Positions 1 to 64,000 of a DNA stretch of 64,000 nt are shown here, piece after piece. The stretch's first letter is position 1. The number at the start of each line of letters is the position of its first letter. The stretch covers positions 488,190-552,189 of the forward strand of contig JAAOMT010000494.1 of assembly GCA_016748015.1 (NCBI GenBank). Reading direction: 5' to 3'. The position numbers were made by a program, and so were the translations under genes. The stretch is from Geosiphon pyriformis uo1 (lineage: Eukaryota; Fungi; Glomeromycota). The notes under the pieces are model-generated. The model saw only the letters and a list, made by a program, of their open reading frames with translations, had not been told where the DNA came from and ran no database searches.

Positions 1-1383
1 CAATGGAGCCAGCTCAAAGAGCTAATTACAGAATTTGCTGATATCTTTGCTGAAAACAACAATGACTTAGGAAGAACCAATTTGGTTCAACACCAAATTT
101 ATACAGGAGATGCCAAACCAAGAAGACAATAAGCATACTGAGTTGCTCCAGAAAGCCACCAATTCATCTAAAAAGAAGTACAACAAATGCTTAACAATGA
201 GCTCATCCAACCCTCCATAAGTCCTTGGGCTTCACCTGTAGTGCTAGTTAAAAAGAAAAATGGAAAGATACAATTTTGTGTTGACTACCGACAACTTAAC
301 AGTATTACAATTGGAGATGCCTACCCCTTTCCCCAAATTGATGACATGTTAGATGCCCTTGGAAAATCCAAATACTTTTCAACACTAGATTTAGAAAGCG
401 ATTACTGGCAAGTTGCTATGGATCCCAAAGATCATCCCAAAACAGCATTCACCACTCAAGGCGGAAATTACAAGTTCAATGTAATGCCTTTCGGATTATG
501 CAATGCACCAGCAACGTTTCAGAGATTAATGGATGTTGTGTACCAAGGACTTCTTTGGAAGTCAGTAGTCGTTTATCTTGACAATACTGATGTTTATTCT
601 TCATTGTTTGAATTACATTTAAAACACCTGCGAGAAGTTTTTCAACAATTACGAAAAGCAGGACTAAAACTCAACATCAAAAAATACTACTTTGGAAAAA
701 CAAGCTTGGCCTTCCTTGGTCATATTGTTAGTAAAGATGGAATCAAACTGGACCCTGAAAAAATCAGTGCTGTCAAAAACTTCAAAACTCCTCAAAACAC
801 TACAAAACTAAGAGGATTCATAGGGTTAGCCTCCTATTATCAGAAGTTTATCAAAAAATTCTCAGAAATTGCAAAACCTCTCAACCAGCTTATTACCAAA
901 AACATCAAATATGAATGGACTGCTGAATGCCAAAATGCATTTGAAATCCTCAAAGAAAAACTAACAACAGCTCTAATTCTCGCCTACTCAGATTTCAGCA
1001 ACCAATTCCGATTAGCAACAGATGCTTCGTATACTGCCTTTGGTGCTATCCTATCACAATTGGATGACAATAGAAATAAGCGAGTAATTGCCTATGCTAG
1101 CAGAACATTAAAACCAGCTGAAAAAAATTATCCTACCACTGAATTGGAAACAGCAGCTGTAATTTGGGCCCTACATCATTTCAACCTTTATCTTTGGCCA
1201 AAGGAATTCGATATTATCACTGATAATATTGGACTCAAATGACTTCAGAACAAAAATACTTAGCTAAACGCAAAACAAACCCGATGGACAGGATTTCTAG
1301 CAAACTATCGATACATAGTACATCATAAACCAAGAAAACTTCACACCAATGTTGACTGTCTCTTCAGAATGAGACAAAATTAG
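1..1383 (+). pseudogene. Gypsy reverse transcriptase-RNase H (A1), with premature stops
   Basis: SPWASPVVLV, FCVDYRQLN, STLDLES(D)YWQV, MPFGLCNAPATFQ, YLDN (YLDD), RNase H TDAS...E(L)E...TD. The frame ends RMRQN-TAG at 1381-1383. Confidence 0.95.
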
Positions 1384-1433
1384 AAAAAAAAAAACCAACA
1401 CTCAACTTAACTAACCAAAACAGCCAACAAACA

Positions 1434-2819
1434 ATGAATTTGGAAAACTACAACAATCTTAAACAATATTTGAAAACATTAACAATTCCAACAGATTGGT
1501 CTCCAGATGAAAAACATTGACTACAACAACAAGCCAAATAATATTTTCTACACAACAATATTATTTATCAGTGAAATTTCAAAAATCCAGACAAACCACT
1601 CAGATTAATACAAGAACAGGAAAAAGAGACTATATTATACAACATGCACTTAAATCTTTCATCAGCACACTTTGGAAAAGACAGCACCACCCAAAAAACA
1701 CTAGAATACTACTTTTGGCCTTGAATGAGAAAAGACATTCACGAATATGTCGAATTTTATGATAGTTGTTAAAGAAGAGAAAGAACACACCCTACTGAAC
1801 CATTAAACCCAATCAAAGTTGGACAGCCTTTTGACAGAATTGGTATTGATTTAGTCGGACCACTACCTATCACAAACCAAGGAAATTATTATATTGCAGT
1901 AGCTGTAGACTATCTTACCAAATGGCCTAAAGCCAGAGTCATTTAACGAGCAGATGCAAAATTAGTAGCAAACTTCATTTACAAAGACATCATTTGTAGA
2001 CATGGATGCCCAATAAAACTTTTATCTGATCAAGGAACACATTTTGTGAACAATTTAATCCAAAAAATTTGTGGATGATTTAATGTCAAGAGACCATTAT
2101 CTTCACCCTACCATCCATAAACCAATGGACTTATAGAACGTTTCAATAGAACATTGTGTGAATTATTAGCCAAAGTTTCAACTGATTTTGAGCAAGAATG
2201 AGATCTCTTTATTCCATCAGTGTTACTAGCATATAGAACACTAAAACAAGATACCACAAAACACACACCATTTGATTTAACTTATGGAAGGACAGCAACA
2301 TTACCAATTAGTTTTACAGTGGAAACATACCTAGCACAACCAATCAATAAAAACAATTTCCGGGAAACACTTCAGCGAAGAGCCTACACTCTGCTTAGCA
2401 CATTGGAAGAAAAACGATGAATAGCAGCCACCCATATTGAACATTCCCAAGCTCAACAAAAAAAATGGCATGATGACAAATTGCCTCCAGTCACCAATAA
2501 ATTTAAAATTGGAAACAAAGTTCTCTTACACAGAACTAAAGCTGAAAAACAATAGAGTGGAAAATTCGAAAATAAATGGGATAGACCATTTTTTATCCAT
2601 AAAGTTTTAGGCAACGGATCATAAAAGCTAAGACTTGATGACAAAATCCTAACAAAAGTTGCACATGGAGATTATTTAAAACACTATAATTCCAGAAACA
2701 ATCCTGAACTATTAATTCCACAAATTGGTATACATTCTTCTTTAATCAATCCCAAAGACATTCTCCAAAATTTAGAACCAATAGTTGTTATTAAACAACC
2801 TCCCAACTTGAACACTTAA
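1434..2819 (+). pseudogene. Gypsy integrase (A1), separate ORF with own ATG, about 10 premature stops
   Basis: ATG AAT at 1434, HHCC-type N-terminus, GIDLVGP / SDQGTHF / NGLIERFNRTL DDE motifs, GPY/F-like region, LEPIVVI tail, no chromodomain seen. Confidence 0.9.
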
Positions 2820-2941
2820 TTTAAATTTATTATTATAGTTATATCATTATAATTTAGAAACAATCTCACAAAAACAAAACAAAAATAACATAAAAACCCA
2901 TACACCAAAAATAATTTTCTTTTATTTTCAAATCTCTTATA

Positions 2942-3661
2942 ATGTCTATTTCTCAAAACATTCAACAATTATCCCAAAAACTAATGTTAGCTTTAAAAAC
3001 AATACCCGAATTATTCATTACTATTACTGGAAATCACATTAATTATACCCAAACAGAAGTAGTTGCAAATTTAGCTCTAAATACACAAAAATATCACCCA
3101 TATAAGAAGAACACAAGAAGTTATTCTGGAATTCATTTACCAGAACTTTTGAAGCTTGCTTTAAGAGAAAACTTATTGCTCACTCCTATTAGTATTCCAC
3201 CAAATGTTACTATTCAACAAAAACTTCAACTGTGTCTTAATGAAGAAAATGGCAAATACCTCCCAATATATAGATATTTTTATATTAGAAAAACACTTCA
3301 TGAGCAAAAACTAGAGCTTATAGCAGCAAACCTTGCAAAAAAAGCTATTCGGAAACAATTTCACAATGAATTCAAGACAACAGCTGGGCCTACAAACAGT
3401 CATTATAAACTAAGAGCTGCTCTTAGACTTTATGACCTATTCTACACCTGTGAAAACGTCCTACAAAACCCAATTTTACAGCCTTTGAAGATTCAATACA
3501 TTGGAAAGCTCACAGAACTGAAATTTCAACAATTTTCAGACCAAATTTCTTCAATAATTTTGGATTATTATCTGGAAATTACAGACAGTACTTGGACTTT
3601 GATGGAGCTCAGTTTTGAGGAGAAGGTTATGTTACCAGACAAAATTAGAGATATTGTTTAA
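2942..3661 (+). CDS. Gypsy accessory ORF3 (239 aa, unknown function), intact; runs across the PPT into the 3' LTR
   Basis: Uninterrupted ATG-TAA ORF. A same-length orthologue is present in A2 (16872-17591) and diverged homologues in both B copies. Confidence 0.85.
   Translation: MSISQNIQQLSQKLMLALKTIPELFITITGNHINYTQTEVVANLALNTQKYHPYKKNTRSYSGIHLPELLKLALRENLLLTPISIPPNVTIQQKLQLCLNEENGKYLPIYRYFYIRKTLHEQKLELIAANLAKKAIRKQFHNEFKTTAGPTNSHYKLRAALRLYDLFYTCENVLQNPILQPLKIQYIGKLTELKFQQFSDQISSIILDYYLEITDSTWTLMELSFEEKVMLPDKIRDIV
3617..3629 (+). other. Polypurine tract of A1
   Basis: GAGGAGAAGGTTA immediately precedes the TGTTAC LTR start; the same tract is present in A2. Confidence 0.8.
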
Positions 3662-4611
3662 CATAAAATTACCCTTATAAATCTTATCATTAATTAGCAT
3701 ATATTATCATTCAAATTATCACTTATTACATTAGCAAAATATCCGAAATTATCATTTAATTAATAACCTAATTTGTATATAACACAAATGTAACCTAATT
3801 GTGATGATTAATAATGCAATACTCTGGACTATGTAACATTCAAAAAGTTTGCTGAAATTTGTAAAAAATTTGCCGAAATAATTGATAGTTTGCCGAAATA
3901 TTTAATAGTTTGCAGAAATAACTTGTAGTTTGCCAAAATGTATCTTTAGTTTAGCGAAATTATAGAAAATAGCAAAGTTCAAGTTCATAGAATAGTGTTA
4001 CAACAAGTTGTATAAAAGAAGAGCTTCTCTCTTCAAGAAAATATATCTTACTTCAGATTTAATAATTAGAATCATCCTTTACATACAAAAACAAAATAAA
4101 TATCAAATAATTCAAAAAATCAAATCCTTAATTATTTTCCTTTTAAAATTAACCAATTCCTACTAAAACAGTTTTGAAATTGATTAGCTACTAATTTCAA
4201 TAAACTGTTAGTGACTTCAGACCTGGATAGAAAAACGTTTCCTTTGATAAAATTCTATTTCTTTTACATTTCTTTTATTTTTCTTTTCTTTTCTTATTAC
4301 AATCATTAGGGTAGTCTACAGACGAGATTCCTGTAGAAGAGTTGACTTTCACAGCAAAGTAACTACACATTTTAGTGAGCTTCCAGACAAGCAATTCCTG
4401 GGAAAGAGTTGACATTTACTACAACATAACTATACAAAGTAACTGGCACGGAATTGGCCCTTCCACTTATAAGCCCAACAGTTTAAATTATAGGAGATAA
4501 TTTGAAGATAAATTCAGTTACTAAAGATTTAACTACTTCCTGAAAACATGAATTCACAACAAATCAATATTAACAACATTCAAGAAAAGAGACCAAAAAC
4601 CTCTGGTAACA
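3630..4611 (+). repeat. 3' LTR of A1 (982 bp)
   Basis: Perfect 10-bp terminal inverted repeat TGTTACCAGA...TCTGGTAACA. Homologous and equal in length to 15922-16903. Confidence 0.93.
3848..3965 (+). repeat. Tandem array of about six 20-21 bp units (core TTTGCCGAAAT) in the family A LTR
   Basis: tttgctgaaat / tttgccgaaat / tttgccgaaat / tttgcagaaat / tttgccaaaat / tttagcgaaat read directly; the array is also present in the A2 LTR. Confidence 0.85.
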
Positions 4612-5078
4612 CCAGTTAACATCATTCTTATCCTCAATTCAGACACATTTTTAGACATTGAGACAGGCCCAGAGGAATTCCACGAGCATTACCAAAATTT
4701 GGCACCAACAAAAGAAGAGCAGGAACAGCATTTGAAAGAAATAAACACCTAATTATGTGATTACTGTTTGATTTTATGTGACTTCTAATATTGTAATAAG
4801 TGTAATCTTATCTACAATTCACTATCATGCATAATCTACACAATTCCAAAGGAAAACAAACCAATCAGCAGCTGTGTATTATAATCAAAATCACCATTCA
4901 ATCCTAATTCAAACTCTGACAACAATGACAACAAAAATAATAGTTCCAGCTCTGTTCAAAATGGTCATAAAATAACAACAATTTAAATTTTGATTCAAAC
5001 CCAGAACAATATATCATGCTTTTTGACCTTATCAAAGAGCAGAAACTTAAATAGTTCAGCAATAATAGTAAAAATATT

Positions 5079-5469
5079 ATGCCAAAACACACACATAATA
5101 CCAATATAGGGTTTGATTTAAGATATTCAGGAAAAGATGCTATCAAATTAGAACCACATTCACACATCTGCATTAATCTCAAAATAGTATTAGAAATTCC
5201 AGCAACAACAATGGTTCAATTAACATCTAAGAATAGTTTAGTAAAAAAAGAAATCAACATCAGAGAAGAAATAATTAATGCAGAATATATGAGAAATATT
5301 ATTATAATGCTACAAAATAACTTAGAAAAGGCTTACATAGTAAAGCCAAATAAAAAGATAGCACAGGCAATATTTCTGCCTCTGGTTAAAATAGCTCAAT
5401 TAGTATTAGTGAGAAACAGGGAAGAATTAAAGATTACAACTAAAAAGATACAGGAATTTGGATTCATGG
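5079..5469 (+). pseudogene. dUTPase domain of B1, split in motif 5 by the solo LTR
   Basis: GFDL (motif 1), SKNSL (motif 2), IINAEY (motif 3), KIAQAI (motif 4) and QEFGF|GR (motif 5, resumes at 7244). Confidence 0.85.
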
Positions 5470-7243
5470 TGTTATAGGTGATTATTTGGGGTCTTAAAAC
5501 AAATAACAAATCTGTAACTTGGTGTTTAATTAATATAAAGCTGTTGGTTTCTGAAGATTAACTGTATCTGAAGATTTTGGTTAAGTCTTTTGTATAATAG
5601 ACAGAGATTCCAATGTGATTTTCTTTAAATGATGTCTTTAGTGTCAACCTGTAGTTGTTGTCTATTACTTTCCGGAATTGCAATTTTATTAATTTTTTTC
5701 TCAGTGTGGTGGCTGGTGTTACAGGTAAACTGGGTAGAGTATGGTAGTAACATTTGGTGCTCTATTTTTGGGTTGTCTTTTATGGTTGTCTGCTTTTTCT
5801 GCCATGTTAGTATTATTAGTCTCTGAAAATCTATTTTTGGATGTGAATTTACCTGTTGAGTTCTTTGGTTATAAAGCACAAAGTTTGTCTTTTATCAATT
5901 GCAATGTTTTCCACAAATATGAGCTTTCTTCTCCTTACTAACAAGCACAGTTATTAAGATCTGGCATTGTTTTTTCGCTCTTTTGGTAAGCTACTAAGAT
6001 AACGTTAATATCCAAAACTTAAGGAGAGCTTTCTTCTTTTACTAGACTATCACAAAGTCTATTCCAAAACAGTCAATTTTCTTATATTGTTGCTCCAAAA
6101 AAAGAAAAAAAAAAAGAATTAGTTCCCGTCAATCACCATAATTAAGAGTAATTGGTCCAAATCATTAAAGATTTGAGGTGTTTATGCTAATGGCATCTGT
6201 CTCGGAACAAAGATAGAAAATACTGATTTTAATTTCAATTAAAATTCGTAAGATTGGAGAACATGAATTGGTAAATTAGATTTTGTGTTTTTTAATAATT
6301 ATTGTATTTCAGACTATAGATATCTGATAAGTAAAATACAAAGTAAAAATTGATTTCTAACTAACTGTCTGTTTTTTTTAACTTTTCCAATTATTTGCTT
6401 TTATACATTCTTTTGGTTTTACAAGATTGCTTTCAATTACTTTATTATTGCTAGTTATTGCTCATTATTGCTATCTATTGCTCTTTATTGCTAACTATTG
6501 CTTGTTATTACTAGCTATTGGTTGTTATTACTAGCTATTGCTCACATTTGTCCTATGTTACCTCAAGTTGTATCATGTTTTTCTTGTTACATTTTCTCAT
6601 AGCTTTTTGGTTTTTCTACTTGAGTAACACTGACAATCTCCTGGTAAGCTATCCTCAAATCTGAATGTTTATCCTTATTTCTGGGTTTTTTACCAGTACT
6701 ATATTTTAATGTCAGTAACTTAGTGTTTTAATTTTTTAATCAATTAGTACACAACAAGAAATAACAAAACAAAAGAAAATAAAATAAAGAAAATAAAGAA
6801 ATAAGCCAAAACAATAAATGTTAGTATCCTGTCAATAGCTGTAATCAAGAGCTATTGTTTCAGTGTAGTTAAATATTAATTACTATCAACATAAAGTGTT
6901 AATAGTAGAGAGTAGATTTGAGATATTAAATAATTATTTATTAATATTTTGTGATATGAAAGATTGCTTAGATTAAATCTAAACTGAGAGGTCTTTTTTT
7001 TTTGCTTTTAATGCTACTGCTATATATACTTAATTTATGTTCTATGAGATCACTCACATTCCCGAGTGATGTGCTATGATTTTTTGAACAATGTGCCCTA
7101 ATTTTCTAATATCACTCCATATTGCTAAGCAATGTGCTGTAATTTTTGACATTGCTCCATATTGCTGAACAATATGCTCATGTGCTAACTACTATTCCTT
7201 TATTGGTCTACTATTTCTATATCTGTTTTCTTTATGAATAACA
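5470..7243 (-). mobile_element. Solo LTR (1774 bp) related to family B LTRs, 4-bp TSD ATGG
   Basis: TGTTAT...ATAACA ends, ATGG at 5466-5469 and 7244-7247, and the B1 reading frame rejoins across it. The reverse complement matches both ends and the middle of the B LTR. Confidence 0.9.
6442..6543. repeat. Imperfect ~10-bp tandem repeat (TTATTGCTA-like) inside the solo LTR
   Basis: Repeated tattgct/tattact units seen directly. Confidence 0.8.
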
Positions 7244-9080
7244 ATGGGTAGAATAAATATACCAGTTAATATGGCAGAGAAAAAAATTGTTAACAAGAGA
7301 GAAATTATCTTTACTCATCAATCAATTTTTATTTTACTATATAACCAATATATGCTAGCCATAGAAAAGGGAGTAAAAGATCAAGCTCAAATTTTTGAAG
7401 CAGAAACTACTATGTGTGAACCAGAGAAGATTGGACTTACCAATTTTTATATATTAGTCAAAAGTCTAAAAAATATCAAAATTTCTATCTACAACATAAC
7501 AGGAAATGTTCTTGAGATACCAAAAAGAACTACCATCAGATATTTAAGTACTGAAGTTAAAAAACAACTACCAAACCCCATTCCAGACTTTCCACAACTG
7601 TGTGAATATGTGGATATCATATTACAAACAATATATGGACAAGAAGAATATTATCTGCTCTAGCCAGAACAATTAGAACAGATAAACTTGGGAAATCTAA
7701 ACCCACTATAATATATACAGCTTAAAATATTACTCAATAATTTTAATAACATCTTTGCCAGTGAAAATAAATTTGGCAGAAGTGACATAATCCAGCATCA
7801 GATCAAGACTGGAGATATAATGCCAATCAAACAAAGAGCATATAGAATATAACCAGTTAGTTATGAGATCATTTGTCAAGAAATTAATTGAATGCTTAAC
7901 AATGGGTTAATTCAGCCATCAATAAGCTTATGGTCATTACCAGTAATACTAGTTCATAAGAAAAATAAGAAAATTTGCTTTTGTATAGATTACTGAAAAC
8001 TAAATAGAGTAACAAAAGGAGATAACTACCTAACTTCAAATATCCAAGAACTGTTTGACACTTTTGAAGGAAAAAAATGATTCTTAACTTTAGACTTAGA
8101 CAGTGGTTACTGGCAAATAGCCATAAAACCAGAAGATAAGGAAAAAATGACTTTTACAACTCAAGAAAGAAATTTCAAATTTGAAGTTATGCTATTTGGC
8201 TTGATGAATGCTTCTGCCACATTTCAACAGCTTATGAAAATTGTCTATATTAAACTGCTATAAAAATCAGTAGTCATATATCTGGATGACACCAATGTGT
8301 TTTCCAAAACATTTGATAATTATTTGTATTATTTCTAACAAGTATTTAAAAGACTAAAAAGAGCCAAACTAAAGCTAAATACCACTAAATGCTTCTTTGG
8401 CAAAACAGAATTGAAGTTTTTGAGACATGTCATAAGCAAAGATAGTATTAAAACAGATTCAGACAAAATTGAGATAGTTAAGAACTTTTCAGTACCCACT
8501 AACTTGACTGAATTATGAACATTTTTGGGATTTGTAAGATACTACCACTATTTTATCAAAAACTTTTTTAAAATAGCTCAATCATTATACTAGCTCTAAA
8601 CAAAGAATACCAAATATGATTGAATGAAAACCCAGTAAAAAGCTTTTGATACATTAAGAAGAAAGCTTATTCAAGCTCCAATATTGATCTATCTGGACTA
8701 CAGCAAATCATTCATCATTACCACTAATGCATCTGGCCAAGCATTAGAAGCAGTATTATCTCAGAAAAGACTGAATAAACAAGAACACTCAGTAGTTTAC
8801 ATCAACAGAAGCTTAAGTTCAGCTAAAAAGAACTATGAAACTTCAGTACTAGAACACTTAGCTATCTATTAAGCTGTCAGCAAATGGAAAGAATACTTGA
8901 GTCAAAAGTTTGATGTTTATACTAATTATAAAAGACTGACTTCAATTCAAAAGCAAGAATTTGGAGATAATTGTCATGTCAGATAGAAGATAGAACTTTT
9001 ATTATTCAATTATACAGTATATTACAAAAAAAAAAAAAAATGGAAATGCTGATGGCTTGTCACAAATAAGACAAATCTAA
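7244..9080 (+). pseudogene. B1 pre-RT domain, RT and RNase H (many stops)
   Basis: [26 protein letters not shown], RNase H ITTNASG. The frame ends RQI-TAA at 9078-9080. Confidence 0.9.
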
Positions 9081-9110
9081 GAACATTTCAACTCAAAAAT
9101 ATAACAAAAG

Positions 9111-10493
9111 ATGAATATACAAAAATATTAACAATTCCAACATTATATTAATATCCAACAATTCAAGAAGAAATTATCTTCAAAAGAACAAAGCCATATT
9201 AAACAACAATCCAAATATTTCATTACTGACCAAGAGATACTTTATCAAAAAAACAGAAAAAATTCAGATCAATTAACCAGAGTAATCACAAAACCAGAAA
9301 AAAAAACAATATTGTTTAACATGTACTCAGATCCAACAGCAAAACATTTTTATAAAGAAACAACCATGGAAAGAACCAGAAAAAAATACTATTAGTCATC
9401 AATATATTCAGATATTATTCAATATGTTCAAAATTGTAATGCTTGTCAAAAAAGAGGAGAAACAAAACCCAGTGAACCATTAAGATCAATCAAAGTGAGA
9501 CAACCATTTGACCACATTGGAATTGATTTAGTTAGACCATTAACAATAACCAGTAAAAGAAACAAATATATTGCAGTAGCCATAGATTATTTTACTAAGT
9601 GGTCAGAAGCAAAAGCCATTCAAAAAGCAGATGCAGAATCTGTTGCCAAATTTATTTATTAAGATCTAATTTGTCAACACGGATGTTCAAAAGAACTACT
9701 ATCAGATCAAAAAACTTACTTCATAAACAAAACACTAACAAAACCAAGTCAAAGATTTGAAATCAAAAAACCATTATTATTATCATACTATTCACAAACA
9801 AATGGGTTAGTTAAAAAGTTTAATAGAACATTGTGTAAAGCAATTGCTAAAATTAGCCAAGAAAAGCAAGACAAATGAGATTTGTTCATACCATCAGTAT
9901 TATTTGCTTATCAGACAATAAAGCAAGATATTACACAAGCAACACCATTTGAATTAGTATACAGTAAAACAGCAGCATTACTAGTTAAGATAGAAGTCAA
10001 CACATATCCAACTGAACCAATAACAAAAGACAATTTCCAAGAAACATTGTTGAAAAAAACATATGAATTAATAGAAATACTAGAAAACAAATGATAAAAA
10101 ACAGCTGATAATATTCAAAAGTCACAAAAAAAACAAAAAAAAAGACACAATAACCAATTACCAGATAAATCAGTTGAATTTAAGATTGGAAACAAATTAC
10201 TTTTACATTATACCAAAGCAGAAAAACAATGGAATGGAAAATTCAATCCCAAATGAGATAGATTATTTCACATACAAGAAATTCTTGGAAATGGAGCTTA
10301 TAAATTAAGATAAGACAACAAAATCTTAACCAAAGCAGCACATGGTGATCAACTGAAACCATACTACCATATAGTATTATCATCTACCAATAATATTCCA
10401 CAACTGGAAGTACAATGAATACTAGTCCAACCAAATAAAATTCCATGAGATTTGAAACCAATTATAATCATTGAACCAAACATGTCAAATTGA
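9111..10493 (+). pseudogene. B1 integrase (separate ORF, decayed)
   Basis: ATG AAT at 9111, GIDLV, LSDQ, NGLVKKFNRTL, KPIIII tail, TGA at 10491-10493. Confidence 0.85.
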
Positions 10494-10548
10494 ATTACCA
10501 AAAAAATATATAAAGATATGGTATACATGACAAAAGATGTCAGAAAAA

Positions 10549-11172
10549 ATAAAAATTACCAATGACATTTACTCACTAGCACAACAACTTTTTCAATTAA
10601 TCCAACAACAAAAAATGGAAATTACAATTAATCAACAAACCATCAAAAACACCAAAAAGAGACCATAAAGTAAAGTACAAAAAACAACAAAAAACATTAT
10701 TGACAAAATAACTACAAAAATGAAATTGGTAATAGAAGCACAACCAAAAGTCATCCAATATCAGAAGTTGACAATAGAAATATGAAATTGATGGACACAA
10801 CAATTTCTAAGAAACTTTTGTTATTTTCACTTGGGACGATATCTAAATATCCAAAACTTATATATGGATAAAACAAAGTAATTATTCGATCCAGAAATAT
10901 TATAACAACTAGAGCAATTTGTGGGAAAGAACAATTTAACCACACAAGCACAAGCCATCTATTGATTACAAGCTGAATTTTAAGACTGATCAGAAATCTT
11001 ATTCAATCCAATAATGAACTCCATTACTATTAACCAAATGGAAAAAATAACCAATGCTCAATTTGAAGAATTACAAAACAAGATAATACAAGTAATTATT
11101 GAAAAAAAAGTTCAAGAAATACTCAAAAATAAAAAAATAAAATTAGGAGATCTTAATAAAGCTTAATATTAA
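10549..11172 (+). pseudogene. B1 ORF3 relic
   Basis: Reads ...RNFCYFHLG...EQFVGKNNLTTQAQAIY...EKITNAQFEELQ..., homologous to B2 and A ORF3; several stops; ATG apparently mutated to ATA. Confidence 0.7.
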
Positions 11173-11185
11173 AAAAAAAGAATAA

Positions 11186-12026
11186 TATTACTCATAGAAT
11201 ATAGAAAGTATATTAGCATATAAATTAGTCAATCAAAGATAGACATAGTAAATGTAGAATTCTAGGATTCTCATATAAAGAATTGCAAGATTCCAAAATT
11301 CCAGAATTTCTCTTAAAAAAATTGCAAAATTCCAGGAATTTTAGAATTTTTGGTGTGAAAAATTGAGAAATTGAGAAATCTTAATTATGTATATATAGTG
11401 GTAGCATTAAAAATAAAAAAGACAGATTTCTTAGTTTAGATTTAATCCAGGTAATTTTTCACATCACAAATATCAATAAATAATTATTTACTATCTCAAA
11501 TCCACTTTTTACTATCAACTCTTTATGTTAATAGTAATCAATACTTAACTACACTAGAACAATAGCTCTTGATCATAGCTATTGATGGGATACTAACATT
11601 CATTGTCTTGGCTTATTTTATTTTTTTTTGTATTTTTTTTTTGTATTATTTTGTTATTTTTTGTTGTTAACTAATTGATTAAAAGAGTAAAATACTAAGT
11701 TATTGATATCAAGAATAGCCTGATAAAAGACCCCAAAGGAAGAGTATAAAGTTTGATAATTCATGGATAGCTTATCAGAAAGGCATCTCTGCCAGATTAC
11801 CAGCCACCATGCTGAGAGAGAAATTTGACAAAATTGTAATTCCAGGAAACTACTGAAACACTATTAAATCTCTGTTTATTATACAAAAAACTCCAACCCA
11901 AACTTTCAGATTTCAAAGACTTTCAGATACAAACAATCTTTAAATATTACCAATTATTTCAAGCTATTGAACATTAAGTTACGAGTTTGTTATTTGCTTT
12001 GAGACTTCAAATAATTATCTGTAATA
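11186..12026 (+). repeat. 3' LTR of B1 (TG..CA ends mutated to TA..TA)
   Basis: TATTACTCATAGAA start and CTGTAATA end align with the B2 LTR (TGTTACTCATAGAA...CTGTAACA); preceded by an A-rich PPT. Confidence 0.88.
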
Positions 12027-12029
12027 TTA

Positions 12030-13000
12030 AGAAGTTCAAAATACAATTAAGAATCTATATTTTGAATATTATTAATTTGATCATAATTAAAAGCAACAAA
12101 ACTCATAAAAATATTGAATATGACTGTATTATATTCACAATTTAAGTAATTTTTTTGATCTTTTTGTTCATTGTCAAAGGCTAAAAATAAAAATTCTTTG
12201 AGAAGTTTTGACTGTTCTATAGCCAAACTTTTTAACCAGTTAGTAAACTTTTCATAGTAACTGAAACTTATAATATGATTATTAATATCAATAACTATTT
12301 TTGATCTTGCTACTAAGTATTTAATTGCTAAAATGGCTAAATTAATAGTGGAAACATATTTTAAGTGCTCTAATCTGTATATAACATTAACTGTTACAGC
12401 ATACTTAAAAAGCTTTTCCTCTTTATTTTAATATTCATCTTTATTATGAGTAAGAGTTTCAATAAATCTTACAATAACTGAATTTTGTTTTACAAACTAT
12501 GTTAAAAAACAATATTCTAAAAAACTATTTAGACTAAAACATTCATGATTTTTTTCAAACTTATTATATTATTATACAAATTACCTTATTTTTTTTGGTG
12601 ATTTCTGTTATAAATTTAATAAGACCTTGTTGATTATTAAATGTTTCATCTAATTGCTTCTTTAATGTTATATTTTCAAATAATAATTGCTAATTGATAT
12701 TTTCTAGTTCTTGTATTCATTTTATATAAACTTTATATATTAGATTTGGCAAGAATATTTGGACTTCAAAATCAGAAAAAGTTTTTTCTAATTCTAATAA
12801 CTTGTTATCATTAAAAAGTCTTGGTCTTTTTTTTCTGTTTTTTCTAAGTCTAAAAAAGTTGAATTATTTGATTTAGTAATTTATTTAATAAAAAACTTTT
12901 TAACAACAATCTGATTATAATGTCTTTTACATAAAGAGTATTTGTTTAGAAAGTTAAGTAATATAGTTAATCTAGGAAAATACTTAATTATTTCTATTAT
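12030..13000 (-). pseudogene. Decayed coding relic, possibly a DNA-transposon/transposase-like protein; target of the B1 insertion
   Basis: Minus strand reads ...LCKRHYNQIVV...VIVRFIETLTH...KYVSTINLAILAIKY...FLFLAFDNEQK...VIFNIFMSFVAFNYD with scattered stops. Identity is not established. Confidence 0.45.
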
Positions 13001-13519
13001 TTTTTTTGCTACAATACTAACTAATACATATTACTATCTTTAACTTTTTTTGGTCTTACATTTTACTAATTGACTTTTTTCATATTTACTAATAAGAGAT
13101 TCAAATAAACAGGGTAAGTTTTTGGCATTTATTATAAAGCAAGACATAATTTTAAATCCAATTTAATAAAAAACTACTATGTAAAATTGTGTGAATCTTT
13201 ATGGATTCTAAAACTTTGTGTTTATAAAAGTATGTTTCTACTGTTAGTTTCGATTTTTATTTAAAATATTTGATCATTAAAGTATTATCAAATTCTCTAT
13301 GCTAATAATACTGAACACTAATTAGATTACAAGAATTTTTTGTGGATTATTCCAGAATTGATCTACAAAATTTAAAATCTTCTTAACTATAATAATTGAA
13401 TGTTGTAATATTTTAAAAATTTTGTTTAATATTCTATAATTGTTTCCAAAAACTTCTTTAATTTTTTTTATTACCATAAAAAGAATGATTTTTATTAACA
13501 AATCGGAAAATCTTCTTGA

Positions 13520-15869
13520 CTGTAATAAGAGTATAAAAAACTTTTGTTCTAATAAGAATTATATAATTAGAAGTGTTCTAAAGAAATTTTTTTAAAAAAT
13601 GGTTTTGAATTATTTAGTAATTAGTAAAAAGTTGGTTTTGGAATCTAAAATGGTGAAAAACAGAATGAATAATATAATAAAAGATTGAATTAAAAGAAGA
13701 GTAATAGCCAAGGTGGTGTTAGTTCTTTGGTTTAAACAATACATATCTTTAATTTATGTTAAAAATAGGACTTTTTTGGTATTATAAAACAAATCAGCTT
13801 AGAAAAATTGACCTAAACTGTAGGAGATCTACCTAATAGTAAAACTATTGGTTTGTCTGGTATCTTAAATGAGTTGTAAAAACATTATAGTTCTGAGATT
13901 ATGAATTGTCTCTTAGTTTTATTAAATTATTGTTTGAATGTTGATATGATTTCTGTTTTGTAGAAAAAAGCTTAAGTTTCTATAATTCCAAAACTTTATA
14001 ACTGGAATGATGTATTAACCAATACTAAACCTATAATATTAATTAAAACAGCCAAAAATATTTTGTTAAAAATATTTTTAAACCAAATTTTATTTGTATA
14101 CAACAAATTTGATGTTTTCAAAGATAATAATTTTTTGGTATTAAAGAGTATGTTGACTTATTCTTTAATGTTTGCAGTTGGCTTAATTATTGAAAATGCA
14201 CTAAAAAAAACAGAAAATTGTGACTGGTTTTGTAAGACATGTATAAAGCTTATGACTTAGTTGGTTGATATTACTTAAAAAACAGCTTAAGGTACATAAA
14301 ATATGTAAGTATTTTATAAATTTTTTTGGCAGCATATATCAAAATAAGATCAATAGAATTATAATAGATTTTGGTCTTTTAGAGAGTTATTGTATACATA
14401 ATAAATTAAACTAAGATGAAATTTTTTCATTTTTTCTTTAAAAAAATTTTTATAACTTTTTTTTGTGTAAAATCAAGAGACATGAATATTTGTATAGTTA
14501 CCAAATTGATATAAGATTTGTGACCAAGACTGGCAGATTAGAAAACACAAAAGAAAAGACTTTTTTTTTGTAGCTAGAGCTTTTTTTGATAATACTATTT
14601 GAGTAGAAAATAATTAGACTTTGACTTAATAAATTTTGAATATTGTCAGTAAATTTTTTGATATTAATAATATTTCAATTAATGTTTATTGCAAGTAAGA
14701 TGTTCTAATTTGAAGAGATTTTAGGTTAAAAACTGGATTGTTTAATAATTTTATCAATAAAACTTTGTATTATTTACTATTATACAGCTTAAAATTTTTT
14801 AAATAATTACAGACTAAAAATAAAATGGCTTTAGTGGTTTTGTTTGTTAATTCTAAAAGAATTTTTGGCCATCTTTTTAATTATTATTTTTTGGATTTGT
14901 AGGTTTTGAAATGGGCTTTAGTTAATTTTTTGCAATATTTTGTTAGGTTAAAGATTAATCTTGTAAATAACTTTTTTGCTAGAATGATAAAAATTTTTCT
15001 AAATAATAAAATTTTATTGACAAACAATTTGCTACAGATTTTTTGCAGTCTAAACAGGTTTTTAATATCTAATATCTTAAGAAAAACTGCATATTACAAA
15101 ATAGTAATATCTCTAAAGCATTTTGGAGTTGTATTTAATAACAGACTTTTGAACAAACATGGTGTTTTAATGTTTTGAAAAACATTTTATTGCTAGAAAA
15201 GACTGAATTCAAGAAGTTTTGTTTTATCTTGGTTTATTAATATATCTAATTTTATAAAAGAAGTAAAGTCAGTTGTTGAAAGTAAATTGAAAGCCATAAA
15301 TTTGGTGTCTTATAACATCTTAAATTCAAATAATTTTGTATTAATTAGAGATTTTTTGTATGGAGTTTGGGCTAATGTTTTTAAAATATATACAGATGAT
15401 TCTCTTAAAGATTTAAACTTATCAGATATAGTTGAAGATACAACTGCTTATTTCTTAAATGTGAATATGAGTATAGGCATTGGAATTTTTGAAATAATGT
15501 CTTTAACAATAACTGAATTACAAACTATGGTTTTGGCTTTAAAATATGTGCTTTTTTCCAATATAGTAATCTTATACCTAGACAATTAGGTAATTATTAA
15601 TGCATGTACTTTAGAAATCAGTCTGTTTAGGGCAAACTTTTACAACTGGTGCTAGATGAAAAAATATTATATTGCTAATTTGATAAAAAATAAAGACTTA
15701 AAGATAGTTTAATCTAAAATTAAGAGTTATTTAAGTATTTTTAATAATAATTAAGCTAATAAAATAGCTGAAATTGCCACTTATTCATCTCTGTTTTTTT
15801 CTGTTGAGATTATTAAATAATACTTGGTTGCTAATAGTATGGCTGTTTTTGGTAATATGTATTACTTTG
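13520..15869 (+). mobile_element. Old, 5'-truncated LINE (L1 here), RT to RNase H part; continues at 28734
   Basis: Aligns to ORF2 of the LINE at 37500-42190 (FAVGLIIENAL, IYTDDSLK); internal deletion near 14680; very AT-shifted. Confidence 0.85.
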
Positions 15870-15921
15870 GATATACTTATTATTATTTTAAAACTTTCTC
15901 TTGTCGATCATCTGATTACAA

Positions 15922-16903
15922 TGTTACTGGAGGTTTTTGGTCTCTTTTTAGCTCTTGTATGTTTGTTGTAATGCTGTTAATTCACGATTATGGAAAGTGT
16001 TTGAACCTCCGATAACTGAATTTATCTTCAAATTATCTCCTATAATTTGAACTGCTGGGCTTATAAGTGGAATGACCAATTCCGTGCCAGTTGCTTTGTG
16101 TAGTTACATTGTAGTAAACATCAACTTTTTTCCAGGAATTGCTCGTCTGGAAGCTCACTAAAATGTGTAGTTACTTTGCTGTAAAAGTCAACTCTTCTAC
16201 AGGAATCTCATCTGTAGACTACCCTAATAATTATAATAAGAAAATAAAAGAAAGAAAATAAAAAAAATGTAAAAGAAATAGAATTCTGTCAAGGAAAACG
16301 TTTTCTATTCAGGCCTAGAATCACTAACAGTTTACTGAAATTAGTAGCTAATCAATTTCAAAATGTTAGTTGGGTTTTGAGAATTTTCTAAGTGTAATAA
16401 TTAAAGAATTTGGTTTTTCAAATTATTTGATATTTATTTTTTTTTGTGTGTATAAGAACAGTTCTAAGAGGTAAATCTAAAAGTAAAATACATTTTCTTG
16501 AAGAGAGAAGCTCTTTTTTTATACAACTTGTTATAACATTATTCTATGAACTTGAACTTTGCTCTTTTCTACAATTTTACCAAACTAAAGATACATTTCG
16601 GCGAACTACAAGTTATTTCTGCGAACTATTAGATATTTTGGTGAATTATCAATTATTTCAGCAAATTTCTACAAATTTTGGCAAACTTTTGAATGTTACA
16701 TATTTCGGGGTATTGCATGATTGATTATTGTACTTAGGTTACATTTGTGTTATGTACAAATTAGGTTATTAATTAAATGATAATTTTGGACATTTTGTTA
16801 ATGTAATAAGTAATAATTTGAAACAATAATATATGCTAATTAATGATAAGATTTATAAGGGTAATTTTATGCTAAACAATATCTCTAATTTTGTCTGGTA
16901 ACA
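15922..16903 (-). repeat. 3' LTR of A2 (982 bp)
   Basis: TGTTAC...GTAACA termini; reverse-complement homologue of 3630-4611. Confidence 0.92.
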
Positions 16904-17591
16904 TAACCTTCTCCTCAAGACTGAGCTCTGTCGAAGTCCAAGTACTGTCTGTAATTTCCAAATAATAATCCAAAATTATTGAAAAAATTTGGTCTGAAAA
17001 TTGTTGAAATTTCAGTTCTGTGAGCTTTCCAATGTATTGAATCTTCAAAGGCTGTAAAATTGGGTTTTGTAGGACATTTTTACAGGTGTGGAATAGGTCA
17101 TAAAGTCTAAGAGCAGCTCTTAGTTTATAATGACTGTTTGTAGGTCCAGCTGTTGTCTTGAATTTATTGTAGAGTTGTTTCTGAATAGCTTCTTTTGTGA
17201 GGTTTGCTGCTATAAGCTCCCATTTTTGTTTGTGAAGTGTTTTTCCAATGTAGAAATATCTATATATTGAAGTATAGTTGTAGTTTTCTTCATTAAGACA
17301 CAGTTGAAGTTTTTGTTGAATAGTAGCATTTGGTAGAATACTAATAGAGGTGAGCAATAAGTTTTCTTTTAAAACAAGCTTCAAAAGTTCTGGTAAATGA
17401 ATTCCAGAATAACTTCTTGTGTTCTTCTTATACGGATGATATTTTTGTGCATTTGGGGCTAAATTTGCAACTACTTTTGTTTGGATATAATTAATGTGGT
17501 TTTCAGTAATAGTAATGAATAATTTGGATATTGTTTTTAAAGCTAACATTAGTTTTTGGGATAATTGTTGAATGTTTTGAGGAATAGACAT
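16872..17591 (-). CDS. Gypsy accessory ORF3 (239 aa), intact, copy in A2
   Basis: Ungapped alignment with the 2942-3661 product; no stops. Confidence 0.85.
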   Translation of the reverse strand: MSIPQNIQQLSQKLMLALKTISKLFITITENHINYIQTKVVANLAPNAQKYHPYKKNTRSYSGIHLPELLKLVLKENLLLTSISILPNATIQQKLQLCLNEENYNYTSIYRYFYIGKTLHKQKWELIAANLTKEAIQKQLYNKFKTTAGPTNSHYKLRAALRLYDLFHTCKNVLQNPILQPLKIQYIGKLTELKFQQFSDQIFSIILDYYLEITDSTWTSTELSLEEKVMLPDKIRDIV

Positions 17592-17713
17592 TATAAGAGA
17601 TTTGAAAATAAAAGAAAATTATTTTTGGTGTATGGGTTTTTATGTTATTTTTGTTTTGTTTTTGTGAGATTGTTTCTAAATTATAATGATATAACTATAA
17701 TAATAAATTTAAA

Positions 17714-19099
17714 TTAAGTGTTCAAGTTGGGAGATTGTTTAATGACAACTATTGGTTCTAAATTTCGGGGAATGTCTTTGGGATTGATTAAAGAAGAATG
17801 TGTATCAATTTGTGGAATTAATGGTTCAGGATTGTTTCTAGAATTATAGTGTTTCAAATGATCTCCATGTGCAACTTTTGCTAGGATTTTGTCATCAAGT
17901 CTTAGCTTATATGATCCATTGTCTAGGATTTTATGGATAAAGAATGGTCTATTCCATTTATTTTCAAATTTTCTACTCCATTGTTTTTCGGTTTTAGTTC
18001 TGTGTAAGAAAACTTTGTTTCCAATTTTAAATTCATTGGTGACTGGTGGCAATTTGTTGTCATGCCGTTCTTTTTGTTGAGCTTGGAAGTGTTCAATGTG
18101 GTTTGCTGCTATTCGTCATTTTCTTTCCAATGTGCTAAGCAGAATGTAGGCTCTTTGTTGTAGTGTTTCCTGAAAGTTGTCTTCATTAATTGGCTGTACT
18201 GGGTATGTTTGCACTGTGAAACTAATTGGTAATGTTACTGTCCTTCCATAAGTTAAATCAAATGGTGTGTGTTTTATGGTATCTTGTTTTAGTGTTCTAT
18301 ATGCTAGTAACACTGATGGAATAAAGATATCCCATTTCTGCTCAAAATCTGTTGAGACTTTGGCTAAAGATTCACACAATGTTCTGTTAAAACATTCTAC
18401 AAGTTTATTTGTTTGTGGATGGTAGGATGAAGATAATGGTCTTTTAACATTGAATTGTTCACAGATTTCTTGAATTAGATTGTTTACAAAATGTGTTTCT
18501 TGATTGGATAAAAGTTCAATTGGGCATTCGTGTCTACAAATAATGTCTTCGTAAATGAAGTTTGCTACTGATTTTGCATCTGCTTGTTGAATGGCTCTGG
18601 CTTCAGGCCATTTGGTGAGATAATCTACAGCTACTGTGATATAATGGTTTCCTTGGTTTGTAATAAGTAGTGGTCTGACTAAATTGATACCAACTCGGTC
18701 AAAAGGCTGTCCAACTTTAATTGAATTTAAAGATTCTGTAGGGCGAGTTCCTCCTCTTCTTTGACAACTATCACAAGATTTAATGTATTCATGAATGTCT
18801 TTTCTTATTTGAGGCCAAAAGTAATATTCTAGTGTTCTTTGGGTGATGCTGTCTTTTTCTAAGTGTGCTGATGAAAGGTCTGAGTGCATATTATATAAAA
18901 TGGTTTCTTTTTCATGTTTTTGTATTAATCTGAGTGGATTGTCTGGGTTTCTGAAGTTTCAATAATAGATCATGTTGTTGTGTAAGAAGTATTGTTTGGC
19001 TTGTTGTTGTAACTGATGTTTTTTATCTGAGGACCAATCTGTTGGGATTGTTAATGTTTCCAAATATTGTTTAAGATTGTTGTAGTTTTCGGGGTTTAT
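17714..19099 (-). pseudogene. A2 integrase (separate ORF; start ATG>ATA)
   Basis: H-H-C-C (MHSD..AH..CDSC), GINLV, LSNQ, NKLVECFNRTL, KWNRPFF, LEPIVVI. Confidence 0.88.
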
Positions 19100-19145
19100 T
19101 GTTTGTTGTTTTGTTGTTAATTCAAATGGGTGTTGGTTTTGTATT

Positions 19146-20530
19146 CTAATCTTGCCTCATTCTTGAAAGACAATCAATATTGGTATGGAGTTTTCCTGGT
19201 TTGTGGTGTACAATATATTGGTAGTTAGCTAAAAATTCTGTCCATCGGGTTTGTTTGGCATTTAGCTGAGTGTTTTTATTTTGAAGCCATTTGAGTCCAA
19301 TATTATCAGTAATAATGTCGAATTTTTTAGGCCTAAGATAAAGGTTGAAGTAATATAAGGCCCAAATTATGACTGCTGTTTCTAGTTCTATGGCAGGATA
19401 GTTTTTTTTGGCTGGTTTTAATGTTCTGCTAGCATAAGCAATTACTCGCTCATTTCTATTGTCATCTAATTGTGATAAGATGGCACCAAAGACAGTGTAA
19501 GAAGCATCTGTAGCTAGTCAAAATCAGTTACTGAAGTCTGAGTAGGCGAGAATTGGAGCTGTTGTTAGCTTTTCCTTGAGAATTTCAAAAGCTTTTTGGT
19601 GTTTTTCTATTCATTTGTATTCGATGTTTTTAGTAGTAAGCTGGTTGAGGGGTTTTGCGATTTCTGAGAATCTTTTAATAAATTTTCGGTAATAGGATGC
19701 TAATCCAATAAATCCTCTTAATTCTGTGATATTTTGTGGAGTCTTGAAGTTTTTGACAGTGCTGATTTTTCTGGGGTCTGGTTTAATTCTATCTTTGCTC
19801 ACAATGTGGCCAAGAAAGACCAAACTCATTTTTCTGAAGTAGTATTTTTTAATGTTCAGTTTTAATCCTGCTTTCTGTAATCGTTGAAAAACTTTGCACA
19901 GGTGTTTTAAGTGTAATTCAAAAGATGGTGAATAAACATCAATATTATCGAGATAGACAACTACTGATTTCCAAAGGAGGTCTTTGTAAACAACGTCCAT
20001 GAGTCTTTGGAATGTTGCTGGTGTATTGCATAATCCGAAAGGCATTATGTTGAACTCATAGTTTTCTCTTTGAGTGGTGAATGCTGTTTTGGAGTGATCT
20101 TTGGGATCCATGGCAACTTGCCAGTATCCACTCTCTAAATCTAATGTTGAAAAGTATTTGGACTTCCCAAAAGCATCTAGCATGTCATCAATTCGGGGAA
20201 GAGGGTAGGCATCTCTAATGGTGACACTGTTGAGTTGTCGATAATCAACACAAAATCATATTTTTCTATTTTTCTTTTTAACTAAGACCACAGGTGAAGC
20301 TCATGGACTTATTGATAGTTAAATAAGCCTATTGTTGAGCATCCATTGTACTTCTTCACAGATAAATTGGTGACTTTCTGAAGCAACTTGGTAAACTTAC
20401 TGTTGCCTTGGTTTGGCATCTCCTGTATAGATTTGGTATTAAACCAAATTAGTTCTTTCTAAGTTATTGTTGTTTTTGGCAAAGATATTGGCAAATTCTG
20501 CAATTAGCTCTTTGAGCTGGCTCTGTTGTT
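19146..20530 (-). pseudogene. A2 RT-RNase H
   Basis: STLDLESGYWQV, YLDNIDV. The frame ends SRMRQD-TAG at 19148-19146. Confidence 0.92.
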
Positions 20531-20988
20531 GTGATTCAAGTTGTTTTATGTTAATTCAAGATAGTTTTTCTATGACAACATGGTAGTTTTCAGAGCTGGG
20601 GTTTGGGTTGATTTTTGGTAGTGAATGTCCAATAATTTCAGAGAAATCGGGGACTGTTTGGAGTAATTCTTGTTGAAAGATATTACTGTGAATAACTCTA
20701 ATTTCTAAGTTATTTAATAAAACTATGGAATAATTGTTGGGATTGTAAAAAGTAATTCAGACTTTCTTTGTTCCTTCTAGAATATAAATGTTTGGGATCG
20801 AAATATTATGTTCCAAGCAGACTTGTTTGTTGGACTCAAAAATTTGTCATGTGGTTGTTGGCTTTTCACAAGTGTAAATTTCAGGGTGTTCTCCAAAGAG
20901 TGAAATAGTAATTGGTTGTGGAAGTCATAGAATCTGGTAAGATTCATTTTGTTCATTAAGAGCTATGTTTACTAGAACTGTGAATTGT

Positions 20989-21379
20989 CCAGTTGAACCA
21001 AAATCATTGGTTCTTCTTCCACTTTTTCCCAATTGTTCTCTTTGACTGACTAATTATAAACTCGAAATGTTGATTAAGGGTAAATAAATAGCTTGAGCAA
21101 TTTTTTCAGCATGTTCAATCTGAAAAGATTTATCGGTTTCATTTTGTAACATGATTGTAATGTCTCCTGTATATTTAGCATCTATAATTCTTCCTCTAAC
21201 ATTAATTCCTTTGCTTGCCAATGATAATCATGAAGTGATTTAGACCATTGTTTCTGGTAAGATTTTGAGAGCAATTTTGAGGTTGATTTTGGTAAGGGAA
21301 TTTGGTTGAAAAACCAAAGTGTCTTTTCCTGGATATTGTAGATCGTATTCAGCATCAATTTCATGTGCTTTTTCCAGTT
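20989..21379 (-). pseudogene. A2 dUTPase domain
   Basis: DAEYDL, RGRIIDAKYTG, EKIAQAI, RRTNDFGSTG motifs with stops and a frameshift. Confidence 0.82.
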
Positions 21380-22232
21380 TTATTCCTTGTCCATTGTTGT
21401 TGAAGTATTTGAGTTATGAAACAGACTGATTTTCAATAAGATAGATAGGTGTTGTTTCAATTTCTTCTGTTGCTTCAGGTTCTTCGAATTCAATTTTGTA
21501 TTTATTACTTTTGCTGGACAATAGAATGCTAAGAGCATAGCATTCAGGACACCATTGTTTGTCACATGGCATTATACACTCCTCACATAATTTAATGTTC
21601 ATTTGCTCTAATCATTAAATTTGAGCTTCTTGGGTCGAGTAGATGTGACTTGCAATTTGGTGGTATACTTCTACTTTATTTTCATAATCAAATTCAGCTA
21701 ACTCCATGGTGTATTCAATGTATTCTGCTTCTTTCATTTAACAAACATCTTCTTTGGTAGCTCCATTAACTAATGCCATTGCTAGGTCGAAAATCATCTC
21801 AGCATCATGGGGATAGTGATAAAGTTTGTTGAAAGCATTGTTGTATGCTGCATCAAAAGGTATTCCTCTTTTGACTTTTTCTGAAATTGATAAAGCATAT
21901 TGGCAGGTTTGATCACAGACTCCTCCTTTCATTGCTATATCAATCCAATTGCATTCTTCTGATAGTATATCTCCACAAGTCAAACAAAAGGTGTTGTCCT
22001 ATTTTCCACTTCCTTTTATTAGATGGCCCCATCATTCTCTGTGGCAAGTCTTGCAGTAATAACAAGTATGATTTTCATATTCTTCTTCAGGTGAAATGCA
22101 GGCTCCCATTAAGGAGAGTTTCTTGTGACAGTCCTTGCATTTGAGTGGAATGTAAGGGTGTCATTTCTTTGATTCTGGTTTAGAATATGGGATGTTCCAT
22201 CCAGGGGTTTCTGGTTTCTCTGGATAATTAAC

Positions 22233-24000
22233 ATGTTGCAAGCCAATGGTGATAAGCATGCTAAATCTTGGGGCAGTGAAATGGACAGTAAGAAAAACAG
22301 TGTAAGTGAAGTTTCAAATATAAAGACCATAAAAAACACAATTACTGAAGAAACAAGCTACATTAACTCCAACACTTCTAAGACAGACAATATGGTGGAC
22401 AATGCTACTTCAAGGTTGACACATACTAGAACTTACATCTTGGAGAAACTGCCAAAGGGGCTTTTGTTTGGTGTCTTGAATGACAATGATGCCAATTTGG
22501 TGTTCCCAGTGCCTAAATTTGTTGGTTCTAAAAAATTGCTATTAATTGATTTGCATGTTAAAAATGTCTGGAATTTTGATTCGAGAAAATCTTTTGCATT
22601 GGATGTTGAACTTTCTGCAATACCTGGCAAAACTTCTGATAATAAGTTGTTACATTTTAAGAAAATTTTTTATCAAATTGATGGTTTTGGGGGAGCTTTT
22701 ACTCTCTTAAAATTTCCTGGAATTATCAGATTATCTTTTACTTTAGAATCTAGTTTGAAAAAGGCAAGGAATTTGGCTGTCAGTAAAAAAATTTTGGTCA
22801 ATAATAAGGTAAGAAAAGTAAACACCCATTTGGATCAGGAAGTGATAGTCAAGGAGATCTCAGTAGATCTTCCCAAATCAGCAGTTGTATCAGTTTTTTT
22901 TAAATTTGGCAAGATTGTATCAGTGAGAATGCAGTTAATTGGTCTCTAGCAGAAAGCCTGGGTGGAATTTGAATCATCAGATATGGCTAACACAGTTGCT
23001 ACCAAATAGTCAGTTCTTATGAGAAAAAATTCAGTAAGGGTGGCATTGGTTGTTGGTGATAAACAAACATGGATATTAAAGAATTATTATCAGGCTTTGC
23101 TCTACACCTTGCCAATTAGTACTATTGCACATAATTTATTTGAGCTATTAGCTTCTTATGGTGGAAAAACATGTTTCATTAACCACAATCCAGTTTTATA
23201 TGCTTGTAACAGATGTGCAGTGGTTTGTTTTGATAGTGAAGAATTGAAAAATGATACAATTGGTTCTCTGCCAGTTTTTAGGAGTGTAAATTTGAGGTGG
23301 GCTGGTCTTTCTCTGGCTTGCTGTGCTAAGTATGAATAATTTGGTCATGTTTCTGATGATTGTTCTGTGAGTAGAAATTCTGGTGCTCATGAGAAATAGA
23401 TAATGATCTTTTAAGATCAGGTCCACTTGGCTAGTATATATAAAAAGAAACAGACACCTATTGCTCGTCCAGCTTTTTTTGGTGTAAAACTTGGGTGCAA
23501 GTTGCCAGTGGTTCTCCTTCTCATGTTATTCTTCATCTTCATTAAATATGAGAGTAGTATCGGGTACAGAAACCTTTTACACAGCTTTTGTTTCTTTTGA
23601 TGTTTCTAATTTTAATAATCATCTGGCTTCTTTGAAGTGCTCTCTGGAGCTTGTGGTGGACCAGATTTCTGACATATTGAAGAAATTTAATTTTGTTGAT
23701 TTGGTGCTCCTGTCTTCATTTCCTCAAGTGTCTTCTTCAGTTGCTTCTGCTTCTTTGGTATTAGATTTGGTTTCAGATATGGTTGTGAATAGTGTGTTGG
23801 CGCCACCCATCCCTTTTCTTCCTAATGTTGATGTTTTAATCTCTGATTTCAGTCCCAGCAGTTCGAAGATTCTAACCACCAAAGTGTGTGGTTTGGAGTT
23901 GAAGATGGTGGCTTTAGGAGTGTCAATCTATTTAGTACTAGCTAGATTGGATCTTTTGGGCTCTAGTTTGGGTTTCCTATTCTCTTTTTCTTTCCAATGA
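22233..24000 (+). pseudogene. L2 ORF1 (RRM-like region, CCHC knuckle relic, C-terminal coiled coils), 5' end deleted
   Basis: Homologous to ORF1 of L3 and L4 (KSFALDV, GFGGA, FGKIVS.RMQLIGL). Its stop overlaps the ORF2 start (ATGA). Confidence 0.85.
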
Positions 24001-27000
24001 ATAGTATAATTTGGAGATTTGCTACATACAATGTTTGGGGTATTAATGTATCTGCTAAGCAAGAAGATGTTGTTCAGTGGCACTTGAGCTTGGGTAATAT
24101 GGTGTTTGTTATTACAGAAACTAAGTTACAATCTGGTGTTAAATCTTGGATTGCCAATAAGTTTGATGATGTGTGGATATTCACATCTGGTATGGAAAAG
24201 AGTTATACTGGTGCTGGTATGGCTATTATTATGAATAATTATTTGGTTTGTTACATTTCTAAGGTGGAAGAGATTCCAGGAAGGATTATTTCAGTATGAC
24301 TTCTGTTTAAAGGCAAGTTCTCAGTCACTGTCTTGGGTTTGTATACTGGTGCTTTGGCTGGAGTTAGGTTTGATTAGGCTTCAGAAGTGAACTTTCTTAT
24401 TGCCAAGGCCATTAACTCTAGCACTTTTGTGGTATTGGGTGGAGACTAATGAGAATGGATCTGAAAGGAGTGTGAGTTTTAAATTTTGTTTGAATTTGGA
24501 TTTGGTCAATTTTTTCATGGACTATTTTTTGGCCAAAGCTGCTACATAGAACAATTCAAGAAGAATTAAGAAGACTATTGACTACATTTTTGTTAGTGGA
24601 AACTTGGCTTCAGCAGTTGCAAGTCATGTAATTGGCTCTGTTTCCGGTTTTTTTGATACTAATTACAAGGCTGTTATAGTGTTTATCAGTTTGGATGGTC
24701 TCTTAGATGGCCATCTAAATAGCTTGCATAAACAAGCAAATAAAGATCATTGGAAATTCAATATTAAGGATACAGATGACACCAAGTGGACTAAGTTTAG
24801 AGATTGTGTGGCTTCCAAGCTGTTATTGGCAAAGGATGAACTTTTTGATACAGAGACATGTAGTAAAATAGATGATATGTGGACTATTCTGGAAAAGATA
24901 ATAGTGGAATTGGCCAATAAGATATTTTTGAGATGCTGGTTCAGTGAGTTTCAGTGTTCAAGAAACAGACATTCTTCCAGGTTTTTTGGGCTGAAAATAT
25001 TGGTTGCCAAAATTGTTAAGAAGTTTAATTCTGGTAATGCTGTTGAAGTTAATAGTTTCATAAGGACTTGGTTAACCTTGAATAAAGCTAAAGCTCATGC
25101 TTTCACTAACCTGGTTTTTTTGGATAATCATCCTGTATCTATTCTCAAACATTTGTTTTTGGTTCATAAAAGTTATAGGAAGTCTAAGATGTACAAGTCA
25201 AGATTGGCTAAAAAGGCATCTATTAGGAAGGCAATAGAGAAACAGATGGAAAAATTTTGTTTTGATAAAAGTGACATGATTAGAAGTATTCTAGACTGAC
25301 ACTTTTACAAAATGGTGCTAGATTACTTGGTAGTGGATGATGAGCTGATTGTGGAGCCAACCAAAGTTAAGTCTAATGTAAATAAAATTATGGAAGGTTG
25401 GACAAGAAGGTGAATAGTGCCTCCACCTTTGCCTAATTTCTAGGCCTGCCAGTATGCATCTTTGAATTATGTGAAGAATGACATCTTTTTTGGTGTGATG
25501 CATCCTATTGGCTTGAGCAAATTGCTTTTGGTCATTAGAGATTTACCTGATGAAAAGGTTGCAGGCTTATCTGGCATTTCTAATGAACTATGAAAGCATA
25601 ATGGTGATGCAATAATAAGTTGTCTGTTGAGACTGCTGAATGTGTGCTTAAATGTGAGTGGTGTGTCTGTTCTATGAAGAAAGGCGTGAGTATTGATGAT
25701 TTCAAAATCCTATGACTGGGATGGAGTTCTTACAAACACTTACCCTATTGCATTAATTGAAACTCCAAGAAAAATTCTCTCTAAGGTTCTATCTGACTGT
25801 ATTTCATTTGCCTGTAGTAAATTTGGCATCCTCTAAGGTGATAACTTTTCTGTGCTGAAGGGCACTTCTACACAATCTCCAGTGTTTGCTATTGGGTCTG
25901 TTATTGAAGATGCTTTCAAGAAGAACAGGGAAATTTGGTTGGTTTTACAAGATATGCAAAAGGCTTATGATTTTGTTGGTTGGTACTATCTGAAGGCTAG
26001 TTTGCTGTAAATCAAGATGTATAACAGATTTATGAAATTTTTTGGTAGTATACATGAGGATAGGATTAATAAGATTATGATGGATTTTGGTCTGTCTGAT
26101 AGCTATAAGGTGTATGATGGATTAAATTAAGGTGAGGTCTTTTTGCCTCTTTTTTGAAGAATATTTTATAATTCTCTTTTGTGTAAGATTAAAAGACATG
26201 AATATTTGTGTGAGTACTAGATTAATACTAAGTTTGTTTCAAGATTGGGAAAGATTGAGAATAGTTGTAGAATGACATCTCATTTCGCAGCTAGTGCATT
26301 TGTTGATAACACAATTTGGATTGGGAACTGTCAGGCTTTGACTCAATATGCTTTGAATATTGTCAATGAATTCTTTAATGTTAATAACATTTTCATAAAC
26401 AATAATAAAATGGTCGCTATCCCCATTAATCAAGGTATTAAGATTGCTTCTTTAAGTATTTGTGGTTAGCCAATTTTGATTGCCAAAAAGGGTGAAGCAC
26501 ATCATTATCTAGGAATTTTTTTGTCTACTGAAGAAATGTTTAAGCCAAGTGTTGCCAAAACTCATTCTGATGTTTGTTTTTTTGTTAGTGTTGTGCTGAG
26601 AAAAGCTATCACTGATAAACAGTTCTCATATTTGGTGTCAGCAGTCTTGCAGCCTATTGTTAGCTATTGGATTCAGTTCAATTTTGTTTTATTAAATGTT
26701 TGTCACAAGTGTGATGTTATGATTAGAAAGGATCTCAAGCTTAAGGCCTGTCTTCCCCATGATTTTCCTGATGTGGTTTTGCATCACCCTTTGTTGTATG
26801 GTTTAAAAACCTTTGAGCAGATTCAGTCTGAGAGTAAATTGGCTACTGTAATTTCTTTTTCTAATGCTTTGAGCATTCTAAAGCACTTATTCAATCATAA
26901 ATTTTTGGATTTGCAAATTATGGGCTGGGCTCTTATGAATCTTTTGCAGTTTTCTGTCAGATTACGTGTTAGTCCTGTGAACAATTTCTTGGCTGGTGTG

Positions 27001-28610
27001 GTGAAAGTTTTTTTGTATAATGAGCTGTCTTTGGCAAATAATCTGCCTAATGCCTTTCATAGTCTTAGTGGTTTTCTTATGTTATTAATATTAGAGGATA
27101 CTCTTTACTTCAGTTTTGTGCATTCTTTGAAGCATTTTGGTGTTGTGTTTAATGACAGGCTGTTGGATAAAAAAGGGTGTGTAATGGATTGGAAAACCTT
27201 TCAGCAGTAGAAAAGGTTTGATCAAAGGGGTCTTGTCCCTTTTTGGTTTAGACAAACGTCTCAATTTCTACATAATAGTGGCACTAGATCATCAAATATT
27301 GCAAATTTTGGCTGGCTTCATGGTCTAAGTATTTTGAATTCTCTGGAATTTTCTGTTGTGCAGAGTAGCTTGCACGAGATTTGGTCTAGTTTATTTGACA
27401 TGTTCACAGATGGTTCATTGAGAAATTTTGGCTCAGCTGATGTCACCAGTAGTACAACTGTGTAATTTCCTGCTGTGAATTTTAGTCTTGGAGTTAAGGT
27501 TTGGAGTTTGTTGTCTTCTACTTTGGCCAAATTACAGACTGTTACTTTGGCACTAAAGTGTGTTCTTTTTTCTTGCATGGTAGCATTGTATACTAACAGT
27601 TAAGCTGTCATTGATACTTGTATGTTTGAGATGTCTGCTGCTGTGCCTAATTTCCGTGTTCCTTGTTGGGTAAAAAGGCATCACATTTTCAATTTGATCT
27701 ATGAGGAAGATATCAATATAAAATGAATAAAGATTAAAGATTATTCTGGAATTTGTGGCAATAAAAAAGCTAATACTATGGCTGGTGATGCTACGTGTTC
27801 TCAGTTTTTCTTACCGGTGGAGGTGCAAGAACATTTCTTAGTGGCTAAAAACATGGTTGTGTTTAACAATACCTGGTATTTTGTTTAAAATTTGTACAGA
27901 TTTGTTTGTCATGCTTATTGGAAAGCTGGATTTGGTTTTGATGTCATTTCAAATGCTTTAATTGAGAGTATTAACTGGGAAGCCATCTCAAGAGTGTGGC
28001 ACCCTGACTTGCATATGCTTGCAAAGTCTACTAGTTAGAAGTCTTCTGTTTTACATTTGTATTTGATGAAAGCTGTACACTGATGACTTCCAGTAGCAGT
28101 TAGAAAAAAGTTGTATAATAAAAGTTATCCTGGTGTGCAGTGTTTGCTGTGTAATAAGGTAGAGCTGCCTGATCATGTTTTTTCATGTGCCTTGGATGTT
28201 GGTGTTTAAGGAAAAATTTTGGCTAAGACTTCTGCTTCTTGGGTCTTTTTGGTGAGGGCTGGTACTTTGTCTTCTTTTACTGTTTTGTGGTTTCTTGGTT
28301 TTTGCTCTTTAAATGTTGGTTTATACTCAGTTGTGTGCAAAGGGTTTGTTATGGAGGATTGGTGTGCAGAAGCAGTTGGAGTTTTTAATAATAGGAAAGA
28401 GGCTGTGAGTGTTGTTGTTAATTATGTAAGACATTTTGTTGAGTTACATTGTTTTAGGATCTGGCTAGTGAGATCTAAGCATAGGGTGGACATAAAAAGA
28501 GCTGGTTTGGTTGGAGATGGTAGGTTGGTGTTAGGTCTGGTGTGGTGTGTGGGACAAATAATGTCAAATAGTGTAGTTAGAATGCTTGGCATTGCTGACT
28601 CTTTTGTTTG
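23997..28610 (+). pseudogene. L2 ORF2: AP endonuclease-RT-RNase H-zinc finger
   Basis: ATYNVWG, ITETKL, TIDYIF, QDMQKAYD, AFVDNTIW, FTDGSL, CLLC..E..DH.F.C; many stops. Confidence 0.92.
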
Positions 28611-28733
28611 GCCTAAGTGGCTAGTCACATGTAGCAAGTGCATGAACTATGTTTAGTTTGAGCCTTTTAGTATGGCTTTTTGTACTAGATAGTGGTTGGG
28701 CTTTACTCATTAAATGCATTTAATAAATAAAAA

Positions 28734-29580
28734 ATCACTTTGTTTAAAATATTTATAAAACAATAGCTAATATATGTTAAAAAATAAGTTTTAATGTCAA
28801 AGTTATTGCCAATTTTTTTGTATATTATGTTAATTGGGTTTGAATGACTTTGGTTTGGCACTTTAACTCTTATATGCTCATTAGTTTTATCAGCAGAGCT
28901 ATAATTAATTTTAAGACTTATATAATAAAGGCAGTTTATAAAAGATTATATGACAGGTTATATTCAAATGTTTTGTGTTTGTTTTATGAGTAGATGAAAT
29001 TTTCAAATTATTTATTTATATATTTAGAAAATGCAGACTGATAGGGGAAATTGATTAGAGATTATATTGTGTTTTGGTTATCTTTGGCTGTTAAAAAAGT
29101 GTTTTTGTTTTTTTTTGTACTATAATCTTTCTTCTTTTGTCTTTCTAATATTAGATTATATATGGTGCTTTGCCAAGACTTTATTATAAAGAATTGGTTT
29201 AAGAATATTTTGGCTATATTTAATAATAAAAAAGAGACAATTTTAGTGTTAATAGATTTTTCTTGTCAATTGATTAATTTTCATTGTTGGAAAATATGAT
29301 TAGTAAAAGCTGGACTTAAGTTTGGAGTAAAAAAAACTTGGTTGGTAAATAATATTAATATAGTGCTTATAGTAATTAGTAAATTATATAAGAGTCTATT
29401 AAATGGAATAGTTTGTATATTAGGTGTTATTGAGTTAATGACCGTAAGTTTTAATAGGCATTTGCTTTGTGCTTTCTTTTTTGGCATTAATAATATTCTA
29501 ATTATGTATATAAATATGTAGTGTTGTCTAAATTGGCTCGAATAGCTAGTTATATATAACAAGTACATAAGTTGTATTAA
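28734..29580 (+). mobile_element. 3' remainder of old LINE L1 including a decayed 3' UTR
   Basis: Resumes ORF2 at the point where it broke off at 15869; 29518-29580 matches the conserved LINE 3' UTR. Confidence 0.75.
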
Positions 29581-30615
29581 ATAATATTTAGATCACATTT
29601 TGTTAAAACATTTAATAATAAAAAACTTAATTAATTAATGTAAAAATTTTTAAATACAAAATAGTAAATGTTAATTTTAATAAACAAGTTTATTTATTAT
29701 TTAAGAACTTTTATAAATATTTTTGTTAATAATAAACAGTTTTTTACATGTAACAAATAAAAAATGTGTTAATAATAAAAATATTTTGTGAAAATTAATG
29801 CTTATTAAAAATTAAATGGTTAAAAAAACCACAAATTTTGTGAAATAAAGAAAGAGAACTCAATAAAGTCTATTATAATGAATAACCACAATTTAAATAT
29901 TTAGTATTTTTATTGATAGGCATTATTTTTCATTAAAAATAAGAAACATTGTGTTTTAAAAATAATTATGATGATTTGAAGTTAATAATAAATTTTTAAT
30001 TGCAGCCTTTTATATAGACAAGAAATATTTTGAAGCTTTAAACGTTGGCTACATTGACAGGAAACTGTTTCTGAATGCATCCAAGTGGCCTGAACTACAA
30101 ATTCAAAACAAGTGTCGCTTTGCTTCGGTTTTTTAAATCGGACTTCATACTCTCTTAGAGACCTCGGGAAATCTTTGGGCATTTTGTAAAAGTGAACATT
30201 CTACATAAACGAACGTTCAAGCAGCTTATCATCTTCAAAATTATCCAGTTAATAAACTTGGACAATGAAATATATAAAGATCGCCTGTTACTTAAATCCA
30301 ATAAAATCATGCATTCGATTCTTTTATGGATACCTTTTATTATTAAAGTAGTTAATAGATTCAATTATGCAATGGAGCAGTTTTTTCGGTTTTTTACGGC
30401 AGAGTTTTTCGGTGTAAAAACAATCCCTTGTTTGGTTGAGGGATTTGAAGATGTGGAGAAAATACATCTAAATAACTGGGCATAGGAAAGCTTTCACTAC
30501 CAGGTGAAAGATCGAATTAAAGATTACAATATAAATAAAATGGAGCGCCAAAAGTTCTAATCCAAATGTTTTCAAAGTCTGTAGATGATGATCTATTGTT
30601 GTTTCAATCTAACAA

Positions 30616-33043
30616 CTAAAAGAAAAATTTATTTTCTACGCTCAAAGCAGGTGATGTGGATAAAAGTTCTTGGTGAATAACGTTCAGTGCCTTGGTCGCA
30701 TCATCCTCGTCGATCACGCACGAAATGTTAATTTCCGAGGCCCCTTGTGAAATCATTTCAATGTTGATATTGGCAGCGGCTAATGTGCTAAACATCTTGC
30801 CAGCAATACCGACCATGTTCTTCATTTGTTTGCCGACCAGACTTAGAATGGCTTGGTTTTTGAGGAGATCAACCTAGAGAAATGTCACCGTGAATTATTT
30901 AAATTAAACTATTGTTCAAGCCAAATTTAAAACGATTAATATAAAAGGTACTGACCCTTCCCAATTTTTTTAGTTCATCTATAGCCTTTTGTAAATCTGG
31001 TTCAATAACATTAAAACCGAGCGCCATGGAAACGTGAACCTCGCTTGTGGCAATCAAATCCACCACGATTCCGTACTTGTCTAAAGCTGCGAAAATACTA
31101 GCAAAAAATCCATAACTGATAATTTTACGATTGGAATGAATATTGAGAACGATGATATTGTTTTTTATGGTAACAGCGGTAGGTTGCCGTCTAGTCATGT
31201 CATATTGATAGCCATTCTCGAATAAGAGCTTGGGAATGTGAGGTGGGGTGACATTCCCATTTTTGTTGGAAGTGATGTCGGGAAAAATAACGGTGCCTTG
31301 CCCGTCAGGATTCTCGACATTTTTTATCCGAATAGGAATACTAGATTTGATAACTTGATCCATGGTGAACGGATGTATCACTTCAGACCCATAATATGTC
31401 AATTCCGCTGCTTCCTCAGGTGTAATAATTGGTAAGAGACGAGCATGCAATACTTTACGAGGATCTGCGGTGAAAATGCCATCAACTTCCTTCCAAATTT
31501 GAAGCTCTTCTGCTGATAAACCAACAGCGGCTAGAGCAGCGCAAAAATCGGTGTAACCCCGTCCAATGTTACATAAAATGCTCCCAGGGACCATTCCAAA
31601 GAAGCCTAAAAATTTCATACTCAGCGTTTATATGTGAAAAAAAGTTATATTTTCAGCAAAGAGTTGATTACCAGTCAATACAGGGACACGATCTCCGCAT
31701 TCTAAGACTTTTTTGGAGATGCATTCTGCTAGGTGATCGTAAAAGCTTTGATCAAGATTACTGGGATCAAATTCCTGTGTAATTATATTATCCAAATTCA
31801 CAAATTGAGAATCGACGCCCTATTCAGGAAAAAGATCACAATGTTGATTTGAAATGTATAATTATTTTACGTTTGCTGTAGAGTATTTCTAAAATCGAAA
31901 ATTATACCTTATCCTTTAACACCGCAGCGACAATGCGACAAGATAATTTTTCACCAACGCCAACTATTATATCTTTTGACCTTGGAGAGATTTCCTCAAT
32001 AATCTGAAATTATATTATTGATAGCAAAGGGAATATTAATCAAATTGATGCAAACGAAAGTAGGAAACCGAAAAAAGATGAGAAGACTATTCACCTGCGC
32101 AGCATCTAAAAAGCTCTTCAGCTTTGCACAATCAAGCCGCAAATCCTGGTCTAAGTCGGAAAGAATTTCTGGACTCTTGATCACTCTACGCGCATAAAGA
32201 ATGTGATCCTGATATATTTCTTCGACGATTTGAAAGTGGGATTTGCTACCAGGCTTAAGCGCATCTTCTGCTGCTTTTAACAGCCTAAATGGAAAGAAAG
32301 GCAGAAGAATCTATCTAATTAACCTAATGTGGAAATAATCAGTTGCCACAGAAAATTGCCATCATATTAACTTGCCTATTGGTTGTCCCTTTTGATTTCG
32401 TTTCCCCACTTCGAGCGGAGCATACAAGTAAAACTCGGTTGGTTTTTAAATAAAACCTATTGGAAGTAATTAGGTAAAATATATAGCCCTGTTAATTGCC
32501 AACAAGGCCAAATAACAAAAATTCGAGATTTTGATCTCATGAAAGTAAAAGTAACATTGAGATGCTATCCAAAAAATGAGATAAACAAATTCGATTAGAG
32601 AAAATCCGTTTCGAAGGCAGCTAGCGGCTAGCGAGTCCGAATCACATAGCAGAACGATATTTCGAATCAGTTTAACTAGATCAAAAAGTGAGAATAATAC
32701 AAAACCCCTCAAAATTTAGACTTGTTTGTTATAGTGCATGTTTTTAGAAAAGGTCCATGGGATTTAACATGATAAAATTTACATTCCAGGTTTTTTCCTT
32801 TAGAATAAAAATGATCCTTATAGAAAAATTCAAAACTTTCTGCTACCCTTAGAGCTATCCCATAGAGAGAGCTAAGACGTTAAAGCTAAGGACGTACTTC
32901 ACAATAGTCTCTGTGATAGTTTCTAAAAACTTGCCAACACTAGTTCCGCCAAATTTTTGCACCACCCATGGTAAGTTTTCCTTATTACTAAGGAGTTCAG
33001 GGGAAAGTTGGGAGGGTGAAGATTCATATATTTGAGGAGTCAT
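30616..33043 (-). CDS. HOM3: Aspartate kinase (aspartokinase), 522 aa, 7 exons: 33043-32898, 32456-32376, 32284-32095, 32003-31908, 31819-31672, 31605-30956, 30873-30616
   Basis: [61 protein letters not shown] and two ACT domains ([12 protein letters not shown]; [14 protein letters not shown]). Exons join in frame to 1569 nt; five GT-AG introns and one GC-AG intron. Confidence 0.96.
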
Positions 33044-33101
33044 TTTGAATCTGGCTTCTTGCTACAGTTTAAGGGTGTCTATAAAGTTGAAAATTATAAA
33101 A

Positions 33102-33110
33102 GTGACTCAT
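33102..33110. promoter_or_regulatory. Gcn4/CpcA (AP-1 type) site GTGACTCAT about 60 bp upstream of the aspartate kinase ATG
   Basis: Perfect TGACTCA core. Fungal aspartokinase genes are known targets of general amino acid control. Confidence 0.6.
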
Positions 33111-34329
33111 AAATGTCTAATCTTGTCAAAAGTTATCGTGACATCGCAGATACTCGACGAAGCTCAAAACTTTCATGCAATGATCCCTTATTGGCTATCA
33201 CATCAGAGAAATTTCTCAAAACTGGACCTTTGCATCTCAGTATAATGTCATTTATAAATAGGGCATTTCTTAACTCCGTATTTTTCAAATGACAGTTTGT
33301 CAATCTTATTTATTATTTAAAATGCCCGAATATAAAAGCTCTTCAAAAAAAGGTGGTGGAATCTAGGAGAGCTGGGGACAGGATGAATTCCTATCAAATT
33401 AATCTGTCGTGGAAACGGTTCTGTGAATCTCGACGACAAAAACTCTAGCACCCGGTAAAATATTAGGTTTTTACCACACGAGAATTTCCCTGGAGCATTA
33501 ATAAAGAGAAGTGGTTGGTGGCTATGCGTCCATAAAAATTAATATATTCTTATTATGTTTTGTATTAATATTTAACCAAAGTTGGATCACAAAAACAACA
33601 ACTTAATTAAGTGGGATTTAATTTCCCACTTGCAGAGAAAAGGGAAGACGATAGGTTGACAACCGAGATCAATCAAATGAGATGATATATTAATTCATAA
33701 ATTTTAAAGTATTATCAACCAAATTGTTCAGAAACATTCTTGATTTTTTGTGTTTTATAAATTTTTAATAATATTATTAAAATGCCAAAATGTTATATTA
33801 AAAATATAATAAAATATTTTTTAAATAATAAATAAATTACACTTATTATAAATTATTATTTTTTTAATGTTTTAATTAAATATAGCTTTTTTATTTATTT
33901 AATATATACATTTTTTACATATAATTAATTAATTAAACTTATATTAAAACTATTTTTTAATTATAATATTAAAAACAATTTACATGTTTTTCTATAAATA
34001 ATGTATTTATTTACAACTTTTTATATAAATAAATCTTAATAACCTTTTTGTTAAACTTAATTGAATTGTAAAAACTTAATTATATGTATTATTACCATAT
34101 TTATTATTAAATTTCTTATTTTTAATAATAATATTAAGATAATATATTACAAAAAAATTAATAATAGTAATAATAAAAGTTTTTAAAACTTAAATAATTA
34201 AAAAACAAAGTATATTTAACTATATATTTGATTTTTTTTGGTATTTAATAATTATATTTAAAGCAAAAAGTAATAAAGAAGTATATTTTTTATTTTTATT
34301 AATTTTAATACTTAATAAATTTTTTTAAA

Positions 34330-35100
34330 AGTAAAAATAATTAAATTATATTTTTTTATTATTATTTTATGAATATAATTATACCAGATTCTAAAATAAG
34401 TATAACTTATGTATTTTTTATATATAACTAATTACTTAAGCTAAACAAAAGAATATTATATATTAATATTATAAATAACACAAATATTATTGCAAAATTT
34501 TAATAACAATAAAGCTAATAGATAATTAATACTAAATTTAATTAAAATATCTTGATTAATATTTTATGTACAAATATTTACATTTAAAATTCTATATAAT
34601 AAATTATTTATAATAAAAAATATATTATTTTTTGTTAATAGCTAATTATTGGTCTTGTAAAATTATCTTAAAATAATATTAAGTATTTATATATTTAATT
34701 TGTATTAGATTACAAAATTTTACACAAAATTAATAATTTCTATAATAAACTTAAACTTATTTCTAAAAACTTTAAGTTTTTATAAAACTTTTTACAATAG
34801 TTATATATAATTGGTTATTAGAATATATTTTATACAACAAATAAATAATCATTAAATTTACAATTAACCAATCAAACAAATTATATTATTTATTAATAAT
34901 AACAATAATAATATATTTATAATTAACATAATTTAAAAAACATATAAATATATAATTAAATTTTTTTATTAAATTATAATATAAACAGACAAAATTAAAA
35001 TGCAAAGTATTATACAGTTTTTTTCTTAACACAAATAACAATTATTTATATAAAATTTTTATAAATAAGTATAAAAAACAATTATATCTGAATTAGTTAA
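34330..35100 (-). mobile_element. Extremely AT-converted LINE 3' ghost (boundaries approximate)
   Basis: Reverse complement of 34400-34464 aligns without gaps to the LINE stop/3' UTR with mostly G>A and C>T changes; further anchors near 34715 and 34930-34995. Confidence 0.6.
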
Positions 35101-35659
35101 TTTAATTTATATATGTTTATTTAAATATTAAATTATAATTATACAAAAAAATTAAGATTACATATTAAAAACATATTTATAAAATTTTTACCATATTTAA
35201 TTTTTTAATTAATATAATTAACAAAATTATACAAACTTTTAATTAGATATTAAATATTTTTAAAAACAAATTATTTATTTGTAAACAGATATTATTTTTT
35301 TTAATTTTAATAAATAATATAAAACAAAACATATTAAAATATTAATAATTATGTTAGTAATTTTATTGTTTTTAATATTTAAATAACTTTTTATCTTAAT
35401 TTAATAAAATAATAAATTCTTAATATTAATAGTGTTATTAATATAACTGTGTTTTAATTAGCAATTATTATAAAAATTTAAATAAAAAACAAAAAAGTTT
35501 TATTAATTTAAAAAAACTTCTTTCTCTCTTACCTCCAAAAATCTTCAATGAGCACATTTCTGAAAAAAAAGTTTTTTGTTTTTCTGTTTTTATCATATCA
35601 ACATTTCTTTAACTAATAACTTTTTTGTGGTGGATTTGAAAGCTGTCTCTAATAGCAAT

Positions 35660-37503
35660 ATGTCTAAGAAGAAGGCACCTAAAGATGCTTTTCATGGTCT
35701 GGCTGGTAATTTCTTTGCACAAAAAAAGAAAGTTGTTTTTGGTAATGTAAAGCACTCAGGTAATGAAAAAGATATTTCTTTAAAGTCTGGTTCTAGTATC
35801 AGTATGTTTTCTGATGTGGAGAGTCTGTCTGGTGATGATGAGGATATGGGCATGAGTGTAGATGATGGTGATTCTCTTCTGGGTTCAGCTATGAATATTC
35901 CCAAAGCTAAGCATGTCAATTCTGGTGCAGATTTTGGCTTCCCTTTTGACTCTCTCAACTATATTATGGACAAAAAAGTAAAGTCTCTCCCATCTTCTCT
36001 TGTGTTGGCCTCTTTAGAAAAAAAGAAAAATAATTGGGTTGACCCTGTGGTTGTCAAAACTCGAGTGAATGCGCCTGTTAAAAAGTCCTTTGCCTTGGAT
36101 ATCAATTTCTCAGCTATGGAAGACAAATCAGCGATAGCAAAAACTCAGTACATAAGAAAGATTTTTTCAAAAATCAATGGTTTTGGGGGGATCACTACCC
36201 TCTTAAAATTTGAAGGGATTATCAGATCAACGTTTACATCAGAGAAAAGCATGAAGAAGGCCGTTTTATTGGCTGGTAAAAATGGAATCAACGTAAACAG
36301 TGATCTTAAGAAACAAAAAATTCGTTCAGATCAGGCCATAATGATTAAGGAAATTCCCATGAACACGCCTAAGGATATGATTGTCACCGCAGTAGCTGAA
36401 TTTGGCGAAATTAAATCAATCAAAATTCAACTAATTGGTTTATGGCAAAAGGCTGTAGTGGAATTCACCGATTCTAATCAAGCTGCGCAGTTGGCTTCAA
36501 GATGGTCATTCCTGATTGGAAAAGACTCGGTTCATGTGGCTATGGCCATGGAAGATCATAAGACTTGGGCTTCTAGGGACCAATTCAGGGCACTCCTGTT
36601 TATCTTGCCAATGGGAACAACTGCACATGATCTTGGTACTCTTTTGGATAGGGCTGGTAGGAAAACCTGCATCATTAATTAATCTTTGAACACTGGCAAT
36701 AGGGTTTATTGTGTTGTAGTTGGCTTTGAATCTGAGGAGGATTTGGATACTGCCTTTCATACTGAGCCTATTTTTAGTGGTGTGTGACTCTTATGGGCCA
36801 GATTGGATTTGGTTAAATATGAGAAGTGTGGGTGTTTTGGCTATTTGACTTTGAAGTGTGATGTATTGGTTGTGTCGTCTTCTGAGTTCTCAAGTTCATT
36901 CAAAAAGCCTGCTTCTGGTTTTGATTGTTTTCAGTTGGCCAAGTTGTACACAAAAAAAAAGGTTCTAATTTCTTGCCCTGCTGTCTTTGGTGACAAATTA
37001 TGGGCTCAGGTATTGTCTCTTGACTTCTCTTCTGGTGGCTCTCCTTATGGTTTTGGTTTGCTCTCTGGTGGTCCACCTCTCTCTTTGAGTTCTTCTGGTT
37101 CTCAAGTCAATGGATTGGGTGAGTGTTTGGCAGTTTTGAAGTGCTCTTTAGAAATTCTAGCAGATTAGGTTTCTGTCATTCTTAAAAAATTGAGTTTTAT
37201 TGAACTGGTGCCATTAGCGTTTCCATTTTGTGCTTCTCTTTTGGCTGTTTCTGTGCCTTCGGCTCCAGTTATGGATTCGGATATGGCTCTGGATGATATG
37301 TTGGCTTTGCCTACTTCTCCTTTTTAAGTGGTGGTAAATCTGCAGTTGGTCTTAATTCGAGTGGTTCAAAGGTTTTCACTTCCAAGTTGGGCAGTTTGGA
37401 GTCTAAAATGTCTGCTCTAGAGGCTTCGTTCAGTTCAATTATGGTGAGATTAGATCTTTTGTGTTCTGGTTTAGGTTTGTTCTTACCTCTGTCATCCCAA
37501 TGA
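35660..37503 (+). pseudogene. L3 ORF1
   Basis: MSKKKAPK..., RRM-like EIPMNTPKDMIVTAVAEFGEIKSIKIQ, knuckle relic YEKCGCFGYLTLKC, coiled coils. Start could be about 30 nt further upstream. Confidence 0.85.
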
Positions 37504-40500
37504 GTGGTCTGATTTGGAAATTTGCTACATGCAATGTTTGGGGTATCAATGTTCCTGCAAAACAGACAGACATTGTCCGTTGGCATGTGAGTTCTGGGAA
37601 TATGGTTTTCTTTATTGCTAAGACAAAATTGAGGTCCTCTTTTGGATTATGGATCAAGAACAAATTTGATGGGGTTCGGATTTTTACTTCTGGGTTGGAT
37701 ATTAGTTATTTCGGTGTTGGCATTGCTGTAATCATAAACAACTCTTTGGCTCGCCATGTTTCTAGGGTTGAGGAGGTTTCTGGTCATTTGATTTCGATTT
37801 GACTTTTGTTTAAAGGCAAGCTTTTGGTTACAATTTTGGGTTTGTATGCTGGTGCTTCTCCTGGGACTAAATTTGCTCAGGCTTCTGCAGTGAATTCTCT
37901 TATTGCTAAGGCTGTTAACTCCAGCACTTTTGTTGTTCTGGGTGGCAATTTTAACAAAAATGACTCTAGGAAGAGTGCAAGTTTTAAGTTCTGTTTGGGT
38001 TTGAGTTTAGTCAATTCTTTACTAAACACTCTTTGGTCAAAATGGCTACATGGAGCAATTCTAAGGAAGTGGAGAAGACAATTGATTTTATTCTTGTTAG
38101 TAAGACTCTATCTTCTGCTGTTGCGAAGCATTGTGTTAATTCTGTTTCTGATTTTTTTGATATGAATCACAAATCTGTCATGGTTTTGGTTGGCCTGGGT
38201 GGGCTTTTAGATGTTTAGCTGAATGGTTTGCATAAGCAGGCCAACAAAAATCATTGAAAGTTTAGGATCAAAGATACTGATGGTGCTGGGTGGTTCCGTT
38301 TTAAGGAATGTTCCTCTGCTAAGATGTTGAAGGTAAAAGGGAAGTTTTTTGGTGCTGCTGCTGGTCTTGATTTGGATGCTATGTGGTCTTTGCTGAAAAA
38401 GGTGGTAGTGAATTCTGTGAATGAAATATTTTCTAGACATTGGTTCTGTGATTTTCAGTGCTCGAAAAATAAACATTCTTCTAAGTTCCTGAGTTTGGAG
38501 TTGCTGGTTGCCAAGATAGTCAAATGCTTGACCTCTGTTGATACTTCTGGTTTCAATCAATTTGTGAAAAAATGGTCGGCTCTGGATGCTGGTAAAGCTC
38601 TCATTCTGGTAGACATGGTTCATGGTGGCCAAAAAGTGAAGGACCTTCTTAGTTATTTGTCACTTGTCAGAAAGGAGTACAGAAAATCTAAAATGTTTAA
38701 GTCAAAGTTGTTGCAAGAGGCTACTATTAGAAAGGCTATTGAGAAGCGTATGGAACAATTTTGCTTGGACAAGGGAAGTATGATTAAGAGTGTTCTGGAT
38801 CAGCCATTTTGAAAGGTGGTGTTGGATTACTTGGTGGTTAATGATGAGTTGATATTGGAGCCGGAGGAGATCAGATCAAGTGTTGACAAGATTATGGAGG
38901 GTTGGACACAGAAGTGTGTGATGCCTACAGTGCTGCCTGATCTCTGGGCTCATTAGTATGCACCTTTGAATTATGTTAGGGATGATGCCTTTTCTAATGT
39001 AATGAGTACGATTAGCATGGGTGAATTACTTTTGGTTACTTATAGTTTTCTTAATAGCAAAGCTGCTGGCTTGTCTGGCATTCCCAATGAACTTTGGAAA
39101 CATGGTTGTGGTGAGGTGCTGGAATGCCTTTTGGTGTTGCTGAATGTGTACTTATCTGTTGGCATGGTGCCTGCTTTTTGCAAAAGGACGTGGGTCTCAA
39201 TAATCTCAAAACCTTATGATTAGGATGAAATTCTTATAAACACTAGACTTATTGCTTTGATTGAGACTGCCAGAAAGATTTTGTCTAAGATTTTGTCTGA
39301 TTACATCTCTTTAGCTTGTAGTAAGTTTGGTGTTCTATAAGATGATAATTTTTCGGTGCTTCAAGGTACTTCTACGCAATCTCCAGTGTTTGCAGTTGGT
39401 TCAGTTGTGGAGGATGCTCTTGAAAAAAATAGGGAAATTTGGTTGGTTTTGCAGGATATGTGGAAAGCATATAATTCTGTTGGTTGGTCTTACTTGAGAG
39501 CTAGTTTGCAGCACATCAAAATATATGAAAAGTTTATTGGATTTTTTGGAAACATTCACGAGGATAGGATTAACAGGGTGATGACTGATTTTGGCTTGTC
39601 AGATGGCTATAGTATACATAATAGATTAAACCAGGATGAAGTTTTTTTGCCTTTCTTATAGAGGATTTTCTATAATCCACTCTTATGCAAAGTGAAAAAA
39701 CACGAGCATTTGTGTGAATACTGTGTTGATTCTAAGTTTGTTGCAAAAACGGGCAGAGTTGAGGGTGTGGGTGAGATAATGTCTTACTTGGCTGCTGGTG
39801 CATTCGTCAACAATACAATTTGGATTGAAAATTGTCAGGTCTCCACTCAGTACACTTTGAACATTGCCAGTGAGTTTTTTGAAATCAATAATATTTCTAT
39901 TAATAATAATAAGACGGTGGCTATTTCCATTAACCAGGATGTTAGGGTTGTCTCTCTAAGTATTTGTGGTCAGCCAATCTCAATTGTTAAAAAGGGCGAA
40001 GCTTATCATTATCTGGGTATTTTCTTGTCTACGGAGAGTTTGTTTAAACCTAGTGTGTCCAAAGCTCATTCTGATGTTTGTTTTTTTGTTAACGTCGTGC
40101 TCAGGAAGGCTATCACAGATAAACAGTTTTCATATTTGGTCTTGGCTGTCTTGCAGCCTATTGTTAGTTATCAGACTCAATTTAGTTTTGTTTCATCTGA
40201 TGTTTGTCACAAATGGGATGTTATGGTTAGAAAGAGTTTTAAGTCTAAGGCTGGTTTGCCTCATGATTTTCCGGATGCTGTTTTACATCACCCTTCTTTG
40301 TATGGCTTGAAAACTTTTGAACAAGTACAATCTGAAGAGAAGATTGCTGCTTTGGTGTCCTTTTTTAATGCCTCTGGGGTCCTTGGACATTTGTTCAATC
40401 ATAGGTTTTTAGACTTGCAAGTTTTTGGTTGGGCTCCTCTGAATTCTTTGCAGTTTTTTGTCAAGCTGTGTGTTAGTCCAGTCAACAACTTTTTGGCTGG

Positions 40501-42190
40501 GATTGTGAAGATTTTTTTGAGTAATAAGCTTTCTTTGGCTAACAACCTTCCCAATGCCTTTCGCAGTCTAGATCATTTTCCACTTTCATCAATTCTTGGT
40601 AGTTCTAAGTATTTTAATTCTGTTCGCTCTCTGAAGCATTTTGGGGTTGCTTTTGGTGATCAGCTTTTGGATAAGAGAGACCATGTGCTAGATTAGAAGA
40701 CCTTTTGTTGTTGGAAGAGATTGAACTCATGGGGTTCCATGCCATGCTGGTTCTTGGTCGTGTCCGAGTTTATATTGGTTTAGGGCTTTTCTGCTTCCAG
40801 TTCTGCTGGTTTTGCTCAGTCTGTTGATATAAACATTTTAAATTCTGATGTGTTTTCTCTGGTGAAAGATGGGTTGCATGATATCTGGTCTAGTTGCTTT
40901 GAGGTGTATACTGATGGATCTTTGAGAAATGCTGGCTTGGTTAATGTTGCTTGTGGTGCTGCTGCATATTTTCTGGTTTTGGATAAAAATGTTGGTGTTG
41001 TGGTTGGTGGTCTATTATCCTCTATTTTGGCTGAGTTGCAGGCTGTTGTATTGGCTCTTGAGTGTGTATCTTTCTCTTGTCAGGTAATTTTGCATATTTA
41101 TAGTCAAGCTGCTATTGATGTCTACTTGTTGGAATTGTCTTGTGCCATGCCTGATTTTCGTAATCGGTACTGGTTGGAGAGACATCATATTTTCAATTTG
41201 GTTAGAGAAAAAGATTTTGAAGTGGTTTGGGTTAAAGTTAAGAGCCATTTTGGTGTTTCAGGTAATATCAAGACTGATTTGGCAGTTGGGGAAGCTGCTC
41301 AATCTCCTTTCTCTTTGTTGATAAGGGTTCATAAACATTATTTGGTGGCTGATAACACAGCAATCTCTGGCAATGTCTACTACTTTGTAAAAGACATTTT
41401 TTGATCTATTAATCATGCTCACTGGGAGGCTGGGCCTGGTGTAGGTGTGGTACCTGTTGATTTAATTGGGTGTGTAGACTGGATTTCTACTGCAAAGATT
41501 TGGCATCTGGACTTTTATATGCTTGCTGAATTCACTGGTCAGAAAACTTCAAACTTGTGCTCATATTTGATAAAGGCTGTGTACAGGCATCTTCTGGTAG
41601 CTGTTTAGAAAAGACTATATGATAAGAGTTATTCTGGCATATTGTGCCTGCTGTGTGGTAAAGTAGAATTTTCTGACCATGCCTTCACATGCTCTCAGGA
41701 TGTTGTTATTCATGATGAGATTCTGGTTGAGGCTTCTGTTTGTTGGGTTTTAGTGGCAGATCTTTGTGACTCATTGTCTTCAGCTGTTTTGCAGATGTTG
41801 TCTGCCTGTTCTTTGGATGTTAGTTTGTATTCTATTGTGTGCAAAGGCTTTGTGCTGAATGAATGGTGTGAAGAGGCTCAGGGTGTATTTAATGATAAGA
41901 AGCAGGCCATTGGTGAGATTGTCAATTTTGTTAAGTTTGTAACTGATTTACATCATGTAAGGGTGTGGTTGGTGAGGTCTGAGCACAGAATGCAGATAGA
42001 GAAGACTGGTTTGGTTGCTGATAGTGGAGTTGTTTCTGGTTTGTCTCATGATGTTTTTTTTATATTGTCTGATAGAATAGTTAGAATGCTTGGTGTGGTC
42101 GATTCATTTGCTATTAGCTTTGGTTGTCATTTGCCATGCTGTTTTTTTTCTGGTCTAGATGGTGTTGTTAGTGTCATTATAGGTGTGTAG
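37500..42190 (+). pseudogene. L3 ORF2: APE-RT-RNase H-zinc finger
   Basis: ATCNVWG, GGNFN, TIDFIL, QDMWKAYN, AFVNNTIW, YTDGSL..AELQA, CLLCGKVEFSDHAFTC. Confidence 0.93.
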
Positions 42191-42690
42191 TATTGCTTTG
42201 ACTGGCCTAAGTGGCTAGTCATATGTAGTAAGTGCATAAATTGTATTTAGTTTGGGTCACTTAGTTTGGCTTTATGTACTAGATAGCAGTTGGACTTTAT
42301 TCATTAAAAGCAATAAAATAAAAATAAAATAAAAAACAATACTATTAAATATACAAATATTTAATACTGTTAAATTTTTAATTAATTCAATTATAAAAAA
42401 ATAAATTAAAAAATATTTTAAGTCTAATATGTATTTTAGTTTTTGACAAAAATAATATAAATTCTTAGATTTTATTAATAATACTGTTTTTATAAATATT
42501 ATAAATAAAATTAAACAATTTAAATTTTTGGTAGTTGTAAAGTTTTTTTCTAATAATAAAACAGTTGGTTTTGTATTTCAAATAAACTATAAAAAATTTA
42601 TAAAAAATTTAGTATTAATATGCTTTTGGTCTTAAAATTTGTTTTTGCTTAATAAAAAAGTACTTATGTATTAATAATTTCTAAATCTTA

Positions 42691-43175
42691 TTTTTTTTTT
42701 ATTCATTTAATAAGTGAGATCCAAATGCAACCTAGTGCTATACATTATTTAAATGACCTAAACTAGAAGCAAATCATGCACTTTCTACACATGACCAGCC
42801 ACTCGGGCCAATCAGAACAACACTACACATCTATATGCACAGAGACCAAATTCCCAACACCTGAAAAAAATGAACAAGATTTATGATAACCAAAACTAAC
42901 CCCAAAAGCTTTAGCTACACCCAGCAACCTAACCACACCAGCCGAGAATTTCATAGGCAAACCAAAAATTAACATGGGAGCAGAACTGTCACAAGGAATC
43001 AAACCACGCTTTTCCATAAAGGCCCAATGTTTGGCACAGACCAACCAGATATCCTTCCAAAATGTGAGACAAAAGTTATGCACAAAGTCCACAATTTTTT
43101 TAGTCCCAATTTTAGGATTATTAAAAACTGAGACAGACTTACGATACCAGTCACAAAAAACAAAGCCCTTACAAA
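42691..43175 (-). mobile_element. 5'-truncated LINE fragment (ORF2 C-terminus, 3' UTR, poly-A)
   Basis: ORF 42823-43092 matches the ORF2 C-terminus of L4; 3' hairpin and A tail present. Confidence 0.9.
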
Positions 43176-43774
43176 ATCTTATAACTAAAATAAAATTTTT
43201 ACCAATAGTTATTTAATTGTTTTAATTAAGACAACTTGAAAAATTTTGTTTAAGATTTTGTTTAATTATATTTTTATAATTTATAATAAGTTTAATATTT
43301 TTTAAAAATATAATTTTTTAGTATTAAAAAGTATTTTCATATTTTTATTGGTCTTTATTATTAATATAGTTATAAAAAATACATAAAAAAAATTAAAAAC
43401 TATAGCTGATTTTACAAAATATAAATAAAACATATAATTTTATGATTTTATTTTAAAAATAATTTGTTAAAAATTAAGATATATAAAAAGTTTTTTGGAT
43501 TTTTTGGTAATATTTATAATAATAGAATCAATTATATAATTAATTTTGGTTTAATAAATAAATATAAAATATATAATAGACTAAATTAAAGTAAAATTTT
43601 TTTGTTTTTGTTTTAGAAATTTTTTATAATCTTTTTTTATTATTATTATTATTATTATTTTACGAGTGAGGTCCAAATGTTATCTAGCATTATACATCAT
43701 ACAAATAATCTAAACTAGGTGTGAATCATGCACTTTCTACATGTGACCAGCCACTCGGGCCAGTCAAAACAACA

Positions 43775-46700
43775 CTACACACCTATATGCACAGAGACTG
43801 TGTCCCCAATACCCAAAAAGAACAAACAAAGCTTGTAAAACCTGAAACTAATCCCAAAAGCTTTAGCAATACCCAACAGCCTAATCACACCAGCCAAGAA
43901 TGCCACAGGCAAACCAGAATTGACATGGAAATGGACCCATCATGTGGAATCAAACCACGCCTCTCCATAAACACCTGGTGTTTGGCGCAGACCAACCAGA
44001 TGTTATTCCAAAATGCAAGACAAAACTCATGCACAAAGTCCACAATCCTTTTAGTACCTTCCTTAGAATCTTTAAAAACCGAGACAGACTCCCAAAACCA
44101 GTTATTGAAAACAAAGCCCTTACACAGAGCAACACCAATTCCAACCTCAGAAATACTAAAAGCCAACACCTGTAAGACACATAAAGAAGAGCGAGATAGA
44201 CCAGAAAGAGCCTCCCAAGCTGAAACATGAGTGTCCAACAAATGAGCATGGCCTGCGGCATCCTAAGGACATGAAAAGACGTGATCTGAGATCTCAACAT
44301 TACCACAGAACAGACAGACCACACTGAGGTATCTCTTATCATATAAATGCTTGCACACAGCAACAGAAAGCCAATAATGGAGAGCCTTCATAAAGTAAGT
44401 GCAACAGCTTGCCATGTGCATACTGGTGAAACTGGAGGCCAAATGAGAATTGGTGTACCATACCATAGAAAACTTAAACCAATTGATATCAGCACACAAA
44501 CTATCAGCCACAACACAAGAACCAACTCCAAACTTCCAACGAGCATGATGAACTGATTAGAAAATATCGTAAACAAAGTGTCTAGAATTACCAAAAACTG
44601 CTGTACCACCAGTGCATAGAAAACGTTCACTAACTAAATGAGACAGATGCCAAGCAGAGAGAGCAGTATCTTTGACAAGTGCATCAGCATGCTTATTGTC
44701 TGAGACATCTGAATGATCTTTTACCTTAACCCAATTCACATCCAAATTCTTTTAACAAATAATAGTAGCAATGTGGCAATGCTTGATCCAACAGCGGTTC
44801 CTGAAATCTGGATAAACCAGTGAAGACTCTGACCTACATGCATCCAAAGCAGCTTGGCTATCCAAAAACAAGTCAATTGAATGAGAAGAAGGAACACACT
44901 CAAGGGCCAAAGCTATGGCTTGTAGCTCCGTCAGAGTAGAAGAAACCAAACCAGACATCCCAACCCTCAAACTCAAGTTAATGTCTTCAAAAAAAATAAC
45001 AGCACTTGCTTTGATGTCAACAGTGCCCAGACCAGACAGAGATCCATCTGTATACACAGAAAGGTGGGCAGCATCAGCGGTCAGCAGAGTGTCACAAACC
45101 ACACCAAAATCATGAGAGAGACAAATATCTGACACAGCATGACCATCCACCAAAAAAAAACTTGAGGAGAGGAGACCAACACCACCAAGAAAGCGAATGG
45201 AAAGATCAAACCAGAAAGAGATTGGGCCACAAAAGTCTAGCCTCTTCCAATGCTTGAAGGCTCTCCAACTGAAAACATCACCATTACAGTCATGAAGCTG
45301 TTTCACAAAAACAATTCCATAATGTCTGAACGAAGAGACACACCTAAAAAAACAGAGTTCACCAAGAACCAAAGACATAGGAGTACTGTATTGATGGCGA
45401 AAAGCACAAGCCAGAGAGCCATCCAAAGACAAATCACATCCAGAAAAAATACAAACCACACCAGCCAAAAAATTGTTTGAGAGATTGACATCAATACAAA
45501 ATGAAAACAGTAAAGGATGACACAGGCGCCAGCTGAGAACTTGAAGATCATGAGACCTATGAGAAAAAAAGTGACCCAAAATACCAGCAGAATTTGTGAA
45601 AGTAACAGTGGATGCCAATTTACTCTCAGCCTGAATCTGCTCAAAAGTCTTTAAATCATACAATGAGGAGTGGTACAGTGCATCATTGGGGAAATCATGG
45701 GACAACTCAGACTTAAATTTTAAGATCTTGCATACTAGAGCATCTCATTTGTTACAAACATCCACAGAAATGAAACTGAACTGAGTCTTATAGCTGATGA
45801 TGGAAAAAAGAACTGCAGACACCAAATATGCACACTGCTTATCAGAAACTGTCTTTCTTAAAACTAGATTCACAAAAAACCGCACATCTGTCTGGGCTTT
45901 AGCTAAGCTGGGCTTTGAAAGACCTTCAGAAAATAAAAAATGCCTAAATAATGATAAGATTCCCCTTTCTTGGCAATAGAAATAAGCACACCACTGATAG
46001 TCAAATGAGGGTCCAACACCCAGCAATTGATGGGGATGGCCACCATTTTGTCATTATTTACAGAAATATTATTAAACTTGAAAAACTCACTAGCAACATC
46101 AAGGATGTGTTGTGTAGCAGCCTGGCTGCTACCTACTCAAATAGTATTATCGACAAAAGTGCTGACAGCAAAAAACAAAGACAGTCCAGCTTGAGAATCC
46201 ACCCGGCCAGTTATGGATATAAAATAAGAATTCAACCTATAGCGATATACACTATCCTGTCTTTTGACTTCACACAAGAGTGAATTATAGAATATATGCC
46301 AGAGAAGAGAAGAGAAAACTTCCCTTTGGTTCAGCTCATCATGAACACAATATCCATCAGTTAGGCCAAAGTCAGTCATTACTTTGTTAATACAACCATT
46401 GTGAATGCTGTCAAAAAATCTAATAAACTTATCATACATCTTAATCCTGACCAGACTTCTCCTGAGATGTTTCCAATTGACTGAGTCATAAGCCTTATGC
46501 ATGTTTTGTAAAACCAACCAGAGTTCTTGGTTTTTCTCCAGGGCATCTTCAATCACTGAACCAACAGCAAAAATGAGAGACTGGGTTGTTGTATCTTTTA
46601 GAACTGAAAAATTGTCTCCGCAAAGGACATCAAAAGTGCTGCAAGCCGAAGAAATCCTATCTGAAAAGATCTTGAAAAGAATCTTGCAGGCTGTTTCAAT

Positions 46701-48448
46701 TAAAGCAATAGGATGAGTGTTCATGAAAATTTCCTCCCATTCATACAGTTTAAGAATTATAGAAACCCAAGCTTCTTTCCAAGGTCCAGGAACTGACTTA
46801 CTAACTAAACACAGATTCAAGAGCACCAGAAACATATCCAAAACTGATTTGTCACAACACTTCCACAATTTGTTAGGGATACCAGATAGACCAGCCACCT
46901 TCCCATCAGGAAGATTCTTGACAACTGCTGACATTTTATCAAAACTAATTGAACACATAACACCAGAAAAAACACCATTAAAAACATACTCTAAAGGCCG
47001 ATATTGGTAAGCCCAATCTCTGGAGATATTAAAAACCACCCTACATTTCCTGGTCTACCCCTCCATGATTTTATCTACCTTCGATTTGACAGAGTCAGGC
47101 TCCAAAATCAACTCATCTTCTGTAACTAGATGATCCAAGACCACCTTGTAAAAAAAATACTCCAAAACACTCCTGATGGTGTGACTCTTGTCCAGTTCAA
47201 AACTTTCCATCCTCTTACTAATAGCCTGCTTGATTGAAGATTCCTTAGCATGTTTAGATTCTAACAACTTAGAAGCACAGTACAACTTTCTCGCTTTGGC
47301 CAGCGCAGAACAAATAAGATCGAAACCAGAACCTGAAAGAAACAGAGACTTTACCACCAATGCACCAGAGGAATCAAGCCTGTGCCATACTTCTAACAAA
47401 GCAACAAACTCTTCACTAAAAACCAAACATAAAGCCTTGACCAACTTTGAAACCAGCAATTCTAGCTTATAGAACCTAGAAGACACCTTGGTAAAAATGC
47501 TATCAAAACCCTTGAACCACTTCTTTTTAAATGTACCATCTGCAGAAAGAATCATGATCTTGCAAACAATGTCCCATATAGTGTCTATATCAAAAAATTT
47601 CACAGCAGCACCAAACACATCCGAAAACATAGAGGCATTAGCAGCTGAAGTGTCTTTGAACTCCAACCACTTAGCTCTATTGGCATTCTTAATGTCAAAT
47701 TTCCAACAATCCCTGATGGCCTGTTTGCACAATGAAGAAAACTGCACATCCAACAATCCACCTATACCCACAGACACAGAAACAGCCCTATGATCAGTAT
47801 CAAAAAAGTCATTAACACCAGCCATACTGCGATCCACAACCATGTTAATCAAATTAAAGAAGACAAAAACATAGTCAATTGTCTTGGTGACACCACGAGA
47901 ATTGCACCAAGTTGAAGATTTCACAAATGAACTCCCACCCAAAGAGTTAACCAAATCCAAATTGAAACACTTTTTGAAACTGGCACATTTGTGAGAACCA
48001 TTCTCATTGAAATCACCACCAAGAATGATGAAGGAAGATTCATTCACTGCTTTAGTAATAAAAGAGTTGATATCACCAGCCTGAGAGAAACAAACCACCG
48101 AGGAAGTGCCAGAATTGACACAGAAAGCTTGTTTTTAAAAAGCAGTCTTATCAACAAGAGCCGACCAGGCACCTCCAAAACCTTGCACATATGTCTTGCC
48201 AATGAAAAGTTCAAAATAATAGCAACACCAGATCTTATGTGACCAGTATTCAAACCAGAAGTAAAAACACAAACACTATCAAACTTATCAATGATCCAAG
48301 GACGAACCTTTCCCTACAACTTTGTTTCAGTGACAATAGAGACCAGATTGTTCATATTCTTATGTCAACAAACAATATCTGTCTGCTTTGCACAATTGTT
48401 CATACTTCTGACATTGCATGTTGTAATCTTCCAAATTAAATGAGTCAT
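43775..48448 (-). pseudogene. L4 ORF2: APE-RT-RNase H-zinc finger
   Basis: GGDFN, TIDYVF, DTDHRAV, QNMHKAYD, FVDNTI, YTDGSL..TELQAI..DSQAAL, CLFC..E..DH.F.C. Confidence 0.93.
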
Positions 48449-50277
48449 TGAGAAACTGTGAGAGCTGACAAACCCAAACTAGAGCACAAAAAATTCAACT
48501 TATCCAAAACCAAACCAACTGAAGCTTCTAAAGTGACCAATTTTGTCTCCAAACTGTCTACCTTGGCAGTAAGAACCTTGGAACTACTAGTGCTGAGATC
48601 AACAACAGCATTATCAGTGACAGGGAAGGTAATATTAGGAAAACCCAAAGCATTATCCACAATCATATCTGAATCCACCTCAGAACCCAAAGCTGCAGAA
48701 GCAACAGAAGAGGAGACCAGGGAAGAAGGAACCAAAGGAACCATACCAAAGGAATTCAACCTAACCAGGATGCCAGAAACACGGTCAGCCAAAAGCTCTA
48801 AAGAGCACTCCAAAACTGCCAAACAATCACCCAAATAAGAAACAACAAGAGGATCAGAGACTGCTGAAAGAGAAACCAAACCAGAACGCAAACCAGAACC
48901 AGAAGAAAATGCACAGAAGGGAGTGCCACTAGCAACTTGAGCTCATGTCTTGTCACCAAATGAAACCAGACAGACAATAGGAGCCAATTTCTTCTTATAT
49001 ATACCAGCCAGGCAAACCCGATCATGATCAGAAACCACCCTCTTCCTATGAATACCAGAACTTCCACCCACAGAACAGTTGACAGTGATATGACCAAATT
49101 GTTCATACTTGGCACAACTAGCCAAAACAAGACTAGCCCAACACAAACTAATATTCTTAAAAATTGGAATGGTACAAACAGCAGCCAATCTGGCAGCTTT
49201 ATTTTCAAAACAAATGATTGCACACCGATTGTGGACATATGAACTGGGATTGCAGCCAATGAAACAAGTCTTCCCATCATACGACATCAACAAATCAAAC
49301 AAATCATGAACAGAAGTACCTATGGGCAAAGTATAAAGCATAGCCCGATGTCGATCCCTAGATATCCACATTTGTTTATCACTAACAGCCAGTGCTACAC
49401 GAACTGAATTCTTTTTCACAAGAACAGACCACTTAGAAGTGACCAAACTGACAACTTCTAATGACTTAAATTCAATCCAAGTCTTTTGCCAAAGACCAAT
49501 CAATTGCATTCTGATGGAAACAATCTTGCCAAATTTAGAAAAAACTGATTTCACAGCCAACTTTGAAAGATCTACTGGGATCTCCTTAATGACCACTTCC
49601 CAATTCAAATGAATGTTTGCTTTTTTAAAATCACTATTGACAACAATTTTCTCACAGACTACTATTTCCCTGGCCTTAATCAAACTAGACTTATTTGTGA
49701 AGATCAAACAAATAATACCAGGAAATTTTGAGGAAGTTAAAGCTCCCCCAAAACCATCGATTTTGTAAAAAAGTTTTTTGATTGAAATGAGCTTATCACT
49801 ATTAGTATTTCCAGGCATAGCAGACAATTCCACATCCAAAGCGAATGATTTTACTGGCTCAAAGCTTTGCTTTTCCATAACACATGACTTGACAGACAGT
49901 ATCTGATTGGAGCCATTAAACATTTTTGGAGATAAAAGACTTAGTGTATTCTTATTATCTCTCATGGAGTCAAATGTTGGAGCTTTCGGAGGTTTGCCTA
50001 GCACGTAAGTATGGGTCCGGGTTTTTCTTGGCATAGCCTTGTTCATTTCGTCGTCTTCACCGGATTCTACATAGCTTGTTTTTTTGGCAATAATGTTCAC
50101 CATGTTCTCTACATCCAACACCCTACTCATACTTAACTTGTCATTTTCAACTTCGTTTCCCCAAGATACCTTATGTTCTTTATCACCCAAATGTAACAAA
50201 GCAGTAGGCAGAGGGCCAGCAAACAAATTCACAACTCCACCAGTGACCTCAGATTTCCTAGGTTTCTTATACGACAG
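48445..50277 (-). pseudogene. L4 ORF1 (main part; N-terminus at 60385-60499)
   Basis: ORFs 48943-50232 and 48445-48891; CAKYEQFGHITVNC knuckle relic. Confidence 0.87.
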
Positions 50278-51139
50278 TGTTACTCATAGAAATATAGGAA
50301 ATATATTAATATAATTATTAGCCAATCAGAAGTAAGCATAGTAAATATGAAATTCCAGGATTCTTCTCAAAAATTGCAGAATTTCAGAAATTTCAGAATT
50401 CCCTGACAAAGAATTGCAGGATTCCAGAATTCCAGGATTCTTCTCAAAAGAATTGCAGGATTCCAGGAATTCCAGAATTCCTGTCGTGAAGAATTGAGGA
50501 ATTGAGGAATCTTAATTATGTATATATAGTGGTAGTGTTAGAAACAGAAAAGACAGAATCGATACCACAGAATTCTTAGCCAAAAAACAAAATCATCAAA
50601 TAAATAATTATTCCATATCTCAATCCACTTTCCACTATCAATACTTCATGTTGATAGTAATTGATACTTAACCACACTGGAACAATAGCTCTTGATCATG
50701 GCTATTGACGGAATACTAATCTGCCCAACTGCCTGGGCTTATTTCTTTTCTTTCTTTATTTTCTTTCATTTTTCTTTATTTTATTTTTTTTTGTTGTTTA
50801 CTAATTGAGTAAAAAGATTAAGCACTAAGTTATTGATGTCAAGAATAGCCTGGTAAAAGACCCAGAAATAAAGATAGAATTTTATATATTATCAGATAGC
50901 TTACCAGAAGAGCATAACTACCAGACTAAATCCGGCCACTATGCTGAGAAAGAAATTGGGAAAACTCTTGGAAAGATACATCTACTATTAACACTATTGA
51001 ATCTCTGTCCATTATACAAAGGACTCCATCAAAACCTTCAGACACAACACCTTCAGAACATCATCAACGGAAGTAGCTTTTGAGTACCAAGTTACAGGTT
51101 TGTTATTTAATTCAACAGTAGAAACAATCCTCTGTAACA
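50278..51139 (+). repeat. 5' LTR of B2 (862 bp) with GGATTCCAG/GAATTGCAG tandem array at about 50350-50510
   Basis: TGTTAC...GTAACA; direct repeat of 59543-60384. Confidence 0.95.
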
Positions 51140-51141
51140 TT

Positions 51142-51158
51142 TGGTGCTTCCTGTGAGG
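51142..51158 (+). other. tRNA primer binding site TGGTGCTTCCTGTGAGG
   Basis: Starts 2 nt after the LTR with TGG (complement of CCA); implies a tRNA ending CCUCACAGGAAGCACCA. Confidence 0.85.
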
Positions 51159-51201
51159 TATAATCCTACAGAGAACCAGCACTGACAACACCAAACCAAA
51201 A

Positions 51202-54200
51202 GTGGCAGAATCAGAAAATATAGAAGCAAACCATTTAGGATTCGCAAAATCCTTATTTCAACACTATTGTCAATACTTGGGATTAAACCACAATTATATA
51301 TCTGCCGAATCAGCCTTTAATTTCTATGTCAACGAAAAGATTTCCTCTTTATTAGAAACACCAATAAATACTGAATCAGCAAGAGAAACTTTTTATAAGG
51401 AATTAATTCAAAACACCAACCTACCAACAAATCATAATTTCACATCCATCATTACTAAGATCAACAAAGAAATTGAACATCATACTCAACAAAAATATCC
51501 AATTACATATGCTAGTAAAGGCAAGGGAAAATTACAAACACCAGCAGTAACACCCAGAAAAATACAGCCACCTGCTTAGAAGAAAAACAGAGTTGAATCC
51601 CCAAGCAACCCATCCTACCACTATACACCTGGAAGCACCATTAACATACTATCAACAGACACGTTTCCATCAACTGTGACATCAGCATTTGGATGATTTC
51701 CATTCCAAAGTAGACAAAGGAAAACAGAATTGTTAGGACCATATGGCAAATACTTTAAGGGATTTAATTCACAATTATCAACCCTATTAAGATTTCGATC
51801 ACCACTGTCTCCACCAGATTTTGGAATCTCTGATCCATGGGAAGCAGCAGAATCAGAAAAAGAGGAAGAAAAATCAGAGGATCAAGAATTTACTTATTAG
51901 CACCCGATTACTGAAAACCTGGAAATTGAAACCCCAAATTTTCAAATTCAGCAAAATTCAGATCTAGAAAATTTGGAAATCAAAACTTTGAATCATTAAA
52001 GACAGAACAATCCAAACTCCAAATTAATTAATCAGCAAAACTTACCTTCAGTAATCATCATCGATCAACTGCCAATTAATCCCATAACCGAATCTATACA
52101 GCAGCCATTTCAACTATCACCCTAACAACCAGTACAACAACAACTGCTTCAACAGCCACCACAACCACCTAACTTAGATCCAATGGCCTATGTCTCAATC
52201 ACAAAACTTGACAACTTTACTGGTAAAGAGAATGACGCTCAAGTATGGCTGAATGATGTAGAAAAGGCTATCGCAGCCAACAGATGGAATGATGCTCGAG
52301 CAATGCAAGCCATTCCCTACTTTCTTAAGGATATCACCAATTCATGGTACTAAAGCCTGATTAATAAACCACAAGATTTTAATGCTTTCAAAGCGGAATT
52401 CCTAAGATATTTTAGCAACAATAACAGCATCAATCGCCTAGTCAATACATTCACCATCATGAAACAAGAAGAAACTGAAGCAGTCACCACTTACCTGGAA
52501 CGCTTCCATCAAAACCTACACCAAATTCAAGCAATTGACGCCAACTATTTTACAGCACCACAGATACTCAATCAGTTTATCCATGGCCTGTGCAGCAGCA
52601 TCTTGCAACATGTATGTCTGTTGCATCCAGATACTCTTCAAGACGCAGTTACACATGCCAGAGATTTTGAATCCGCTGAGTCAGAGGCTAACCATGCCCA
52701 AGCCATTAATCTAGTAATGAATGGATTATCTAAATTGGATTCCAAATTGGAAAAGTTCAGTGAATCAATTAATAAGAGATTGGAAGAATACTTAGCTGAC
52801 AATTACGCCATTTATCAGCCTCCACAACGACACAATAATCAAGGAAACTCTAATCGTGCTCAAAATCAGCCACATCTATCTTCATCAACCAATCAATGGT
52901 AACAACAAGAAATGTATATCTGCCACTATTGTGGTAAACAAGGACACATCCAAATTGACTGTCATCAGTGTTTAAATAACTAATGATCAGGAAATCAATA
53001 TCAAAACTCTGATCACCAGTCCCAAACTCCAAATCAGTACCCAAATCAAAACCAACCCGCTTATCTACCAGTGATGCAGTCATCCATCTATCAGTCTCCA
53101 ATGTACCAAGCTCTAATCTATCAACCACAGCCACAAGTGATTTATTAACAACTGCAGCCACAAATAATCTATCAACCCCAACAAATCCAAACACCACCCC
53201 AAAGCTTACCACCCAACGGAACCCAAAGACTGAAAATAACTCAACAGAGCTGGAGATCGGCAATAGTAGTCCATCAACTGATCCTCAGTTCTTCACAGCA
53301 ATCATCTAAATTACGCCAGTGAAATTTGGGTACTGGTCAAACCCAAAACCCGAATTCCCAGAACTATTTAAGTCTCCTGGTCACCCCAGAAGACACCTCA
53401 GCCAATAACCCAGTATTCGCCCAAAAACAACTACTCACCAGTAATATCTCACCTGCTACCATCACTGAAGACGAGTTCTTGGCTGCTATTTTCCCATTCA
53501 AATTTGAAGAAACAGGTGCAATGACATTATTTAGTGGAGCCACTCTTGAAGCCAAACCAATCACCGCAATGTACACTGATGCCAAAGTCGAGGGACAATC
53601 CATCAAATTGATCTTTAATAGTGGTTTAGCAGACAGTATCATCACACGGCAACTCATGGAACAATTAGGATGCTGAGTTGATTGAGCTGCCAGCACCAGA
53701 ATCATTACAGCCAATGGAGTGACCAAAACTCTAATCGGCAAAATTGACGACTTCCCTTTCAAAGTACATAGCATTGTGACTCCCATTAAAGTTCTAGTGA
53801 TGGAAGCCACTCAATACCAAGCTCTCATTGGTAATAACTGGCTATTCAAAGTCAATGCAACGTTAGACTGGAACACCCAGGAACTCCAGCTAACATATCA
53901 AAGCCAATACATATGTGTACTGGCCATGTGTGGTCACTTCAAAACTCCTCCAAGAGAGAAACTATTGATTAAACTGGAAGAAGAGAAAGAGAAACCTACC
54001 TGAGAAGCCTACCAAGTGTCGTGGGCTGATGAAAAGCACAACAAACTGCTGCCAATACTCTCCTGGGACGACAATGACAATGGAAAAGGGAAACAAAAGG
54101 AAGAACTTATCTGGGAAACTGATGACTTGACCTGGACCGACAACAACAAAAGCAAACTGACTTCAAGCTGGGATTGGAAAAACAACAAAGAAGAAAAGAG

Positions 54201-57200
54201 AAAAGGGAAAAAGAAGGAGGAAAAAAACACTCAAGCCAACAACACTTATATCCCATACACCTATGGTCAACAACAACCATCGACCTATTGCCGACCCAAA
54301 CTGATATGTGTTGATTGCAACAAGAAATTGTCATCAATAGGTGCATGCTGTGGTGACGACGAAGAATATCAAATGGCAACCAAGTTCTATTGCTGCGCAT
54401 GCCATATCAAACGTTTTGGAAGACCAAAACAAATGGGAAAATAGGATAATATGCCATGTATAGCCTGTGAAGAAACTCTTCTGGATGAAGGGATGTGGAA
54501 TGACATCCCCAGACGTAAAAGAATGTGTGACATATCGTGTCAATACACAATTCTAATAAGCGACTGGGTAAGGAAAAAAACCCCAATAGAAGCAGCCTGG
54601 AGAAGAACCATACAGCAACTGAACAGTTGTCCACATGATGACAACAAAATTTGGTGAAAGGCACTCGCCAAAATTGAAGGGGCATCACCTGAAGAAATAA
54701 AAACAATCAAAGATAACCCCCCAGAATCTTTAGAGCTTGATTGGGATGCAGAACCCATCATAAATCTCCTAGATCTGGAACAATTCCACAAACACTACCA
54801 AGAGTTAGCACCCACAAGAGAAGAACAAGAACAATGGTTAGAGCAGTTGAACACTCGACTATATCAACACTGTCTAATTCTCTGTGACTTTCAGTATTGT
54901 GATGAGTGTGACCTCATTTACAATCCACCACCATGCATAATCTATACAATCCCTGAAGAAGAAGAACCAATTAGCAGATGTGCATTAGAATCGAAATCAA
55001 TTTTCAATCCTGATTCAAACTCCAACAATAATGATGACAAAAACACTGGTTCCAGCTTTGTTCAATATGGTGACAACAACAATACCGATTCCAACTCAGA
55101 TTCCAACTTCGATTTAAACTACAAACAATACATTGCATTATTAGATCTCTCCAAGAAACAAGAGTTGAAATGATATAGTGACAATGGGGAAAGTATTATG
55201 CCAGAACATACACATGATATGGATGTAGAGTTTGATCTGAGATATCCAGGAAAAAATGCCATCAAATTAGAACCATATTCATGCACCTGCATTGATCTGA
55301 AAATAGCACTAGAAATTCTGGCAACAACAATGGTTCAATTAGCATCTAGGAATAGTTTAGCGAAAAGAGGGATCAATATAAGAGAAGGAATAATTAATGC
55401 AGAATATGTAGAAAATATCATCGCCATGCTACAAAATGACTCAGAAAAAGCCTATATAATAGAGCTCAACGAAAAGATAGCACAGGCAATATTCTTGCCT
55501 TTGGTTAGAGTAGCTCAGTTAGTGTCAGTGAGAAAAAGGGAGAAATTAGGAATAACAGTGAAAGGAATACAAGGATTTGGATCAACGGGTAGAATAGAGA
55601 TACCAGTTAATATGGCAGAGAAAAAAATTGTTGGCCAAGGAGAAATTATTTCAACTGGTCAAGTTATTTCCATTCCACCATATAGCCAGTACATGCTAGC
55701 AATAGGAAGGAAAGAAAAGAAGCAAGAACAAATTTTTGAAGCTGAAGCAAACCTTTGTGAATCAGGAGAGATTGGGTTGATCAATCTCCACATACCAGCC
55801 AAAAACTATAGCAGCATAAAAATTTCCATCTACAACAACACTGGCAATGTCATCAACATACCAGAAAGAACCACTATCAAATATTTAACCACAGAAATAG
55901 AAGACCAACTACCAAACCCCATTTCAGACTTTTCACAACTTTGTAAATATGTTAACATCACATCACAAACAATCTATAGATGAGACAAATGTTATTTGCT
56001 CCAACCAGAACAATTGGAACAAATGAACATAGGAAACTTAGATCCACTCCAATGTATGCAGCTCAAGATGTTACTCAACAATTTCAATGACATCTTTGCC
56101 AGCAAAAATGAGTTTGGCTGAACTGACATCATCTAGCATCATATCAAGACTGGAGATACAATGTCAATCAAACAAAGAGCATACAGAGTGCTGCCAACCA
56201 GCCACGAGATCATTTGTTAAGAGATAAACAGAATGCTTGACAATGGGCTAATTCAACTATCAATGAGCCCATGGTCATCACCAGTGGTACTCATCCATAA
56301 GAAGAATAGAAAAATCCAGTTTTGTGTAGACTACAGGAAACTCAATGGTGTAACTCGTGGAGACAGTTATCCAACTCCATGAATACAGGAATTATTTGAC
56401 GCTTTTGGTGAGAACAAATAATTCTCAACATTAGATTTGGACAGTGGTTACTGGCAAGTAGCCATGAATCCAGCTGACAAAGAGAAGATGGCATTTACTA
56501 CTAGAGAAGGGAATTTCGAATTTGAAATGATGCCATTTGGCTTAACCAATGCCCCAGCAATTTTCCAACGGCTAATGGAAATTGTTTATACTGGCTTATT
56601 GTAGAAATCAGTAGTTGTATACTTGAACAACACCAATGTATTCTCAAAAACGTTTAATGATCATCTTCATCATTTTCAACAAGTGTTTGAAAGACTAAGA
56701 AGAAAAGGACTAAAGTTAAATGCAACAAAGTGCTTTTTTGGCAAGACAAAACTAAAATTCTTGGGACATATAGTTAGCAAAGATGGCATCAAAACGGATC
56801 TGGAGAAAATAGAGATAGTAAAGAACTTTCTAGTGCCAACCAATATGACAGAACTAAAATCATTCTTGGGATTCACCAACTACTATCAACATTTTATCAA
56901 GAACTTTTCCAAGATAGCACAGCCACTCAACCAACTGCAAAACAAAGATACAAAATATGAATGGACCGAAAATCAACAAAAAGCTTTTGATATTCTAAAA
57001 AGAAAGCTTATACAAGCTCTAGTACTGATCTATTCAGATCACTACAAACCGTTCATCATCACCATGGATGCATTTGGCCAGGCATTAAGAGCAGTACTAT
57101 CTTAGAGAAAACCAGATGGCAGAGAACATCCAGTGGCATATGCCAGCAGAGGTTTAACACTGGCTGAAAAGAACTATGAAACACCAGAAAAAGAACACTT

Positions 57201-57423
57201 AGCAATATACTGGTCAGTCATAAAATGGAAAAAATATTTGAGCCAGAAGTTTGAAGTGTATACAGATCACAAAGGATTAACATCACTTCAAAAACAAGAA
57301 TTTGGAGATGGAAGACAGTCAAGATGAAAAATGGCACTCATACCATATAAGTACACTATACATTATAAAAAAGGAAAAGACAATGGAAATGCAGATGGTT
57401 TATCATGAATGAGACAAATCTAA
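51202..57423 (+). pseudogene. B2 polyprotein in one frame: N-terminal helical domain, capsid, CCHC knuckle (52921-52962), Q/P-rich linker, aspartic protease (~53560-53930), Cys-rich domain (~54300-54930), dUTPase (55198-55590), RT, RNase H
   Basis: All ORF-track fragments from 51202 to 57327 listed here share one frame. CHYCGKQGHIQIDC, LIFNSG (DSG), [19 protein letters not shown]. Internal stops are explicable as CAA/CGA/TGG transitions. Confidence 0.92.
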
Positions 57424-57486
57424 GAACATTTCAACCCAAAAATATAACAAAACCAGAACAATACCAACGAAAAAATACAACAAAAG

Positions 57487-58845
57487 ATGAACATACAAAA
57501 ATATCAACAATTACAACATTATATAAACACTCAACAGTTCAAGGAGAATTTATCTCAAATGGAACAAAAGAGTATCAAACAACAATCAAAATATTTTATC
57601 ATTCACTGAAATATGCTTTATTGGAAAAATAGAAGGGACTCAGATCAACCAACCAGATTAATTACAGAACCAAAAAAAGAGACAATATTATTCAACATGC
57701 ACTTAAATCCAACAGCAGGACATTTTCACAAAGAAGCAACCATAGAAAGAACCAAAAAAAGATACTATTGGCCATCAATGTACCCAGACATCATTCAATA
57801 TGTTCAAAATTGTGATGCTTGTCAGTGAAGAGAAGAAACAAGACCCAGTGAACCATTAAGACCAATCAAAGTAGAACAACCATTTAACTGTATTGGAATT
57901 GATTTAGTTGGATCATTAATAATCACCAGCAGAGGAAACAGATACATAGTAGTAGCTATGAACTATCTCACTAAATGGCCAGAGGCAAAAGCAATTCAAA
58001 GAGCAGATGCAAAATCCATTGCCAAATTCATTCATCAGGATTTGATTTGTCGACATGGATGTCCAAAAAAATTATTATCAGACCAGAAAACTCATTTTGT
58101 AAACAGAACATTAACAGAATTGAGCCAAAGATTCGGAATCAAGAGACTATTATCATCATCATACCATCCACAAACCAACGGATTAGTAGAAAGATTCAAT
58201 AGAACACTGTGTAAAGCAATAGCTAAGCTCAGCCAAGAAAACCAGAACAATTGGGATTTGTTCATATCATCAGTACTATTTGCTTATTGAACAATGAAAC
58301 AAGATACTACACAAGCAACACCATTTGAATTAGTATATGGGAGAACAGCAACATTACCAGTAGAGAGAGAAATTAAGACATATCCAGCTGAACCAATAAC
58401 AGAAGAAAATTTTCAAGAAACATTGCTGAGAAGAACATATGACTTAATAGAAACATTGGAAAACAAATGAAAAAGAGCAGCTAATAATATTCAAAAGTCA
58501 CAAAAAAAACAGAAAGAAAGACATAATAGTCAACTACCAGACAAACCAGTTGAATTTAAGATTGGAGACAAAATATTACTACATCATACCAAAGCAGAAA
58601 AACAATGGAATGGACCATTTCACATAGAAGAAATTCTAGGAAATGGAGCTTACAAATTAAGATTGGATAACAAAATTTTAACCAAAGCAGCACATGGAGA
58701 TTGACTGAAGCCATATCATGACATCACACTACCATCTACCAGTAATATTTCACAATTAGGAGTACAAAGAATACTAGTCTAACCAGATAAAATTCCACAA
58801 GATCTGGAACCAATTGTTATTATCAACAACAACACATTAAATTGA
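57487..58845 (+). pseudogene. B2 integrase (separate ORF)
   Basis: ATG AAC at 57487; MH..AGH..CDAC, GIDLVG, LSDQKTHF, NGLVERFNRTL, WNGPF, LEPIVII. Confidence 0.9.
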
Positions 58846-58899
58846 TCAATCAAAAGAATATATAAAAACATGGTAGATACGACAGGAAATATCAGAAAA

Positions 58900-59529
58900 A
58901 TGGAAATTACAGACAACATTCACACATTAGCATAACAACTCTTTCAATTAATCCAACACCAGGAAATGAAGATTACAATCAATCAACAAACCATTCGATA
59001 TCAAGATACTAGAAAGACATTGCAACTTAAAACACCAAAGAAAACTGAAAATACGGTGGACAAAATCATGGTGAAAGTAAAATTAGCAATAAAAGAATCG
59101 ACAAAAGAGTCACTATATCAAAGGTTGACTAAAGAAACTTGGAATTGGTAGATACAACAATTTCCAAGAAACTATTGTTATTTTTACTTGGGACAACACG
59201 TAAATATTCAGAATCTATATACAGATAAAACAAAGCAATTATTTGACAAAAGAATACTACAACAATTAGAACATTTTGTGGGAAAGAACAACTTATCCAC
59301 ACAAGCCTTGGCCATATACTGAATACACACAACATTTTAGGATAAACCAGAAATATTGCTCAACAAAGCAATGGATATAGTTACCAGTAATCAATTAGGA
59401 AAAATCACCAATGCTCAATTTGAAGAATTACAGATCCAAATAACACAAGTAATTCTCGAAAACAAAATCCAGGAAATACTTCAAAAGAGGGAATTACATG
59501 AGTTGGATTTCAACAGAGCTCAATATTAA
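58900..59529 (+). pseudogene. B2 ORF3 (about 209 aa, four internal stops)
   Basis: MEITDNIHTLA*QL... and PRNYCYFYLG...AIY*IHTTF...LGKITNAQF align to family A ORF3. Confidence 0.78.
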
Positions 59530-59542
59530 AAAGAGAAAATAA

Positions 59543-60384
59543 TGTTACTCATAGAAATATAAGAAATATATTAACATAATTATTAGCCAATCAGAAGTAA
59601 GCATAGTAAATGTGGAATTTCAGGATTTCTCTCAGGAATTGCAGGATTCTAAGAATTTCAGGATTTCCCAACAAGGAATTGCAGGATTCCAGAATTGCAG
59701 AATTCTTCTCAAAGGAATCACAAGATTCCAGAAATTCCAGGATTCCTGTCGTGAAGAATCGAGGAATTGAGGAATCTCAATTATGTATATATAGTGGTAG
59801 TATTAGAAACAGAAAAGACAGAATTGATACCACAGAATCCTTAGCCAAGAAACAAAATAATCAAATAAATAATTATTCCATATCTCAATCCACTTTCCAC
59901 TATCAACACTTCATGTTGATAGTAATTGATACTTAACCACACTGGAACAATAGCTCTTGATTATGGCTATTGATGGAATACTAATCTGCCAAACCGCCAG
60001 GGCTTATTTCTTTTCTTTCTTTATTTTATTTTTTTTTATTGTTTACTAATTGAGTAAAAAGATTAAGTGCTGAGTTATTGACGTCAAGAATAGTCTGGTA
60101 AAAGACCCAGAAATAAGAGTAGGATTTTATATATTATCAGATAGCTTACCAGAAGAGCACGACTACCAGACTAAATCCGGCCACCATGTTGAGAAAGAAA
60201 TTGGGAAAACTCTTGAAAAGATATATCTACTATCAACACTATTGAATCTCTGTCCATTATACAAAGAACTCCATCAAAATCTTCAGACACAACACCTTCA
60301 GAACATCATCAACGGAAGTAGCTTTTGAGCACCAAGTTACGGATTTGTTATTTAATTCAACAACAGAAACAATCCTCTGTAACA
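59543..60384 (+). repeat. 3' LTR of B2 (842 bp), preceded by PPT 59528-59542
   Basis: Direct repeat of the 5' LTR. Confidence 0.95.
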
Positions 60385-60761
60385 ACAGACCACAAGAGTA
60401 AACACTTTCAACTCGTGCCTTTTTTTTGGTGCCAGACTGGGTTCCCAACCTAGTTGATTCAGAACCAGAACCACCAGCAGACGAACTTGCCAGTTCTATG
60501 GTAACAAAAAGAGGTGTATTAAGAGAAATAACTGAAGTAAAAAAAGGAAAAAGGAAAAAAAAAAAGCTATTCTATCAGCAAAAACTATGCTCTCATCATG
60601 GGCAGGAGATTGACAAGAGAAAAAAGTTTTTAATAAATTAATCAATAAAAATCATATTCCAATCTTTTTTTGTATAAAATTAAGAAAAATAAACAGTTTT
60701 GTAAATATTATATGAATTTTAAATTTATGATTAAAATTGGATAAATAAAAAATTAAACTGG

Positions 60762-60821
60762 TTTTATATTTTATTTTATTTTATTTTATTTTTTTTATTA
60801 GCATTTAATGAGTAAAGCCCA
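60762..60821 (-). mobile_element. Tiny LINE 3' end with (TAAAA)n tail
   Basis: Reverse complement GGGCTTTACTCATTAAATGC is identical to the L2 terminus and is followed by an A-rich tail. Confidence 0.7.
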
Positions 60822-61559
60822 TTTTATTTAATAACTAATATATTTATAAACAATATTATTTAGATTAAACATAATTAAATAGTTATTCAACAAATTTTAG
60901 ATATTACAAGTAAATTTTTAAAATAAATAATATTTTAATTAATAATAATAATAAAATTGTAGTTATTTTTATCAATTTACAAATTAATAATATATTTTTT
61001 TTGTTAATAAATTATTTTTTTCTGTTGTAAAAAAAAGAATTATATAAATACTTAAATATATTTTTTTATATTTGGTTTTAATTTTATTATAATTAATTAT
61101 TAATTATAAAACTTAATTTAGCTTTGTGTTTAAAAATATGTATTGGCTTAATATTATTATTAATTATTTTAATAAAAATAATATATATAAAATTTAAGTA
61201 TTAAAATTTGCATTTTTGATCTTGTTTTTTTAATTTTAGCAAAGTTATAGATAATTGTTTTGACTTTTAAATATATACTTCTTAATAATAATATAATTAT
61301 TAATTCTAATAGCTAAATTGTTTTTAAATTTGCTTAATTATTATAACTGATACTAAATTAAAAAAAAACAAATTATTAAATATATTTATAATAAAAATAT
61401 TAAAATCAATTGGTTTAAAATTAAAAATTAAAATAATATAGTTAATAATAAAATAATTAATACTATAATTAATAATATTATATATTAATTTTTTTAATAA
61501 GTAAAAAGTTTTTATTTACAAATAATATAATTGTATTTAGTAATATATATTATTTTGGC

Positions 61560-62595
61560 CAATTTGGTTTTATGTTCAAATTTGGTTTTCTCTGTTCTGG
61601 TTTATGAAAAATACATTGGTGCTGGTAAAGTAACAATTTCTGGTAATATTCACTATTTTGTTTGAGATGTTTTTAGAGCTGTTTATTGTGTGCATTGGAA
61701 AATTAAATCTGGATCTGATATTATTAATGTAAATATGAAAAAGAATATTGATTGAATTTGGATTGCTTTAGTTTGGCACTCTGATTTACATATGGCTATT
61801 GGTTACATAAATAAGTCTACTGCTAGTTTGCACTTGTACTTTATAAAAACACTGTATTGTTATTTGCCAGTTACTATTCAGAAATATTTATATGATAAAA
61901 GATATTCAAGTGTGTTGTGTCTTTATTGTGAAAAGATAGAAACTTTTAACCACTTTTTTGTATGCTTATTTAACTCTAATGCTCATAAAAACCTGCTTGA
62001 ATTATGCTTTGTTCAATAGAGTGTTATGTCTGGTTTGAGCTTGCTGTTATCTCATGTTTTGCAAATGTTCTATTTGTATGTTTCAGATGGTGTTGTGTAT
62101 ACTGCTTTGTGTAAAAGCATTGTGTTTAAGGAATGGTGTTTGGAGACTGTGTTCTCTTCTGATAGTATCAAAGTTGCCAATTGTAAGATAGTTAATTTGG
62201 TGTGAAATTTGGGAATGGCTTATTAGATTGAGGTGCAGATAATTAGAGCTAAGTACAAGGCAATTATGAAAAAAAATAGCCTGGTTGCACATAATGGTTT
62301 AGTGTCACCTAAGATTTGTGGTCTGTTGACTTTGCTCTCTAATAATATTGTTAAGTTGCTTGGAATTGTGGAGATACATGATATTAGTTTTGGTTTCTGA
62401 AGCTTTTGCAGTTTTTTTTAGTACTAATAATATAGTAACTGTTATAATAGATTTATAATATTGCTCTAATTAGCCCAAGTAGCTGGTTACATATAGAAAA
62501 TGCATAATTTGCATCTAGTTTAAATTACTTAGTTTAATGTATTGTACTAAGTGACTTTTGGGCTTTATTTATTAAATATTAATTATAATAAAAAA
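61560..62595 (+). mobile_element. Decayed 5'-truncated LINE fragment
   Basis: ORF 61792-62019 with CLYCEKIETFNHFFVC; 3' UTR homology at 62460-62580. Confidence 0.85.
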
Positions 62596-64000
62596 TAGTT
62601 TTAGAACTAACATAATTATTGTTTTTTTGATTAATAATATTAATTAAAACTAATCTGCATTAATATATATTTTGACTTTTATATATTATTAAATCTATTA
62701 ACAAATTATTAACAATTTTATTTATATATATAATAAAAGCTGTTTATAAAAGATTTTTTATTGTTGTTAAAAAACATTTTTATAATAAAAATTATTTTAA
62801 AATCAATTGTTTGTATTATAAAAAAATTAACTTTTTTGATTATGTATTTATATATAAATTAAATAAAATATTTTGTTTAAATTTATTATTAAAGATAGCT
62901 AATATTTGGATTTTATTAAAAAGTGTGATTTAATTATTATTTTTAATTTTATATATTTTAATATTATATAAATTAAATAACAGTTTATATACTACTTTCT
63001 ATAAAAATTTTGTGTTTTATAATTAATTAATAAAATTAATTTCAATTTTTTTTTAATATTAAAACAACTATTATTAAGTTAATAAATTTTGTAAAAAGTT
63101 TAATTTTATATTACAAAAACAGAATTTAATTATATAAATCTAAGTATAAAATAACTATAAAAAAGTAATTTAGTATTAAATAATAAGTCAATATTTTATA
63201 ATTTGTGTAGACTATTATGTAAATTTTTTAATAGAATTTTTTACTTATTATTAACTTTAAATATATTTATAATTATTTTTTTTAGATTTAGATAATTTAA
63301 TTTATATAATAATAAGTATATAATATTGTTACATATTAGAGTAATAAGCTAATAAATAGCAAAATAAAACAAAATTATATGATAAAAAAAAAATAAAAAG
63401 AAATTCAACTTTAAAAAACAAATTAAATTGGTATAAATTCAATGTATAAAATTAGTTTTATAAATATTTTAGTTATTACTCTTTCTAAAAAATAACAAAA
63501 AAATTTAAAAATAAAAAAATAATATATATTATTAATAAAAAATAATATATTGATATAATTCTATGTTTTATGTTAATATTCTTAAAATTTAATATCAAAT
63601 ATTAATTGTATTTTTAATAATATTTATTTAATAATTTTTAAAACTAATAATTACAGATAAATACTAACATGTAATTTTTTATTACAAAGATGTTTAGATA
63701 TTTAAAGAAAATTGAAAAAAAATAAGTAAATTAGAAAGAATTAAATATTTAGAAAGAATTTTTATTACTTTGATTTATACATGTTTTATATATTTAAATA
63801 TGCTCTTTTAAAGTTAAAAAATACATTAATTATATAATTATTCAAAATAATTAATAATCAAGTTAGTAATTAGATTAATAATTAAGTTATTAATTAGATT
63901 AATAATTATGATCTAAAAATAAAATAGTTAATTATAATATTAATGATTAATACATATAATAACTAATAAAAACTATAAATTTTATTTATATAGTATAATT

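Follow-up and report, generated by a model that had tools for sequence, protein, structure and literature searches.

The window analysed here, a 64,000-nucleotide stretch of a Geosiphon pyriformis contig, holds four copies of Ty3/Gypsy-like elements, which pair up as two families (A1 and A2 with 87% DNA identity, B1 and B2 with 75%). Decay through C-to-T and G-to-A changes is heavy in all four copies. The complete LTR element B2 is bounded by LTRs of 862 and 842 nt and flanked by a 4-bp duplication (ACAG); it also carries a PBS-like motif and, before position 59543, a purine run (Table 1). Its TG...CA ends together with the 4-bp duplication form an insertion signature of the Metaviridae type. 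The B2 ORF1 spans about 2074 codons without a frameshift, with 28 decay stops inside, and its Gag part matched the domains Retrotrans_gag (7e-10) and Ty3_capsid (4e-6). The closest named matches to the integrase (IN) were Rhizophagus proteins (41–48% identity) and one G. pyriformis protein (75% over part of IN). Chromo domains were detected neither in the IN proteins P0001 and P0002 (E 0.01) nor among the domains precomputed for the 120 listed IN homologues.

In each of the four copies, the RT-RNase H (RH) frame stops and IN starts 30–63 nt downstream. Every copy has its stop four residues past the S-R/S-Q/S-X with which the NADxLSR motif closes RH, and the relatives described below end there too. 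The spacer phases are 2, 1, 0, and 0 for A1, A2, B1, and B2, so that both B spacers are in frame; no spacer of the four contains an ATG, and those of B1 and B2 carry a further TAA 24 nt past the first one. The positions of the stops and IN starts and the spacer lengths were re-read exactly as reported in the initial annotation, which had also described spacers covering all three frames and a second in-frame TAA in both B copies. As the A1 and A2 spacers differ by 4 nt in length and that of A1 contains a poly-A run, the window alone does not fix the true spacer length of the A family.

Table 1. Coordinates of the element features in the window.
Feature	Position	Strand	Remarks
A1 RT-RNase H, 3' part of ORF1	1..1383	+	ends with TAG 1381-1383
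A1 Pol-IN spacer	1384..1433	+	50 nt, rich in A and C; ATG-free and predicted unstructured; CTAAC then CAG
A1 integrase ORF	1434..2819	+	own ATG at 1434; decayed, internal stops
A1 ORF3	2942..3661	+	239 codons, open; weak match to the ORF3 family of the clade (iE 0.0025)
B1 RT-RH	7667..9080	+	decayed; a poly-A run contains one frameshift; ends with TAA 9078-9080
B1 Pol-IN spacer	9081..9110	+	30 nt; a further in-frame TAA lies 9 nt ahead of the ATG
B1 integrase ORF	9111..10493	+	ATG at 9111
B1 ORF3 start	ATG 10518	+	24 nt past the B1 integrase
A2 ORF3	16872..17591	-	239 aa, open; no Pfam match
A2 integrase ORF	17714..19099	-	start is ATA 19099; H2C2, rve, weak SH3-like tail, no chromodomain
A2 Pol-IN spacer	19100..19145	-	46 nt; no ATG, no AG
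A2 dUTPase-RT-RH part of ORF1	19146..22172	-	ends with TAG 19148-19146; upstream side cut by another repeat
B2 5' LTR	50278..51139	+	TGT...ACA; preceded by target duplication ACAG
B2 PBS-like TGG motif	begins 51142	+	
B2 ORF1	51202..57423	+	single frame for Gag, protease, dUTPase, RT, and RNase H; ends with TAA 57421-57423
B2 Pol-IN spacer	57424..57486	+	63 nt; a further in-frame TAA at 57445; ATG-free and predicted unstructured
B2 integrase ORF	57487..58845	+	own ATG; H2C2 and rve
B2 ORF3	58870..59529	+	about 219 codons; starts 24 nt past the IN stop, ends at the purine tract
B2 3' LTR	59543..60384	+	shares 90% identity with the 5' LTR; target duplication ACAG follows

A search with IN retrieved 1110 protein clusters of 257–819 aa, and the same Met start (within three residues) was found in 100 of the 120 homologues listed. 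Rhizophagus irregularis is among the sources of relatives with open frames. As the protein search was limited by length, the DNA context of metagenome loci was also retrieved. A scan over 6 of the 64 parts of the collection gave 80 loci, 43 with RT-RH upstream of IN and 37 without; the total in the metagenomes was estimated at about 6600 stretches, a figure for the search patterns in which fused elements are counted. All 17 loci with RT-RH upstream and an IN 38–52% identical to a stand-alone homologue were split, with frames open on either side of the junction, although several had stops elsewhere. At 30–37% IN identity, 20 of 26 loci were fused, two were clean splits (L046 and L053), and four were broken copies. 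Four loci without RT upstream (L006, L014, L031, and L038) were considered as stand-alone transposases and rejected because the C-terminal tail of RH was present upstream.

The RT side gave a similar picture, with IN missing from 48 of the 65 best-scoring long RT-RH proteins (among 120 listed). Of these 48 proteins, which may include contig-truncated entries, 26 ended within 30 aa past RH and 22 carried a long tail without IN. When long IN proteins were sought, three close fused entries (39–45%) were retrieved, all of them gene models of arbuscular mycorrhizal (AM) fungi, and the other matches were weaker, mostly near 30%. As six fused Rhizophagus/Cetraspora models (P0125–P0127, P0304, P0310, and P0318; the three close entries and three from R. 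clarus) lacked the last RH motif or more, the fusions suggest predicted introns that skip the stop.

Quick trees were built from rows of at least 230 aa (at least 200 aa in one tree). The window copies fell within a branch of 18 split rows and one fused row in the IN tree (SH-aLRT 96) and within a branch of 15 split rows in the RT+IN tree (98). The split label required 3–4 changes, against 13–18 in shuffles, on trees with unstable deep branches. The split state is thus clustered on the trees, and with 3–4 changes a single origin may be regarded as only one possibility. The fused protein P0316 was nested among split rows and may represent a re-fusion. The nearest outside group in both trees consisted of fused plant elements (support 82–90, placement unstable). 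Among viral contigs, one search returned no relatives and another returned three weak partial matches.

These comparisons bear directly on whether the junction stops are products of decay, that is, CAA/CAG to TAA/TAG changes in an ordinary fused Pol. The heavy C-to-T decay of the window copies and the in-frame position of both B spacers agree with such an origin. However, relatives that are open on both sides of the junction still have the stop, and stops shared through decay are rare: two were common to both copies at one codon among 921 aligned codons in family A (23 private), and four among 873 in family B (26 private). The B2 junction was also compared at 80% likeness with the contigs of a DNA run (X1; 7776 pieces), which is possibly the source sample and hence not independent. 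Among the 40 best-supported of 171 differences, none fell on the B2 stop, the second TAA, or the ATG, and these 40 show no sense codon, as expected of a decayed fusion, at the stop in this family; a minority sense variant may lie among the other 131. Two further runs (X2 and X3) gave no matching pieces. Position 57478 was T in 78% of the X1 depth, which adds yet another TAA 9 nt before the B2 ATG and again speaks against decay. Since all 17 close relatives are split while 20 of the 26 distant ones are fused, the split is inherited and is not decay, as the initial annotation had proposed. Decay was rejected because the long open frames of the relatives contradict mutation of all those loci, and we give it a negligible probability; that the split is real and conserved is, in our judgment, close to certain. 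The survey of relatives also extends the split-IN layout far beyond the two families of the window.

The proposed tri-cistronic order of Gag-PR-dUT-RT-RH, IN, and ORF3 holds for B2 and for the relatives with open frames, and some relatives hold more than three cistrons. Most split relatives carry an ORF of 120–230 aa after IN, which belongs to one family (496 clusters at 50% identity) and is predicted to be all-helical (pLDDT 88). No Pfam family was assigned to ORF3, and the fold search gave no Foldseek match at E 0.001 in PDB and BFVD, the best VIA match having a Z of 5.0. With a family profile from which window-like members were excluded, the A1 and A2 ORF3 were the best two matches in the window, though weak (iE 0.0025 and 0.023), and the B ORF3 was not significant. 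Its atlas neighbours, to be read as leads only, included a closterovirus coat (0.94) and a phage translation repressor (0.92), with few shared features. As a guess, ORF3 may assist packaging or translation in an accessory role.

The stop-to-start gap at 23 junctions ranged from -11 to +727 nt in every phase; six junctions overlapped or abutted (-11 to +5 nt), 13 had gaps of 30–163 nt, and four had gaps of 278–727 nt. The stop/start overlaps included TAATG and ATGA forms (loci L015, L053, and L021). ATG was depleted in spacers of 25–200 nt, with one seen against 7.7 expected (P about 0.004), and the A1 and B2 spacers were unstructured when folded. Exceptions to the short, ATG-free pattern were L023, with a 727-nt spacer and 12 short upstream ATG frames, and L005 and L046, with seven and three ATGs ahead of the conserved Met. 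Extra ORFs of 67–238 codons were located between Pol and IN in L028, L021, and L005, and most junctions were still coupled; two long spacers hold real ORFs, one of 83 codons and one of 67, each matched in 1 of 2000 shuffles. The chain in L028 runs through Pol, an 83-aa ORF, an 85-aa ORF, and IN with links of +32, -13, and -8 nt, and its relative L021 has two ATGA overlaps in the chain. The gaps from IN to the next ORF were -4 to 129 nt and ATG-free in nine of ten loci.

In a subclade outside the window, nine loci share a 40-nt hairpin motif ending 5–17 nt before the IN ATG. Of its columns, 20 are invariant; 96% of its cells pair, and 7 of its 13 pairs change on both sides, among loci whose integrases are 49–67% identical. 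Shuffles reproduced the pattern in 0–2 of 500 cases, and slid controls paired at 21–47%. The covariation appears strong, in an informal rather than a formal sense; the structure was derived from the tested sequences, and the shuffle ignores relatedness. The hairpin ends in an invariant YAG and contains an invariant bulged A, which could together form a splice acceptor. The motif had no match in Rfam at E 10, none in viral contigs, and none in bacterial genomes; in the window, the hairpin model matched no junction and gave only a weak 26-nt match at 54650.

Because of the overlaps, the ATG-poor spacers, the coupled inserted ORFs, and the short gaps between IN and the next ORF, we favor serial termination-reinitiation on a polycistronic RNA, and consider this somewhat probable on the layout of the reading frames. 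One LTR-driven RNA would serve as the message. Ribosomes would end the Gag-Pol frame, and some of them would scan the short, unstructured, ATG-free spacer and restart at the IN ATG, with immediate restart where stop and start overlap; after IN, the same restarting ribosomes would make ORF3. The stop/start would substitute for the protease cut that releases IN in ordinary elements and would set the IN level below that of Gag-RT-RH. Entry of IN into particles would be non-covalent; the simplest route would be binding in cis, either to the RNA or to the polyprotein beside which it is made. Reinitiation after long ORFs is described for the fungal viruses CHV1 and HvV190S and for the retrotransposon SART1 (PMC10275272, in part), and LINE-1 ORF2 depends on the translation of ORF1 (PMC2881922, in part). 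Reinitiation here is weakened by the spacers of the window and most relatives, which reach or exceed the roughly 30 nt past which viral TURBS-type reinitiation declines according to PMC10275272; a start about 20–30 nt from the stop was found in 6 of 19 relatives and not in the window (30–63 nt). It is also weakened by the upstream ATGs of L023, L005, and L046, and a review regards reinitiation after long ORFs over long gaps as improbable (PMC3894237, in part). The avoidance of ATG does not discriminate, since the 5' UTR of a subgenomic RNA predicts an ATG-free spacer equally. The spacers of 30–160 nt could reflect the ancestral length of the RH-IN linker, as the linkers of the fused proteins P0132 and P0316 are about 12–30 aa.

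Synthesis of IN and ORF3 from a subgenomic RNA, either a spliced mRNA with a 5' donor and an acceptor ahead of the IN ATG, in the manner of retroviral env, or the product of an internal promoter, appears unlikely but deserves to be weighed. The YAG before the ATG in the nine hairpin loci, with the bulged A lying 8 nt from the end of the AG, would suit splicing, as would the CTAAC then CAG of A1 and the TAAC then AAG ahead of the ATG in B1 and B2; the long L023 spacer with its 12 upstream ATGs and the ATG-free spacers elsewhere would suit a 5' UTR. However, no AG is present in the spacers of A2, L016, and L029 or after the variant hairpin of L009, the A that would act as branch point lies inside a covarying stem, each further cistron would require a separate acceptor, and splicing does not predict stop/start overlaps or overlapping ORF chains. 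Recruitment or tethering of ribosomes at the IN start by an IRES-like RNA structure, independently of Pol termination, is decidedly unlikely: the conservation and two-sided pair changes of the 40-nt motif and its G-U pairs, which fit the sense strand, agree with it, and in SART1 a structure located downstream of the stop is required (PMC10275272, in part), but the motif is missing from the window junctions and most split loci, its fold is weak (z above -1 in eight of nine), and the folded window spacers lack structure.

A Pol-IN fusion might still be made by stop readthrough, frameshifting, or a stop-removing intron. L016 and L018 have a single in-frame TAA and an open spacer; in A1, A2, L019, L041, and L043, the IN frame extends without interruption over the Pol stop; and the six Rhizophagus/Cetraspora gene models are public examples of fusion. 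Against this, those models have the gaps in RH that introns predicted over a stop would give, and a fusion has no need for a conserved Met. Readthrough or frameshifting cannot be general because the gaps occur in all phases and an IN-frame stop lies between the Pol stop and the ATG in 10 of the 17 close loci and in B1 and B2. A stop-removing intron, which would have restored a fused Pol, was sought over the 23 junctions and no shared fusion intron was found; an in-frame GT-AG fusion was impossible at three junctions and consensus-like in only three. We therefore consider continued fusion very improbable.

With Ty3/Gypsy elements (Metaviridae) such as yeast Ty3, the window elements share LTRs, PBS-like and purine tracts, a Gag capsid, and the order PR-RT-RH-IN, and the best solved match to the IN profile was Ty3 Gag-Pol (E 4e-52). 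They differ in having IN as its own ORF followed by a non-Env ORF3, and in a dUTPase between PR and RT. The ICTV profile of the Metaviridae places IN inside pol (PMC7879559), an arrangement absent from all four window copies and all 17 close relatives. Because of the stop after RH and the separate ATG of IN, the lineage is filed as a Ty3/Gypsy-like variant and not as one of the canonical Metaviridae. The chromodomain at the IN C-terminus that defines chromoviruses is also absent. We take the fused plant rows nearest in the trees, which are named only as plant proteins, to be non-chromodomain Gypsy elements of the Athila/Tat-like type. In plant Athila/Tat-like elements, IN is fused to Pol, unlike here, and their adjacency in the trees is a weak and unstable placement; an N-terminal YPYY motif is tied to Athila/Tat-related integrases, including Gypsy-1-I_RO (PMC2836005, in part).

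The same source describes Ginger1 as carrying a Gypsy-like integrase as an independent gene, with TGT termini and 4-bp duplications, and the window elements resemble it in the stand-alone integrase gene, the TGT ends, and the 4-bp duplication. Ginger1 alone has terminal inverted repeats, CCGG/CCGT targets, and C-terminal protease domains, and lacks RT (PMC2836005, in part). Identity with Ginger1 was rejected because B2 is bounded by LTRs, is flanked by an ACAG duplication, and has RT upstream.

LINE-1 resembles B2 in its 63-nt spacer, which contains two in-frame stops. In CHV1, HvV190S, caliciviruses, SART1, and LINE-1, the downstream ORF relies on translation of the long upstream ORF, and UAAUG/AUGA overlaps occur (PMC10275272 and PMC2881922, both in part). 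None of these reinitiation systems has the integrase of an LTR element, whereas the spacers here are often longer and chains of four or more cistrons occur. Cauliflower mosaic virus requires the viral transactivator TAV and is not known to encode an integrase. It is likewise reverse-transcribing, and its several ORFs, which lie close together, are translated by reinitiation (PMC10275272, in part). ORF3 here matched no solved or viral structure. In the portions of the open literature covered, including work on AM-fungal transposable elements, DAM-retrotransposons, mycoviruses, and Mucor, no description of the layout was found, and curated Repbase or GyDB entries may note it.

In the textbook account of LTR retrotransposons and retroviruses, integrase reaches the particles as part of the Gag-Pol polyprotein. 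A lineage without this link between IN and Gag-Pol must make, dose, and package integrase in another way, and its members are natural test cases for reinitiation past very long ORFs in fungi, and they also offer a candidate RNA element and a putative accessory protein. Tentatively, we view the large mycorrhizal-fungal LTR lineage as a possible polycistronic operon (Gag-Pol, optional inserted ORFs, IN, ORF3, and ORF4) that would combine serial reinitiation and non-covalent packaging of IN, with the relay under the control of the new hairpin and the new helical ORF3 family. If this operon reading is true, the free-standing IN gene could provide the link that is missing between Gypsy elements and Ginger1; the "reverse evolution" scenario of the Ginger1 paper requires an intermediate of this sort, in which the IN gene is free and has a start of its own (PMC2836005, in part). 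Many "DDE transposase" and intron-fused gene models in the annotations of mycorrhizal fungi are likely parts of these elements, and relatives of the split element are numerous in soil DNA.

Directly 5' of the IN ATG, nine metagenome loci carried a 40-nt hairpin whose architecture comprised one bulged A and a large bulge rich in purines. A search of Rfam returned no match for this hairpin. The Pol-IN spacer of another metagenome locus, L023, contained a TATA-like run, three short direct repeats, and part of the hairpin 3' sequence, and it is a candidate internal promoter or insertion.

Pol and IN were joined in several database proteins related to the window elements. P0316 is a Gag-Pol-IN fusion nested within the split elements, and it possibly represents a re-fusion. 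In the AM-fungal public gene models P0304, P0310, P0318, and P0125-P0127, Pol was joined to IN and the RH C-terminal motif was missing; these joins are likely predicted introns spanning the stop, while they may alternatively reflect real splicing.

The Gag/Pol boundary also differed between members of the lineage, with three states being observed. In B2, the complete LTR element of the window, an ATG within the 5' LTR (50941) is in the same frame as ORF1, and thus, translation of B2 Gag possibly begins inside this LTR and would then continue across the PBS. The Cys-rich region in the protease-dUTPase interval of both window families had no match in Pfam. Among the 65 best-scoring long RT-RH proteins of the 120 listed, 22 Pol proteins without IN had RNase H fused to an acidic Cys/His-rich tail of 160-400 aa. 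The tail of L010 corresponded to no Pfam family, and tail and hairpin were present together in several loci.

Downstream of IN, the fourth ORFs of three loci were mutually related and had a His/Cys motif in common. In L022, a Gag-like frame was found ~1.2 kb after IN and ORF3, which suggests elements in tandem.

Features of the window, metagenome loci (L), and related proteins (P)
Feature	Sequence and position	Strand
40-nt hairpin, conserved and covarying	L010 4461-4503; also L006, L008, L014, L025, L031, L033, L038, L044	
Hairpin variant, shortened	L009 22-65	
Pol-IN spacer, 727 nt	L023 6706-7432	
Gag/Pol as one frame	B2, L010	
Gag/Pol with in-frame stop	L005 872; L023 3360	
Gag/Pol with frame change	L012 2919; L015 3147	
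Acidic, Cys/His-rich tail after RNase H	L010 3497-4438; P0309, P0319, P0324, and others	
Cys-rich region, protease-dUTPase interval	window ~54200-55100	
Cys-rich region, protease-dUTPase interval	window ~21400-22170	minus
Fourth ORF, 3' of ORF3	L004 3226-3781; L006 2984-3217; L010 6804-7436	
Gag-like frame	L022 3139-4293	
Second repeat family, long ORFs	window 22173-28600; 35564-42100; 44000-50250	
Host gene fragment	window 30899-31627	minus

The second repeat family of the window, LINE-like by impression only, interrupts A2 (a family A copy) and adjoins the 5' LTR of B2, and its copies were 65-68% identical to one another. The translation of the host gene fragment appears to resemble the regulatory region of an aspartate kinase.

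Follow-up and report, generated by a model that had tools for sequence, protein, structure and literature searches.

The open reading frame downstream of the integrase in four retrotransposon copies of Geosiphon pyriformis, hereafter ORF3, represents a third gene, conserved within a Ty3/Gypsy lineage that also carries dUTPase. It is a real, selected accessory gene family that occupies a known env-type position. The copies lie in a 64,000-nucleotide stretch of the genome, called the window throughout, in which element families A and B are each represented twice (A1, A2, B1 and B2).

The third gene and its carrier elements

We located ORF3 in element A1 at 2942..3661 on the plus strand and in A2 at 16872..17591 on the minus strand. 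Each encodes 239 aa, and the two are 87% identical. The original prediction described both frames as intact, and indeed no stop interrupts 2942-3661 (+) or 17591-16872 (-). It also described the A1 integrase (IN; 1434..2819, +) as decayed, with about 10 stops; we counted 12 in-frame stops there and 2 in the A2 IN. The homologue that it had placed at the same site in family B is confirmed in homology and position, although the B copies are broken: ORF3 of B2 (58870..59529, +, with MEITDN at 58900) contains 4 stops and that of B1 (+, with approximate ends at ~10518..11172) contains 9. The homology between A and B ORF3 is supported by BLASTP (24% identity, pairwise E 3e-6), by a profile-profile comparison (probability 83%, E 8.6e-6, 183 columns) and by the B protein P0121, which an A-only profile scores at 18.6 bits, compared with a maximum of 3.6 among the 101 of 200 shuffles reported. 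The motifs on which this relationship had been proposed are present, although one of them, PIYRYFYIG, proved to be a composite of A1 (..YIR) and A2 (SIY..).

B2 is a full-length element (50278..60384, +) with the features of a Ty3/Gypsy LTR retrotransposon: LTRs with TG..CA ends at 50278-51139 and 59543-60384 (+) that are 7.6% diverged, a primer-binding-site (PBS)-like site from 51142 (+), a polypurine tract (PPT) and a 4-bp target-site duplication, ACAG. The window contains no tRNA gene with which the PBS could be matched. A single frame encodes gag, protease (PR), dUTPase, reverse transcriptase (RT) and RNase H (RH), followed by a stop and then by an IN without chromodomain (57487-58845, +), an arrangement that retains the gag-PR-RT-RH-IN order of Ty3/Gypsy. 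The ~320 codons of B2 gag that precede the capsid domain (51202-52160) have no Pfam match. Neither do the Cys-rich parts of Pol that lie between protease and dUTPase in B2 (54200-55000) and in the corresponding region of A2; these are possible zinc-binding accessory domains.

In A1, the RT-RNase H end of pol (1..1383, +) is terminated by a stop, and IN forms an independent ORF that has an ATG of its own. The same succession of RNase H end, stop and IN with its own start is found in 5 of 5 loci, namely A1, A2 (where the IN start codon has decayed), B1, B2 and the metagenome contig L001. IN lies outside the Pol polyprotein in all five; three of the five RH-IN spacers are in frame, so readthrough is conceivable. 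The spacers are A/C-rich and measure 50 (A1), 46 (A2), 30 (B1), 63 (B2) and 24 nt (L001), and their regions lie at 1381-1436, 9077-9112 and 57421-57489 of the window and at 772-801 of L001. A chromodomain, the mark of chromoviruses, was matched in none of the three IN sequences scanned at E 0.01, as had been expected from the first reading of the DNA.

The original prediction placed ORF3 between IN and the 3' LTR, which does not hold for family A. There, the last 15 codons contain a purine tract (3617..3626, +), the putative PPT, and the start of the LTR at 3630, and the A1 3' LTR (3630..4611, +; 982 bp with a 10-bp terminal inverted repeat) overlaps the final 10 codons and the stop. The A2 3' LTR lies at 15922..16903 (-). 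PPT and LTR start are also inside the 3' end of ORF3 in L001 and L002, whereas ORF3 of B2 stops before the PPT, the purine tract following directly after the stop. Because PPT and LTR start overlap the end of ORF3, the C-terminal motif conserved in A-type proteins partly reflects these DNA signals, and we did not count it as protein conservation. On the 5' side, the IN-ORF3 spacer (2820..2941, + in A1) is ATG-free and G-poor; it shows 0/122 differences between A1 and A2, which is unsurprising because it contains only 2 G and 11 CpA. Short repeated motifs are present in U3 of the B LTR (59620-59750) and the A LTR (3845-3960) and offer candidate sites at which a regulator could bind.

At the end of A1 lies a dUTPase-containing pol fragment of B type (window 4612-5610), succeeded by an inverted B-type LTR end, a pattern of nested insertions. 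Between A1 (1-3661) and A2 (16872-20528), differences amount to 17% in RT-RH, 13% in IN and 8% in ORF3, those in RT being mostly at silent sites, and this suggests recombination between element lineages. Elsewhere the window holds decayed LINE-like elements (22173-28589, 35564-42190 and 44752-50283) with weak RRM, endonuclease, RT and RNase H matches. An aspartate-kinase-like exon (AA_kinase and ACT; 30899-31627, -) lies amid repeats, reaches at most 55-60% identity with bacterial relatives, in the best-matching segment, and is probably a host gene.

Relatives, decay and selection

We searched for relatives of ORF3 beyond the window. A further homologue search listed the best 120 of 296 matches, and these were filled by Geosiphon copies. 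Among the 120 matches listed for the A query, 118 are named as hypothetical proteins of G. pyriformis and the other 2 belong to the window itself, and all 109 matches of the B query are from Geosiphon; the clusters matched number 204 and 109, respectively. A profile search of 1.84 billion representatives returned 35 matches, eight of which we examined: six come from Geosiphon, including further families C and D known from proteins alone, and two are metagenome proteins. The layout was read for one of the latter, whose contig, L001, carries RT-RH, a stop, a separate IN with 1 stop, a 316-nt spacer, an intact ORF3 and an LTR, the same arrangement as in the window. Identity between lineages is 17-37% for ORF3, 54-58% for IN and 50-58% for RT-RH, and for each of the three genes A has more in common with L001 than with B; at the level of sequence comparison, these values fit co-inheritance with fast evolution of ORF3. 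In a protein atlas, P0001 reached a best score of 0.79, and for P0256 a lead is provided by an unnamed Mucoromycota cluster of 98 members, matched at 0.94 with 176 features. No viral contig matched ORF3 or IN.

Extra ORFs between pol and LTR are an already known kind of gene. Within the literature covered, no description of the ORF3 family itself was found; the G. pyriformis genome paper and the supplements of PMC2864245 and PMC11952901, which lie outside that coverage, may hold one. According to excerpts of PMC7264820, plant LTR retrotransposons carry additional sense ORFs between pol and the 3' LTR (aORF-3S, env-like), which share with ORF3 their position, orientation, presence in most copies and unknown function. 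ORF3 differs from these in being fungal, in lacking a transmembrane segment, in accompanying a separate IN and, in family A, in overlapping PPT and LTR. The portion of PMC3248453 covered describes no such extra ORF. Excerpts of PMC2864245 place a dUTPase between PR and RT in the fungal Gypsy element PosPlaTy3-5 and in Phanerochaete and Tuber elements, and the legend of its Fig. 3 has an 'add. ORF' of unknown function drawn for some fungal elements. Compared by description, these elements share with those of Geosiphon the dUTPase between PR and RT and, in some of them, the presence of an extra ORF; the Geosiphon elements differ in having a separate IN and no chromodomain. Complex retroviruses have 3' accessory genes (nef, foamy bel and MMTV sag) whose reading frames extend over PPT and U3. 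By analogy of layout only, these genes resemble ORF3 of family A, L001 and L002 in being the 3'-most ORF and running into the LTR, unlike ORF3 of family B, which ends before the PPT.

The main argument originally made for selection, an intact ORF3 beside a decayed IN, is not significant. A1 and A2 together have 0 stops in ORF3 versus 27 in pol and IN; many of the pol stops derive from CGA codons, and ORF3 of family A has no CGA and few stop-prone codons. In ORF3, A1 and A2 disagree at 5 of the 46 non-Gln CpA sites; at this local rate, the 17 Gln and 2 Trp sites should have yielded ~2 stops, so that zero has P ~0.1. The higher pol rate would bring P closer to 0.01-0.03, but this case had been selected for its intactness. 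Stop density, which had been named as a check, reveals no ORF3 deficit in family B, where the gene decays like pol: the two copies have 4 and 9 stops in 214 codons each, against 6 and 9 in 450 codons each for IN (pooled, 13 in 2 x 214 versus 15 in 2 x 450). CpG-type decay is seen in all copies and fits TE methylation. Since the intactness of the A copies is within chance and those of family B degenerate as pol does, it is active elements and their lineages on which selection acts, not the inserted A and B copies of the window.

Between B1 and B2, dN/dS is 0.26-0.65 for ORF3, below 1 and similar to the 0.27-0.56 of IN, whereas between A1 and A2 it is 0.47-0.87 for ORF3 and comes near 1 with high transition weight. 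Subfamilies A and A' (23 and 27 near full-length proteins from the 120 matches listed) have fixed differences at 2/54 sites in residues 141-200 versus 42/135 elsewhere (P 1.6e-5), in a core that was chosen after seeing an earlier test. Set against within-subfamily changes, whose decay is even, the contrast has P 8e-4, in a comparison of proteins only, where recombination between subfamilies could mimic constraint. As judged from these sequences, the helical core of residues 141-200 (3362..3541, +; pLDDT 82-88) is under constraint between subfamilies. A conservative-versus-radical substitution test was not significant (P 0.22). The proposal of a soluble helical accessory factor kept by selection is thus supported, although the argument from an intact frame beside a decayed IN fails.

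The predicted protein and its possible family

A structure model based on 16 diverse sequences has pLDDT 70, with 80-90 in the core; the model from an A-only alignment (pLDDT 42) was unusable. The predicted architecture comprises a helix and hairpin (residues 5-37), a low-confidence linker (39-64) and a helical core (66-210). The linker, shorter than 30 residues and with pLDDT <50, is modelled as disordered. The absence of a transmembrane segment, proposed from the start, is borne out by the highest 19-residue hydropathy window, which is 0.3-1.3 in 10/10 proteins tested. The pI ranges from 5.4 to 9.5 across members, and not all are basic.

The linker contains KYHPY (residues 50-54; 3089..3103, +), a putative PY-NLS-like motif that fits the rule R/K/H-x2-5-PY as given in excerpts of PMC2408616, where yeast Hrp1 (RNNGYHPY) is an example. 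ORF3 would resemble PY-NLS cargo in matching this sequence rule within a predicted disordered segment. [RKH]x2-5PY occurs in the linker of 8/10 proteins tested, from A, A', C, one D protein and both metagenome proteins, and its chance of occurring in the linker window is 0.02-0.05 per protein. PY is missing in family B and P0260, and the proline is lost in 22/50 A/A' copies.

Searches of Pfam, PHROG, NCBIfam, PDB and BFVD with ORF3 gave no significant match. PDB sequence searches returned nothing under E 0.02, phage tblastn returned no match, and no RNA-binding family was matched. A fold search with the pLDDT-70 model, in which residues 1-80 were barely covered, found no match at E 0.001 in PDB or BFVD. 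The best fold Z was 5.3 among 48,161 chains and 4.3 among 992. ParB/Spo0J-type folds are at background level (6s6h, Z 4.3, rmsd 3.2, 60 aligned; 1vz0, Z 3.1, rmsd 5.6, 94 aligned). The best PHROG E, 0.001, came from single members only, with no family common to the lineages, and NCBIfam FtsQ (E 4.6e-4 in 3/16, all family A) was rejected as implausible in this context.

DUF1016_N (PF17761) was matched with a best E of 0.015, in 7/50 members, at ~13 bits compared with a curated cut-off of 32.8. Against 15 full-length bacterial domains, taken from 41 matches and a further search, the profile match spans ~100 columns with a score of 31 and probability 37% (maximum 22 in 40 block shuffles). The non-A families score 23.5 versus at most 16.2 in 25 shuffles; the A-only subset does no better than shuffles and the metagenome-only subset barely, if at all, better. 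Because DUF1016_N was picked out of 24,736 families, a choice that the pairwise E of 3.5e-4 does not survive, the resemblance is not significant. Excerpts of PMC1189080 describe the N-terminal domain of YhcG (DUF1016_N) as helical and of unknown function. ORF3 weakly shares Y..IG / G / R.Y..F with this N-terminal helical domain of YhcG-type nucleases, but the family is prokaryotic, and ORF3 lies far under its cut-off and has no nuclease domain.

Possible functions of ORF3

Among the roles originally put forward (anti-silencing factor, LTR transactivator, translational reinitiation factor and integration tether), the data give a weak preference to a regulator that acts in the nucleus and binds nucleic acid. 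The weak DUF1016_N resemblance and the PY-NLS-like motif tentatively point to a nuclear, probably DNA-binding regulator. Our favoured reading, held with less than even confidence, is that ORF3 is a soluble nuclear regulator, probably binding the element's own LTR and sustaining transcription despite host methylation. ORF3 would be expressed from its own or a spliced RNA, imported into the nucleus through the PY-NLS-like motif of the linker, and bind DNA there; with the element's own LTR as target, bound ORF3 would keep the element transcribed under host methylation. In plants, VANC proteins are anti-silencing proteins that cause sequence-specific methylation loss. Likened by function alone, two nuclear accessory proteins of LTR retrotransposons may be analogues: CERV of C. 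elegans Cer1, which is made from spliced RNA and acts on RNA export (excerpts of PMC10309623), and maize Grande gene23 (excerpts of PMC7264820), which is antisense whereas ORF3 is sense.

It is possible, if rather doubtful, that ORF3 acts on the element's RNA, in export of the full-length RNA or in translation of the downstream IN of a three-gene RNA. The element needs an unusual expression route because IN is a separate ORF, as it is in A1, A2, B1, B2 and L001. Rev acts in RNA export, and caulimovirus TAV aids translation of a downstream ORF. Among LTR retrotransposons, CERV sets a precedent (excerpts of PMC10309623). The second match of P0256 in the atlas is a closterovirus coat cluster (0.93, 156 shared features), which falls below the 170-feature mark. 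In yeast, Hrp1 and Nab2 exemplify the PY-NLS and bind RNA, but ORF3 matched no RNA-binding family, and with 3/5 RH-IN spacers in frame and each IN having its own start, readthrough or plain reinitiation could suffice. An integration cofactor, carrying the pre-integration complex into the nucleus or, substituting for a chromodomain, tethering it to chromatin, is unlikely. ORF3 adjoins IN and has the NLS-like motif, and no chromodomain was matched in the 3/3 IN copies scanned; yet many Gypsy integrases function without one, and the sequence of ORF3 changes much more quickly than that of IN.

It is highly improbable that ORF3 serves as an env-like or movement protein by which the element passes from one cell or nucleus to another. 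ORF3 is a sense ORF in the env position between pol and the 3' LTR, but it has only 210-240 aa, a hydrophobic segment is absent in 10/10 proteins, and hemagglutinin HA2 was matched without significance (E at best 0.07). We give equally little credence to the intact copies being host-kept (domesticated) or the frame being a functionless relic. The stop-free A copies next to 27 stops in pol and IN, and the many full-length gene models, would suit such an explanation, but the ~2 stops expected at the 5/46 local rate (P ~0.1), the broken B copies and an A1/A2 dN/dS near 1 with high transition weight speak against it, and in an independent locus, at an identity of 17-37%, a relic would not have preserved its reading frame and motifs. 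Returning to the LTR-binding regulator, a bolder form, which we consider improbable, is that the three genes of the lineage, gag-pol, a free IN and an LTR-entering regulator, mirror the plan of a complex retrovirus, the regulator being a prokaryote-related DUF1016_N/ParB-like DNA-binding anti-silencing factor that recognises its own LTR and counters host methylation.

LTR elements make up 41.2% of the G. pyriformis genome (excerpts of PMC11952901), and TE methylation is reported for Rhizophagus (excerpts of bioRxiv 10.1101/2021.03.30.436303). Hundreds of Geosiphon 'hypothetical proteins' (the 204 and 109 clusters matched) are transposon genes. Conserved and fast-evolving in several Gypsy families, ORF3 is a candidate for their multiplication under methylation, and as a small, soluble protein it is amenable to yeast tests. 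If true, the anti-silencing regulator would be a retrotransposon anti-silencing factor in fungi and could account for the LTR expansion of Geosiphon.
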